Assembly: GCF_964188315.1 (NCBI RefSeq)
Contig: NC_135667.1
Location: 27,156,001-27,220,000 of the forward strand
From: Podarcis muralis
Lineage: Eukaryota
Length of the DNA stretch: 64,000 nt
Reading direction: 5' to 3'
In this document: positions 1 through 64,000 of the stretch, in pieces
Position numbering within the stretch: the first letter of the stretch is position 1
How the letters are laid out: each line of letters begins with the position of its first letter
The notes under the pieces: model-generated
Databases searched by the model: none
Told to the model about the DNA's origin: nothing
What the model saw: only the letters and a program-made list of their open reading frames with translations
Position numbers and translations under genes: made by a program

Positions 1-47
1 TGCCTTGGTCTCGTGGAGTGTGAGGTTGCAGTTTCAGATGATATATA

Positions 48-214
48 CCGTATTTTTCCATGTATAAGATGCCTCCATGTATAAGATGCCCCCTTTTGGG
101 GGGACTCCAAATTAAGAAAACACCCCTCAGCACTACCTGTGTATGAGTCGAGCCCCAATTTTAAACCTAATTTTTTGGTTTAAAAAACCTAGTCTTATAC
201 ACGGAAAAATACGG
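48..214. mobile_element. TcMar Tc2-type MITE
   Basis: TIRs CCGTATTTTTCCRTGTATAAGA; TA flanks. Confidence 0.85.
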
Positions 215-943
215 TATATCTGTTGTTGGCATTATGGCAGGTATAGCATATAACACAGTGCAAATCTATGCAAGGTATATTTAGAAGCAGGGGGAGTACT
301 GAAATGTCTCGGGGACAGGCCCCTGACAGAAGCCTGCATGAGATTTGCATTTGCTCATTTATATTCATAGATGCAAATTTCTGCTTGGCTGCCGTCTCAC
401 TGCCCCTTTGCTTTGCAATATACCCAGCAGCCCTCAAAGCAAATGGTTGAGGGGGAAACAACAGGAGATCTGGCTGTTGGTGCAAAAAGACCCACAATTT
501 GATTCTCAGGGTTTGTCCTTGCCTCCATTTGCCCCACTTCTGCTCCCTTCCACTCCTTATGGAAACTCGATATTTAGCACCAAATGCAACTGGATTTTCC
601 ACGATTGCTGTTTGTTCCGATTTATCACTAAAGAGTGGGTTTTCCAGGGGGAAATGCCATGGCAAAGGCAAAATCACTCAAACCCATGCCCACAAGTGGA
701 AAACTGAGCCCTGTGCTTTCAAGTGGAAGTGTGGACGAGCCCTTAGCAAACACCTCAGGAAGAAAGATGACAGAAACACATGTACTGTAAATGTCCTTAT
801 TCTGTACAGAGATCATTCATATTGTGATGTTGAAAGGAGGCAGGAAAACAAGCAATGTGCCAGGAAGTTTCTGGTTCTGATCTGCAATGAACACTGTCAG
901 ATTGTTGCTGAGACCCACACCTCATGTGAAAGCCCCACTGCTG

Positions 944-1367
944 ATCCTGGGAGCCTCCTTAGAGGGGTAGGAGAGCTGAAAAGAATGCCAATATATTTCA
1001 CATCTGGCAACCAATGCACTCCTTTGGTTTCAGATAGTACATTGATAGACAAATCTAAAATGCCTGGGACACAAATTTTCACAGCCCTCTAGCAACTATG
1101 GTGGCTCGGTTCCCAGAAGTAATATATTTAGCGTTAGCAAAATACACACCAGGAGATTTAGTTTGGTCCAAATCAAGTATAAACTTCCAGAGTGAACATT
1201 AAATACATCAGTTCTGGTAAATGAGCCGCCGCAGCCACGAGAGGGCTGTGGAAATTTGGGTCCTGGGTTTTTGACTCATCTGCCCATGTCGTATCTGAAA
1301 CCAAAGGGGCACATTGGTTGCTGGATGTGAATTCCCCACCCCCACCCCAGCTCTCCTACCCCACTAC
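944..1367. repeat. old palindromic (fold-back) element, copy 1
   Basis: 997-1120 is the imperfect reverse complement of 1212-1331; homologous to copy 2. Confidence 0.8.
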
Positions 1368-1702
1368 CTGGTCCTATTCTTCCTCCTTCTCGCTGTTGCT
1401 GCTTGCTCTCTTGCTGACTCTGAGCTAGCAGAAGGTGTAGGAAGAAGCAGGGATGTGTGTCTGCTTTGGTTCATTCCACTGTTTTATTATGGGGCTTAAA
1501 TGGACAGACATTGAGGGGCGAGCACACAGGAGTGTGCCAACTCTGCCCCCACCTTCCTGCCACCCTCCACAGATTTAGGCAAAATATTGTACACAAAGCA
1601 CTTTGAACACTCAAGAGCGGGAAAGAAATGCTGTGGTAGTTGCTTTCAACATAATGGGCATGCTCTTCTCCCCAAATGGTAACTGTTCCCCTCTCTCTGC
1701 AG

Positions 1703-1800
1703 CTGGAAAGGGGAGAATGTGGCCACCACGGAGGTTGAGACGACCTTGGCAACGCTGGAGTTGGTTCAGGAAGCCAGTGTTTACGGAGTGCCGGTGCCAG
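1703..1800 (+). CDS. SLC27A2: SLC27A2-like paralogue A exon 8
   Basis: ctctctctgcAG|CTGGAAAGGGGAGAAT...GTGCCAG|GTgggt; FATP signature [11 protein letters not shown]. Confidence 0.9.
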
Positions 1801-4800
1801 GTGGGTCCTGAAGTGCCATTCTTAAATGCAACTTTGGGCAGCCAGAGTTAGCATCTGTGGCATCAGGAGATCGGCTCCACAGCAGCAGGCTAAGGGAAGA
1901 GGTATTGAGGATAGTCCATTGTACCCGCCATCTTTGGACACCGGCACCATTTCCAGTCATGGTTTGCAGTGCCTGTGAGTCCCACGGTCTATAGAGCACA
2001 AGGTGTCTAAACCAGAGGTGGGGAACCTATGCTGCCCCAAATGTCACTGGACTCCAGCTCCCATCTGCCCCGGAAGGTATGGCCGGCAGCTCGCCTCTGC
2101 TCCCCCTCCATTGAAAAAATGTCCTTCACCCACAATGCTTCCACGCTGGGCATTCATTGTGGAATAGCTGCACTTTGTTCACTCTCCTTATGATGGATCT
2201 GCAGAACGTGCTGAACAGAGATTTAGAATTGCAGAGTTGGAAAGGACCCCAGCGGTCATCTAGTCCAAACCTCTGCAATGCAGGAATCACAGTTAGATCC
2301 ATTAGGTCAACAGTGTTTATTTTGAAATGCTGCTTTATTTTTATATGCTGCTTCTCCACTGAAGAGATACAAGACAGTGAATGTAATATGCAACACTTTC
2401 ACATCGATAGATTGCATCAGCTTGTAACACGAACAGAAAACCTGCCCTGGCCACAAACTATACCACTTCTTCTTCCTTTTCCTAATGGCCCTTCTCCCTT
2501 TCTATTAGTCCCACATTAATACCATCAGTGGCGCAAAGAGTGCAAGAGAAGCTGGAAGGCATGTCTCTGGTGACATGTGTAAAATGTGTTTTGCTAGCTA
2601 ATATATGTAATATATACAGTGGGAAGGAGAGCTGGAAAAAACATACACCTGGCAACTAATGGGCCCCTTTGGTTTCAGATAGCACATGGGTAGAGAAATC
2701 TACGAAGCCTGCGACACGAATTTTCACGGCCCTCTAGCGGCTATGATGGCTCATTTGCCAGAAGTAGTGTATTTTGTGTTAACTCTGGAAGCGCCGACTC
2801 AATTCTGACCAAACTAAGCCTCCTAGGGCAAAATATAGATCAGAAGGCTTAGTCTGGTCAGAATTGAGTCTACTTTCCAGAGTTAACACGAAATACCTCA
2901 CTTCTGGTAAATGAGCCACCATAGCCACTAGAGGGCTGTGAAAATTTGTGTCCCGGGCTTTTTAGATTCATCTACCCCTGTAATATCTGAAACCAAAGGA
3001 GCGCATTGTTTGCCAGATATGAAATACGTTGGCACTATTTCCAGCTTTCCTACTCCACTACTAAGAAGGGCTCCCACAACGATCAGAGCAAAGTCACAAA
3101 CCAAGACATTGCGCCACTGGCAGAAATGCTAGCACAAATATTTGAGATCAAGATGCCAGTTAGGTTAATCTTTCTCTCTAGTTCACACACTGCCTTGTGC
3201 TACAGGCAAACATATTCAAATGTAACCCTTTTATCTATTCTGAGTTGTACTGTGGACAATGAAAATGTTCGCGGGAGCAAAAATCCATTCACCTCCCAGG
3301 GTGCAAGATGGACTGATCATTTCCCCTCTAATGTGAAGAATGTGGTTATTTGTGACATAGCAAAAAGCCAGAAAGACCAGAACCAACTTCTTTGCTATTT
3401 ACAACATGATCTCTACTTGGTTGCCAACAAGCAATTTTTAATGTCCCACCGGCAAGCCCAGGCCAGTGGCTATTTAGAAGCCTATTTAATTAATTATTTC
3501 ATGGCATGTATATTGTGCTTTAAAAAAAAAAATCATTTCTAAGCGGTGTATGTAAAGATCAGCCACATAAAGTACAATGAAAAATTCATCATAAAACCGA
3601 ACATGAATCCCAAGCATACGATAAAACCATAACTTCCAGCCTCCCTATAAATGCAATAAAAGAAAAGCAGCCTGGAAAGCAGGTGGCTAAGCTAGCTTCT
3701 GAAATAGCAGAAGGAGATGCTACAAAATCTATATATCTATATGCCTAAGGGAGGGTGGGAACATGTGAAGAAGGAGAAAAACAATCTGAAAGAGAAAATT
3801 CACTTGGCAAGAAAATGAATGAGCCATACTGGGTTCTCCGTATAGTCTAGGAGTAGGTCAAGGAACAATGTTCACAGAATACAATTTCCCCAAAGCGACA
3901 TTAACATGTTTTATTATTTACCGCTGAAGGAGGGTCCATTTGCACATCAGGGTGCAGGACAAATGTCTGCAACTGTTGCACGACTAGAGCAGTTAGTTGT
4001 GACAAGTGAAACACCAGGACACAAGCACTTTTTTTTAATGTGATAAGTTTTATATTGCAGTTTCCTGCAACACCCTCCTCTTGTTTGTTCCCTGTCCAGC
4101 TTCCATTTTTCTTTCAAATCTCAGAAAATCTGACTTAAAAACAAATAAGAAAATTCCATAGAATAGCTGTGCAATTTTCCCCAGGTGTAGATGGCCTGTA
4201 ATGGTGCTGTTCTAGCGGGTTATGGCTTGCATAGATTGTTGTAGCCATTTCCTGGCTTATGCCACTCTCCAGTGGGTGCCCAGTCCTAGAAGATATCAAA
4301 TAGCAAAGCACTCCCCAGCAGGGACAGGGTTGCAGATGGAGCACAGTGCAAACAAACCAAGGTCAAGCATGGAGAGTCAGCCGAGGTCCAAGGTATAAAC
4401 CAGAAGCAACATCAGGCAACAATCCAAGGCTAATAGCGCAGGGAGTTCAGGCAAGCTGCAGGAACTAGAATCAGGAGCCGGAGACCTGTGCTGTTGCGTG
4501 ACAAGTTCCTGCCCCCCAAGTGAAAATAATGACACACGACACAATTATTAAGGTTAATGGGCTAAAAAGGCCACAGCTTTATTGGTTACAGGTGATGAGA
4601 GGTATTGGTTCTAACTGACTATATCTGACTTCAGCCCGTCCGCTTGAAGTCCGGGAAGGGTTAACCACCAGTAGAAGGAGTCCTGCTGATGCACATCAAC
4701 TAGGAACTCCCCTGGGGTCACCAATAGGGGGCGTGCCTTGGGCCCTCACCTCCCCAGGCTTCGGACAGGGCCACGCCCCCCGGAATCCTTTACCGGACTA

Positions 4801-7800
4801 CCCTTCAATATGCAGGGCAGGTGATGGCATTACCTCCCCTCTTCCATCTACAGAAATATACCAATGCCTAACCGCCAATACCTGGAAAGTTATGACAATT
4901 GCTACGAGGTAGGTGAAAACCAAGTGGCTGGTGCCAATTTGCCAAGTGGAAAAATTCCTACCAGGCCCCTCAATGGCGACCAACCAAGGTCCATAGCAAG
5001 GTCAAAGAACAAAACCTTATAGGGTGGGAGGGTGGGAAAACCAAACAGCGGATGAGCAGCAAAGAGGGAGATCCCCGGCCACATCCTGCCTTTATAGGGC
5101 AGGCCACGCCCCCTGAACCAGCCGATTGGCCTAACAGGGGGTGACGCGGCTGGCAATCCCCCCAATCGCGCGGGGGCTGGTCTCCACCCACCGTGTGCGT
5201 AGTGGGGCTGTGAAGCCCGCAACCTCACCTCCTCCGAAGGGCAGAAGTGGCTTTTCCAGCAACTGAAAGGCTCGGGAGACTCTTTACTCATGAGCTGTGT
5301 GTTGACTCTGAGTCTGTAGCAGAGGTACATTTAGGGGAGCGAGACTGGTTCGCCCGCACTGGGCACTGAATCAAGAGGGTGCCTGTAGGGGACACCACAA
5401 CAACGGCAAACAACAGAAGTGGAGAGGTGAAGGGGTGCTGAATTTTTATGTCACACACATGCTATGTCATTGCTCTTCAGCCACAGACCTGGATCTTTCA
5501 CACACACACAAATTGTCTGTTTTACGATTTAAAATACTCATTTATACATCCTTGACATACCAATGACTTCCCTTCTTCTCTTTCCATGGTTCATTTTACA
5601 TATCATAAATTCCTGCATATTTTACAGTAACTATACCATTCAGTATTCCATTAATACATGCATCATAACTTATTTACACTGTTGAATTTATCTTAATGCT
5701 GCCAGCGTTTTCAGCTGTACACAGTTATTTCCCATATATTCAGTAAAAGTTTTCCAGTCTTCTCTAATTGTATGTTCTTCTTGTTCTCTTCTTCTGTATG
5801 TCTGCAAGCTGCACATATTCTGTCAACTTAAGTTGCCACTCTTCTTTAGTTGGGACTTTGCTCATTTTCCATTTTTGGGCTAACAAAACATGGGCCGCAG
5901 TAGTGGCCTACATAAATAACCTTTTTTGACACCTGGGAATTTCAGTCTGAATTATCCCCAACAGAAAGGACTCTGGAGTTGTTGTGGGGGGTTTTCTGGG
6001 GGGGAGTACTTTTAAACATATTTTTCAGTTTGTTATGGATCATTTCCCAGTACACTTTTACTCTTTTACAAGTCCACCAAAAATGTTCCCTCAGACCCAG
6101 ATCTTTCAATGCTGGTGTTCTTGAGGACTGGGGTGGTGGTGGCTCCCACTCTTCCTTTGATACCACCAAGGGTTTTTCAGCAGGCCTTCCCTGAGAAGAT
6201 CCCTCAAGGGGATCCTCAGTGCTAGTTCTAAGAGACCCTGCGTGCTCCTCAAAGTCCTTGGAGTTCACCCTCTGAGGACTCTACGTTTGTTCACCCTCTG
6301 AGGACTCTACATTTACCAAGTCAGGACTAGGCATGGCAGTAGAACCATTTCCTTCTCTATTGTCTATTACCTCTCTAGGAATTAATTCTACTGCCTTTAA
6401 TCCTGAGATGGTGAACCTGCAGCCCTCCAGATTCTATTGGACTCTAACCCATCAGCCCCAGTCAGCATGGCCAGTGATCAGGGATGACAGGAGTAGCAGC
6501 CCAACAACATATGGAGATCCACAGGGCCCCCTGCCCCTACTTTAGCCCTCTTCTTTAACACTGCCTTTGGATCCTTTCTTTTTCTCCCTCCGCACACAAA
6601 AATAATTGTGTGTGTGTGTGTGAAGTGCAATGGGGGCAGGGAGAAGTAGTATTTCACCCTTTCTCACACAAATAATGGTCCCAGTGAAAACTGTCCCCCT
6701 CCAACATTTGGGGCAGAGGAAATGAAGGCTGCACACTTGGCCACAGAGTGTTAGTCTTCTGGAAGCAGAGCTCTGCTTCCGCTTCTAATTTAAGACAGAA
6801 CAGCTGTGATGGGGATGCTGCCACATCTGGAAGCCCCCCTAGAAGAAGCCCCCATTGGGGTTGTCTTCTATCCTCGTTTGTGTGCAACGTGTGGCTCCAC
6901 CCTTAAAACATTCCTCTTTTTGGTTTGTTCCAGGACACGAAGGAAAGATCGGGATGGCATCCATATGCCTGAAGGATGGGCTGCCCTTTGATGGGAAGGA
7001 GGTGTATGCCCATGCCAAGGACTGCTTGCCAAACTATGCTATACCTCGCTTCATTCGCATCCGGGTAAGGTGCTGCTCTGTTGCATCACTCTTTAGTCTG
7101 TATTATTAATGTTGTTAGCTGTCAGGAGTGAGCCATCAGTAAATCACATGGAGTATGTGAAGTTAACTCTTTGGTACAAAAAACAAGATCTGTGCAGGAG
7201 TGCCAGGCGTAATAAGCACGCCAACTCTTCTTCAGTAGGTCTTGCCTCCATGAGGCAGTGGTGGAGAATGAAGGTCCCTGCCTTCCCACAGTTGTCTATG
7301 TCACCTCCTCTTCCAGCAAGCAATATGAGACTGTGCCTGCCTGCCTGTCTCTGCTCCTCCCGCTTCATGCCTCTCCTGGTTCTGAGATACTAGTGAGGAA
7401 AGGAATGGGTCGCAGCAGGAGGGGGAGACACCTGTGCTTCTTCACCAGCCTGTCCCATCTCTGCTTCTTGGCCTCCCTCCTCTCCTGCTTCTGATTCCGG
7501 ACTTCTCTCTGCCGCCGCCTCTTCCTGCTCACTAAACACTGTTACCTGTTAGCTCTCAAGAAGCGGGAGAGTTAGGAGGCAGCCAGAGTGTTGCTAGGCA
7601 ATCAGCAGATAAGCAGAGGACTGAGAGTGTGTCGAGTGGAAGGGGGAAGGCCAGCCTCTCCGTCCCCGTTCTAGGAGAATGGATAAGGTCAGAGGACAAC
7701 GGATGGGCAAGAGGGGAAGGGCTGGAATTTAACGTCCTTCCTGCTGTGAAAGGGGTGGAGATTCAGACTGACCAACTATCGTCAATGCGAGCAGGCGAGA

Positions 7801-8134
7801 AGCCGTGCTCTGGATGTGTTTTTTTTATAAATAAACGTAACATAAAACTGTCAGAGAGTCATTACTTCTTATCAGGGCTTGCTTGCCTGCCCAAGATTAT
7901 TACAGGTGGGGCGTCATTCATGCTTCTGTACTCACCCCAGTGCCCTTTTTCACACAGGACATGCTGGAGACCACAGGCACCTTTAAGCAGCTCAAAAGTC
8001 AACTGGTGAAGGAAGGATTTGACCCTGTCATCATCAGGGACCCTCTCTTCTTCCTAGATGACTTGGAAAAAAGTTACGTGCCAATGACTCAGCAGATCTT
8101 CAGTGCTATTGCAGAGAAGAAACTGAAGCTGTGA
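1703..8134 (+). CDS. SLC27A2: SLC27A2-like very-long-chain acyl-CoA synthetase, paralogue A (3' part only; exons 8-10; 5' exons lie upstream of the window)
   Basis: Exons 1703-1800 (98 nt, [32 protein letters not shown]), 6934-7064 (131 nt, [16 protein letters not shown]...[10 protein letters not shown]) and 7958-8134 (177 nt, [11 protein letters not shown]...EKKLKL*). All have AG/GT boundaries, and sizes and phases equal exons 8-10 of paralogue B. Orthology to SLC27A2 versus a lineage-specific copy is untested. Confidence 0.88.
2617..3084. repeat. old palindromic (fold-back) element, copy 2
   Basis: About 200-nt imperfect arms around a roughly 20-nt loop centred near 2830. Confidence 0.85.
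4521..5400 (-). mobile_element. probable solo LTR
   Basis: On the - strand: TG...CA ends, CCAAT (5125-5129), GC box (5104-5112), TATAAA (5091-5096), AATAAA (4578-4583). No clean TSD found. Confidence 0.5.
5500..6090 (-). mobile_element. L1-type LINE 3' fragment
   Basis: [16 protein letters not shown] zinc-knuckle remnant plus a 3'UTR resembling 39230-39735 and 55790-56156. Confidence 0.75.
6934..7064 (+). CDS. SLC27A2: SLC27A2-like paralogue A exon 9
   Basis: tttgttccAG|GACACGAAGGA...ATCCGG|GTaagg; GHEGKIGMA...PRFIRI. Confidence 0.9.
7958..8134 (+). CDS. SLC27A2: SLC27A2-like paralogue A exon 10 (terminal)
   Basis: tttttcacacAG|GACATGCTG...AAGCTGTGA; TGTFKQ motif, C-terminal LKL. Confidence 0.9.
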   Translation, partial: DMLETTGTFKQLKSQLVKEGFDPVIIRDPLFFLDDLEKSYVPMTQQIFSAIAEKKLKL

Positions 8135-9439
8135 ATGCCTCTTTAGCTGTCCTTAGTAGCACAGGAAACCCAGGAACAACTAGAGCACTGAACACTTTGG
8201 CTTTTGTCTGGGAAGGGCATGCATGCATCTCCATGAATTCTTGAGAATCCTGCACAAGTTAGTTTGGAGGACCTTTTTTTTTTTTTTAAAGGAGTGCCTG
8301 GTTTTTCTTTTCCCCTGTAGACTTTGTCCTTCTGTGTTCACACAACACATTTGCTCTGCAATGTATATATTGCAAACTACATACATGAGGCTGTCACCGG
8401 GGTCCTCTGCTCCCTACCCACTGGAATGTTTTTTGCGTGTTATCACACATTTGCATGTAGCTGTGCATACATGTGCAGATGTGGTCCAGGGATTAATGTA
8501 AACCTGTGCAGGAAGCAATCTTCGCCAGTTGCCACTTTTGTGTTTGTTGCAGGGAGATATCTGTGTGTCATTTGCAGAGATCTTCCAGGCAATATGTTTG
8601 TGGAGCATTCATCCCACCCTATTCGTTTTCGCAAAGTTTGTGCAGACATCGCATCAAACAATTGCTATTCTGCCGTTTCCAGTGCATTTCCCTGTCACTT
8701 CCCTTACCAAAAGTTCGGGATTTGTGTTTGTTTGTTTGAAGCAGGCTTGCTGCACAAGATAATCAAATCTGCTTTAATTGCACAACCTCAATTTGCTGGT
8801 ATAGGATGGAATCCCACCCACAAAATAGCTACAGTCTGGAATCGGCCACAATTGATGGCAACACATTTAAATGCTGCCACTTAAATTCAGGTGAACCAGC
8901 CTCAGAAAGCACAGTGTGGTCTTCATGCTTCTAGGCTGGAACCTCATGGAGGAAACATCACGTGGTCTTCTCATTAGTTTGTGTTCCCCTTTTGTATTTT
9001 TATGTTGTGAACCACCTTGTGAACTTCGAATGGATTTAATAAATAATATTAATGATACGTCCAGATCGTTGCGCATCTGGAACAACAAAAGAACTAGGAT
9101 CGGTGCTTCATTTCAGTAGGGTTCCAGACATTGCTTGGTCTTGGGATGTGGTCCAAAAGTGATGGTTTCCCAGAGATGCTGGAAAATGCCACTGTGATCT
9201 CAGAGCATTCTTCTGAGTCAGTGCACAGAGGATTTCAGCCACACCCAGTCATCGGTAGATAGAGCAAGATAGATATAGGATGGGTGTAAAAACGTAGGCT
9301 GGAGGGCTTTAGGAAGACAGGGCAGGGGGATGAAGGAATATACTGAAAGGAGGACTGGATTATTATTTTTTCAGGGGGTGTACATATGACAGGAGCTGTA
9401 GCTGGGGCTGCTGCACTGAGCTGGAGCTTGCAAGGAGCA

Positions 9440-9627
9440 GATCAGAAGCTGCTTTATACCAAATCAGACAACTGGGCCATCTAGCTCAGTATTGCCTACC
9501 ATACACTGACTGCAGGAGCTGTCCAGGGTTTCGGGCAGGTGTCTCTCACAGCCCTATATCTGGAGATTCTGGGGATTAAACCTGAGGCCTTCTGTATGTA
9601 AGGCTCTGCCACTGCACTACAGCCCTT
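9440..9627 (-). mobile_element. tRNA-derived SINE with L2-like tail (Squam3-like)
   Basis: GGGCTGTAGTGCAGTGGCAGAG head on the - strand; CTGAGCTAGATGG tail. Confidence 0.7.
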
Positions 9628-10971
9628 GACCTAGCCATAACCAGATGTACATATATGCAATGTTCACAGAGGGCAGCATTTGGCCTGCACATATGTCAGG
9701 ATGCTGTCAGCGGCTCCTGGCTGGTTGCCCAGGAAAGTACAAAGACAAGGGAAAGTTTCTTACCATTCTTTTTTTATTTCAATCTTTACAGCAGAGAGAG
9801 GCTATAGAGCCCAGCCTCTTGGATAATGGCATTGTCCTGAGTGAATCTCTGCCCCCCCCGGCTCTTCCACTTCCTCATTCCTCATTCTCATTGTCTTCTC
9901 TACGGGTGCTGCTACGTGCCCTCTGTCTTTGAGCTCTTTGCTATCCTACTTTTAAAGCTCACCGGATTCTGAGAGATGGAGGGTCTGGAATGCCTTCTGA
10001 TGATGTTTCAGCTGGGTGTTGTTCTGGCTGCCCCATGATTTCCCAGCTTTCCCCCTCATCTGCCTCTGAGCTGCTGCCTCCCTCAACCCCCTGTTTTAAT
10101 TCTGAACTTCTTCTCTGGAAGGGTCAGGCTGGGGAGGCGGTCTCCACTATTCCTCCTCTGCCCAGTCCCTGACAACACCAGCGGTTCCCAGCCCTTCAGC
10201 TGCTCCTTGTGAGTACAGCCTGCTTCCCAAGCTTATTGGAGTATAAAACAAGAGGCAGCCATCTTTGCTAACTTACTGACCTTCACGGGTACCAAGGGTG
10301 GGACAAAAAATTAAATAAACGCATAAATGTCTGTGGAGAGTCCATTTGATTTTCTCTCCATCAACCCACATTTTGGAACTCTGAGCTCTTGTAAGCATAC
10401 CAATCACGAGGCGCTGCAACTCCTAGGGGACGAAGCAGTTTTGGTGCCCCCCCCAATATTTTTGGGAGGGGGCCAGGCCCCCTCAATCTTCAGAGGGTGC
10501 TTGGCGCCAGTCCCTGGCTTCTTGAACATCATCAGGACATCACGTGACGTGCGCTTGACATTGGGACATTGTGTTGGGCCTGCTCAATTGTCGTGAGAAG
10601 ATGGCGCCTCTGCCGTACCCAAACAGAAGAGTGTTTTACCATAACTGCACACGTGGACAGCACCAATGTCCTCATCTAGTGCTATTTTTATAGAAAAAGA
10701 GGTGTTGGAACTCTCTCTTGTCCTCTTAGGATAGCAATGGAGCCCACCTGAGAGGTGCTGGAACTGAGATCTGGCGAGTTCCGGCTGAAATAAAGCCCTG
10801 CCTTCATCCGAGAGGAAATATAATCACTAACCGTAAGTCGGAGGAACTGTGTGTCCCACCAACCCTGTGCTGTGAGCCAAAGACAGCTCAGTCCATGCAA
10901 ATTAACTGTCTGCAGACTGACAGTCAAGTGTTCCCTCCTATCAGCTTGTGGGAACTGGTGGGAGAGGAGAG

Positions 10972-10977
10972 TATAAA
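10972..10977 (+). promoter_or_regulatory. putative TATA box of SLC27A2-like paralogue B
   Basis: TATAAA about 130 nt upstream of the ATG at 11107; ATGCAAAT octamer at about 10895. Position only, no expression data. Confidence 0.4.
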
Positions 10978-11106
10978 TTCCATCTCATTTAATGTTCCTC
11001 GTTGCTTTTCTGCCTTCCATTCAGCAGCTCTCAGACGGAGCCTGCAAGAGGCAGTGGGTGCCTGCAGATTCCAGGAGCTTTGGTCTTCTGAAGCCAGAGC
11101 CCAGCC

Positions 11107-11584
11107 ATGCTTGATGTGAGCGTGGTTGTGTCAGGGATCTTGATCCTTCTCTACCACCTGGGGAAATTTTACAGCCCCTATTTTTGGCAGGACGTGGTCG
11201 CCTTCTTTCGCATCGTTAAATTTGGATACAAATGCCACAGGTGTGTCTACCGCAAACCTCCCATCACCTTACTGGACCTCTTCTTGGCCAAAGTCCAGAA
11301 GCACCCAGAGAAGCCCCTGGTCCTCTTTGGAGACGAAACCTATTCCTACCGAGATATCGACAGGCGCAGCAGTCAGCTGGCCAGAGTGCTCCGGGACCAC
11401 GTGGGGCTGGAAGAAGGGGAAACGGTGGCTGTTTTCCTCAAGAACGTCCCTGCCTATCTCTGGGTCTGGATGGGACTGGAGAAGATTGGCAGCGCCATGG
11501 CGTGTATCAACTATAACATCCGAGCCAAGTCTCTCTTGCATGCCCTCAGCTCCTGCAAGGCCAAAGTGCTACTGACAACTCCAG
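11107..11584 (+). CDS. SLC27A2: paralogue B exon 1 (N-terminal membrane anchor)
   Basis: gccATGCTTGATG start; [19 protein letters not shown]; donor CCAG|GTgatg. Confidence 0.92.
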
Positions 11585-14500
11585 GTGATGGTGACTGTTG
11601 GCTAGTGGGAAATAGCTGCACCTCAGGGGGGAAATGAAAGCATGTCTGGACTGCACAGTTAGGCCAGTTTGACCACTGCTCTCCTCTGGGCAAGGAATCC
11701 TGGCAGCAGCCCCAGACAGCTGCTTTTGAGTGTCATGAAAGGGAGTGAATAGTTAAATTTGTTTAAATCGTATTTCTGCTTCCAGGGAAAGGGGTTTGTG
11801 TAGAATATGCTGCCTCAGGCGCCCCGAAAACTTGGCCAGTTTTCGGTGGGGAGCACCATTTGCAGCTCTTCTTCTTGCAGGAACATTTCTTGGGCTGGAT
11901 CCGGAAGAGATTGCGACTAAGGGCTTGTCCACACTTACCTTTCCTCGGCTCTTTCCAGGCATGGTTGGTGATTTAAAGCTTTGTGTCTGGGTGCCCTTCT
12001 TTTTGCTCCAGGGTTTTCTCTGTGAAAACTTGCTCTTCAGTGCTCAATCTGAGCCAACGCCAATCCAGGGGAAATCTGAATTCAGCTTTAAAAAGGAGAA
12101 GGTTTTTGCAGGAAAATCTTGTGGGGGACAGGACGGCTCAAACACAGAGCCTGTAAAGAGTGGGGCAAAAAGTATATAAAGTGTATAAGCCCCTTTTATC
12201 CTCTCTTTCTTCCCCGCTCTCACTTTTGATGTTGAAGTCCCAGACAAAATGCATGGTCGCATTGCTCAATTTTGCAAACTGTGCAAAAAAAAAAAAAAAG
12301 GCTTGCTAACTTGGGGCTGATCCACACTCCCACCCCCACCAAGTCTTCCCTGCAAAAACCCATTCTTTAAAGCTGAATCAGAGCAAGCATCAATCAGGGT
12401 TTTCTGTGGGTTGACGTTTGCTCCCATTGAGCACTAAAGAGCAGGCTTTCACAGGAAAAGCTCTGGAGCAAAATGAATAAATAAATGGGGTGGGGAGGCA
12501 CCTGGACACAGAGCTTCAAAGCACAGGCCTTGGCTGGAAAGAGTGGAGGAAAGGTAAGAGTGGATAAACCTTCAGCTGATGTTTGCAGAGCTCCCTGTTT
12601 TGTGCCAGTTCACTGACTGCCCAGGTGACTAGGGATCCACAGTGGCTTCTCAGCTCCAATTAGGTACATGGCTATACCTCAGGGGAGCTCTGGCCTACAG
12701 ATGTTCTGGACTCCAAATCCCATCTGGCCCAGACAGCATGGCCACTGATCAGAGATTATGGAAGCTGTCATGGAGGTCGGGAAGGGGTAAGAGGCAAGGA
12801 GAAGCAATTATCCTGTGGATGAACCATAATCCCAAGAGTCCATGCTTTCATTTTACAATAAAAAGTAAGTTTTGAGCATTTGTAGAACCTGAGAAATGAG
12901 GCCAGGCACTATACAGGCACTATTCTCATTTCTTTTGTGAGAAACTAGCGTGCCCCTGCCTTTCAATACAGTTTTCCGCTGAACAGTTACAGAAGTCATT
13001 GACATTTAGGAAAGGAGACCTAGCCAAGAAGACAAAGGGCACCTCTATCAATATTTGGGGGGAGGGATTCAAGAACATACTGGACCTTTTAAGTTTGCAC
13101 AATTAAAGTGGGTTAAAGGGCGCTGTTCGCAAAGTGCAACAAATCAACTTTTAAAAAGATTCACGCTTTTTGCAGCTTGGAAAGCGATGGAGAAAAACAT
13201 TGGAAAGTGTGGAATGAATTAGGGAATGGTTAAGGGGGAAATGTTAAAACACCTCACAAGAAAATCAGGATAAATGCAGAAGAACACCATTGAAAACACA
13301 ACTGGGAAAGCCTGCAAACACCCCATTCCGCCTCTTTTGTGATATTTTTGTGACATTTTTGGGTCACGTCCGGATTTGACGCAATGTGTGTATATACGGT
13401 TGCATGCATATTGAACACGCGTAAATGGGGAGTTGCCTGTATTTGAAGATATCCGTGCCTAAGGTTAGGAAGTAAGCGTCAATAAAAAACCTCACCTCTT
13501 TTCATGCTCTCTTTCAGATTTCCAGGCCGCCATTGAGGATGTCCTTCCCACTCTAAAGAATGAAGGAGTCCAAGTTTTCTTCCTAAGCGAAGACTCCCCA
13601 ACCGAGGGTGTGGAAGCTTTGCTTGGGCAGATCCAATCCAGCTCAGCCGAGCCTATGCCCATTTCCTTCAGAGCCAACATAACTGCTGAATCTACATCCC
13701 TGTATATTTTCACCTCTGGGACTACAGGTGAGGAGGGAAAAGGTCACAGTGATGGGTGAGGGGGGCAATTATGTCTGGAAATCCCATCTTCCTTCTACCT
13801 GCCCTACTTGTGTATGGGCTCATTAAGGGAGAGGTAGTGCCTTTGATAAGGGACGCGGGTGGCGCTGTGGGTTAAACCACACAGCCTAGGACTTGCTGAT
13901 CAGAAGGTCGGCAGTTCGAATCCCCGCGATGGGGTGAGCTTCCGTTGCTTGGTCTCAGCTCCTGCCAACCTAGCAGTTTGAAAGCACGTCAAAGTGCAAG
14001 TAGATAAATAGGTACTGCTCCGGCGGGAAGGTAAATGGCGTTTCCGTGCGCTGCTCTGGTTCACCAGAAGCGGTTTAGTCATGCTGGCCACATGACCCGG
14101 AAGCTGTACGCCGGCTCCCTCGGCCAATAAAGCAAAATGAGCGCTGCAACCCCAGAGACGGCCACGACTGGACCTAATGGTCAGGGGTCCCTTTACCTTT
14201 ACCTTAGTGCCTTTGATGGGGAATCTGTTTGCTCCTTCTGGGGTAGTTTGTCCCACCTTTGGTCCCCATCTTGCACTCAGCTCTCACCTGTGGGTCCTAG
14301 AATCTGTCAACATGGGAAGGAATGTATTGGGATCCCAGCATGTTACGCTTTCCCACTGGACGGAGTCATTTGTGTTTGTTAAATGAGCCCTTCTCTTTTT
14401 CCTCAAGGGCTACCGAAAGCTGCTATCCTTTCCCAGAGAAAGATGCTGATAGCATCCAACCTATCAGGCCACCTTGGGGCCTGCTCCAAGGACATCGTCT

Positions 14501-15709
14501 ACACCCCACTCCCACTGTACCACTCAGTTGCACTCTTAGTTGGGGTTGGAGGATGCCTGGAAGCTGGTATGTATGGAATGTCCACTCACACGCCTCCTCT
14601 GCAAGTGGGTGATAGGCAGAGATGGGTTGATAAGTGCATAGATAGATAGACATACACACATCCATGAATGCAGATGTACTCTCAAGTTAGACTAAGAGAC
14701 TGGCCCAAGATCACCCAGTGATCTTCAGGGCGAGTGGGGACCAGAGCCCTGGTCTCCCGGGTCCTAGTCTGATGCTCTAACCACTACACCACACAACCTC
14801 TCTCCACATAGGATCCTTCCTCACCACATATTTGCACTTTATACATTGAAAACACCTGCCACCATTTAATTCTGAACATTCTTTCATCCACCCATGGGAA
14901 GAAGCGGACCAGGAAACCTATGTGTGAAAGTCAAACATATTCAGGCTGTGTACCTAACGTGATTTTAAAGCGCACTGCTCCCCTGCGCCAAAGAACCATG
15001 AGAACTGTAGTTTACCCCTTACAGAGCTACAGTTCCCAACCTCCTTAACGAAATCCTCGAGCCCTGTTTCAGCTGCTGTCTGGCTCAAGAAGCAAGGAGG
15101 CTTTTGTATCTGTGAGGATTCACTGCACATTTAGAGCCAATCCCTTAGTTGCTGCAGTTTGCCCCATCTGAAAGTTTCCAAACACTTTCCAGAGGCAGCC
15201 CAACATATGTCTTACATTGCAATAATATAATGCATGGCACTTAGAACTGCATCTGCCTATACCAGTGCTCACAACAAGGCCACACCTAAGCCACTCTCTC
15301 TCTTTATTCCCACAAGGGTCTACATGTGTCTTGAGACCTAAGTTTTCCGTTTCTGAGTTCTGGAATGACTGCAGACGATATCGCGTCTCCCTGATCCTGT
15401 ATGTGGGAGAAATGATGCGCTACCTGTGTAATGTGAAAAAGGTAATCATTGGCGAGAGAGGCCAGTTTTGTTGTTGCGGCAAAAATGTTGCCAAGAATTC
15501 AGATGGATTGTCCAATTGGATTCAAAGCTGAATCCAAAAATATAGGTGGGGGCTGCACCTAGAGGTCAAAGTCAAGAGCCCCACACAGCCCAGGGGGCTC
15601 GCAAATGACCACCTGGAGAACACCCATCTTCTTTTCTCATTGTTTTTTTTAAAATTCATTTTATTGCCGAGGAACAGCTGGTGAAGCAGGTACACAGTTG
15701 CAGGCACTC

Positions 15710-15757
<48 letters not shown>

Positions 15758-18700
15758 ATTTAAAAATATCTTCATCCTTTTCTAGGCAGCAGTGCCCCTA
15801 GTGAATGCCATCCCATCTCCAAAAAACAAACAAACAAACAAACAAACACCTCAAATGCTCCAGAAGCTGCATCAATTTCCAGGGTAGTTTATGGCCCTGT
15901 CAGTTTCTTTTGCTTGGTTTTTAAAAGAAGGCCCATGGGCCCTGGCAGCTACCTGAGAACCAGAATTGGAAACCATGGTTTGGAAACCTTTGGTGACACT
16001 GGTTGCCTTCTATCTGTGGCACAGCATGTAAATTGTGAGATTTGTTCCTGCAAGAGCCAGTGAAGGCCGCCAACTTGGGTAGGCAAATTCTGCTGTTGCG
16101 TTCTCTTGCTGCTTGTTGGCTTCCCACAGGTATCTAACAGATCAAGATAATAATCATAATAATCATAATAATAATTTATTATTTATTCCCCGCCCATCTG
16201 GCTGGGCCTCCCCAGCCACTCTGGGTGGCTTCCAACAAAATATTAAAATACAGTAATGCATCAAACATTAAAAGCTTCCCTAAACAGGGCTGCCTTCAGA
16301 TGTCTTCTAAAACAGTGTTTCCCAACCGGTGTTCCGCGGCACACTAGTGTTCCGCGAGATGTTCCCTTGTGTGCCGCGGCGGCGGCGGCTGCTACTGCAA
16401 AGCAGGGAGAGAAGGAGGCGGCGGCGGCGGCGGGGAGCCGGGCAGGGAAGTTGCTGCTGGGGATGAAGAGGCGGCGGCAGCGGGAGGCGGACTTCTCTCC
16501 CTCTCTGGTGCTGCTGCTGTGAGGCGCTTGCCAGCCCACCGGCCCCTCCTGAGCGGGATATGGGTGGGCGGACGGGGTGGGTGGGGGAGAGGCGCCGGGC
16601 CCGCCTCGTGCCCTGACAGGAGCTGCCGCTGCGCCCGCCGGCGCCCTTGACGTGGCGCCCCTCATGCCGCCTCGAGAGGCGTTGGGGGGCAGCGAGACTC
16701 TGCCGGGCCCTGCCCCTCACTCTGCGCTCGGCTTCAGGGCTGTCTTGTGAGGGGGCGGCGGGAAAAGACTCTGAGGAGCAGTGGCGTAGCGTGGGGGGTG
16801 CAGGGGGGGCCGGCAGCACCGGGCGCAACTTCTGGGGGGGGGGGTGCGCTCGCTGCCTCCGGAGTCGCCGAAGAGCCGCCGCCGCCTGCCATGCCGCCCT
16901 GGCTGCTTCAGCCGCGTCCGACAGCCGGCTCGAGGCTCCTTCCGGCCGGGTCTCCCGACGGGGCGCTGCGGGCGGAGGCTCCGGCACCAAGCGCCACGCC
17001 GCCCAGGCTCGGGTCGCTGTGTGGACGCGCGCAGCCCGCCAAACGTGCCACCGGCGGCGAATGAAGCGCCCAGCCGGAGCCACCTGCGCTCTAGTGCCTG
17101 CGCGCCAAGACTGCCCACCCGCCCCGACAGGGCCCGCCCACCCGCGCCGGAGGCCGGCCAACGCACTGGCCCCAGCGCCAGAAAGAAGCCCCCTCCCCGT
17201 ACCAGAAAGAAGCCGCGTCGGGGCTAGCCGGGCCGGGGAGGGAGACCGAGAAGGCTGCGCCGCGACGCCCAAAGACGCGCGTCTTGGCGCAAAGGGGCCC
17301 GCGGCACCCAGGCGCGGAAGGGACCCTCTCCCCCTGACCCGCCACTGAACTGCAATTCCCAGCTCCCTTGGCAAATCCCAGTCCCCAATCCCCAAGATGC
17401 TTTATTTGAGGCAGGGGTCCTTTAATTGCAAAAACAACACCACGGAGGGCAGTAGTCACCACGAAGTTTGCCCCAGAGTAGAGCCGTCAGTATTAATGAC
17501 CATGGTAAGGGGTTAGGGGGCGCAAATTACTTGCCTTGCCCCGGGTGCTGACAACCCACGCTACGCCACTGGTCATCGGCTCCGGTTGTTACCTTTCTCC
17601 GCCGAGGTCGGTGGACCTTGCGCCCGGTGGACATGAGCCAACAGTGTGACGCGGCAGCTAAAAAAGCCAATGCAATTCTGGGCTGCATCAATAGGAGTAT
17701 AGCATCTAGATCAAGGGAAGTAATAGTGCCACTGTATTCTGCTCTGGTCAGACCTCACCTGGAGTACTGTGTCCAGTTCTGGGCACCATAGTTCAAGAAG
17801 GACACTGACAAACTGGAACGTGTCCAGAGGAGGGCAACCAAAATGATCAAAGGCCTGGAAACGATGCCTTATGAGGAACGGCTAAGGGAGCTGGGCATGT
17901 TTAGCCTGGAGAAGAGGAGGTTAAGGGGTGATATGATAGCCATGTTCAAATATATAAAAGGATGTCACATAGAGGAGGGAGAAAGGTTGTTTTCTGCTGC
18001 TCCAGAGAAGCGGACACGGAGCAATGGATCCAAACTACAAGAAAGAAGATTCCACCTAAACATTAGGAAGAACTTCCTGTCAGTAAGAGCTGTTCGACAG
18101 TGGAATTTGCTGCCAAGGAGTGTGGTGGAGTCTCCTTCTTTGGAGGTCTTTAAGCAGAGGCTTGACAACCATATGTCAGGAGTGCTCTGATGGTGTTTCC
18201 TGCTTGGCAGGGGGTTGGACTCGATGGCCCTTGTGGTCTCTTCCAACTCTATGATTCTATGATTCTATGACCCCGAGCCTAGGCTTCCTTCCCGCACCCC
18301 GCTTTCCGAAGACCGCACACCAGTTGGGCCAGTACATATTCCCCTCCCGTGACTGGAGCGGAATAGCCCTTTCTCTTCTTCCCCAACCCTTGTCGTTGGA
18401 GGAGTCCCTCAGTCCCTCGCTTTGCTGCCTCCTCCCCCCCCACCCCCAAAGCTTGGAGGTTCCCCGGCAAGGGGGAGGGAAAAAAATTGAAAGTTACACT
18501 TTCGTGCGTCCCTCCCGGCGTGACGCTGCGCGCTGACGTCACGGGGCTGTAATGGTGGTGTGCCTCGAGATTTTTTTCATCAAACAAGTGTGCCTTTGCC
18601 CAAAAAAGGTTGGGAAACACTGTTCTAAAAGTCTGGTAGTTGTCGTTCTCTTTGACATCTGGTGGGAGGGCGTTCCACAGGGCAGGTGCCACTACCGAGA

Positions 18701-21700
18701 AGGCCCTCTGCCTGGTTCCCTGTAACTTGGCTTCTCACAGTGAGGGAACCGCCAGAAGGCCCTCAGCGCTGGACCTCAGTGTCCAGATAGAACGATGGGG
18801 GTGGAGACGCTCCTTCAGATATTCTGGACTGAGGCCGTTTAGGTGTTGTACCAGGTGGGCCACTGCCCTGATTCAAGGCTATTCTTATGGCATACTGTTT
18901 AAATAACAGCCCCTTAGCTGCAGTCTGAACCAGGTGAATTTTCCAAAGAGCCTTCCTAGGAAGCCATTCACAGAGCACATTTCATTAACCTGACATGTTT
19001 GTTGTCAGGAGGACTGGAAGCCGGCACTGGTCAGTGTGGCGTCATTGTTAGAGTGTTGGACTATGACCTTGGAGACGGAGGTTCGAATCCTCACTCAGCC
19101 ATGAAGCTAACTGGATGACCTTGAGCCAGTCACGATCTCTTAGCCTAACCTACCTCACGGGATTGTTGTGAAGATTAAATGGGGAGGAAGAGAACCAAGT
19201 ACATCACCTTGAGATCCTTGGAAGATAAAGGCGGCATAGAATATTTTATTAAGGATTTTCTTGTTTTACAGAAGTGTTAAAGGTGGCATAGAAATGTATA
19301 ATGATAATAAATATTAGCAAAGTTTATTTAGTTCAGCAGCGACCCCTCTGACATGCTGCTTTGCAGACAGACAGAGACCGAGACCACTGTGTGCGAATGG
19401 CAATAGGCAACGGCATGCGTGCGGACGTCTGGAAGGAGTTCCTGCACCGATTTGGACCCGTCCAAATCTATGAGATCTATGGAGCGACAGAGGGGAACGT
19501 CGGGTTTTTTAACACCACAGGAAAAGTCGGAGCTGTGGGAAGGTCCCACTTCCTCTACAAGGTAATGAGAACTAAACTAGAATATCTCAGCAAACCCATA
19601 GCTACCTGAAACCCTGTTTAGATATACATTCTTATCTAGATATACATTTTTATCTAGATCTTATCTAACCCCTGGATGGTTAAGTCCAATCAAAGGTGAC
19701 TATGAGGTGCAGCACTCACCTCGCTTTCCAGACTGAGGGAGACGCTGTTTCGGCTGCAGACAGCTTTCCGGGTCATGTGGTCAGCACGACTAAACCACTA
19801 CTGGCACACAGAGCACTCTATTCACAGGGCATGTCAGGACTGACCACCTCTCCTCTCAGACAGCTAGAAAGCAGTAGAGAGAATGCAACACGAAGGTGAA
19901 GCAAGATAAAAGCCAACAGAAGGGGAAAGTACAGGGAAAGGTACCAAGAATTTTGTCAACAACCCCCAAGCAAAAATGTAAGACTTGGAAAGATAGTTTG
20001 TTGGCATAGTGCAGCCTCCGCAGTGCGAGTTGCCCACTGCCCAGCTGTTCCTGCTGAGGTTCAAGCCTGATCTCGTCCATTATGCCACTCAACGAATCAG
20101 TAGCAAAGAGGGGCATGGCTGCCAAGCCACACTGCCAACAGACAAAGAAGCAGCTCCCTTCTTCCAGTGGCACCTTGCTGCATTTCCTTACTGTGTGCCG
20201 AGAAAGGGAAACCCTTTTCTCAGAACTCCGCAAGGAAGCATGTCTGGTGAGGCATTTGGGCATGTGTATATCTGGATTTGCGCCCGTCCACTTTGGGCTT
20301 TGCCCCCCAACAACAGCACATCATTAAACTCGAATGAGGCAATGCAGGCAAAAAAGAGGTTCTCTGCCCCTGAGCTTCAGCTGCTACCAGGAGTACACTA
20401 ACCAGTGAGGTAGAGCAGCAATGTGCTGGATTTAGACCAGGGTTGAGGCACCCTTGGCTCTCCAGATGTTGATGAAGTATAACTCCCATCAGCCCTGGCA
20501 AGCATGGTCAATGGCCAGGGGTGGTGGCTGCAGTTCATTCAGCGACACCTGGAGGACCAAAGGTTCTCAATACCTGGTTTAGATCAAGGAGGCCAGACTC
20601 AAATCTCTGCTCAGCTGCAAAGATGAGCTTGGCTCAGCTGCTGTTTCTCAGTCCAACCTACCTCACAGAGGCCTTTAGGCCTTCAGGTATTGTTGTGCTT
20701 CCTAGATGAGCTCTATGGTTTGTCTTTTATGGTTTTATGTACAATTGTTGTAAACTGATTTAAATTTTTTTAAAAAATGAATTAGCAGTAATGTTCCCTT
20801 GGGTCATTCATAAAATATATTCCAGTCCATGTTCAGACTTGAATTTCAGCCTTGTGGGATCATGTCTCCATTTCCTGCTTGTTCCACCTCAGAAACTGGC
20901 AAAGTACGAAATCATCAAGTATGACGTTGACAAGGATGAGCCTGTGAGAGGCAAGAACGGACATTGCATCCCAGTGACTCCAGGTAAGCCAATAAAGTTG
21001 GCATTCAGAGAGGAACTGGGCTTTGTATTGTCAGAGTCCTAACTCACAAGAAGGTACTGTACATGGACTCTAGACTGTGGAAATTGCTCACATCTCTCCC
21101 AGCAAGAAAAATGGCAGAGTCCCTTCTTCACACATAGAACAGAAGAAGAATCATCGAAAGAGGAAGTGTGAGCCACTCCTGCTTTGTGTTAAATGTGAAG
21201 AGTCTTCATCCATCCCTTCAGGGGCACCAGAAGGGGTGGATGCATCTGTCAGTTTCAACTTCAGTTTCTCATTTTTCCAGTCTTAGGTTGCTTCCTGTTT
21301 AATGAGCGTTCATCCAGTTTTGTTTGCAGGGAGATTAGATGCCATTGGTTATTTAATTCATCCTTATTTATTTGCAGGGATGTTAGATGACATTGCATCA
21401 AAGCCAGCTTAAATCTTCACTTTCTAGTCCATTTCCCCCATTCCTTTCCTTTGTGCAAAAAGTTCAATATTTGTGGAAAGCAGGTTTGTTGCACAAGACC
21501 TCCTATAATTCCACAGACTGAATTTGTTGGTATGTGATTGAATCCTACCTGAAAATAGGANNNNNNNNNNNNNNNNNNNNNNNNNNNNNNNNNNNNNNNN
21601 NNNNNNNNNNNNNNNNNNNNNNNNNNNNNNNNNNNNNNNNNNNNNNNNNNNNNNNNNNNNNNNNNNNNNNNNNNNNNNNNNNNNNNNNNNNNNNNNNNNN

Positions 21701-24700
21701 NNNATTTGTTTCTTCTATTGTACACATGATTGTGTGGGATTTCCCCTAATATTCACATTTTGGAAAGGAATTTTTTGTAACATAATGAGTTTCTGGCCTG
21801 TCTTGAATCTACTGCTCAGGGATTTCACAGGGTGGCCCAACTGAGGCCAGCATCCTGCCGAATCAGCATATTCTGCAGCAATCAGGTGTGGCGATGTGCT
21901 TCACCCGATTTAGGGACGAATGCCTGAGGAAACAGTGTCTTAAAGCAGAGTCACTCGCATGTGCTCCCTTGCTGTGCATTCTGACAGCTGCTAGAGATGC
22001 CAGCAGTGGCAGATGTCAGTGGCAGCAAGGAGAACGGTAGGAAGGCTGGTCCCCAGTAGCATTGGCTGCCTCCCACCGGAAGCACCCAGAGGCAGTCGTC
22101 TTGCCCGTGGTTCTTTGTTGGAGGATGAATATTATGGTAGTTGATTCAGCTTCATTTCCTTTTCTTTTCCCAGGTGAGACAGGCTTGTTTGTGTCCAAAA
22201 TCACTGGGCTTGCCCCGTTCTATGGCTACGCTGGAGACCGACAGAAGTCGGAGAAGAAGATTCTCCGGGATGTTTTCACCAAAGGAGACTGCTACTTCAA
22301 TAGCGGCGACCTTCTGATGGAAGACCAAGAAGGCTTTCTATATTTCAAGGACCGGGTAGGAGATACTTTCCGGTGAGTCCCGCCACACAGGTTCTGCAGC
22401 TTATATTCTGACAAATGTAGAACAGGCAGTCAGCACCAGTGTTTCATTAGCATAGGTAGCATTCACAAATGCTGGCTTGTGTAGGGCAGTGGCTCAGAGT
22501 GTCATGAAGCATCTAGTTCAAATCTCACCACCTTTGTCCCCAGGTGTAATTTGGGTATAATAAGGTTCACTTATCTTGTTATTGCAAGGTGGGGATGGGA
22601 AACCTATAATCCTGCAGGGATTGCTGTACTACAGATCACATCTTCCCTGACCACTGGCCACGCTGGTTGAGGTTGATGGGAGCTGAGGTCCAGCCAGATC
22701 TGGAAAGCCACAGGCTCCCTATTGTCGCCGTAAGGATCGCAACAAGATCTTGTAAGTGAAGAGCTCTGAATGATTAAAACCAGTATCCAAATACTAATAA
22801 GTAATTTTATCTCATTATTGATAACAAAATATCTAGTCCATCCTTCGTCAATGGCTAGTCACTGCTTCAATGAATATGACTGGATCTACGTACTTTTGCT
22901 CTTTTGCTTATTGGGTTTTTTAGATGCTTGTTCATTGTATTATAGGTTTGGTTGTTTTGATACTGTTGTTAGTCGCCCGGGCTATTCTAAATAAATAGCA
23001 GGAAAGGAAGATGCACTTAAATAAGGAAGATCCCAGGGTGCGTTACAAGGCAATAATACAGTAAGGGCCCCTCTAGACCGGTGTTTCTTCGTGGATATAT
23101 TCTGCACAATGACATTGGTACAATAATAGCGCATTAGTGGTGGGGATTTATACTGGACCATCCGCACATCATTTTGCTTTATGAGTTGTTCTGTGATGCT
23201 TCCCCGACGTTAATGCATCACCTGGAAGGGATCCAGCAAAAACTGCACTCTGCCAAGCATTTGTGGCATTAAAGGTTACTGGATTAGAAGCAGGAAGTTA
23301 TGGGAGCTTTAACAGTTGGGAACAAAGCCCTGTGTCCTCCCTGAAACTTTTGAAGGCACAAACAGTATTGAAAGAGGGAGCATGTATAACTGCCCTGATA
23401 CCGTCATGAGCACAAAGTATGTATACAATTAAAAGGGTGTTTGGAGGGCCCCCAAAACAACCGCTATATCAAACCAACACAGCACAATATAAGCAGGCAA
23501 GGACGCAGCGTTCGAAAACACCAAGGAACCACAAACTGGCCTCCTCGCTTGCGCCAATGACAAAATTCCCGATTATGAACGAAAGGAGAGATGTTCACTT
23601 TTACCAAACCCATCTGGGAATAATCTGTTTTGTCCATGCAGCTGGAAAGGGGAAAACGTGGCCACCACGGAAGTGGAGAACATCCTGGCACCACTGAGAT
23701 TCATCCAGGAAGTCAATGTCTATGGGGTACCAGTGCCAGGTGGGTCTGAAATTCCATTGGATCAAAACCCGTCTTTCTGCTGCCACATTTAGCGTCCAAA
23801 TATATGGCAAGATTATTCGCTCACCAGCAACAAGGTTCAGTTGCTCACGAACGGCTGCAGCTCTTGGGTCATTTGGATTCTGTGAACCGATTTGTGAAAG
23901 GCTGGTAGCAGATACCCCCAGACTGCAACTGAATCACTCTTGCAATATAGTGGTCACGCCCACAACATACATTTAAAGAAGCCTATGTTTAAAGAGTCCG
24001 TGTGGTGTAGTGGCTAGAATGCTGGACTAGGAGCTGGGAGACCAGGGTTCAAATCCCCACTCAGTCATGAAGCTCACTGAAGTGACCTTGGGCCAGTCTC
24101 TCACTCTCAGCCTCACTTACCTCAAAGGGCTGTTGTGAGGATAAAATGGGGAGGAGGTGAAGCTTGTTCACTGCCTTCAGCTTCTTAGAGGAAAGGTGGG
24201 ATAGAAATGAAACAAACAAAACATTTAACACACACTTAAAGCACATGGCTTCCTCAAGGAATCCTGGGAAATGCAATCTGTTAGGGGTTCCAGGAATTGT
24301 AGTTCCCGGGATTCTTGGGAGGGGGAGGAATCATAGAATCAACAAATTGTAGAGTTGGAAGGGAACACGAGAGTCATCTAGTCCGACCCCCTCCAACGCA
24401 GGAAGCTTTTACCCAACGTGGGGCTCGAACCCATGACCCTGAGATGAAGAGTCTCATGCTCTACCGAAGTGTGTTTTCAGTGTACCATGTGGAAATGTGA
24501 CAATCTGGAGGCAGTCCTGCAGCTCTGTGCTGGTTGTGAAGGAAAGGTCCTTGTTTTCCTCCATGGCTAGCTCAAAAACCAAAGTGGTCAATGTAGAAAA
24601 TCCAAAAAAAATTTGGAAAAAGGAAAAGATCAGAAGAACAAGAAGCTGGATCATTCATATGGCAGGGTAAGTCTGTGTGAACTGGAGTGTTTTTAGCTAG

Positions 24701-25248
24701 CCAGTCCACAGCTGTTCTAGGTGCATTCATTTACATGTGACATGGCTTTCCACACACACCGCCAACCGGTCCCTTCTGGTTTGTTCCAGGCCATGAAGGA
24801 AAGACTGGGATGGCTGCAATCTGCCTTAAGAAGGGGCACTCCTTTGACGGGCAGAAGCTGTATGCGCACGCCAAGGATCTCCTGCCAGCCTATGCCATAC
24901 CTCGCTTCGTTCGCATCCAGGTACGATCCCTTCTTGTCACTTTCCTCCCTGTGCTTGCTGCCTTGAGAAACCCCATAGGTCAGCCTCCTACCCTGGGAAT
25001 TCTTCCCTTCCCTGCCTCTCACACTTCATCAGCCATCCATCACCTTCTTGCTCAGCTGTTTCTCAATCAATGAAGCACCAGGGGGCAAGACCATGCGGAG
25101 AGGAGGCTGGCTGGGTACAATATGTCTTTGTGAGCCTGTGCATGAATGGGCATGTGTGTTTGAGAGAGTGTGGGGCACGGATTCCTCTATAGTGTCCTTT
25201 CCTGACTTTTTGGCTGTTTCCTAATCAGAGGAGCAGCAAGGGGAGGGG

Positions 25249-25301
<53 letters not shown>

Positions 25302-26265
25302 GTGCGTGTGTGTGCATGTTGCATGCATGTGTGAGTGTGAAAGGGTGTAGAATGACCTCACCCATGGCCAGCTCTGCACACACACACACACACACAGCCA
25401 AGAGAATGACACCCTCAAGCTGAAAAAGCGTTCCCTGCCTATAGACAAGCAGGCCAAGTCAGAAGTCATAGTCTCATCCGGACTTTCTTTTGTGCCACAC
25501 TTTCCAAGTACAGGTCTGTGCTTTAAAACTCTGCGTCCAATAAGTTTTTTGTTTATTTGTTTATTTTCTCTGGAGGCTCCACCCCCCCCCCCCCCGGGAA
25601 AACCTGTATTTTACCGCTGAATCAGAGCAAACATTCATTCATGGAAACAGGGGTGCTAATTTGAATAAAATATAGGGGGGCAGGTATTGTATGAGAGGGA
25701 AGGACGTTGGCCCCTAGGAGTTGGCTCCTATGCATGGAAGCCCCGATTGTCATTTCCTCCAAGCTTTGCCAGGGAAAGTGCCAGGATAAAAACAACAACA
25801 ACACTCAAAGACAAGCAGCACAAAAGGAAGTCTGGATGAGCCCTAAGTCATAGATCCATGTTGTTTGGCCTTCAGCAACCGGGTGTAAATGAACAGAGTG
25901 AAATCCACTCTCTTTATCTCTAATGAGATGCTTAGGATGCCAGCTCCCCTAGCAGAGCTCAGAGCCTGTTCTGGTACATCTGTCTGCCACTGCTCAAAAC
26001 ACTGACTCCCTTGGCCTGCTCTAGGAATGTCTTGGAGCAGAGTGCTGTTGGTTGTTCTCTACTCACTGCACTGCTCTTTCCCATGCAGGACACCCTGGAG
26101 ATCACAGGCACTTTCAAGCAGATCAAAAGCCAGTTGGTAAAGGAAGGATTTGACCCTGCTGTCATCAGTGACCCCCTCTTCTTCCTCGATGACTCTGAAG
26201 AATGTTACATGCCCTTGACTCCACAGATCTTCAGCACCATTGCAGAGAGGAAGCTGAAGCTGTGA
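11107..26265 (+). CDS. SLC27A2: SLC27A2-like very-long-chain acyl-CoA synthetase / fatty acid transport protein 2, paralogue B (complete, 10 exons, 620 aa)
   Basis: Exons 11107-11584, 13518-13727, 14408-14566, 15317-15441, 19367-19561, 20893-20983, 22174-22372, 23642-23739, 24790-24920, 26089-26265 (478+210+159+125+195+91+199+98+131+177 = 1863 nt). All GT-AG and in frame. Contains AMP-binding [21 protein letters not shown] and the FATP motif [22 protein letters not shown]. Matches the 10-exon/620-aa layout I recall for mammalian SLC27A2 (not re-checked). Confidence 0.93.
11921..12571. mobile_element. PIF/Harbinger-type MITE
   Basis: 26-bp TIRs (GGGCTTGTCCACACTTACCTTTCCTC, 4 mismatches); flanked by TAA / TCA. 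Confidence 0.65.
13518..13727 (+). CDS. SLC27A2: paralogue B exon 2
   Basis: ctttcAG|ATTTCCAGG...ACTACAG|GTgag; encodes ...[11 protein letters not shown]. Confidence 0.92.
13848..14204 (+). mobile_element. Sauria SINE, full length
   Basis: tRNA-like head, BovB-like tail (ACCTTT)n, 13-bp TSD TAGTGCCTTTGAT. Confidence 0.9.
14408..14566 (+). CDS. SLC27A2: paralogue B exon 3
   Basis: [10 protein letters not shown]...[12 protein letters not shown]...GGCLEAG; AG/GT flanks. Confidence 0.92.
15317..15441 (+). CDS. SLC27A2: paralogue B exon 4
   Basis: [22 protein letters not shown]...[10 protein letters not shown]; AG/GT flanks. Confidence 0.92.
15712..15755. repeat. (TTA)n microsatellite
   Basis: Direct reading. 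Confidence 0.95.
16779..17571. mobile_element. nested hAT-like element
   Basis: 17-bp TIRs CAGTGGCGTAGCGTGGG / CCCACGCTACGCCACTG; no matching TSD. Confidence 0.7.
17628..18270 (+). mobile_element. CR1 LINE 3' fragment
   Basis: [21 protein letters not shown]...[22 protein letters not shown]; (ATTCTATG)n tail. Confidence 0.95.
19367..19561 (+). CDS. SLC27A2: paralogue B exon 5
   Basis: [20 protein letters not shown]...[12 protein letters not shown]; AG/GT flanks. Confidence 0.92.
20893..20983 (+). CDS. SLC27A2: paralogue B exon 6
   Basis: [31 protein letters not shown]; AG/GT flanks. Confidence 0.92.
21561..21703. other. assembly gap (143 N) in paralogue B intron 6
   Basis: Run of N; no exon appears lost because exons 6 and 7 join in frame. 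Confidence 0.99.
22174..22372 (+). CDS. SLC27A2: paralogue B exon 7
   Basis: [10 protein letters not shown]...[12 protein letters not shown]...[11 protein letters not shown]; AG/GT flanks. Confidence 0.92.
23642..23739 (+). CDS. SLC27A2: paralogue B exon 8
   Basis: [32 protein letters not shown]; AG/GT flanks. Confidence 0.92.
24790..24920 (+). CDS. SLC27A2: paralogue B exon 9
   Basis: [13 protein letters not shown]...[10 protein letters not shown]; AG/GT flanks. Confidence 0.92.
25254..25316. repeat. (GT)n microsatellite
   Basis: Direct reading. Confidence 0.95.
26089..26265 (+). CDS. SLC27A2: paralogue B exon 10 (terminal)
   Basis: [11 protein letters not shown]...ERKLKL*. Confidence 0.92.
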   Translation, partial: DTLEITGTFKQIKSQLVKEGFDPAVISDPLFFLDDSEECYMPLTPQIFSTIAERKLKL

Positions 26266-26329
26266 AAAGGAGCAATTGTCTCTTTAACTGCCCTAGTGGC
26301 AACCTAGGAACAACTATAGTGTTGAGCTA

Positions 26330-26683
26330 CAGTGGTGCCTCGCAAGACGAAATTACTTCGTTCCGCAGTTTTTTCGTCTTGCGATTTTTTTCGTCTTGCG
26401 AAGCATGGTTTCGGAAAAGTTTTGGAAAAGCTTCAAAAATCACCAAAGTCTTTAAAAACCTCAAAAAAGGCTACCACACCGCGTGCTATGAGTTGCTCCT
26501 TGAAGTCAAGTCGCAACTGTATTAACGGTGTTAAGAAAAAGGAAACAAACTTACAAGACGTTTTCGTCTTGCAAAGCAAGCCCATAGGGAAAATCGTCTT
26601 GCGAAGCAGCTCAAAAAACCAAAAACCCTTTCGTCTTGCGAGTTTTCCGTCTTGCGAGGCATTCGTCTTGTGAGGTACCACTG
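26330..26683. mobile_element. Tigger/pogo-like MITE in the paralogue B 3' region
   Basis: TIRs CAGTGGT(G/A)CCTC(G/A)CAAGACGAA; TA flanks; internal CGTCTTGCGA repeats. Confidence 0.88.
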
Positions 26684-26728
26684 TACTTGGCTTCTGCCTA
26701 GGAAAGAGGGGGTAATCTATTGCCACGG

Positions 26729-26906
26729 CAGAGCTTTCCAAACTTTTCATGTTGGTGACACACTCTTTAGACATGCATCATTTCATGACACAGTAATTTA
26801 GTTCTACTAGCAAACCAGAGGTTAGCGAGGGAAGCATTCACGTGACATACCTACACACTGCAGCTGACACACAAATGTGTCACAACACATGGTTTGGAAA
26901 GCTCTG
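26729..26906. mobile_element. hAT MITE
   Basis: TIRs CAGAGCTTTCCAAAC; 8-bp TSD TGCCACGG/TGCCATGG. Confidence 0.85.
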
Positions 26907-27049
26907 TGCCATGGTTCTCAAAGTGGGCAGTTAACCACCCTGGGTTGTGGTGAAGGGATTACACAGTGGGTGCTAAGAGACAAGTGGGGGTGGCACTGAA
27001 GGTGTAAATGACTATTGGATTTTGAACAAATGTGGGGGGGAAAATTCCC

Positions 27050-28680
27050 CAAAATTTTATTAGTTTTCCACATTTATGACAAATATAACATATAAAACAC
27101 ACAAAACAAAACACATTAGAATACTAAAAAAAGGAAAAAAGGAAAAAACACATATTCTTTCTTATTTTCATTTCAATTTCCATTGTTAAATGACTTCCTC
27201 AAATCCCCCCAACTGAATTTCATTATATCACCTTGTAACAGTTCTCCCAAACATCTTTCTAGATAATTAGTTCCTTCAATTGACTATATTCAACTCTTTT
27301 CTTATTATCTTAATCCATATTACTATACGGATTCTTATTGTTATCCTAGGCCTGTTTAGTACTTTCAAGAACCTTCTCAATTATCTTATATTACAATATT
27401 ATAGTCTTTAACTTTCATCCAGTCTTCTTGGTATTCCTCCTCTTTCTGTTCACAAATTCTTCCACTCAGGTCAGCCAGCTCCAGAAATTCCAACATCTTC
27501 ATCTGCCGTTCTTCTACCGTTGGTTTTTCTTGAGATTTCCAAATTTTTGCTAATAGCAGTCTTGCCGCTGTAGTGGCATACAAAAATAACCTAACATCTT
27601 TTTTGGGCAATTCCAATCCTATTATTCCAAGTAAAAAGGCTTCTGGTTTCTTTACAAATGTATATTTCAACATTTTAAAAACTCATTCCCAGAAGTGCTT
27701 AGGACACGTCCACCACATATGGTGACAGGTGCCTTCCTTTTCTTTACACTTCCAGCATGAGTTATCATACGTATGATAAATCTTTGCTAGTTTTACCGGG
27801 GTTGAGTACCACCTATACATCATTTTCATAATATTTTCTTTTAGTACCGTACATGCCGTGAACTTAACCCCTTTCTTCCACAACCTTTCCCAATCTTCCA
27901 ACATTATATTGTATCCCATGTCTGTTGCCCAATCTATCATAACAGATTTGACTTGTTCATCCTTTGTATGCCACTCCAACAGCAAATTATACATTTTAGA
28001 TAGATTTTTAACATCCGTATCTAACAACTCTGTTTCCAATTTGGTTTTTTCCGTTGCAAAACCATTTTTCTTATCAAGCTTATACAACTCATTGATCTGG
28101 TAATATTGTAACCAACCATCCAGTTTATCTTTAATTTGATCAAATATTCTCAATTTAAATCCTTCATTATCTTCCAAAAATAAATCAGCATATTTCAACC
28201 ATTTAGTCTCCATATTTAGTTTTTTCTGGGCCTTAGCTTCCATTGGTGAAAGCCACCTGGGTGTTTTCCTTCCTAAGAGATCTTTATATCTTATCCAAAC
28301 ATTATATAGAGATTTTCTAATTACATGATTTTTAAAACCTTTGTGGGCCTTTATCTTGCCGTACCATAGACATGCATGCAAACCAAATACATTGTCAAAT
28401 CCCTCCAGATCCAGCATATTAACATTGTCTAATTGAATCCATTCCTTTATCCAGCAGAAAGCTTCAGCTTCAAAATATATCTTCAGGTCTGGCAGGGAGA
28501 ATCCCCCTCTTTCTTTAGTATCTGTTAGTAACATATTTAATTCTGGGTTTTTCCCCCTGCCAGATAAATTGAGACAATGCTTTCTGCCATTCTTTAAAAC
28601 ACTTAACATTATCAATAATTGGTATGGCTTGAAATAAGAACAACATCTTTGGCAATACATTCATCTTTACCACTGAAATT
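27050..28680 (-). mobile_element. 5'-truncated, frameshifted L1 (related subfamily)
   Basis: ORF fragments 27683..28660 and 27386..27673 align by eye with the L1 ORF2 C-terminal third (GGFSLPDLKIY, CWKC..HMWWTC); A-rich tail on the - strand. Confidence 0.9.
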
Positions 28681-29752
28681 AATTGTTACCGTTTTGAATT
28701 TTATTGTGTTATTATCTTTCTTAGTGGGTGGTGCAGACTGCTATTCTGAATAATGCTTTTTAGAGATTAGAAGGCACTGGGGATGAGTTTATGGACTCAA
28801 GGGGGCTGTGGACCAAAATGGTTTGGGAGCCACTGATCTAGTGTTTATTTCTTATCTGCAAACTCTAGGGTGTGAGCATGCATATATATGCATATGCTCT
28901 TGAGTGCATAGGATTTAAAAACAAAACAGCACCTTTTCCTTTAACGTCCTCAATCGGGCAATACCTTTATTAGGACCAAGCAACATGCCACTAAAGAGTT
29001 GCAGGCTTTGGAGTGATGCAGAACTCTTCATCAAGCAAGATATCATACAAAGCAAGTCATGGAGTGAGGAGTGAGGAGAAACAAAGAAGTAAAATATAGG
29101 CTTGATGTTGCAGTCACTAGGTCAGTTTCTAGATTTAGTGTGTGCACAAATTACCACTTTAGAGTGCAGTGAAGTCCCATTTCACAACTCCCTCCCCTCC
29201 AGGTGTTCACATCAGCACAAATTCTTTAGTGTCAGATTTGTTTCTGCTTGTATACAAACTATGTGTAGTGTACTAACAGCACACTGTCTTCTGACTAATA
29301 GCGTATTAATGCTTCCCTTATGTGCAACCCCCCACAACCAGACTGCAGTTTAAGTTACTAATGCATACACTGTCATAGAATGCCATTTTTCTTTGTAGGA
29401 ATGGTGCTACATTTAAATTGGTACAATGGAGTATTAAGAGCATCACAATTGTGGGTCATGCATGCTGAGGTGCAACATTGCATGTTGATGATCGCAAATG
29501 TACGCATATGTAAATCTAGATATTACATACAAATTAAATGCAAAATTCCAAAGGGAGATAAGAAAGTTTGAATTCTGTTTCTTCTTATTTGAATCGATCT
29601 CCCTTTTCTTTACAAGTGAAACTGTGGAAATATATTTTGTTAGACGTTCATCTTTTTTCTTTTCTTTTCAAAAATCATAATCAATCACTGGGTGAGCAGG
29701 ACTTTTGATCGTGGAATGACTTCCTGATGTCCCAAGAAGTTCAGAAACCACC

Positions 29753-30703
29753 TCATATGTTGCTGGCACATGGGAACCCAACAGTCTTTCTGATCACATC
29801 TCTAATTTCTTTGTTTCTCAGAGAATAGATGATGGGGTTGAAGAGAGGGATAAAAAAGGCGTAGATGACTGCAATGATCTTGTCATAACGTCCTGATCCC
29901 ATCCATGTCAAGTGCATGTACATGAAGCCAGTAGTTCCAAAGAAAGTAAGGACCACAATGAGGTGGGAGGCACAGGTGGAAAAAGCCTTCTGGCGCCCCT
30001 CCGAGCTATTGATCTTAACAATGACTTTCAGTATCTTCATGTATGAGAGGAGGATGAGAAAGATGAGGGCCAGGATGGCGATGGTGTGGAGGGCAAAATC
30101 CAACATGATGCTGGTCGATATGTCTGTGCAAGCAAGACTGATCACCTGGGGGAAGTCACAGAATATATGATCTATATGACTAGGCCCACAGAAGGGCAAC
30201 TTGGAAGTCAGAACAATCTCCGGCAAAGGACATGCAAAACCACACGCACAGCATCCCAGCACAAGCTGAATGCAAAGTTGGGGTGTCATCTTGGTCATAT
30301 AGTTTAACGGGGCACAGATGGCTAAGTACCGGCCGTAAGCCATCACTGCGAGCAAGCAGGCCTCTGAGATACCCACACTGTGGAAGAAATAGATTTGCAG
30401 AAGGCAGCTCCTGAAGGAAATGGACTTCTTGCTCCTCAGAAGGTCCACCAACACCCTGGGCATGGTAATGGTAGTATAGAACACCTCCAAGGTGGCCAAC
30501 ACAGCAATGAAGAAATACATGGGGATGTGAAGACGAGGAGTGGCAGAGATGAGGCTGAAGATGAGAGCATTGGCACTGAGGATGAGCAGGTAGATCACTA
30601 AGAAGATGGCAAAGAGAAGTATGCCGTAGTCGCCCAAGTTGAGGAACCCATCAAGCTCAAACTCAGACACTGAAGTGCCATTGATAGCTTCGTCCTGCAT
30701 CAT
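29753..30703 (-). CDS. olfactory receptor, family 6-like (OR6N/6K-type), 316 aa
   Basis: Single-exon 7TM ORF with PRLHIPMYFF, MAYGRYLAIC, KAFSTCASHL and PIIYSLRNKEI; splice acceptor 12 nt upstream of the ATG. Confidence 0.92.
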   Translation of the reverse strand: MMQDEAINGTSVSEFELDGFLNLGDYGILLFAIFLVIYLLILSANALIFSLISATPRLHIPMYFFIAVLATLEVFYTTITMPRVLVDLLRSKKSISFRSCLLQIYFFHSVGISEACLLAVMAYGRYLAICAPLNYMTKMTPQLCIQLVLGCCACGFACPLPEIVLTSKLPFCGPSHIDHIFCDFPQVISLACTDISTSIMLDFALHTIAILALIFLILLSYMKILKVIVKINSSEGRQKAFSTCASHLIVVLTFFGTTGFMYMHLTWMGSGRYDKIIAVIYAFFIPLFNPIIYSLRNKEIRDVIRKTVGFPCASNI

Positions 30704-30812
30704 AGGTAGGCTAATCTAGAATAGGAAATAAAATCTATGAAGATGGGAGGCTGGCAAATGGAAGGTCATGGAGTTCATGTATGCATCAGACTTTCACTGC
30801 ATTTCCCTGTAC

Positions 30813-31063
30813 AGTCATACCTCAGGTTAAATGTGCTTCAGGTTGAGCATTTTCAGGTTACGCTCCATGGCAACCCAGCAGTAACGGAATGTGTTACTTC
30901 CAGTTTTTGTCACTCGCGCATGCGCAGACGCTCAAAATGATGTCATGCGCATGCGCGAAAGCGGCTAATCACAAACCGCGCATGCGCACACACGGGTTGC
31001 GTTTGCTTCAGGATGTGAACAGGGCTCCAGAACAGACCCCGTTCGCATCCAGGGGTACCACTG
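30813..31063. mobile_element. Tigger-like MITE upstream of the OR6-like gene
   Basis: CAGTCATACCTC... / ...GGTACCACTG imperfect TIRs; TA flanks. Confidence 0.7.
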
Positions 31064-31659
31064 TAACTTAAAAGATACCACTCCCCGAAGCTTGCAAGGA
31101 TCATTATGACCACACAAATAGTATAGTACAGGTCAATCTTTTTAACAAAAGCTCCAGAAATTTTGGGGGATCTGTGTGTCAATTACATAAAACCACATAC
31201 TTCCATTCTCAGATATGATTGGAAAAAACAGTGGTTTGGGGGTGGGAGGGGGAAAGGAACATTTCTTTTACTTGGCGCAGATTAGAATATAAATATTTTG
31301 AATTTAAACCTACGTAGTTTAAGCCACTTCTATATCAACCCAACTTGACCATGCAACACTGATAAGAGGCATTTTCAAAGGGAAAAAACCCCACCCCTTC
31401 ACTGACACCAAAGATAAAAGAGAACCCAGGTCTGGATGAAATTTCATGTGCTAATTTACAGGTATTGATGCAAATCCAGATATAATTACTATGCTTTAAT
31501 ATAAATACCATATATCTCACCAGGCAGCGTATGCACATTGCACCTTTATAGCACATTCAAAGCACATTTCCTCCCTCAAAGGATCCTTTGCTCAGGGTGC
31601 AGTGTACAGTAAAAGGGACATTAGAAACCACAAGAGAAGCACTAGTATTAGAAGGTAAA

Positions 31660-31850
31660 AGTTAAAGGTAAAGGACCCCTGGATGGTTGAGTCTAGCAAA
31701 AGGCAACTATGGGGTTGCAGAGCTCAACTCGCTTTCAGGCCGAGGTAGCCGACGTTTATCAACAGGCAGCTTTCCGGTTCATGTGGCCAGCATCACTAAA
31801 CCGCTTCTGGAGCAATGGAACTCAGTGGTTTAGACCACAGCGCAACCCAT
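31660..31850 (-). mobile_element. Sauria SINE fragment (others at about 19660-19800 and 60465-60603)
   Basis: Reverse-complement similarity to 13848-14204. Confidence 0.75.
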
Positions 31851-32252
31851 GTCCTCCTATTAGAAGCGATGGTTAATAAAGGCTGTGCACTGCTGTGCTC
31901 CCTCCCTGCTGAAAGTAATGGGTACAGTCACTGAAGGCAAACGTAGTGCACAAGAATAGGATGGGGTGCAGCTGGCCAGCTCCCACCAATCACAAGAGAC
32001 AGGAAAGTAGAAATTGCACATGGTACCTGGGACTGAAATGGGTTCATCTCTTTTCTACAAAGGGAGCTGTGTGTTTACTCTGCTTTCAATGTAAGGACTC
32101 TATCTGGGGAGTGGTGACAGTGCCTCTGAGTGTATACAGCTTGTCTTTCTTTCCACCTCTAACAAACCACTGCCAGTTCTCAAACATTCAAGATTAAGAA
32201 GCAGAGACTGGAGGCCTGATGAATTATTTCCTCAATGCTTTCAGAAGATATA

Positions 32253-32620
32253 CTGTATTTTTCACTCTATAACACGCACCAGACCATAACACGCACGTAG
32301 TTTTTAGAGGAGAAAAACAGAGGGGGGGGGGGAAATATTCTAAATGAAATAGTGGATATATGATTTTTGTGGTTCATGCTGTGGCCACAGACATGTTATC
32401 TGACAGTGAGTTTGGAGTAGCCCAATGCAAAAATCCTGAGGATTCATGTGGATCCATGCTTTGTAACCACGGAGGAGGGAAGGAAGGGGAACCATGGATC
32501 CTCTGCTCACGACTGCAGCAGATCCCCCCGCCACCCGCAGGCATTCGCTCCGTAACACGCATAGACATTTCCCCTTACTTTCTAGGAGGACAAAAGTGAG
32601 TGTTATGGTGCAAAAAATAC

Positions 32621-32622
<2 letters not shown>
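32253..32622. mobile_element. TcMar Tc2-type MITE
   Basis: TIRs C(C/T)GTATTTTT...; TA flanks. Confidence 0.8.

Positions 32623-32662
<40 letters not shown>
32623..32662. repeat. (AAT)n microsatellite (another at 51602-51647)
   Basis: Direct reading. Confidence 0.95.
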
Positions 32663-32663
<1 letters not shown>

Positions 32664-34566
32664 GTCTCATCCATGAATTGCATCCCTTGAGGCATCCCAA
32701 AGTGATTTACAATGTTACAAAAACATGCATAAAATAATGTAAATATAAAATATTGTGTGTGTGGATAGATAGATAGATAATTAGGTAAGTTAAATATTTA
32801 AAACAGCAATAGGACATACGTAACATACCAATTACATCCAATACAGATACCAACATCGACAAACACCTTAATTTAGAAGACTTGTTGAAAGAAGAATATC
32901 TTTGGCTGGTGCCGAGAAAACAACAGTGATGGTGCCTCTCTGACATTTAATGGGAGTTCCAAGGAGTAGATGCTCCAATGGCAAAGGCTCAATTCTGATA
33001 TTATGCAGAAAGATCAGACAGTGCCTGCAGGATAACCTCTCCTGCAGAATGCAGTGATTTTGGTTTGGCATGTAGAGAACTGAGACAATCTTTTAGATGT
33101 ACCAATCCCCTCGTCCACAATGGGAAAATATAATTCATTCCAAGACTCCTGTGGGAATCCCTTGTTTATTATTACTCAGACTGTAGTTCTTCAGAACAAA
33201 ACTGTTTCCCCAGGAAATCAACATACCCTATTGAGTATAAATATAAATATCTCCTAAAGTCCAACTATACCTGGAGGATTTTTGACTGCAAGAAATTGGA
33301 TCCCGAAACTCTGGAGGCACCAAACATTAGGCTGACTCTTTTTCACACACCACAGGAGCCTCTGGGCTGCAATTCACACAACACACTCATCAGGGAGTAG
33401 TAATTCCCACTGAGTTTATTTGTGAGTAAATGCCCTGAAGAGTTCAGAGAAAAGAAATGCCACGGTGCACCTGTTGTCTCTCCCATATTGGTCTCTACAG
33501 CCACAGCTGGTGCTGTAACTCTCCAATGGTTTGTCTTTATTCCGGAAGGCACACTATTCACTTGTCTCCCAAGATGCCAACACAAAAATCCAGTTAGGAG
33601 TGGGCTGCCAATCACCTGAAAGGGAAGGAATGTCTCTCATCCGAAAAGGTTTGCTCTTATAATTAATGAGGGAGCTTTAAATATAGTCAATTTGGGTAGT
33701 TGTCATACACCTTACATGAAGGATGTTATTTAAAAAGCAAAGAAAGCAGGAAACAAATGAATAATCAAAACAAATCTCCCAAAAGAGTAATGTAAGCTAA
33801 TTTTTCCTACTCCACCCCTTCCAATAGATCAGCATCAACTTATGTCTGGGTGTTAAAAGCGATCCTCCTTTAACACACACACACTCTCTCTCTCTACATA
33901 ATTTTCATAACTTTCAGAAGCTTCCACCTTACTAAGCATTGTGGGTGGATATTCCATAACTAGACTGCTTCTCTTGAATACTCCCAGCAAAGATTCCACA
34001 CTTCCCTAGCCTTTTCGACTAGCATTGCTGTAATCCAAAAATATATCCTCATGTTGTTCATCAGAGACCCTTGTTTGGAGCTTCCAAGAAAGGGAAGAGG
34101 AAACTGTTGCCCCCCATAGGGCCAACTAGTCCTTATCATACAGCTAATCCAGCTGCCTTGAACTCATCCCACATTGCCATGCCTTCAACCAGTCCTGTTT
34201 CCTGCTAGGACTTGATGCTCAATTGAGTACCATAAGGGAGAACAGAAACGCCTTGTTTCAAAAACCCCACTGGCACCACTCAAAGCTTTGGTTATGACCC
34301 ACAAAGCTATACAGCTTGAGTTCAGGCTCTCTGAATGACCATCTCTCTCTCTATGATTCTGCTCGGCTTGGGGATATTCCAAGGAAGTCTTTCTCTCAGT
34401 CCCATCTCACTCACAGCTACTTTTGGTGAAGATAAGAGACAACCTTCTTGGTGGCTGCTCCCAGATTGTGGAACTACCTTCCAAGGGAGACTAGACTGGC
34501 CCTAGTCAGCTTCCCTGTCACCAGCAGGCACACTTTTTTTCCCTTCCGACAGGCCTTTTTCCTCGC

Positions 34567-34702
34567 CAGACTTCCTCAACCTCGGCCCTCCAGATGTTTT
34601 TGGCCTACAACTCCCATGATCCCTACCTAGCAGGACCAGTGGTCAGGGATGATGGGAACTGTAGTCTCAAAACATCTGGAGGGCCGAGTTTGAGGAAGCT
34701 TG
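34567..34702. mobile_element. hAT MITE (same family)
   Basis: Palindromic CCCTCCAGATGTT...AACATCTGGAGGG core. Confidence 0.75.
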
Positions 34703-34870
34703 TTCTTTGGCCACTAACTGGCTGTCATGGCAGGGTAGGTGTTGTTCTTTGTGTCTGCGTGTGTGTGCTTTTAAAATGATTTTCGGAGATTCTCAGTGCT
34801 GTATTTATCATAGCAACTATCAAAACAAATACATTATTTGTAATAATAAATAAAATATAAGCCAATCGTT

Positions 34871-35665
34871 TTTGTTGTTGTTTAGTCGTTTAGTCGTGTC
34901 CGACTCTTCGTGACCCCATGGACCAGAGCACGCCAGGCACTCCTGTCTTCCACCGCCTCCCGCAGTTTGGTCAGGCTCATGTTGGTAGCTTCAAGAACAC
35001 TATCCAACCATCTCATCCTCTGTCGTCCCCTTCTCCTTGTGCCCTCCATCTTTCCCAACATCAGGGTCTTTTCCAGGGAGTCTTCTCTTCTCATGAGGTG
35101 GCCAAAGTATTGGAGCCTCAACTTCACGATCTGTCCTTCCAGTGAGCACTCAGGTCTGATTTCCTTAAGAATGGATGCGTTTGATCTTCTTGCAGTCCAT
35201 GGGACTCTCAAGAGTCTCCTCCAGCACCATAATTCAAAAGCATCAATTCTTCGGCGATCAGCCTTCTTTATGGTCCAGCTCTCACTTCCATACATCACTA
35301 CTGGGAAAACCATGGCTTTAACTATACGGACCTTTGTTGGTAAGGTGATGTCTCTACTTTTTAAGATGTTGTCTAGATTTGCCATCGCCTTTCTCCCAAG
35401 GAGCAGGCGTCTTTTAATTTCGTGACTGCTGTCACCATCTGCAGTGATCATGGAGCCCAAGAAAATAAAATCTCTCACTGCCTCCATTTCTTCCCCTTCT
35501 ATTTGCCAGGAGGTGATGGGACCAGTGGCCATGATCTTCGTTTTTTTGATGTTGAGCTTCAGACCATATTTTGCGCTCTCCTCTTTCACCCTCATTAAAA
35601 GGTTCTTTAATTCCTCCTCACTTTCTGCCATCAAGGTTGTGTCATCTGCATATCTGAGGTTGTTG
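34871..35665 (-). mobile_element. RTE-BovB LINE, 5'-truncated
   Basis: NNLRYADDTTLMAESEEEL...WRALVHGVTKSRTRLND; (CAA)n tail; AAGCCAATC duplicated at 34859-34867 and 35666-35674. Confidence 0.95.
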
Positions 35666-36199
35666 AAGCCAATCATTAAAAACATTTTATATTTATAATT
35701 TAATATCTCTTCTTTGTTAGTCACCGTAATAAAAACAGGGTTTTAGTGATTTGGTATCTTATTACATTCCACAGAAAACTTGTCTGAAATGCTGTTTGAT
35801 GCTCCAGAACCTGTCTATTTGTACATACTTGTGTGGAATCTTGATTAAAATAAAAATGGGGGAAATAAACCGAAAGTTAACTTTCCTAAATATTTCTGTT
35901 GTTTTCTGCTCACCTGCAGCAACCTAACAGACAAGTAAATGGTGAAACAAGGTAAAGAAAACACCACTAGGCTACCCGCCTAGGTGGACCAGGGTGCCCT
36001 GTCCCCGCTAAAGACCTTCTGTGGGTTTTCACTTTGCTTCTCCATTTGAAGGAGGCTTGGTTCAGAAGAGCCAGGAATCTGCATTGCAAAAGTAAAGAAT
36101 AACAAATCGCTGGCCTAGATCATGTTTACATCTCTTGATGAGATTAGCTCGGCAAGCGGTTCAGAAGATCACAATCCAATTCGGGTACGAGGGTGACCG

Positions 36200-37170
36200 A
36201 AAAAGAAAAAGGACCCCCGGCAGCGACCCTAAGCAAGGGAGCATAAGGAGGAATCCCCACCCCACGCCCTCATTGAGCAAAGCCCGCAGATCGCAAAGCG
36301 GCGCCTTTCGGGAGAAGGGGGAGGGATCGCGCTTGCGCACTTCCCTCGGAACGCAGGTAAGGAAAGAGGGGATCTCCTGGAACCCGCGAATCCTTCGGCG
36401 GGATTAGGCGAAGGCGAGCCTTGGTTAGAGAGGAGCCCAAATTTCAAAGGTCCTCCGGAAGACCCGCCCTTCGCCGCGGCAGTCTGGGGCGTTGAGGAGG
36501 ATCCGCTGTGGTGCCTCTGTCTGGGGTTTTTTTGGGGGGGATGTCGCCATCCCGGGGTAAAGGGGTGCCTGCTGTCCGAAAGAGAAATGGATCCCGATAT
36601 TGGGGGATGATAGAAGCGGGGAGGGGGCGTGCCGGATCCTTGAAGCGATCCTTACCCAATGCATTAAAAAAGAAATAACTTTTGCAAGCGTTTGTTTGTG
36701 CAGACAAATGCTCCCTCTTTGGATCAGCAACAGCGATGGCAGACGCAGGCGGAAGAGCAATGCAGATTTGGAGGGAGGGAGTGGGGGGGGGTCAGGCAGC
36801 TGCCTCCCTCCCTCCAAGCCTAACAGTGAGTGTGGGGAGGGGAGGGGGGTCTGATCTCGATCTCTCTTTCTCCCGCCTCCCTTCCAATTTATTAGGATGG
36901 AGGAGAGTGGGAAGGTCAAGCCGCGGTTGCCACTGAACTGGGAAGAAAGTTGCCGCGCAGCAGCAGAAAAGGGCGCCTGGTCCGCCGGGGTAGCGCTGGT
37001 CCAAAGAGTCAAAATCCTGTGTTTTTGTATTTTTCTTATTTCCCCATAACAAACACACATACACAAATAAAAAAGGGCGTAGCCAGGATTTATTTAGGGG
37101 GGGTGGGCAGCGTTTATGTTGGGCGGAGGGGGCGGAACCAAGCTATTTGCGATGCAATTGGTCAGTTAAG
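36200..37170. promoter_or_regulatory. CpG-island promoter region
   Basis: CpG-dense non-repeat sequence. NRF1-like GCGCTTGCGCA at 36329-36339, ETS CACTTCC at 36338-36344, GC boxes at 37121-37136, CCAAT (ATTGG) at about 37157. + strand donors CAG|GTAAGG at 36357 and ACA|GTGAGT at 36826. Confidence 0.65.
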
Positions 37171-38417
37171 CACTGACCCCCACCCCCGATTACGCCCATG
37201 CACACAAACACAGTACTGGAACTTAGTATTGCTTCTTGATCACAAGACAGCAGGGGCTGAGGAGTCCCCCTCTGGGGACAGAATCAATTCCTCACCTTTC
37301 CCCTGGCAGCTCTTTAAACGGCCTAAGGTCCTGCCAGCACTGAGGGAGATTGTAGCCTACCCACCACCTGCCTTGACACACTCCTGGAGAAATAGGAAGG
37401 GGAAGCTCCCTGTTCCTTCTGGAATCATCACTTTATCCCCTGTTCCCTATACAGTGGTACCTCGGGTTACATATGCTTCAGGTTACATATGCTTCAGGTT
37501 ACAGACTCCGCTAAACCAAAAATAGTGCCTCGGGTTAAGAACTTTGCTTCAGGATGAGAACAGAAATCGTGCTCCGGCGTCAGCTGGAGGCCCCATTAGC
37601 TGAAGTGCCTCCAGACTCTCTGTGTGTCGCGGGAGGGATTCCTGCATAAATTTAGGTACGCTGTCCTGGTGCAAGAAATCCTGCTCAAAAATGAATAAAA
37701 ATGGATCTTCTGCGGTTAGGGACAATGTAATGCACTGAGAAGTGTGGGATGAGCAAATGATGAATGGGAAGGCATGTAAACACACTAGGAGTAAACAGGC
37801 ATGGGGCAAGAGTAGCTGGAAAATCAAACTGTGGAGAAGCAAACTGGTTTGTTTGATCAACTATGAGACAACTTGCGGTTTGTGAAACAAACCATGGCTT
37901 ACCATTAAGACAGACCAATATGCTCCTTTATAATGTGTTTTTGCTAACATTTTACCATATGTTGTCCACACCAGTGGGCACAGTAGGACAAGAAGTAGCC
38001 AGGTTTCACCTTGATATACCATTGCCCACATAATTTGTTTGTTTTACAGCAGAAGTGTGCAATTCTTAGACTCACAGAATTGTAGAGTTAAGTCATCTAG
38101 GACTCAGCTACATTAGTAAAAAAAAACTGCACTTTGAATGCGTTATAAACATGCAACACTAGATGGTGCTGCAAAATTATCTTCGCAATTTTCCATTGCG
38201 GGGTTCCCCCCCCTTTTGTTATAATGATTTAATTTCTGACTTATTTATTGCAGGGGTTTTCCCCCTTTGTGTAGATCCACCCCTATTCTAACCCGCTGCA
38301 ATGCAGGAATCTCAACTGAAGCATCCATGACAGAAGGTCACCCAACCTCTGCTCAAAAACCTCCTTTGTTCAACGTTGCTCCTGTGACTTCCAACACTGT
38401 TCCACTCCTTGCGCAGC

Positions 38418-39139
38418 ATGGAACCTCATGTGTTGCTCCAGCTGCTGAAGTTACACCTTGAGGTATTGGTTGCGGTGCTCCACTCAGCCATCAGCCGATG
38501 CAACGCCTATCTTATGAGTATCAGAAGGCGGCAGAGGAGGAGAGTGCTGATAGGGCGGGCGATTCAGAACCACATCTTGAGGACTAGGCGCATCATTCAG
38601 AGGAGGAGGAGCTGCAGACATATGGTTCCTATTGTCACCTTGTTGGAAAGCGGGCCAAAATTGCGGCGCTGGTGGGTCTGCCCCACCAAGCAGCATTGGT
38701 GGGAGCGTTCCATGTTGGGGACCCGGGACGACGAAACGTGGATCGAGAGCTTCCAGATGAGCCGAGGGACCCTCTTCGAAATTGCGGACGTCCTCCGACC
38801 CCAGCTCCAGAGGCAGAGAACTATCATGCGGGAAGCCATCCCCGTCGAGAAGCGGGTCGCTATCGCCGTGTGGTGGCTCTCTAATCTGAAGTGCTACCGC
38901 GAAGTTGCCGCGCAGTTTGGAGTCGGGAGGTCGACGGTGGGAGAGATCGTTCTGGAGGTGTGCTTTGCCATCAAGCACCTGCTCGTCCAGAAGACAATCT
39001 ATTTGGGCGACTACTGGAAGGTAAAGTTTTTTTAAAACGTGTTTTTAAAAAAGTTGCTGCAGTTGCACAGCTTCAAACTAACACCGCTGTGCCACACTGC
39101 TGCATTGTCTGGAGGGTGCGTGAGTGTGTTAAGTTGCAC

Positions 39140-39173
<34 letters not shown>

Positions 39174-39192
39174 GATAGATAGATAATTTTTC

Positions 39193-39231
<39 letters not shown>

Positions 39232-41218
39232 TTTTCTGTTTTACAATTTCAAATACTCATTTTACATCCTTAAGATATCAACGACTTCCCTTTTTCTCTT
39301 TCCATGCTTCATTTTACATATCTTAAATGTGTGGTGTAGTGGTTAAGAGCGGTAGTCACGTAATCTGGGGAACCGGGTTCGCGTCTCCGCTCCTCCACAT
39401 GCAGCTGCTGGGTGACCTTAGGCCAGTCACACTTCTCTGAAGTCTCTCAGCCCCACTCACCTCACAGAGTGTTTGTTGTGGGAGAGGAAGGGAAAGGAGA
39501 TTGTTAGCCACTTTGAGACTCCTGAAGGGGAGTGAAAGACGGGATATCAAATCCACTCTTCTTCTTCTTCCTTGCATACTTTAACAAAAACTACACCAAT
39601 CGGTATTCCATTACTTCATCCATCAAAACTTACTGTTGAACTTATCTTAACGCTGCCAGCGTTTTCAGCTATACTGTACACTATTATTTTCCATATATTC
39701 AATAAACTTTTTCCAATCTTCTTTAAACGTATGTTTATAGTTATAGGTAAAAAGTTGGACAGATGGCAAGAATAATATCGATAGCGTAAGAACATATGCT
39801 AATTGATATTATTCTTGCCATCTGTCCAACTTTTTACCTATAACTATATGGGGCAATTGCCATTGTATCTGTGGGCACTTATGGAGTAGTCAATGTAGCA
39901 AAATGTTGCTTTCTTTGACATTTTCATCCCACCTTCCCAGATATAAAATCTTCCTTAGGCAGCTTACTATCATCATCATCCCCACCTTTTCCTCAGACTG
40001 GGACTCAAGGCAGCTTACAGATAATATAGTTATACAGATAAAACTTCAATATACATTAATAAAATTAATGTAAGCATGAAAACATAACAGTTGCACAGTG
40101 TCAGAATACCACTTGCTGAAATCCTGTTGGTGACCTGCCATGTTTTATATTATGTGGAAGAGATTTCCCATACAAAACGACTGAATTGTTCGAAACTGCA
40201 TGGGTTGCTGAGGTGGGACGGAATAATTTGGGAACATGGGGCAGAAAGTCTCATATATTTGCATTGTAGTTTATATGGAATGTACCTGTTTCCTGAACAG
40301 TGTTTTTCTGTTTTGCACTTGCAATGCAAAATTAGTAAAAAAAGACTTACACAGCACAAAAATAACACAGCTTGCTACTATGCCATATTACTGTGACTTT
40401 TTTAGGACATCGTGGGTGTTCTGTGTGGACATTTTTGGGGTGAAATTGTTGGCACAACAACAAAACTACTGTTTTAAAATTTACTACTTCTTTGTTGCCG
40501 CTTACAGATCATGGATGGTTTCAGGAAGATGGGATTCCCTCACTGCGTTGGCGCGATGGACTTGACGCATCTGTCCATAATAGCTGCTACGGGTCCGGGA
40601 GACGAGTGCAACAAGCCAAAGAACTTCTGTTCCATTCTGCTTCAAGGGACAACCGACCACACTGGCCGTTTTACTAACATTGAAGTGGGATGGAGCGGGA
40701 AGAAACACGACGACGTGCAGATCTTCCGCAAATCTGCGCTGTGCCAGGCCATGGACGAGGGCACCTTTGTCCCGGGGAACCCAACTATCAACATGCAAGG
40801 TGTGGAGATCCCACCTCTGATACTTGCCCATAGCACCTACCCTATGCGGAAGTGGCTCATGAAGCCCTATGGAGGCCCCTTGGACCAGAGGAAGACCATC
40901 TACAATAGGACTTTCAACCACTGCCACAGCGTGGTCCAGCAGGCCTTTGGCAGGCTCAAGGCAAGGTGGCGTTGCCTCACGGCGAGGCTGCCAGTGGCAG
41001 AGGAGAACGTTTTGGCAGTGGTCACCGCGTGTGTCGTGCTGCACAATATTTGTGAGACCAAGGGGCACGTCGTTCCTGAAGGTGTGGACATCTCTGAGCA
41101 CGTACTGTTGGCAGCATATAACGAGGACTGCCATTCCTACGAAACCAGCAGTGAGTCGGGAGGCGAGGAGGTGCGCAATGCGATCTCACATTACCTGGCA
41201 GGAAATACTGAATGCTGA
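38418..41218 (+). CDS. PIF/Harbinger transposase-derived protein (HARBI1/ALP1-like fold), 2 coding exons, 437 aa, catalytic triad degenerate
   Basis: Exon 38418-39020 (strong Kozak agcATGG; SFQMSRGT, AIPVEKRVAIAVW, YREVAAQFGVGRSTV helix-turn-helix region) splices in phase 0 (TGGAAG|GTAAAG ... cttacAG|ATCATG) to 40508-41218 (GFPHCVGAMDLTH, GWSGKKHD, YPMRKWLMKPY, AFGRLKARWRCL, ACVVLHNICE). No stops or frameshifts. Confidence 0.88.
39140..39230. repeat. (GATA)n microsatellite
   Basis: Direct reading. Confidence 0.95.
39230..39735 (-). mobile_element. L1-type 3' fragment split by a SINE, inside the Harbinger-derived gene intron
   Basis: Similar to the 5500-5780 3'UTR; resumes after the SINE at about 39575. 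Confidence 0.7.
39329..39570 (+). mobile_element. tRNA-derived SINE (Squam1-like); second copy at 55159-55410
   Basis: GTGTGGTGTAGTGGTTAAGAG head; shared body; (CTT)n / (CTC)n tail. Confidence 0.8.
39736..39848. repeat. perfect 44-bp inverted repeat with a 25-nt spacer
   Basis: 39736-39779 is the exact reverse complement of 39805-39848. Confidence 0.95.
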
Positions 41219-41527
41219 GATCTGGACTTTGCATTTCAGTGTGTTTTGCATTTATTTTGTAAATATAATTGCCTTGGTTACACTCACGCGTTTCATTTGT
41301 GTGTACGCCATCTACACTCGTTGAGTAAAGCTCAGGTTAATGAAGCCAGATCCCCTTCCCTTCATTCCTAAAATTCCATATTTTGCATTTTTCTGTTTTT
41401 AAAAAATCATTACAGTTCATACCATTTGCACAACTTGAATTAACATGTTGCTGCCATAAAGATGAATGTTAAGTGCACATACAACCTGCTTCGCCCCCAC
41501 CCTAAAACTCGTAATACTACCTCCCCA

Positions 41528-42439
41528 ATGGAACCTATGACACAGGCACTGCTTAAAATAAATCAATCCCTTGAGGCCTTAACAAAGCAATCAGCAGAAA
41601 ATTCAAAGAAATTGACAGAACTTACAGCAAGATTGGATTTGAATACCACATCAGTGGCAACAAATACAGAATCTATAAATAGACTGATTCAGGAATCTTC
41701 AGAAACAAGGAAAATTGCAGAGAGTGCAAAATCTGTCGCAGGTGAGACACAGGAAAGACTTGTGCCGATTGAGAAAAAGGTGAATGAGCATGAAGCGGCC
41801 CTCTCCTTACTGGAATTACAACGGAAAGAACGAAATCTGAAATTTAGACAGGTTCCAGAGAAAGAAGAGGACAATCTGGCGGAATTTCTCACAGAGGCAA
41901 TTCTGGAAAATTGGCAAGGAGATCTGGAGGAAGATGAAGTGGGGATAACAACTGCTTTCAGACTTGGTAGAAAGCAAAGCAAGAAGTCAAGGGATTGTCT
42001 GATCACCTTTAGAACCAAAGAGGAAAGAGACAAGATACTGAACCTTCACTATCAAAAAGCTTTGGTGATTGGAAACATTCAAGTCCAAATCTTTAAGGAC
42101 ATCCCTAAATACATCTTGGAAGTGAGGACTTTTTATAGAGATCTTGCCAATTTGCTGAGGAAGAACTTCATACCCTTCAGGTGGGAATTCCCACAGGGGT
42201 TGTCCTTTAACTACAAAGGGAGGAAAGTAAGAATAAGAACAGTACAGGAGAAAGAGTACTTTTTGGAGAGAAACCTAGAGGACCTACAGAAAGGTACGGT
42301 GGATCCGGGAAGAGAAGGACAAGGATTAACATCAGAAGGAGGAGGGCTAACGGACATTGCAAATCTATCATTTGGACTACCACAACTGCCAACTGAAGAG
42401 GAAGAAAAACTTGGAGCAGTCGGAGGATCAAACATCTAA
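41528..42439 (+). CDS. L1 ORF1p (coiled-coil + RRM + CTD), 303 aa from the first ATG inside the element
   Basis: Heptad-like N-terminus; RKERNLKFRQVPE, AFRLG, LITF and QIFKDIP motifs typical of L1 ORF1. Confidence 0.85.
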   Translation: MEPMTQALLKINQSLEALTKQSAENSKKLTELTARLDLNTTSVATNTESINRLIQESSETRKIAESAKSVAGETQERLVPIEKKVNEHEAALSLLELQRKERNLKFRQVPEKEEDNLAEFLTEAILENWQGDLEEDEVGITTAFRLGRKQSKKSRDCLITFRTKEERDKILNLHYQKALVIGNIQVQIFKDIPKYILEVRTFYRDLANLLRKNFIPFRWEFPQGLSFNYKGRKVRIRTVQEKEYFLERNLEDLQKGTVDPGREGQGLTSEGGGLTDIANLSFGLPQLPTEEEEKLGAVGGSNI

Positions 42440-42447
42440 CAAACAAA

Positions 42448-45400
42448 ATGTCTCTGCAACTTCTAAGCTGGAATTGCAACGGTTTGAACCATCCCAGAAA
42501 AAAACGACAGGTTTTCCACATTTTGAAAAGGGAACAACTGGATCTGATATGTCTATAGGAAACTCACATAACTAGAGCACACAGGAAATTGTTGGTGAAC
42601 AAAAGACTGGGACAAGAATTTATATCTTCCGATAAAGTAAAAAAGAGAGGAGTAGTGATTTATGCAAAGGAAAAATTGGACCCAAAGCTAAAATTTAAGG
42701 ATGAAGAAGGAAGATACCTGGCAATTGAAGTACAGATCCAGGGGGAAAAATATTTGATAATTGGAGTATATGCACCAAATGATGGGAAGGCAGAATTTTT
42801 TAAGAAGTTGCATGAGACCTTACTAGATTATCTCGACTGCAAAATAATAATGATGGGGGACATGAATGGAGTGGTTTCTACAAATATGGACAAGGCACAA
42901 AGACAGACAATATCTAAAGAAGGAAGATTACCAAAGACTTTCTTCGAGATGACGGAAAATATGGACTTGATTGATATCTGGAGAACAAAGAATCCTCTCG
43001 AGAGAGAGGGAACTTTTTTCTCGGAATCTAAAATGACATGGACGAGAATCGACCAAATCTGGGTATCTAGTGTGATGGCTACAAAGATTAAAAAAGTAGA
43101 AATCTGCCCAAAAACCTGCTCCGACCATAATGCCGTAAAGATGGAAATGAAAATGACAACAACTGGATCCTTTAGATGGAGAATGAATGACTCCCTATTT
43201 AGAGATGAACAATTCTGTATAAAGGCCCTAAAGACATTGAAAGATTACTTCGAGATAAATTTGAGAACAGATGTGGAAAAAAGAACAATTTGGGACGCAA
43301 GTAAAGCCGTGATGAGAGGCTTCCTGATACAACAGAATTCAATCAAGAGGAAAAAGCAAAATGAAAGGAAAGAAAGAATTTTAGAAAAAATGAAGGAAGG
43401 AGAAAAGAAACTGAGGTCAAAACCAAAGTCTCAAGAAATTTTGAGAGAAATAAAATATTATCAGACGCAATATATGGAACTGACAAATCAAGAGATAGAA
43501 TGGAAAATTAAACAAATGAGACAAAGGACTTTTGAGTCTGCAGATAAGTGTGGGAAGCTCCTTGCATGGCAATTGAAAAAGAGACAAAAATTGAACACAG
43601 TTACTTGTTTGGAGATAGAGGGAAAGAATGTTCATAAGCCAAATGAGATAAGTAACTGTTTCCAAAGTTTTTTTAGGAAATTATACACACAAGGGCCAGT
43701 AAATGAACAAGAAATAGAAGAATTTCTTAAAAATTATGGACTACCGAAAATTCCAGAACAGGGCAAGTTGATTTTGAATGAGAAAATAACAGAACAGGAA
43801 ATAGAGGAGGCCATTCAAAAGGCACAACTGGGAAAGTCTCCAGGACCAGACGGACTGACGGCTAGATATTATAAAGCTTTGAGAGAAGGTTTAGTGCAAC
43901 CACTAAAAGAAGTTTGCAATGAAATATTGGAGGGGAAAAAGGCACCTGAAACGTGGAAAGAGGCTTTTATCTCACTTATACCAAAGACCGAGACTGAAAA
44001 GACCCAGGTTAAGAACTACCGCCCGATATCATTATTAAATGTGGATTACAAAATTTTTGCAGACATTTTAGCAAAAAGACTGAAGAAAGTATTGACAGGT
44101 GAGATTCATAAGGATCAATCTGGCTTTCTCCCGGGTAGACACATGTCTGACAATGTGAGGAACATAATAGACATTGTGGAATTGTTGGAAATGAACATTA
44201 ACAGAAAAGCGGCTTTGATTTTTGTGGACGCGGAGAAAGCCTTTGACAATATTTGTTGGAGTTTTATGAAAAAGAATCTCCAAGGGATGGGGGTAGGCCA
44301 AGGTTTTGAAAATGGTATAGGTGCAATCTATTCTGAGCAGAAGGCAAAGCTAATTGTGAACAATGTGGTAACAGAAGAGATAGCCATAGAGAAAGGAACA
44401 CGACAGGGATGTCCTATTTCCCCCCTACTTTTTATACTGGTTCTGGAGGTTTTGTTAAATATGATTAGAAAGGACCAGTTGGTTAAAGGAATTCAGGTCG
44501 GAGTGAAAGAGTATAAATTAAGGGCATTTGCAGATGACCTAGTTTTGACTTTGCAACAGCCAATCACTAGCACAAAAAGAGTTTTAGAACTGATCGAGAT
44601 ATTTGGTCAAGTTGCAGGATTTAAGCTGAACAAACAAAAAACTAAAGTTTTGGAAAAAAACCTAACAAATGAAGAAAAAGAGACATTCCAGAATGAAACT
44701 GGTTTGGAGATAGCAAAAAAAGTGAAGTACCTGGGGGTGAATTTGACATCGAAAAATGTGAATCTTTTTAAAGACAATTATGATAAATGTTGGACAGAAG
44801 TTAAGAAAGATTTAGACATATGGTCAAGGCTGAAACTTTCCTTGTTAGGCAGAATTGCTGTTATCAAAATGAATGTATTGCCTAGAATGTTATTTCTGTT
44901 TCAGACATTACAAATAATAGACAAGATGGACTGTTTCAAGAGGTGGCAGAAAGACATATCGAAATTTGTTTGGCAGGGCAAAAAGCCAAGAATAAAATTT
45001 AAGACATTAACAGATGCGAAAGATAGAGGGGGTTTTGCCCTGCCGGACTTAAGACTCTACTATGAATCAGCAGCGTTTTGCTGGTTGAAAGATTGGCTGC
45101 TCCTCGAGAATACAGACATTTTGGACCTTGAAGGATTTGACAACAGATTTGGTTGGCATGCATATATATGGTATGACAAGGTAAAATTGCATAAAGGTTT
45201 TAAGAACCATATGGTGAGGAAAGCTCTGTATAATGTTTGGATTAAGTATAAAGACCTGTTTGAAAGTAAAACCCCCAGGTGGTTGTCACCAATGGAAGCA
45301 AAAGAGGTGAAAAAATTGAATATGGGTTCTAATTGGCCTAAATATTGTGAAATTATAGAACAAGATGGTGAAAATGTAAAATTGCAGAGTTTTGAGAAAC

Positions 45401-46182
45401 TGAAATTTAAGGTGAGAGATTGGTTACATTATCGACAGATAAATGAAGTATTTAAACAGGACAGAAAGAAAGGCTTCCAGGTGGAGAAGTCAAAATTAGA
45501 AACAGAACTGTTAGAACCCAATACTAAAAATTTGTCAAGAATGTACAACTTGCTGTTGAAATGGAATACTCAAGATGAAATGGTGAAATCTAATATGATT
45601 AAATGGGCACAGGACATTGGGCATGACATTGAATTTGCAGACTGGGAGCAGTTATGGACCACTGGTGTTAAATTTACGGCATGCAATGCCTTAAAAGAAA
45701 ACATTATGAAAATGATCTACAGGTGGTACATGACTCCTGCTAAGTTAGCAAAGATCTATCATTTGCCCAATAACAAGTGTTGGAAGTGCAGTGAAACGGA
45801 GGGAACCTTCTATCACCTTTGGTGGACCTGCCCGAAGATTAAGGCTTTCTGGGAAATGATCTATAATGAAATAAAAAAAGTTCTGAAGAGAACGTTTGTT
45901 AAAAAACCAGAGGCCTTTCTCTTGGGTATGGTGGGCCAAATGGTGCCAAAGAAGGATAGGACATTTTTTATGTACGCCACCACAGCAGCAAGAATTCTTC
46001 TAGCAAAGTATTGGAAGACGCAAGATTTACCCACATTGGAAGAATGGCAGACGAAGGTGATCGACTATATGGGACTGGCAGAGATGACTGGCAGAATTCG
46101 AGACCGGGGGAAAGAGGCGGTGGATGAAGACTGGAACAAATTCAAAGTTTATCTTAAAAACTGTTGTAATTTGGAAAATTAG
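42448..46182 (+). pseudogene. L1 ORF2p (endonuclease-reverse transcriptase), 1244 codons with one premature stop (Q37*)
   Basis: ATG at 42448 (MSLQLLSWNCNGLN); TAG at 42556-42558 in CL*ETH (expected LQETH); otherwise open to 46182. Confidence 0.92.
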
Positions 46183-46930
46183 GGGCTCAGAGTTATAAGA
46201 GATAAAGAACTACAGTTGTATTAATAATTAACTGAAGTTAAATACATGAAATATACTTAAGTTATGATCAGAGGGTTGCTAAAAAATCTTGAAACAAGAA
46301 TGCAGGAAAGGGGTGGTATGGGGAAGTCATGTTTTTGTTTGTTTATGTCTATGTTTTTGTTTTGTTTATTCTTTATTTATGGAAAACTAATAAAAATTTA
46401 TTATAAAAAAAAAAAAAACTCGTAATACTACCTCCCCACAATAGCAAGACATCTGCCCCCAGATGTACAAACAAACAACAACAGCTTCCCTGTGAAAAAA
46501 TAACAGACAAGTTAACGAAGGTATTGAAACACACTGCCCCTTCCTCCTGCTCTAGGGAAGGGCTCTGATTAAGCCATCTCCTCTGACCCCTTAGCACCAT
46601 GGTGACTGAAACACAACCAGCTGGAGGAAGGAGAGGAGTTGCTTTAATTCCGCACTCCAAATCACAGTTTTTAAGGCGAATGATTCCTTAGAATGTAGCC
46701 CTCTTTAGGTGCTAATGGTCCATGGAATGACTCACTCAGGATAGCTCTGTGAGCGTAATGGTAGTGTGGGGATTGGAACTCGGGTTTCTCTGGTCCAAGT
46801 ACCACACACTGGCTAGCCATGCATTTGTTTTCCGTTTAATCAAGCAATCTAAAGACTTGAGGGGGAAAAGGCAGGTTCTTGAATTCCAAAGTTGGGTATG
46901 TGAGGGGTGAGACAACCCAAAACCTAATTA

Positions 46931-47170
46931 CAGTGGTACCTTCGTTTAAGACCAGCTTAGTTTATGAACAACTTGGATTAAGAACGCTGCAAACCCGGAA
47001 GTAGGTGTTTTGGTTTGTGAACTTTGCCTTGGAAGCAGAACATGTTGAGTGTGTTGCATTTGTAAATTGAGTCCCCCGCTGCTATGGGAAAGCACGCCTT
47101 GGTTTAAGAACGCTTTGGTTTAAGAACGGACTTCCGGAATGGATTAAGTCCATAAACCAAGGTACCACTG
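46931..47170. mobile_element. Tigger-like MITE
   Basis: CAGTGGTACCTT / AAGGTACCACTG TIRs; TA flanks. Confidence 0.85.
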
Positions 47171-48117
47171 TATGTGGAAACCACTGCCTCCTTGGAGGAA
47201 GTTCCGTTACTAGGGAGCTATAACCAAGAAGGTTCTGCAAAAAAGGTGTCTGGTCATTGAGGCCACCCAGGGATGCTGCCAGGGATCAGTTACTACAGGT
47301 AACATGTAAGCCCCATCTTGCATGCAGCCAGTTATCAAGGCCAATTAATCTTCCACCAATGTCCTCCAACCACACACTACTTAAGTCTTTTCGTTGGGCT
47401 CTATTCACATCTCACTTGTCACTAAGGACATTGTTCAATGTAAAAGAACAAAAGGGTGGTTTGGGAGGAAGTGGGATGACTTTGGTGTGGGTGTGGCAAG
47501 GTTAGGTCTGAAGTGTTACATCCACCTGAAAAGGAACCTCTTCCTGAAGAGAATTAGGATGGCATTCCACCCTTATGCTAAACCAAGCACTGATTCCCAG
47601 CCCTATATAAGGAAGCCTTTTAATGTGTAATGTTTTATTATGTTTTTATATGTCTTGGGCGCCACCCAAAGTGGCTGGGGCAACCCAGTCAGATGGGCGG
47701 GGTACAGATAATAAAATTATTATTATAATACACACATTGGCATATGGCATCATGGAGTCCTGGAGTCCAGCAGTGACAAAGGCAGCAAGTCGGAGACTAC
47801 AGAGTCATCAGCTAGGAAGGAAGGCTGAGTTCCCAACTGACACTGATAAGACGTTCCTATTTTCATCAACGTTCTCCTATTTTTCTTGGAGAAATGTTGG
47901 AGGGTAGGTAATGTTGATGATGCAAGAGACGACTGAACCTGAAGGCTGGTAGACAGGAGTCCCCTGAACCATAACCGCACAAGAATATCCTTGTTGGATC
48001 ATGCCAGTGGCCCACCTACTTGCTTGTTCCGAAGTTGGAGCCCCTGTGTGTGTGTCAACAGCAAGCATATACTGTATAGTTGTCTCCAAAATCAGGAATT
48101 TTGGCTAATAGCTGGTG

Positions 48118-49053
48118 CTAGAAAGAGGACGGTGTCTTGGGGTGCAGTAAACGCCTCATGGCATCCTTCACTTCTTTGTTCCTCAGGCAATATATGATAG
48201 GGTTGAGCATTGGTGTCACAACATTGTAGAGCACAGTTGCCAAGGTGTCAAAATATACAGAACGGCTGGCACTGGGCCTGTTGTAATTGAACATGCAGGT
48301 GACATAGAATAAAGTGACCACCGTGAGGTGCGAAGTGCAGGTGGAGAATGCCTTGCGGCGGCCTCGGTTGGTACGGATTCTCAAGATGGCCGCCACGATG
48401 TGGACGTAGGAAACCACGATGCAAAGGAAAGGACTGACGCCGAGCAGCAGGGTGACTGCCAGCAAGGTGATTTGGTTGGGGAATGTGTCCGCGCAAGACA
48501 GCTTGAGTAGCTGGGGGACGTCACAGAACAAATGGTCCAGGTTGTGAGAGGCACAGAAGGGCAGGAGAGCGGTCATGGCCGTGTGCAGGACTGAATTGAG
48601 GAAGCCGCAGGCCCAGGAGGCTGCCACCAGCCGGGTACACAGCTTCCTGTTCATGAAGATGGTGTACGTAAGTGGGTGGCAGATGGCGACGTATCGGTCA
48701 TACGCCATCACAGCCAGTAGGAGGCACTCAACCCCTACAAAAGTCACCAAGAAGTAAAGCTGAGCCAGGCAGCCCAGGATAGAGATGGTCTTTGTCTCCG
48801 TCAACAGATTCTTGAGCATGTGGGGCAGAGTGACGGAGGAATAGCAAATGTCCAGGAACGACAGGTGCTGGATGAAATAGTACATGGGCGTACGAAGGCC
48901 AGAATCTAGCCCTGCGGTCACCAGGATAAGAGCATTGCCCAGCAAGGTGGTGATGTACATGGTCAGAAACAGGAGGAAGAACAGGGCTTGGGGCTCTGGG
49001 AAGCTGGAGAAGCCCAGGAACACAAATGATGTTGTCGCGGTTTGGTTTCCCAT
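48118..49053 (-). CDS. olfactory receptor (class II, OR5V-like), 311 aa from the ATG at 49053
   Basis: LRTPMYYF, MAYDRYVAICHPL, KAFSTCTSHL, PMLNPIIYCLRN; N-glycosylation sequon NQT; acceptor about 20 nt upstream. Confidence 0.93.
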   Translation of the reverse strand: MGNQTATTSFVFLGFSSFPEPQALFFLLFLTMYITTLLGNALILVTAGLDSGLRTPMYYFIQHLSFLDICYSSVTLPHMLKNLLTETKTISILGCLAQLYFLVTFVGVECLLLAVMAYDRYVAICHPLTYTIFMNRKLCTRLVAASWACGFLNSVLHTAMTALLPFCASHNLDHLFCDVPQLLKLSCADTFPNQITLLAVTLLLGVSPFLCIVVSYVHIVAAILRIRTNRGRRKAFSTCTSHLTVVTLFYVTCMFNYNRPSASRSVYFDTLATVLYNVVTPMLNPIIYCLRNKEVKDAMRRLLHPKTPSSF

Positions 49054-49209
49054 CTGCCTCACCTCCTGTACCTGAAACGTGGGAGAGATTTAGAAGACCA
49101 AACCCATAACTGAAAATCATGCTTATTCCCAGCACACACAAAGTCCCATTCACTTGGTTGTATTTATTTCATCTGTGATCTCCCAAGCACACCATGAGTT
49201 ACAGCAAGA

Positions 49210-49360
49210 GCTGGGATGGCTCAAGGGGTAGAGCATGAGACTCTTAATCTCTTCGTCTTGGGATTGAGCCCCACCTTGGGCAAAAAAAAATTCCCGTATT
49301 GCAGGGAGTTGGACTAGATGACCCACGTGGTCCCTTCTGACTCTACAATTCTGATTCTAT
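49210..49360 (+). mobile_element. tRNA-headed SINE with CR1 tail (Squam2-like); relatives at 24330-24475 (-), 52915-53045 and 57495-57625
   Basis: GTAGAGCATGAGACTCTTAATCTC (tRNA-Lys-like) head plus GGTTGGACTAGATG...CTCTACAATTCT tail. Confidence 0.75.
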
Positions 49361-51600
49361 GTAATCTGCCCTTTCCTCCCTATTTGTTTCCTGATCTATA
49401 AGATACCCGATTATTCATTTCTGTCTCTCTGTCTCTCCCTTGCACCTTCAGCATCTCTTTCTTTCTTTCCCTCTTTTTCTTCTTTTGCAGCTTGTGATTC
49501 AAGCCCAGCCTTTGTCCACTAGATGCCCTGAAGATGTTGCTGGATTATAGCTCCCATCTTCCATGACCATCGGCCATGCTGGTTGGGTCTGATGGGAGTT
49601 GGAGTCCCATGATATCTGCAGGTGTGGGGCAAGCCTGGTTGAGGCAAGCTGCTCTGCCATCTCTACCGGTTTGTTAGTGACTTCCTCTTCTCTCTCCTTC
49701 CTAAACCTCACTTCAACTGCTGCTGCCTCACCAGTGTGCATCACAGCAGAGATTTCTCATCCTTTGCTTCCTCTGTTAGCTTTGCAGTCTCTGCTTCACT
49801 TCATACTTCTGCTCTATTGACAAAGCTGCATGAATCCCACAGTGCAGGGCTAGGAAAGCCAATCTGGTGCCCTCCTGACGTTTCTAGACTACAACGCCCA
49901 TCGGCCTCAGCCAACACGGGCAGTGGTCAGGAATGGTAGGAGTTCTAGTCCAGAAACATCTGGATGTTGTTGACTGTTTCGGGTGTAGAATGCTATGAGA
50001 AAGTAGATTCTGCCCCTGTAAATACAGATATTTCTGTAATAATGTAACTGGGATAGGATTAACATAACACAACTCTCTTAGATGCAGGATGTGTCATATT
50101 GGACACCTGGGACCTTGGCTCAAATATTTGTTTGACCATGAAGTTTAGTAACAGTGACCGTAGGCAGTCTTTCAGCCTAAGCTGCCTCAAAGGGTTTTTC
50201 TGAGGGGAACTGGGATAGCCCAGTTTTATCAACAGCCATTTAAAAAAATAAAAGCATTTCTTGTAGTGAGTAAGCACTGCTTCAGGTGGAGAAATGCTTG
50301 CAAACTGGATGGGAATGAGCTCTATTCCCCACCCAATCACAGGCACTTGAATTTTGAGTACAAGCAACGTTCATGGGTTTTCTTTTCTTTTTTCCAAGAC
50401 AGAGATGGGAGGAAAGCTGAGGAACAAGCTGTGAAGTCAATGCATTCCACAGTGCCCTGTTTAGTCAGTGGACTCATGTCAAAGTTTTGGAAGCGGGCTA
50501 TCATTCTTGGTGGGCAACAGTAAAGTTGCCTAAGGGATCAAAGAGGAATATAAAAAATTTCCCAGCCCCATCCATTTCCTCTGCTTGGTGTTTATGGATG
50601 CTACAGTCACAGCAAAATCAGAGAAGACAATGCTAAACTAAATTTGTTGGAAGACCAGTGAAGCAAGGCAATTGACAGCAAGAGAGAGGCTGGCAATCAC
50701 AGTTCCAGATGAATCTTCCTGTGTGATTTTCAGCTACTCTGAATTCAAGGTTGCAATGGTTTTTGAGTCTGCAAACCAATTTAGTTAAAACAGTTCTATG
50801 TGATCTTTGCCCCATTGACTGCCTGGCTTCAATTGCCTTCACATTTATAGACTCAGGCTTGCTTGAAGCTGCTTTAAGTTGAGTGAGGTCAATGGCCCAT
50901 GTTAGTAAAGTATTTACTCTGACAGGTACATAGGAACATATGAATCTGCCTTCTACTGAGACTGGCCAGTGGGCCAAAGAGCTCACTATTGTCACACAGA
51001 CAGCAGCGCTCAAGGATTCCTGGCCAGAGTTTCTCCCAGCCCTAGATCATCCTAACAACCCACTAAACATTCTAGAGTCTCACCTCAAAACACAAAAGTA
51101 TGTTGCATTACAGAGGTAGCCAACATGGTGCCCTTGGGATGTGGTTAGACTGAGCTCCATCCTAAGCAGTGACAACAAAATGAAGATGCCAAGCCAGAGA
51201 GTGAGAACAAGAGATGAATAGCTAGGTAGACCAACAGATGGACAGGGAGCCAGGAAATAAGTTGCATTAAGGACCATAAATATATTTACCAGTGCAGAAG
51301 GGTCTCTTTTGTATTATCTCCAGTAAACGCCCATTTCTTGTAATCACACCCCATGAATAAGCCCATGTATATCGTAGTTCTTTGAATACACAAAGCATTT
51401 AAAAAAATATCCCAGTGTATTTGCTGCAGATCTGAGGAGCAAACATATCTCAATGCCTTTGGGATTGATTAACTCAAAGGAATTGGTACTCTTAGAGAAT
51501 TGTTTACTTGCTATAAGAAGTTCCGTCCCCCTTGAGCATTATGTTCCTTGATTGGACCCAGAAGACTTCAAGATCAGCCCAGTACAGTCTATTCTTACAG

Positions 51601-51648
<48 letters not shown>

Positions 51649-52427
51649 TTTATATGCCGGCCATCTGACTAGGTTGCCCCAGCCACTCTGGGCAGCTCCC
51701 CCCAAAATATTAAAAACACAATAAAGCAGACTGCACAGGATACAGACTGTACTGTTACATTTCTCCATGTGCAATAGCACTTACTTGAGTTTGGTTTCCT
51801 TTGAAAGGAGGCTTATTGCCATTTTGTAATATTTGCATTCATTTACAGATAGACAGGATGAGCATAGGTGGAGGCACAACTTCAGTACTCCAAAAGTCCA
51901 TCACAGTTCACTGTTCCTGCATCAGATCCATTTTGAAAATCATTGCCACTGGTGTTACCCAATGAATGGCTTGAAAGCATCAGACTATTCCGCAACATTG
52001 TGGAAGATAAACAGATGTGAATCTGATCGGCATCTGGGCATAAGCTGCTTTGAGCAGGCCATATCAGACAATCTGACTCCAGTTTTGTGGGGAGAAAAAT
52101 AGATAGATATAAACCTTCCATGTGGGAGAATTGGCTTGATCCCTAGATCTAAAGTGCGGGGCTAAACAGACGCTCCAGCAAGAGAGAGCCTGAAGCAGAG
52201 TTTAAAAACACAGAATTGTGCAGCAAGTGAGTGAAGCATTAGAATAAAAGTCTGTGGGACCTTTTAAATATTCTTAACACAGAGAAATCCCTTGTTAAAC
52301 TCAAATGTCTTTCTCCCTTTATCTGCGTATGTGTGCACAAGAGAGGGAAATGGTAATATTTCCCTTTCCAGTTCCCAAGGAAAAGTTTACTGGGAGGGAA
52401 GACTTTTCTCCTAGGAAGAGTTTACAC

Positions 52428-52563
52428 CAGGCATAGGCAAACTCGGCCCTCCAGATGTTTTGGGACTACAGTTCCCATCATCCCTGACCACTGGTCCTGC
52501 TAGGTAGGGATCATGGGAGTTGTAGGTCAAAAACATCTGGCGGGCCAAGTTTGCAAATGCCTG
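52428..52563. mobile_element. hAT MITE (about 136 bp)
   Basis: CAGGCATAGGCAAAC TIR; 8-bp TSD GTTTACAC on both sides. Confidence 0.9.
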
Positions 52564-53850
52564 GTTTACACTTTGGTTCTTTCTGCTCACATAGCAAAAA
52601 GAGCTCAGAGGGAAAAGGAGAGACTGACACATTTGCAGAGGCGTGCAACATTTTTATTTAAGATATTGAAAACCAAATAAACTTCACTGTGCACAACTGG
52701 TTCCACACATTTCAAAACATGTTTTGATTTCATGCCAGGATTTCAAAATCTTGCTTCCCAGTTCCAGATCTTTAGGTTACACAGGGCAGCACATAAGCCA
52801 GGGATGCCATCTTCATTTCAACATCAGGAAATGGCATTGCATGCAGAGTTGGGTGGGACATGTCCTCCGGCTCACCCATAGCTCTATTCTGGACCTTCTG
52901 CTTGTGGAAGTTGCACAGCTCAGTTGGTTAGATCGTGGTGCTGGTGACACCAAGGTTGCATGTTTGATGCATTGTTCCTGCATTGTAGGGGGTTGGACTA
53001 GATGGTCCTCAGAGTCCCTTCCAACTCTACAATTCTGTGATTCTGAGGGAGCTGCTGAATTGAGACAATTGTGTTTCCATAACACTTGCCTTTGTGCTGC
53101 ATTTCTAGGCACAGAATTGGGCTTTCCAGTCCATGTCCAAGCATTTATTTATTTTTGCCCCACCACTTTCCCCATGAAAACCCGCTCTTTGACACTGAAT
53201 TGGAGCAAATGGCAATTTGTGGAAAACCCGAATTGCTGTTTGTTCCAATTCAGCAGTAGAGACTGGGTTTTCCTGGGGAATGTGGAGGGACAAAAAATGG
53301 AAAGTGCGTGGACACGGGCCAGGGAAGTGCAGACCTGTGGCATAATCTTTAATGTACTTTAGCCCATATCATAAGACATCTGAAAATGAAGGAATATATG
53401 GAAACCTAAGAAGAAATCAGCTAAAGTGCCACAGGAGTCTTTGATGTTTTTGTTCTGGCAGACTAAAACAGGTTCCCTTCTGGAATTTGTTTGCTCAGGT
53501 CCTTTATGCTGTGACTACATTTCTCCAGGGCAAATATTCAAAATTCCACAACAGCTGAATTCCCAAGCTCAAAAGTCAACGTTCGACATCAGAAATATTT
53601 GTGTTTCGTTATTTCACTATCCATAAACCTCGCTCCCATATTTTTCAAGACTTTAGGTGACAAATTATAGGTTTTTCTAGACACAAAAGTATTAGTTGAA
53701 AAGACACTTGTGGGGACCAGTACAGATGTGCACCTATACAAAAATATACATCAAAAGAAAAGGCCACCTAAGCAAATTTAATAAAACAGAAAAAAAAGAA
53801 AAAAGAAAAGGCCAGCATTTCTTATATTAAAGGGAGGAGGCTGGTAGGTA

Positions 53851-54786
53851 TCAGAGGTCTCTCTTCCTCCCTGTCACTTTCCGGAAAGCTTGTTTCACAT
53901 CCTTATTCCTTAAGCTATAGATCAGTGGATTCAACATGGGTGTGATGGTGACATAGAATATGGCAACATATTTGTCTAGATCTGAGGATGTCTTGGTTTG
54001 AGGCTGTAAGTACATTGACATGGCTGTTCCATAGAATATGGTGACCACCATGAGATGTGAACTACAGGTTGAGAAGGCCTTGGCTCTGTTCTCTGTGGAT
54101 TGCATTTTCAACACGGTGGTGATAATACGGGCGTAGGTGACCAAGATGAAGCCAAAAGGAAGAAGCAGAGTAAGGATGCTGGTGGCAAACATTGACACCT
54201 GGTTTCCACTAGTATCTGAGCAGGCCAACTTGAGCATAGCCTGGATCTCACACAGAAAGTGGTTGATAACATTATGTCCACATAGAGAGGCCTGTGAGGT
54301 GAGAGAAGGTACCAGAATCAGGAGGAAGGAGCTGCCCCATGAAATGGTTGCCATAGCAGAGCAAACCTTATTGCTCATGATGATATTATAGCGCAGGGGA
54401 TTGCAAACAGCCACCCAGCGGTCATAGGACATCATCGCCAGGAGGAGGCATTCTGTCATCCCCAAGAAGAGGGAGATGTACATTTGGGCGTAACAGCCAG
54501 CATGGGAAATGGTGGTCTTAGCTGACAGGAAATGAGCCAACATCTGGGGGATGCTACTGGTAGTATAGCAGATGTCAAGGAAAGACAGGTTGCCAAGGAA
54601 GAAGTACATGGGGGTGTGCAGGCGGGGGTCCACCACAGCAAGCAAGAGGAGGAGACCGTTGCCCACCACAGTGATGAGGTAGATGAGGAGAAAGAGGCCA
54701 AAGAGGGCGATCTTCATCTGAGGGTTACTAGAGAGGCCCAGCAGGATGAATTCGGTCATGGTAGTCTCATTCTCTCTTCTGCCCAT
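53851..54786 (-). CDS. olfactory receptor (class II, OR13/OR2-like), copy 1, 311 aa
   Basis: LHTPMYFFL, MSYDRWVAVCNPLRY, KAFSTCSSHL, PMLNPLIYSLRN. Confidence 0.94.
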   Translation of the reverse strand: MGRRENETTMTEFILLGLSSNPQMKIALFGLFLLIYLITVVGNGLLLLLAVVDPRLHTPMYFFLGNLSFLDICYTTSSIPQMLAHFLSAKTTISHAGCYAQMYISLFLGMTECLLLAMMSYDRWVAVCNPLRYNIIMSNKVCSAMATISWGSSFLLILVPSLTSQASLCGHNVINHFLCEIQAMLKLACSDTSGNQVSMFATSILTLLLPFGFILVTYARIITTVLKMQSTENRAKAFSTCSSHLMVVTIFYGTAMSMYLQPQTKTSSDLDKYVAIFYVTITPMLNPLIYSLRNKDVKQAFRKVTGRKRDL

Positions 54787-55458
54787 GTTATTTCCTCTAA
54801 GGGCTTACCTGGGACGGAAACAGGAAAATAAATTGGAAGTAAATAGCCGCACCGGACCCAAGAGTGTTGCATTAATTTATATTGAGGCTTACATCTTGTA
54901 TTATGGCTGAAGCTTCAAGGCTGCTAAGCAATAATGAGGAAAATAAGAATCAGGAAACCCCCCCATAATATTAGAAGGTAACTAAAAACTGCAAGGAGCG
55001 GGAGTTGAAGAAGTTAGGGAGTGGGAAGAGGGGAAAGGGTCTTGGAAGCCATGAAATTTCATTAAAAGCTTGAGAAGGGCAGAAGGAATGCAATGAGTAA
55101 TTGCGTAGGAGACACAAAAGTGAGAGGCAGCATAAAAAAAAACCACCACCAACCACTCGAGAGCCAGTGTGGTGTAGTGGTTAAGAGTGGTAGATTCGTA
55201 ATCTGGGGACCCGGTTCACGTCTCCACTCCTCCACATGCAGCTGCTGGGTGACCTTGGGCTACTCACACTTCTCTGAAGTCTCTCAGCCCCACTCACCTC
55301 ACAGAGTGTTTGTTGTGGGGGAGGAAGGAAAAGGAGAATATTAGTCGCTTTGAGACTCCTTTGGGTAGTGATAAAGCGGGATATCAAATCCAAACTCCTC
55401 CTCCTCCTCCTCCACTCAACAAAACAATCCAGATTTAGTCATGCTTATAGTACACCCA

Positions 55459-55500
<42 letters not shown>

Positions 55501-55789
55501 CAATTATTGTGTTTTTTAATGTAGCCCACTGTGGGTAGCTCACTGTATCAACAGCCCATACATACATACCTCTGAAACTAGCACCAAAATCCATGGAACT
55601 TATATTAATCATAATGTCAGCAGAAGTCTGGAAAATGCAACTTAGTCAGACTGCACTTCTCCAGCGATTTACTTCTGTCTGATCAGATAGAATTAGGATT
55701 GCACCTTGAATTCAGACTGAACTCAGTATATTTACAACAAAGGAAAGGAAGTCCTCTAACACCCCACCACCATGAAAAACATAATTAAC

Positions 55790-56156
55790 GTGTATAATTT
55801 TATTGTCACAAGGCGACACAATGGCCATTAGACAACTTTAAAAGGGAGTTAGAAAATAAGAGAAGAATATTCCTTGAAAGAAGACTGGAAACTGTTTCCT
55901 GATTATATGGGTGAAAATTGTGTACATTTAAAAACACTGGTAGCATTAAGATAAATTCAACAGTGTAAACAAGTTTTGATGGTGTAACAATGGATTACTG
56001 AATGGTTTAGTTCATTTAAAATATGCAGGGATGTACGGTATGCAAAATGAACCACAGAAAGAGAGGAAGGGAAGTCATTAAGGTTGTTTAAATGAATATT
56101 TTGCAATGTAAATTAGAAAAATCTAATAAAAACTATATCTAAAAAATAAAATAAAA
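55790..56156 (+). mobile_element. L1-type 3' fragment
   Basis: Same 3'UTR family; AATAAA and A-rich tail. Confidence 0.7.
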
Positions 56157-56997
56157 GGGAATTAGGGGAAAAAAACCACAGTGGATCAAAGTATCCCCAA
56201 CTGTAAGCCAGGATAGATAAAAATGAAACATCAACATGCAGAGGAGGTATGACTCGGTATACCAGATGCTGAGGACAAATTACAAGGCAAGGGAAATGCC
56301 ATCAGTTTCATGGCGGCATCAGGGAGGAGGTCCATGACGGGTGACTATTGTTTGAAACAAAGAGTATCGGACGAGATGGACCGCTAGTCTGATCTATCAA
56401 GACATTTATTATATTATTACAGGAGACAAAGTAATAACTGATCTTGTCCTAAATTCTCATTTAACATCCTTAGAAGGAACAGGAAAGACAGTAACTCACC
56501 ATAGCAATGCCTTAATCTTCCAGAGTTTTTGGCACCCGTTCACAAATTTTCCCTCACTTGTGAAAAATGAAAGACATGCAAAATACCTACAAATATTAGA
56601 GAATAGGATACTGTGTGCCATAGATTGGGCATTTTAAATAAGTCCACAACTATCCCATAGAATATCAATGAAATTTAAAAGATGCATTGCTTCCATCTAG
56701 GGTGAGGGAAGAAAGAAGCTGCAGCAAGGAACAGGACACGTTTGTGGTCGTTTTCACAACTGACGAAAAACTCCTGATTCATTCAAGGTTTAGATAACAA
56801 CATTCTCTAACTTGGTCATTTTCCAGGATTGCCATCTCATCCACAGGGAAATAATCCACTCTGTACTGTAGTTCATTAGGGAGCACTTGCACATTAGCAA
56901 TTAAATAGTTTTTCCCCCCTCCACAGTGACAAATGTACCCAAAGATCATGAAAAAACTGTTTATGTATGCAACAACAGCTGCTCAGATGATTTATGC

Positions 56998-57133
56998 CAG
57001 GCGCAAGCAAACCCGGCCCTCCAGATGTTTTGGGACTACAGTTCCCATCATCCTTGACCACTGGTGCTGCTAGCTAGGGATCATGGGAGTTGTAGGTCAA
57101 AAACATCTGGTGGGTGAAGTTTGCCTATGCCTG
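56998..57133. mobile_element. hAT MITE, duplicated copy of 52428-52563
   Basis: Same sequence; right TSD remnant GTTTACAA present, left TSD absent. Confidence 0.85.
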
Positions 57134-57890
57134 GTTTACAATTTTGTTCTTTCTGCTCACATGTCAAAAAGAGCTCAGAGAGAAAAAGGAGAGACTGACA
57201 CATTTGCAGAGACGTGCAACATTTTTATTTATTTTATTTAAGATATTGGAAACCAAATAAACATGACTGTGCACAACTGGTTCCACACATTTCAAAGCAT
57301 GTTTTGATTTCATGCCAGGATTTCAAAATCTTGCTTCCCAGTTCCAGATCTTTAGGTTACACAGGGCAGCACATAAGCCAGGGATGCCATCTTCATTTCA
57401 ACATCAGGAAATGGCATTGCATGCAGAGTTGGGTGGGACATGTCCTCCGGCTCACCCATAGCTCTATTCTGGACCTTCTGCTTGTGGAAGCTGCACAGCT
57501 CAGTTGGTTAGATCGTGGTGCTGGTGACACCAAGGTTGCATGTTTGATGCATTGTTCCTGCATTGTAGGGGGTTGGACTAGATGGTCCTCAGAGTCCCTT
57601 CCAACTCTACAATTATGAGATTCTGAGGGAGCTGCTCAATTGAGACAATTGTGTTTCCATAACACTTGCCTTTGTGCTGCATTTCTAGGCACAGAACTGG
57701 GCTTTCCAGTCCATGTCCAAGCATTTATTTATTTTTGCCCCACCACTTTCCCCATGAAAACCCGCTCTTTGACACTGAATTGGAGCAAGTGGCAATTCAT
57801 GGAAAACCCGAATTGCTGTTTGTTCCAATTCAGCAGTAGAGACTGGGTTTTCCTGGGGAATGTGGAGGGACAAAAAATGGAAAGTGAATG

Positions 57891-58832
57891 AGAATCTGTC
57901 AAGAATGTATAATTTGCTGTTGAAATGGAATACACAGGATGAAACGGTTAAATCAGCTATGATTAAATGGGCACAAGATATTGGTCATGACATTATGTTT
58001 GCAGACTGGGAACAGTTATGGACCACTGGTGTTAAATTTACGGCATGTAATGCCTTAAAAGAAAACATAATGAAAATGATCTACAGGTGGTACATGACCC
58101 CAGTCAAGCTTGCAAAAATTTACCATTTGCCCAATAACAAATGTTGGAAATGTAATGAGACTGAAGTTACTTTTTACCACCTTTGGTGGACCTGCCCGAG
58201 GATTAAGGCCTTTTGGGAAATGATCTATAATGAAATTAAGAAGGTCCTTAAGTGGACCTTTCCTAAAAAACCTGAGGCTTTTCTCCTGGGCATAGTTGGC
58301 CAATTGGTGCCAAAGAAGGACAGGACCTTTTTTATGTACGCTACCACAGCAGCAAGAATTCTTCTGGCAAAGTATTGGAAGATGCAAGAACTACCGACTC
58401 TGGAAGAATGGCAGACAAAGGTGACTGACTTTATGGGACTGGCAGAGATGACTGGCAGAATCCGCGACCAGGGGAAAGAGACAGTGGAAGAGGATTGGAA
58501 GAAATTTAAAATGTATCTTAAAAACTGTTGTAAAATTGAGGAGTGTTAAGATGTCAAGGGGTAAGAAGCAGAGAATTACAGCTGTAACTAACAAATTAAA
58601 GAAAACTCAATGAAAGGGAATTAAACAGATAAATTGACTAAAGGGTTGCTAAAAAATTGTAAAATAAGGATGCAGCGAAAGGGAGGTATGGGGAAGTCGG
58701 GCGAAAGAAGGTGCATGAAATTAAGAGTATGAAATTATACATGTTTAAATGTTTTGTATCTTTCTGTTTTGTGTTGTGTTTGTTTTTTATTATGTGTTTG
58801 GAAAATGAATAAAAATTATTATAAAAATAAAT
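57891..58832 (+). mobile_element. 5'-truncated L1, same family as 41528-46414
   Basis: 16-bp TSD AAATGGAAAGTGAATG at 57875-57890 and 58833-58848; ORF2 C-terminus nearly collinear with the long copy. Confidence 0.93.
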
Positions 58833-59340
58833 AAATGGAAAGTGAATGGACATGGGCCAGGGAAGTGCAGACCTGTGGCATAATCTTTAATGGACTTTAG
58901 CCCATATCATCAGACATCTGAAAATGAAGGAATATATGGAAACCTAAGAAGAAATAAGCTAAAGTGCCACAGGAGTATTTGATGTTTTTGATGTGGCAGA
59001 CTAAAACAGGTTCCCTTCTAGAATTTGTTTGCTCAGGTCCTTCATGCTGTTACTACATTTCTCCAGGTCAAACATTCAAAATTCCACAACAGCTGAATTC
59101 CCAAGCTCAAAAGTCAGTGCTCGACATCAGAAATGTTTGTGTTTCGTTATTTCACTATCCATAAACCTCACTTTCCTATTTTTCAAGACTTTAGGTGACA
59201 AATTATAGGCTTTTCTAGACACAAAAGTATTAATTGAAAAGACACTTGCGGGGACCAGTACAAATGTGCACCTATACAAAAATATACATCAAAAGAAAAG
59301 GCCAGCATTTCTGATATTAAAGGGAGGTGGCTGGTAGGTA

Positions 59341-60276
59341 TCAGAGGTCTCTCTTCCTCCCTGTCACTTTCCGGAAAGCTTGTTTCACATCCTTATTCCT
59401 TAAGCTATAGATCAGTGGATTCAACATGGGTGTGATGGTGCCATAGAATATGGCAATGTATTTGTCTAGATCTGAGGATGTCTTGGTTTGAGGCTGTAAG
59501 TACATTGACATGGCTGTTCCATAGAATATGGTGACCACCATGAGATGTGAACTACAGGTTGAGAAGGCCTTGGCTCTGTTCTCTGTGGATTGCATTTTCA
59601 ACACGGTGGTGATAATACGGGCGTAGGTGACCAAGATGAAGCCAAAAGGAAGAAGCAGAGTAAGGATGCTGGTGGCAAACATTGACACCTGGTTTCCACT
59701 AGTATCTGAGCAGGCCAACTTGAGCATAGCCTGGACCTCACACAGAAAGTGGTTAATAACATTATGCCCACATAGAGAGGCCTGTGAGGTGAGAGAAGGT
59801 ACCAGAATCAGGAGGAAGGAGCTGCCCCATGAAATGGCTGCCATAGCAATGCAAACCTTATTGCTCATGATGATATTATAGCGCAGGGGGTTGCAAACAG
59901 CCACCCAGCGGTCATAGGACATCATCGCCAGGAGGAGGCATTCTGTCATCCCCAAAAAGAGGGAGATGTACATTTGGGCGTAACAGCCAGCATGGGAAAT
60001 GGTGGTCTTGGCTGACAGGCAATGAGCCAACATCTGGGGGATGGTGCTGGTAGTATAGCAGATGTCAAGGAAAGACAGGTTGCCAAGGAAGAAGTACATG
60101 GGGGTGTGCAGGCGGGGGTCCACCACAGCAAGCAAGAGGAGGAGACCGTTGCCCACCACAGTGATGAGGTAGATGAGGAGAAAGAGGCCAAAGAGGGCGA
60201 TCTTCGTCTGAGGGTTACTGGAGAGGCCCAACAGGATGAATTCGGTCATGGTAGTCTCATTCTCTCTTCTTCCCAT
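59341..60276 (-). CDS. olfactory receptor (class II, OR13/OR2-like), copy 2, 311 aa
   Basis: Same motifs; 8 aa differences from copy 1. Confidence 0.94.
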   Translation of the reverse strand: MGRRENETTMTEFILLGLSSNPQTKIALFGLFLLIYLITVVGNGLLLLLAVVDPRLHTPMYFFLGNLSFLDICYTTSTIPQMLAHCLSAKTTISHAGCYAQMYISLFLGMTECLLLAMMSYDRWVAVCNPLRYNIIMSNKVCIAMAAISWGSSFLLILVPSLTSQASLCGHNVINHFLCEVQAMLKLACSDTSGNQVSMFATSILTLLLPFGFILVTYARIITTVLKMQSTENRAKAFSTCSSHLMVVTIFYGTAMSMYLQPQTKTSSDLDKYIAIFYGTITPMLNPLIYSLRNKDVKQAFRKVTGRKRDL

Positions 60277-61582
60277 GTTATTTCCTCTAAGCGCTTACCT
60301 GGGACGGAAACAGGAAAATAAATTGGAAATAAATAGCCTCACCTGACCCAAGAGTGTTGCATTAATTTATATTGAGGCTTACATCTTGTATTATTGCTGA
60401 AGCCTCAAGGCTGCTAAGCAATAATGAGGAAAAATAAGAATAAGGAAAACCATCCACAATATTAAGCACCATTAAGTCCAGTCGTGGCCGACTCTGGGGT
60501 TGCGGCACTCATCTCGCTTTATTGGCCAAGGGAGCCAGCGTACAGCTTCCAGTTCATGTGGCCAGCATGACTAAGCTGCTTCTGGCGAACCAGAGCAGTG
60601 CATCCTTAAGAGAGTCTGTGTACTGGTCCAGTAAACGCTTCCGCTGCGCCAGCAGCAACAGCTCTCTTTGCAGAGCATTAATTAAGTCCAGTGCAGAGAT
60701 TCTTGTTGCAGTACAAGCTTCAAGGTCTCAGCAGCAAGGAAATAATGACACAGGGAAGCCTGTCTTTCCAAAGACAGGTTTATTGCAGAAAGATAACAGA
60801 AACACCTCCGGAGCTTTCAGACATTTTTGCTTCACGCCCCACAGGCAGAGAAAACAAACACTCTTTATATACTGAGCAACTTAACAACTTAACGAGCTTG
60901 ACTACTTAAAGTCACATGACATTGCTAACTTGCCAGCGTCTTAGGTTTCACACCCTAACACCCCCTCTCGCTGGCAATACAAAAACAAAATTACTTCAGA
61001 CCCATTTCTTCACAAAAGTTTTCATGCCGCTGAAACCCAAGCGGTTTTGTAAAACCATCAGCTTGATTTTCATGACTGGGACAGTAATTTAATTTAACAA
61101 TTCCTGCTTTTACCGTTTGACAAACATTTTGAAAGCGGATATCCAAATGTTTTGTACGACCTTTAAACTGCCCATTTTGTGCTAACTTAAGACACGGTTG
61201 ATTATCACCCCATACAGTGATTGGAGTGATGGCCTTTTCATACATCTCTTGTGCCAAGCTTCTTAACTTTGAAGTGTTTATTTAACTCTTTGGCTAGTTT
61301 TTTTACTTGTTCTTGTGTCTTTGAAGTATAAATCAGGTCATCTACATAAACAAGCAAAGATTCTTGAGCATCTCCTGAACCTCTGAAATATACCGTATTT
61401 TTCGCACAATTGGACGCACCGGACCATAGGACGCACCTAGTTTTTTTGGGGGGAAATAAAGGAAAATTTTCCCCCCTTTATTTCCCCCCCAAAAGCAGGT
61501 CAGGGAAACCGAACCAGGTCAAGGAACAGTGGGATAGTGGCGCTGCGCCTCCCTGCTGTCCCCCGAGCTTGTGGGGCTGGCT

Positions 61583-62000
61583 GATGTCTGCCTGGCGCGC
61601 GGGGCGCTCTGCTTCAGGGCGCCCCACCCGCCAGGCGGCAGGCTACTATCCGCAGCGTGGGGAGCCCTGCGGGGAACTCCTGCAAGGCTCCCCACTCTGC
61701 GGATGTCTGCCTGGCGCGAGGGGCGCTCTACTTCAGGGCGCCCCACCCGCCAGGCAGCAGGCTGCTATCCGCAGCGTGGGGAGCCCTGTGGGGAACTCCT
61801 GCAAGGCTCCCCACTCTGCGGATGTCTGCCTGGCGCGAAGGGCGCTCTGCTTCAGGGCGCCCCACCCGCCAGGCAGCAGGCTGCTATCCGCAGCGTGGGG
61901 AGCCCTGTGGGGAATTCCTGCAAGGCTCCCCACGCTGCGGATGTGTTCCCGAAGCGCCTGGAGCTCTGCTTTCAGGGCGCCCGACGCTCCGGGAAGCAGG
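61583..62000. repeat. 119-bp GC-rich tandem repeat, about 3.5 copies
   Basis: GATGT unit starts at 61583, 61702, 61821 and 61940. Confidence 0.9.
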
Positions 62001-62104
62001 CTGCTATCCGCAGCCTAGACACGGCTAGCGGAGCGCTAATCCCGAAGCTTGGGGCGTGCGGAGCTCAGCGCGCCCCAAGCTTCTGGGCGCCGGCAAGGTC
62101 TCCG

Positions 62105-62700
62105 CTAGCCCTTGCTGGCGCCCAGAAGCTTGGGGCGCGCTGAGCTCCGCACGCCCCAAGCTTCGGGATTAGCGCGGCGCTTCGCTAGCCCTGGGAGAGC
62201 CCCGCGACGTCGCGGGGCTCTCCCAGGGCTAGCGAGACCTTGCCGGCACCCAGAAGCTTGGGGCACGCTGAGCTCCGCACGCCCCAAGCTTCGGGATTAG
62301 CGCGGCGCTTCGCTAGCCCTGGGAGAGCCCCGTGACGTCGCGGGGCTCTCCCAGGGCTAGCGAGACCTTGCCGGCACCCAGAAGCTTGGGGCGCGCTGAG
62401 CTCCGCACGCCCCAAGCTTCGGGATTAGCGCGGCGCTTGACTAGCCCTGGGAGAGCCCCGCGACGTCGTGGGGCTCTTCCAGGGCTAGCGAGACCTTGCC
62501 GGCACCCAGAAGCTTGGGGCGCGCTGTGCTCCGCACGCCCCAAGCTTCTGGATTAGCGCAGCGGTCCGCTAGCCGTGGGAGAGCCGCGCGACGTCGCGGG
62601 GCTCTTCCAGGGCTAGCGAGACCTTTCCGGCACCCAGAAGCTTGGGGCGCGCTGAGCTCCGCATGCCCCAAGCTTCGGGATTAATGCAGCGCTCCGCTAG
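62105..62700. repeat. 128-bp GC-rich palindromic tandem repeat, about 4.5 copies
   Basis: GGGCTAGCG at 62226, 62354, 62482 and 62610. Confidence 0.9.
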
Positions 62701-64000
62701 CCGTGGGAGAGCTGGGTCTCCCACGGCTAGCGGATAGCTTCCTGAAGCCTGGAGAGCGAGAGGGGTCGGTGCGCACCGACCCCTCTCACTCTCCAGGCTT
62801 CAGCGAAAGCCTGCATTCGCTCCATAGGACGCACACACATTTTCCCTTGCTTTTTAGGAGGGAAAAAGTGCGTCCTATGGTGCGAAAAATACGGTAAGCA
62901 ATTGTCAGCCTTGCTCCTGCTAAAACCAATGCCTACCAAAACGTCATTCAAACACTGATTCCAATTATGAGCAGATTGCTTGAGTCCATAAATAGATTTA
63001 TGTAGTTTCCATACCTGATTTGATTTACCAACTTTCAATCCTGGCGGTAGCTCCATATAGAGCTCTTCAGCCAAGTCTGAATGAAGATAAGCTGTAGAGA
63101 CATCAAATTGATTCACTTTGAACCCTTTCTGAGCAGCAACTGCTAATAGTGCCCGTAGGGTTTCACTCCTTGAAGTGGGTGCATAGACTTCGGAATAATG
63201 TAACCCCTTTCTTTGCGTAAAACCTTGAGCTACAAGCCTTGCTTTGTACTCTGGTTTCCCCATCGCTGTTGTCTTTATCCTGTACACCCACCTACAACTT
63301 ACTGCCTTGGTACCTTCTGGCAGTTTGGTGATGGAAAACACACCCAGTTCTTTCATAGAATTCAACTCTTTTTGCATGGCCTCACGCCACCTACTGGCCT
63401 CCTCCTGGGGTAATTGCTCAACCTCCTCAAAACTTTCAGGTTCGCAATTTGCCAAACCAGCCCAAACACTAATAGCTTGGTACCTTTCAGGAGGTTTACC
63501 TTTGTTGGTACGCTTGGAACGCCTTAACAGTTCCTGCAATGTTCCTTCAGTTTCCCCCTCTGACCCAGAATCACTAGTCGTCACCTGTTTGTCACTAGTA
63601 GTTGAAGAACTTTCTGATTCTGACTTTACACGTCTCTCTTGCTGTACAGGTGAACTTTTAGAGCTAGAAGATTCTGACTTTACAGACTTGGGTGAACTAG
63701 ACGATTTCTCACCCTCGTCCTCAGACTCAAATTCCTCAGCCTGTTCTGGAACTAATACCTGCCCGGGGGCCTGAGTTTCATTGTTACTGTTCACCACATC
63801 AAATAGTATGTCAGGATTTCCATGAATTTTATTCCAACCATCCTGTTCACAAAATTCCGCACTTCTGCTGATTGTGATTTTCGTTTGATTGCCTTCTACA
63901 TTCACAAATCTCCAACCTTTTGTGTTTGCTTGATAACCACAGAAAAACATTTCTTTAGATCTAGGATCGCCTTTCCTACGTTGTGCCCTAGGCACCAGCA

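What the first reader, a model, noticed from the sequence alone, without database searches (positions are those of the whole stretch)
38418..41218. Candidate domesticated, catalytically dead Harbinger-transposase gene inside an OR cluster
Seen: a 437-aa ORF in two exons, split by a 1487-bp GT-AG phase-0 intron, with a strong Kozak start and no stop or frameshift. The N-terminal HTH-like region and the Harbinger motifs are retained. The triad reads D219 (GAMDLTH), H309 (ILAHSTYP, normally LGD.AYP) and Q345 (VVQQAFG, normally VVE.AFG), with the exact DD35E spacing. The YxNRKG motif is also altered (CNKPKN). The intron has accumulated an L1 fragment, a SINE nested in that L1, and a GATA microsatellite. 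I found no TIRs and no Myb/SANT partner ORF. Known: Harbinger transposases have been domesticated repeatedly (vertebrate HARBI1 with NAIF1; plant ALP1 and HDP1, chromatin regulators acting with Myb-like partners). Inference: an old, immobile locus that lost catalysis but kept its frame suggests a reptile-lineage host gene acting as a scaffold or chromatin factor, or as a dominant-negative transposase inhibitor.
Basis: partly seen in the sequence, partly recalled or inferred. Interest (0 to 1): 0.85.

Follow-up and report, generated by a model that had tools for sequence, protein, structure and literature searches.

The report
Tamed Harbinger transposase gene, KRAB-less
This is a real, expressed wall-lizard gene made from a Harbinger "jumping gene" enzyme that has lost its cutting residues, and it is the lacertid version, lacking the KRAB repressor domain, of a transposase-derived gene family (KHARBID1) already catalogued in snakes and other lizards.

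Summary
Exons 38418-39020 and 40508-41218 (+), joined across a 1487-bp GT..AG intron, encode 437 aa identical to the annotated protein LOC114582510 of Podarcis muralis. RNA contigs from three studies, stranded raw reads and a second species all show that splice.

Exon 2 is a Pfam DDE_Tnp_4 (PIF/Harbinger) domain. The triad reads D219-H309-Q345, where 114, 125 and 120 of 137 relatives have D, D and E.

It is a host gene, not a transposon copy:
- I found one copy, with no TIRs.
- 437-aa orthologues sit next to the same olfactory-receptor gene in Zootoca, Lacerta and the amphisbaenian Rhineura.
- dN/dS is 0.02-0.07.

The lacertoid genes have no KRAB exon and lie at a different locus. Every lineage has lost a different triad residue while the rest stays conserved.

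Most likely it is a non-catalytic nuclear DNA- or partner-binding regulator; that function is inferred, not shown. It is a new member of a known kind, of moderate interest.

The scan earlier noted a different Harbinger-derived gene pair elsewhere in this genome (s1-179013), not this gene.

The parts
38299..38417 (+). Minimum 5' UTR. RNA contigs start at 38299-38305, where a repeat breaks the assembly, so the true transcription start is unknown. A short upstream ORF (ORF listing start 38267; an ATG near 38327, by my count from the ruler; runs to 38461) overlaps the main ATG in another frame.
38368..38417 (+). Relic of formerly coding sequence just upstream of the ATG. It is homologous at DNA level to the coding 5' part of the same exon in python and Pogona KHARBID1. 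A 5-nt indel shared with Rhineura, plus stops, close the frame.
38418..39020 (+). Exon 1 CDS, residues 1-201. It holds a long N-terminal helix with an arginine-rich stretch (3-66), a linker, and the helix-turn-helix region (about 94-200), which is the most conserved part (56% of columns invariant in 10 orthologues).
39021..40507 (.). Phase-0 GT..AG intron, 1487 bp. Its position is conserved in Rhineura (509 bp there), in toxicoferan KHARBID1 and in paralogues. It contains a GATA microsatellite (about 39142-39235), a repeat split by a SINE (39329-39572, absent from the Zootoca and Lacerta introns), and a 47-nt near-perfect palindrome (39736-39848).
40508..41218 (+). Exon 2 CDS, residues 202-437 plus stop. 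It holds the DDE_Tnp_4 RNase-H-like core (strands and helices 214-386) and a C-terminal helix (414-434).
40559..40561 (+). Codon of D219, the first triad position. D is retained here; the column is D in 114 of 137 homologues.
40829..40831 (+). Codon of H309, the second triad position. The column is D in 125 of 137 homologues. It is H in all five lacertids and D in Rhineura.
40937..40939 (+). Codon of Q345, the third triad position. The column is E in 120 of 137 homologues. It is Q in lacertids and Rhineura.
41219..41308 (+). 3' UTR as far as the RNA contigs of the same species reach (41282-41308). The second species' contig reaches 41384.
48118..49062 (-). Downstream olfactory-receptor gene that anchors synteny. 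Its orthologue sits in the same place and orientation in Zootoca (96% aa), Lacerta (97%) and Rhineura (85%).

Best explanation
This is a single-copy, immobile host gene derived from a PIF/Harbinger transposase. It is the lacertoid member of the clade that holds the squamate KRAB-Harbinger fusion gene KHARBID1.

In lacertids and amphisbaenians the protein starts at a Met that is internal, or replaced, in the toxicoferan fusion proteins. It has no KRAB domain and lies in an olfactory-receptor cluster rather than next to SCAN/zinc-finger genes.

Two of its three metal-binding residues are replaced (D-H-Q), so it almost certainly does not cut DNA. All other parts are kept under very strong purifying selection: the N-terminal arginine-rich helix, the helix-turn-helix region, the RNase-H-like core and the C-terminal helix.

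Inferred mechanism, not shown: a nuclear, non-catalytic DNA- and/or partner-binding protein. It would work like other dead Harbinger transposases (ALP1 in PRC2, HDP1) and like the HARBI1-NAIF1 pairing, probably with a Myb/SANT-type partner encoded elsewhere in the genome. Unlike its toxicoferan relatives, it would not recruit co-repressors through KRAB.

I lean about 2:1 towards secondary loss of KRAB, through relocation of the last two exons, over KRAB never having been present.
For: Shown:
- Exact match to an annotated 437-aa protein.
- GT..AG splice in contigs of three studies, in stranded raw reads (first mates only on the minus strand) and in a second species.
- DDE_Tnp_4 domain.
- Triad columns D/D/E in the family against D/H/Q here.
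- AF2 model at pLDDT 86.8. It matches the ALP1 and ALP1-like models (TM 0.66-0.72) and HARBI1 (TM by hit 0.75-0.79, 20-21% identity).
- No TIRs. No second copy in the window. Only one P. muralis protein among the listed hits.
- Orthologues of 437 aa at 99-100% identity in four other lacertids and 92% in Rhineura.
- The same intron position and the same downstream OR gene in those species.
- dN/dS 0.016-0.05 among lacertids and 0.05-0.07 against Rhineura, while dS (0.11-0.13) matches intron divergence of about 9-14% over most aligned blocks.
- 16 of the 19 CDS differences I tabulated from the listed differences in the RNA runs are synonymous.
- Careful tree: a 12-row clade (100/99) in which Lacertoidea (100/100) is sister to the toxicoferan KRAB forms, mirroring the species tree.
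- Pogona 110070590 and Anolis 103280956 in that clade are the reference genes of KHARBID1 (Toxicofera, 170-200 My, KRAB, dN/dS 0.08) in Cosby et al., supplementary file 6.

Bearing on KRAB loss:
- DNA upstream of the ATG is still alignable to the toxicoferan coding exon.
- Rhineura keeps the splice acceptor.
- Salvator's annotated protein reads through this stretch with residual similarity to the Pogona linker.
- Rhineura shows that segmental duplication moves this gene: a copy within a segment of at least 8.7 kb, now carrying a stop at codon 127.
Against: - No functional data of any kind. DNA binding, partners, localisation and phenotype are all inferred.
- Locus-level orthology between the lacertoid and toxicoferan genes is not supported. 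The python, boa and monitor loci share SCAN-ZNF and a gene of about 1150-1170 aa as neighbours, and show no OR within 10 kb. The window shares nothing with those flanks except a retroelement fragment.
- The direction of KRAB change cannot be polarised. Unfused paralogues also start at the homologous Met, so the lacertoid form could be the ancestral unfused state.
- His and Gln can in principle contact metals or DNA, so residual or altered chemistry is not formally excluded.
- No Myb-type partner lies in the window.
Confidence: 0.8

Rival explanations
1. Independent domestication. A transposon of the same Harbinger lineage was fixed separately in the lacertoid stem (in an OR cluster, never fused to KRAB) and in the toxicoferan stem (captured by KRAB exons in a zinc-finger region). 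On this reading the window gene is a sister of KHARBID1, not its orthologue.
For: The neighbourhoods differ, with no shared flanking genes. The inferred common ancestor still had all three triad residues, because each is retained in some lineage. Unfused paralogues start at the same Met. Cosby et al. score the squamate KRAB-Harbinger fusions as separate capture events.
Against: Two sister clades each mirroring the species tree with short stems (0.15 and 0.07) fit a single vertically inherited gene at least as well. No transposon-like copies fall inside the clade among annotated proteins. The stretch upstream of the ATG is conserved about as well as coding sequence, and the Salvator protein reads through it.
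Confidence: 0.2
2. Dominant-negative inhibitor. The dead transposase persists because it poisons transpososomes of active Harbinger elements, acting as a host defence.
For: The catalytic residues are lost while the dimerisation-like helices and the core fold are retained. Harbinger elements have been active in squamates (titles and abstracts listed).
Against: 92% protein identity between lacertids and an amphisbaenian, with dN/dS 0.02-0.07 spread evenly over all domains, is the signature of a stable housekeeping-type interaction and not of an arms race. I saw no sign in the protein hits of related active elements in lacertids.
Confidence: 0.08
3. Still an enzyme. The D-H-Q pocket supports some nuclease or other metal-dependent activity.
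For: D219 and the surrounding fold are conserved, and His can bind metals.
Against: The three positions are freely replaced by different residues in each lineage (H, N or T at the second position; Q, T, G or K at the third; G at the first in Anolis) while the rest of the protein is constrained. That pattern indicates these positions are no longer needed. The nearby NRK motif and the Gly after the first Asp are also changed.
Confidence: 0.03
4. A decaying transposon copy whose open frame is chance.
For: It sits among retroelements, with an L1 directly downstream.
Against: Orthologues at the same site with intact frames, dN/dS 0.02-0.07, and spliced mRNA.
Confidence: 0.01

Closest known systems
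KHARBID1, the KRAB-PIF/Harbinger host-transposase fusion gene of Toxicofera (Cosby et al., 'Recurrent evolution of vertebrate transcription factors by transposase capture', preprint 10.1101/2020.05.07.082677, supplementary file 6)
   Same: Same gene-tree clade (100/99). It aligns over the full 437 aa at 56-66% identity, including the N-terminal helix, the HTH region and the core. The intron position is the same. Purifying selection is strong in both (0.08 reported there, 0.02-0.07 here). The triad is incomplete in every member examined.
   Different: No KRAB exon within the 64-kb window or within 10 kb upstream in Rhineura, Zootoca and Lacerta. Translation starts at a Met internal to the toxicoferan protein. 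The genomic neighbourhood differs: OR cluster against SCAN-ZNF and a gene of about 1150-1170 aa. The published age (Toxicofera) does not include Lacertoidea.
Arabidopsis ALP1 and ALP1-like, dead Harbinger transposases; ALP1 is an accessory subunit of PRC2 (PMC4671723, PMC7282668)
   Same: Best structural matches (TM 0.66-0.72, 22-25% identity). Both are single- or low-copy immobile genes with one or two triad residues replaced: DGA in ALP1, DHQ here.
   Different: An independent domestication in plants. PRC2 association is not testable here. ALP1 works with the Myb-derived ALP2, and no such partner is identified for this gene.
Vertebrate HARBI1, which partners with the Myb-like NAIF1
   Same: Same fold (TM by hit 0.75-0.79; rmsd 3.1-3.8 A over about 335 residues for five of the six orthologues). 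Both are domesticated Harbinger transposases without TIRs.
   Different: Only 20-21% identity, so a separate and much older domestication (teleosts to mammals, as summarised in PMC9710019). From my own knowledge, not tested here, HARBI1 retains its DDE triad. It lacks the long N-terminal arginine-rich helix.
Insect PIF-like domesticated genes (DPLG, APLG, LPLG, BPLG), with or without a co-domesticated MADF partner (PMC9710019)
   Same: The criteria met are the same: synteny across distant species, purifying selection and loss of transposon hallmarks. 'Transposase-only' domestications exist there too.
   Different: Unrelated events in insects. Here the relatives are KRAB or SCAN fusions.

Membership tests
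PIF/Harbinger transposase (active element) | DDE_Tnp_4 catalytic-domain homology | tested here: met
   Pfam PF13359, E 2e-21, 76.7 bits against a cutoff of 24.8. 8225 homologues at E <= 0.001.
PIF/Harbinger transposase (active element) | Intact D-D-E metal-binding triad | tested here: not met
   D219-H309-Q345, where 114, 125 and 120 of 137 homologues have D, D and E.
PIF/Harbinger transposase (active element) | Terminal inverted repeats with 3-bp (TWA) target duplications, and a second Myb-like ORF in the element | tested here: not met
   No credible flanking inverted repeats in 34000-45000. No Myb-like match near the gene.
PIF/Harbinger transposase (active element) | Multiple dispersed copies | tested here: not met
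   No second copy in the window. One P. muralis protein among the listed hits. The whole genome was not scanned at DNA level.
KHARBID1 (Cosby et al.) | Groups with the reference genes Pogona 110070590 and Anolis 103280956, to the exclusion of other squamate Harbinger-derived genes | tested here: met
   12-row clade at 99 (quick tree) and 100/99 (careful tree), with topology mirroring the species tree. Identifiers matched.
KHARBID1 (Cosby et al.) | N-terminal KRAB domain spliced to the transposase exons | tested here: not met
   tblastn with seven KRAB-linker N-termini gives nothing below E 0.28 in the window and nothing below 0.008 in the Rhineura, Zootoca and Lacerta loci. The positive controls reach 1e-14 to 1e-36. 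Pfam finds no KRAB in P0165, P0225 or P0166. The frame upstream of the ATG is closed.
KHARBID1 (Cosby et al.) | Same genomic locus as the toxicoferan gene | tested here: not met
   Toxicoferan neighbours are SCAN-ZNF and a gene of about 1150-1170 aa. Lacertoid neighbours are OR genes. No shared flanking genes within the sequence available. Only 10 kb of flank could be read.
KHARBID1 (Cosby et al.) | Purifying selection and expression | tested here: met
   dN/dS 0.016-0.073. Spliced RNA in four runs.
HARBI1 | Orthology to vertebrate HARBI1 | tested here: not met
   Only 20-21% identity in structural alignment. The nearest relatives are squamate-specific genes and reptile Harbinger copies. The NCBI names 'putative nuclease HARBI1' on relatives are automatic.
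ALP1-type non-catalytic Harbinger protein in a chromatin complex | Loss of triad residues in a conserved, immobile, low-copy gene | tested here: met
   ALP1 has DGA in place of DDE.
ALP1-type non-catalytic Harbinger protein in a chromatin complex | Physical association with a chromatin complex and/or a Myb-type partner | not testable with these tools
   Needs IP-MS or a two-hybrid screen in lizard cells.

The most novel reading that the evidence does not exclude
The lacertoid gene preserves, or has returned to, a stand-alone state of KHARBID1, and in that state it is held under even tighter constraint than the KRAB fusion. That would mean the dead Harbinger core has an important KRAB-independent cellular role. 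It would also mean either that domestication of the transposase preceded KRAB capture (fusion as a later add-on, not the birth event) or that evolution has run a natural 'KRAB deletion' of a host-transposase fusion gene without loss of function.
Probability: 0.3. Interest if true: 0.6.

Novelty: new member of a known kind. Interest (0 to 1): 0.4.

Why it matters
Host-transposase fusion genes are thought to be born when host exons such as KRAB splice onto a transposase, and to act as repressors that bind transposon-derived sites. Here the same transposase-derived gene exists without KRAB in one large lizard lineage. It has been kept almost unchanged (92% identity between wall lizards and a worm lizard), while each lineage has lost a different catalytic residue.

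This has three consequences. It pushes the origin of the KHARBID1 transposase module back at least to the common ancestor of Lacertoidea and Toxicofera. It shows that the conserved function needs neither catalysis nor, in lacertoids, KRAB. And it offers a natural contrast (with KRAB against without) for testing what the Harbinger core and its HTH region actually do.

It does not reveal a new kind of system.

Tried and rejected
- PDB sequence search with exon 2: no hit at E <= 1. Foldseek against PDB gave only weak integrase and Mos1 matches, with no E <= 0.001. No solved Harbinger-type structure is available for comparison.
- Inverted-repeat search for TIRs: only short, low-identity pairs.
- Search for a Myb-like partner in the window, using ORFs of the Elgaria Myb gene region: only short multi-copy repeat hits.
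- Search for KRAB exons in the window and in the lacertoid loci: negative.
- Attempt to polarise KRAB gain or loss from the N-terminal linkers of KRAB-bearing paralogues: only the KRAB A and B boxes align and the linkers are not comparable, so this was inconclusive.
- Shared flanking genes between the toxicoferan loci and the window: only a retroelement fragment.
- Exact look-ups failed for Elgaria P0170 and Anolis sagrei P0176. Salvator's locus could not be fetched because the protein is held only in UniRef.
- The earlier-findings index had nothing at this place.
- Rfam on 36000-41500: only sub-threshold miRNA-like hits on the intronic palindrome.
- Elgaria P0002, the second-ranked hit (Pogona P0001 ranked first), looked like a candidate orthologue. 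It turned out to be a paralogue lying directly downstream of a Myb_DNA-bind_4 gene.
Full report
**1. What is in the sequence**

The ATG at 38418 lies in a strong context (A at -3, G at +4), and an in-frame stop sits 12 codons upstream. An open frame runs to 39020, followed by GTAAAG. After TTACAG the frame resumes at 40508 and ends with TGA at 41216-41218.

The two pieces are each 100% identical to the two halves of P0165. That protein is XP_028559424.2, 'uncharacterized protein LOC114582510 [Podarcis muralis]', 437 aa, formerly named 'protein ALP1-like' by NCBI.

Exon 2 matches Pfam DDE_Tnp_4 (E 2e-21, 76.7 bits, cutoff 24.8) and Plant_tran.

**2. Is it transcribed and spliced?**

Yes. Reads and contigs laid on 36000-41450 show a joint that skips 1487 bases with GT..AG ends at 39020|40508. 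Four sources show it:
- a 1490-nt contig (2017 study);
- a 1523-nt contig (2025 study);
- a 1068-nt contig from a second, closely related species;
- 5 raw stranded reads from 4 start points, in a 2026 run.

In the stranded run all exon reads have the first mate on the minus strand, as expected for an mRNA from the plus strand. The contigs run from about 38299-38305 to 41282-41308. The 5' limit coincides with a repeat, so it is not a mapped transcription start.

**3. The catalytic residues**

I aligned P0165 with 137 diverse homologues from a full-library HMMER search (8225 hits at E <= 0.001). The columns of residues 219, 309 and 345 are D in 114, D in 125 and E in 120 of them. The window protein has D, H and Q.

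Two neighbouring hallmarks are also changed: the Gly after the first Asp (G in 104 of 137, L here) and the N-R-K motif (K-P-K here). Thirty-five residues separate positions 309 and 345.

The AF2 model (pLDDT 86.8, pTM 0.76) has four parts:
- a 64-residue N-terminal helix whose second half is arginine-rich;
- a helical HTH-type region (94-193);
- an RNase-H-like core (214-386);
- a C-terminal helix.

Foldseek matches the Arabidopsis ALP1-like and ALP1 models (TM 0.66-0.72) and HARBI1 (TM by hit 0.75-0.79, 20-21% identity), followed by IS5-family transposases. No solved structure is close.

**4. Transposon copy or host gene?**

- No credible TIRs flank it.
- There is no second copy in the window.
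- P0165 is the only P. muralis protein among the listed hits of two searches of a 5.8-billion-protein collection.
- Its 90% cluster holds 437-aa proteins from Podarcis raffonei, P. lilfordi, Lacerta agilis and Zootoca vivipara (99-100% identity) and from the amphisbaenian Rhineura floridana (92%).
- The fetched loci show gap-free exons, the same phase-0 intron site (509 bp in Rhineura, 1422-1487 bp in lacertids), and the same olfactory-receptor gene downstream on the opposite strand. That OR is 85% identical at protein level in Rhineura and 96-97% in Zootoca and Lacerta.
- Pairwise dN/dS is 0.016-0.05 among lacertids (dS 0.11-0.14) and 0.05-0.07 between lacertids and Rhineura (dS 0.56-0.82).
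- Most aligned intron blocks between Podarcis and Zootoca or Lacerta are 86-91% identical with many gaps, so dS is about the neutral rate.
- All five protein regions are constrained, with omega from 0 to 0.15. The HTH region is the most conserved across ten clade members (56% invariant columns).
- Of the 19 CDS differences I tabulated from those listed in the RNA runs, 16 are synonymous.
- A second Rhineura copy lies in a segmental duplication of at least 8.7 kb at another locus. It has a stop at codon 127 and dN/dS 0.33-0.49 against its parent, so it is decaying.

This is a domesticated gene under strong selection.

**5. What it is related to**

The next-best relatives align over the full 437 aa:

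| Species | Length | Identity | KRAB |
|---|---|---|---|
| Salvator (Teiidae) | 484 aa | 70% | no |
| Varanus | partial | 66% | yes (full 909-aa form) |
| Elgaria | 585 aa | 63% | yes |
| Liasis | 591 aa | 62% | yes |
| Candoia | 560 aa | 62% | yes |
| Pogona | 613 aa | 59% | yes |
| Anolis (two species) | 610-660 aa | 56% | yes |

Quick and careful maximum-likelihood trees give one clade of 12 (99; 100/99). In it (Salvator,(Rhineura, lacertids)) (100/100) is sister to the toxicoferan KRAB forms (94/93). The internal order is snakes, then Anguimorpha plus Iguania, which is the species tree.

The Pogona gene (GeneID 110070590) and the Anolis gene (103280956) are the reference members of KHARBID1 in the supplementary table of Cosby et al. 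That entry reads: Toxicofera, 170-200 My, PIF/Harbinger, KRAB, fusion only, dN/dS 0.08. The same table lists further squamate Harbinger fusions: KHARBID2, KHARBID3 and HARBID-G2. The window gene is therefore the lacertoid member of the KHARBID1 clade, a lineage that the table does not include.

**6. The KRAB question**

tblastn with seven toxicoferan KRAB-linker N-termini finds the KRAB exons in python and Pogona (E 1e-14 to 1e-36). It finds nothing in the 64-kb window or in the 10 kb upstream of the Rhineura, Zootoca and Lacerta genes. Pfam sees no KRAB in the Podarcis, Rhineura or Salvator proteins.

The roughly 50 bases before the lacertoid ATG still align with the coding 5' part of the same exon in python and Pogona. 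Rhineura keeps the polypyrimidine-ACAG acceptor at the homologous place. A 5-nt indel shared by lacertids and Rhineura, plus stops, closes the old frame. Salvator's annotated protein reads through this stretch and retains similarity to the Pogona linker.

This favours secondary truncation. However, unfused paralogues also start at the homologous Met, and the linkers of other KRAB-bearing paralogues are not comparable. The polarity is therefore not settled.

The loci differ as well. In Liasis and Candoia the gene lies between a SCAN-ZNF gene and a gene of about 1170 aa. Varanus has the same kind of downstream neighbour (1148 aa). No OR lies within 10 kb in any of them. Nothing but a retroelement fragment is shared with the window.

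Two readings remain. Either the last two exons were relocated, as in the Rhineura segmental duplication, or related elements were fixed independently in the two lineages.

**7. The triad across the clade**

| Lineage | Triad |
|---|---|
| Lacertids | D-H-Q |
| Rhineura | D-D-Q |
| Salvator | D-N-T |
| Elgaria, Varanus, Pogona | D-D-G |
| Liasis | D-T-E |
| Candoia | D-T-K |
| Anolis | G-D-E |

Each acidic residue survives somewhere, so the common ancestor probably had all three. They were then lost piecemeal in at least six events while the surrounding protein stayed constrained. Catalysis is evidently not the selected function. The same pattern was described for the plant ALP1 clades.

**8. 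How it most likely works (inferred)**

I infer a nuclear, non-catalytic protein that binds DNA through the conserved HTH region, or binds partners, or both. It would resemble ALP1 in PRC2 and the HARBI1-NAIF1 pairing (PMC4671723; PMC9710019). In Toxicofera the KRAB domain would add co-repressor recruitment, following Cosby et al.'s model for KRAB-transposase fusions. In lacertoids that arm is absent.

The arginine-rich N-terminal helix may supply nuclear import or self-association, which is speculation from the sequence and the AF2 model. No Myb-type partner is in the window. Earlier notes of this scan (s1-179013, s1-193680) report Harbinger-type Myb genes elsewhere in this genome, and I did not test them.

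**9. Verdict**

The gene is annotated, and its clade is catalogued as KHARBID1 in a supplementary table. Three points appear not to have been described:
- the KRAB-less lacertoid form;
- its presence outside Toxicofera;
- the lineage-by-lineage erosion of the triad.

A literature search by gene identifiers found nothing. It is a new member of a known kind, of moderate interest.

Noticed in passing
window 41528-46417 (+): Full-length L1 with both reading frames open: the ORF1 frame listed from 41462, and ORF2 of 1197 aa at 42589-46182 with RVT_1 and endonuclease hits. It has an A-rich tail and a target duplication of about 20 bp. It is inserted about 310 bp after the gene's stop codon. The site is empty in Zootoca and Lacerta, so this is a young and possibly still active element. 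A second 325-aa ORF of the same length lies at 27683-28660 (-).
   Followed up: partly
window 39736-39848: A 47-nt, 98%-complementary palindrome inside the intron, conserved in the Zootoca and Lacerta introns. It scores below threshold for Rfam MIR6135 (71 bits against 99) on both strands. It looks like a MITE or hairpin. No small-RNA evidence was examined.
   Followed up: partly
window 37450-37610: A very abundant repeat in all RNA runs (word depth 80,000-200,000). Many 'opposite strands' joints at 37469/37572-37607 suggest snap-back or inverted copies. Its identity was not determined.
   Followed up: no
window 38267-38461 (+): An upstream ORF with an ATG near 38327 overlaps the main start codon in another frame. 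It could dampen translation of the main ORF.
   Followed up: no
window 29753-30703, 48118-49062, 53851-54786, 59341-60276 (all -): Four intact olfactory-receptor genes (7tm_4, E 1e-54 to 1e-56). The genes at 53851 and 59341 both match one Zootoca and one Lacerta gene at 94-95%, so they are a recent tandem duplicate in the Podarcis lineage.
   Followed up: partly
L005 9593-11424 (Rhineura floridana, second locus): A duplicate of the gene inside a segmental duplication of at least 8.7 kb (about 91% identity), lying between Ras-like and TPT genes. It has a premature stop at codon 127 and is annotated as a 301-aa protein. It is a young pseudogene in the making.
   Followed up: yes
L004 2103-12115 (Elgaria multicarinata): The paralogue P0002 (449 aa, first triad residue G) lies 290 bp downstream of a 515-aa Myb_DNA-bind_4 gene on the same strand. 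This is the classic two-gene Harbinger layout kept as host genes, possibly the counterpart of the pair noted in this genome as s1-179013.
   Followed up: no
window 62727-63995 (-) and 34882-35724 (-): A Ty1/copia-type polymerase fragment (RVT_2 and SH3_retrovirus hits) at the window's end, and an RVT_1 fragment upstream of the gene. The latter is the only sequence shared with the Pogona KHARBID1 flank.
   Followed up: no
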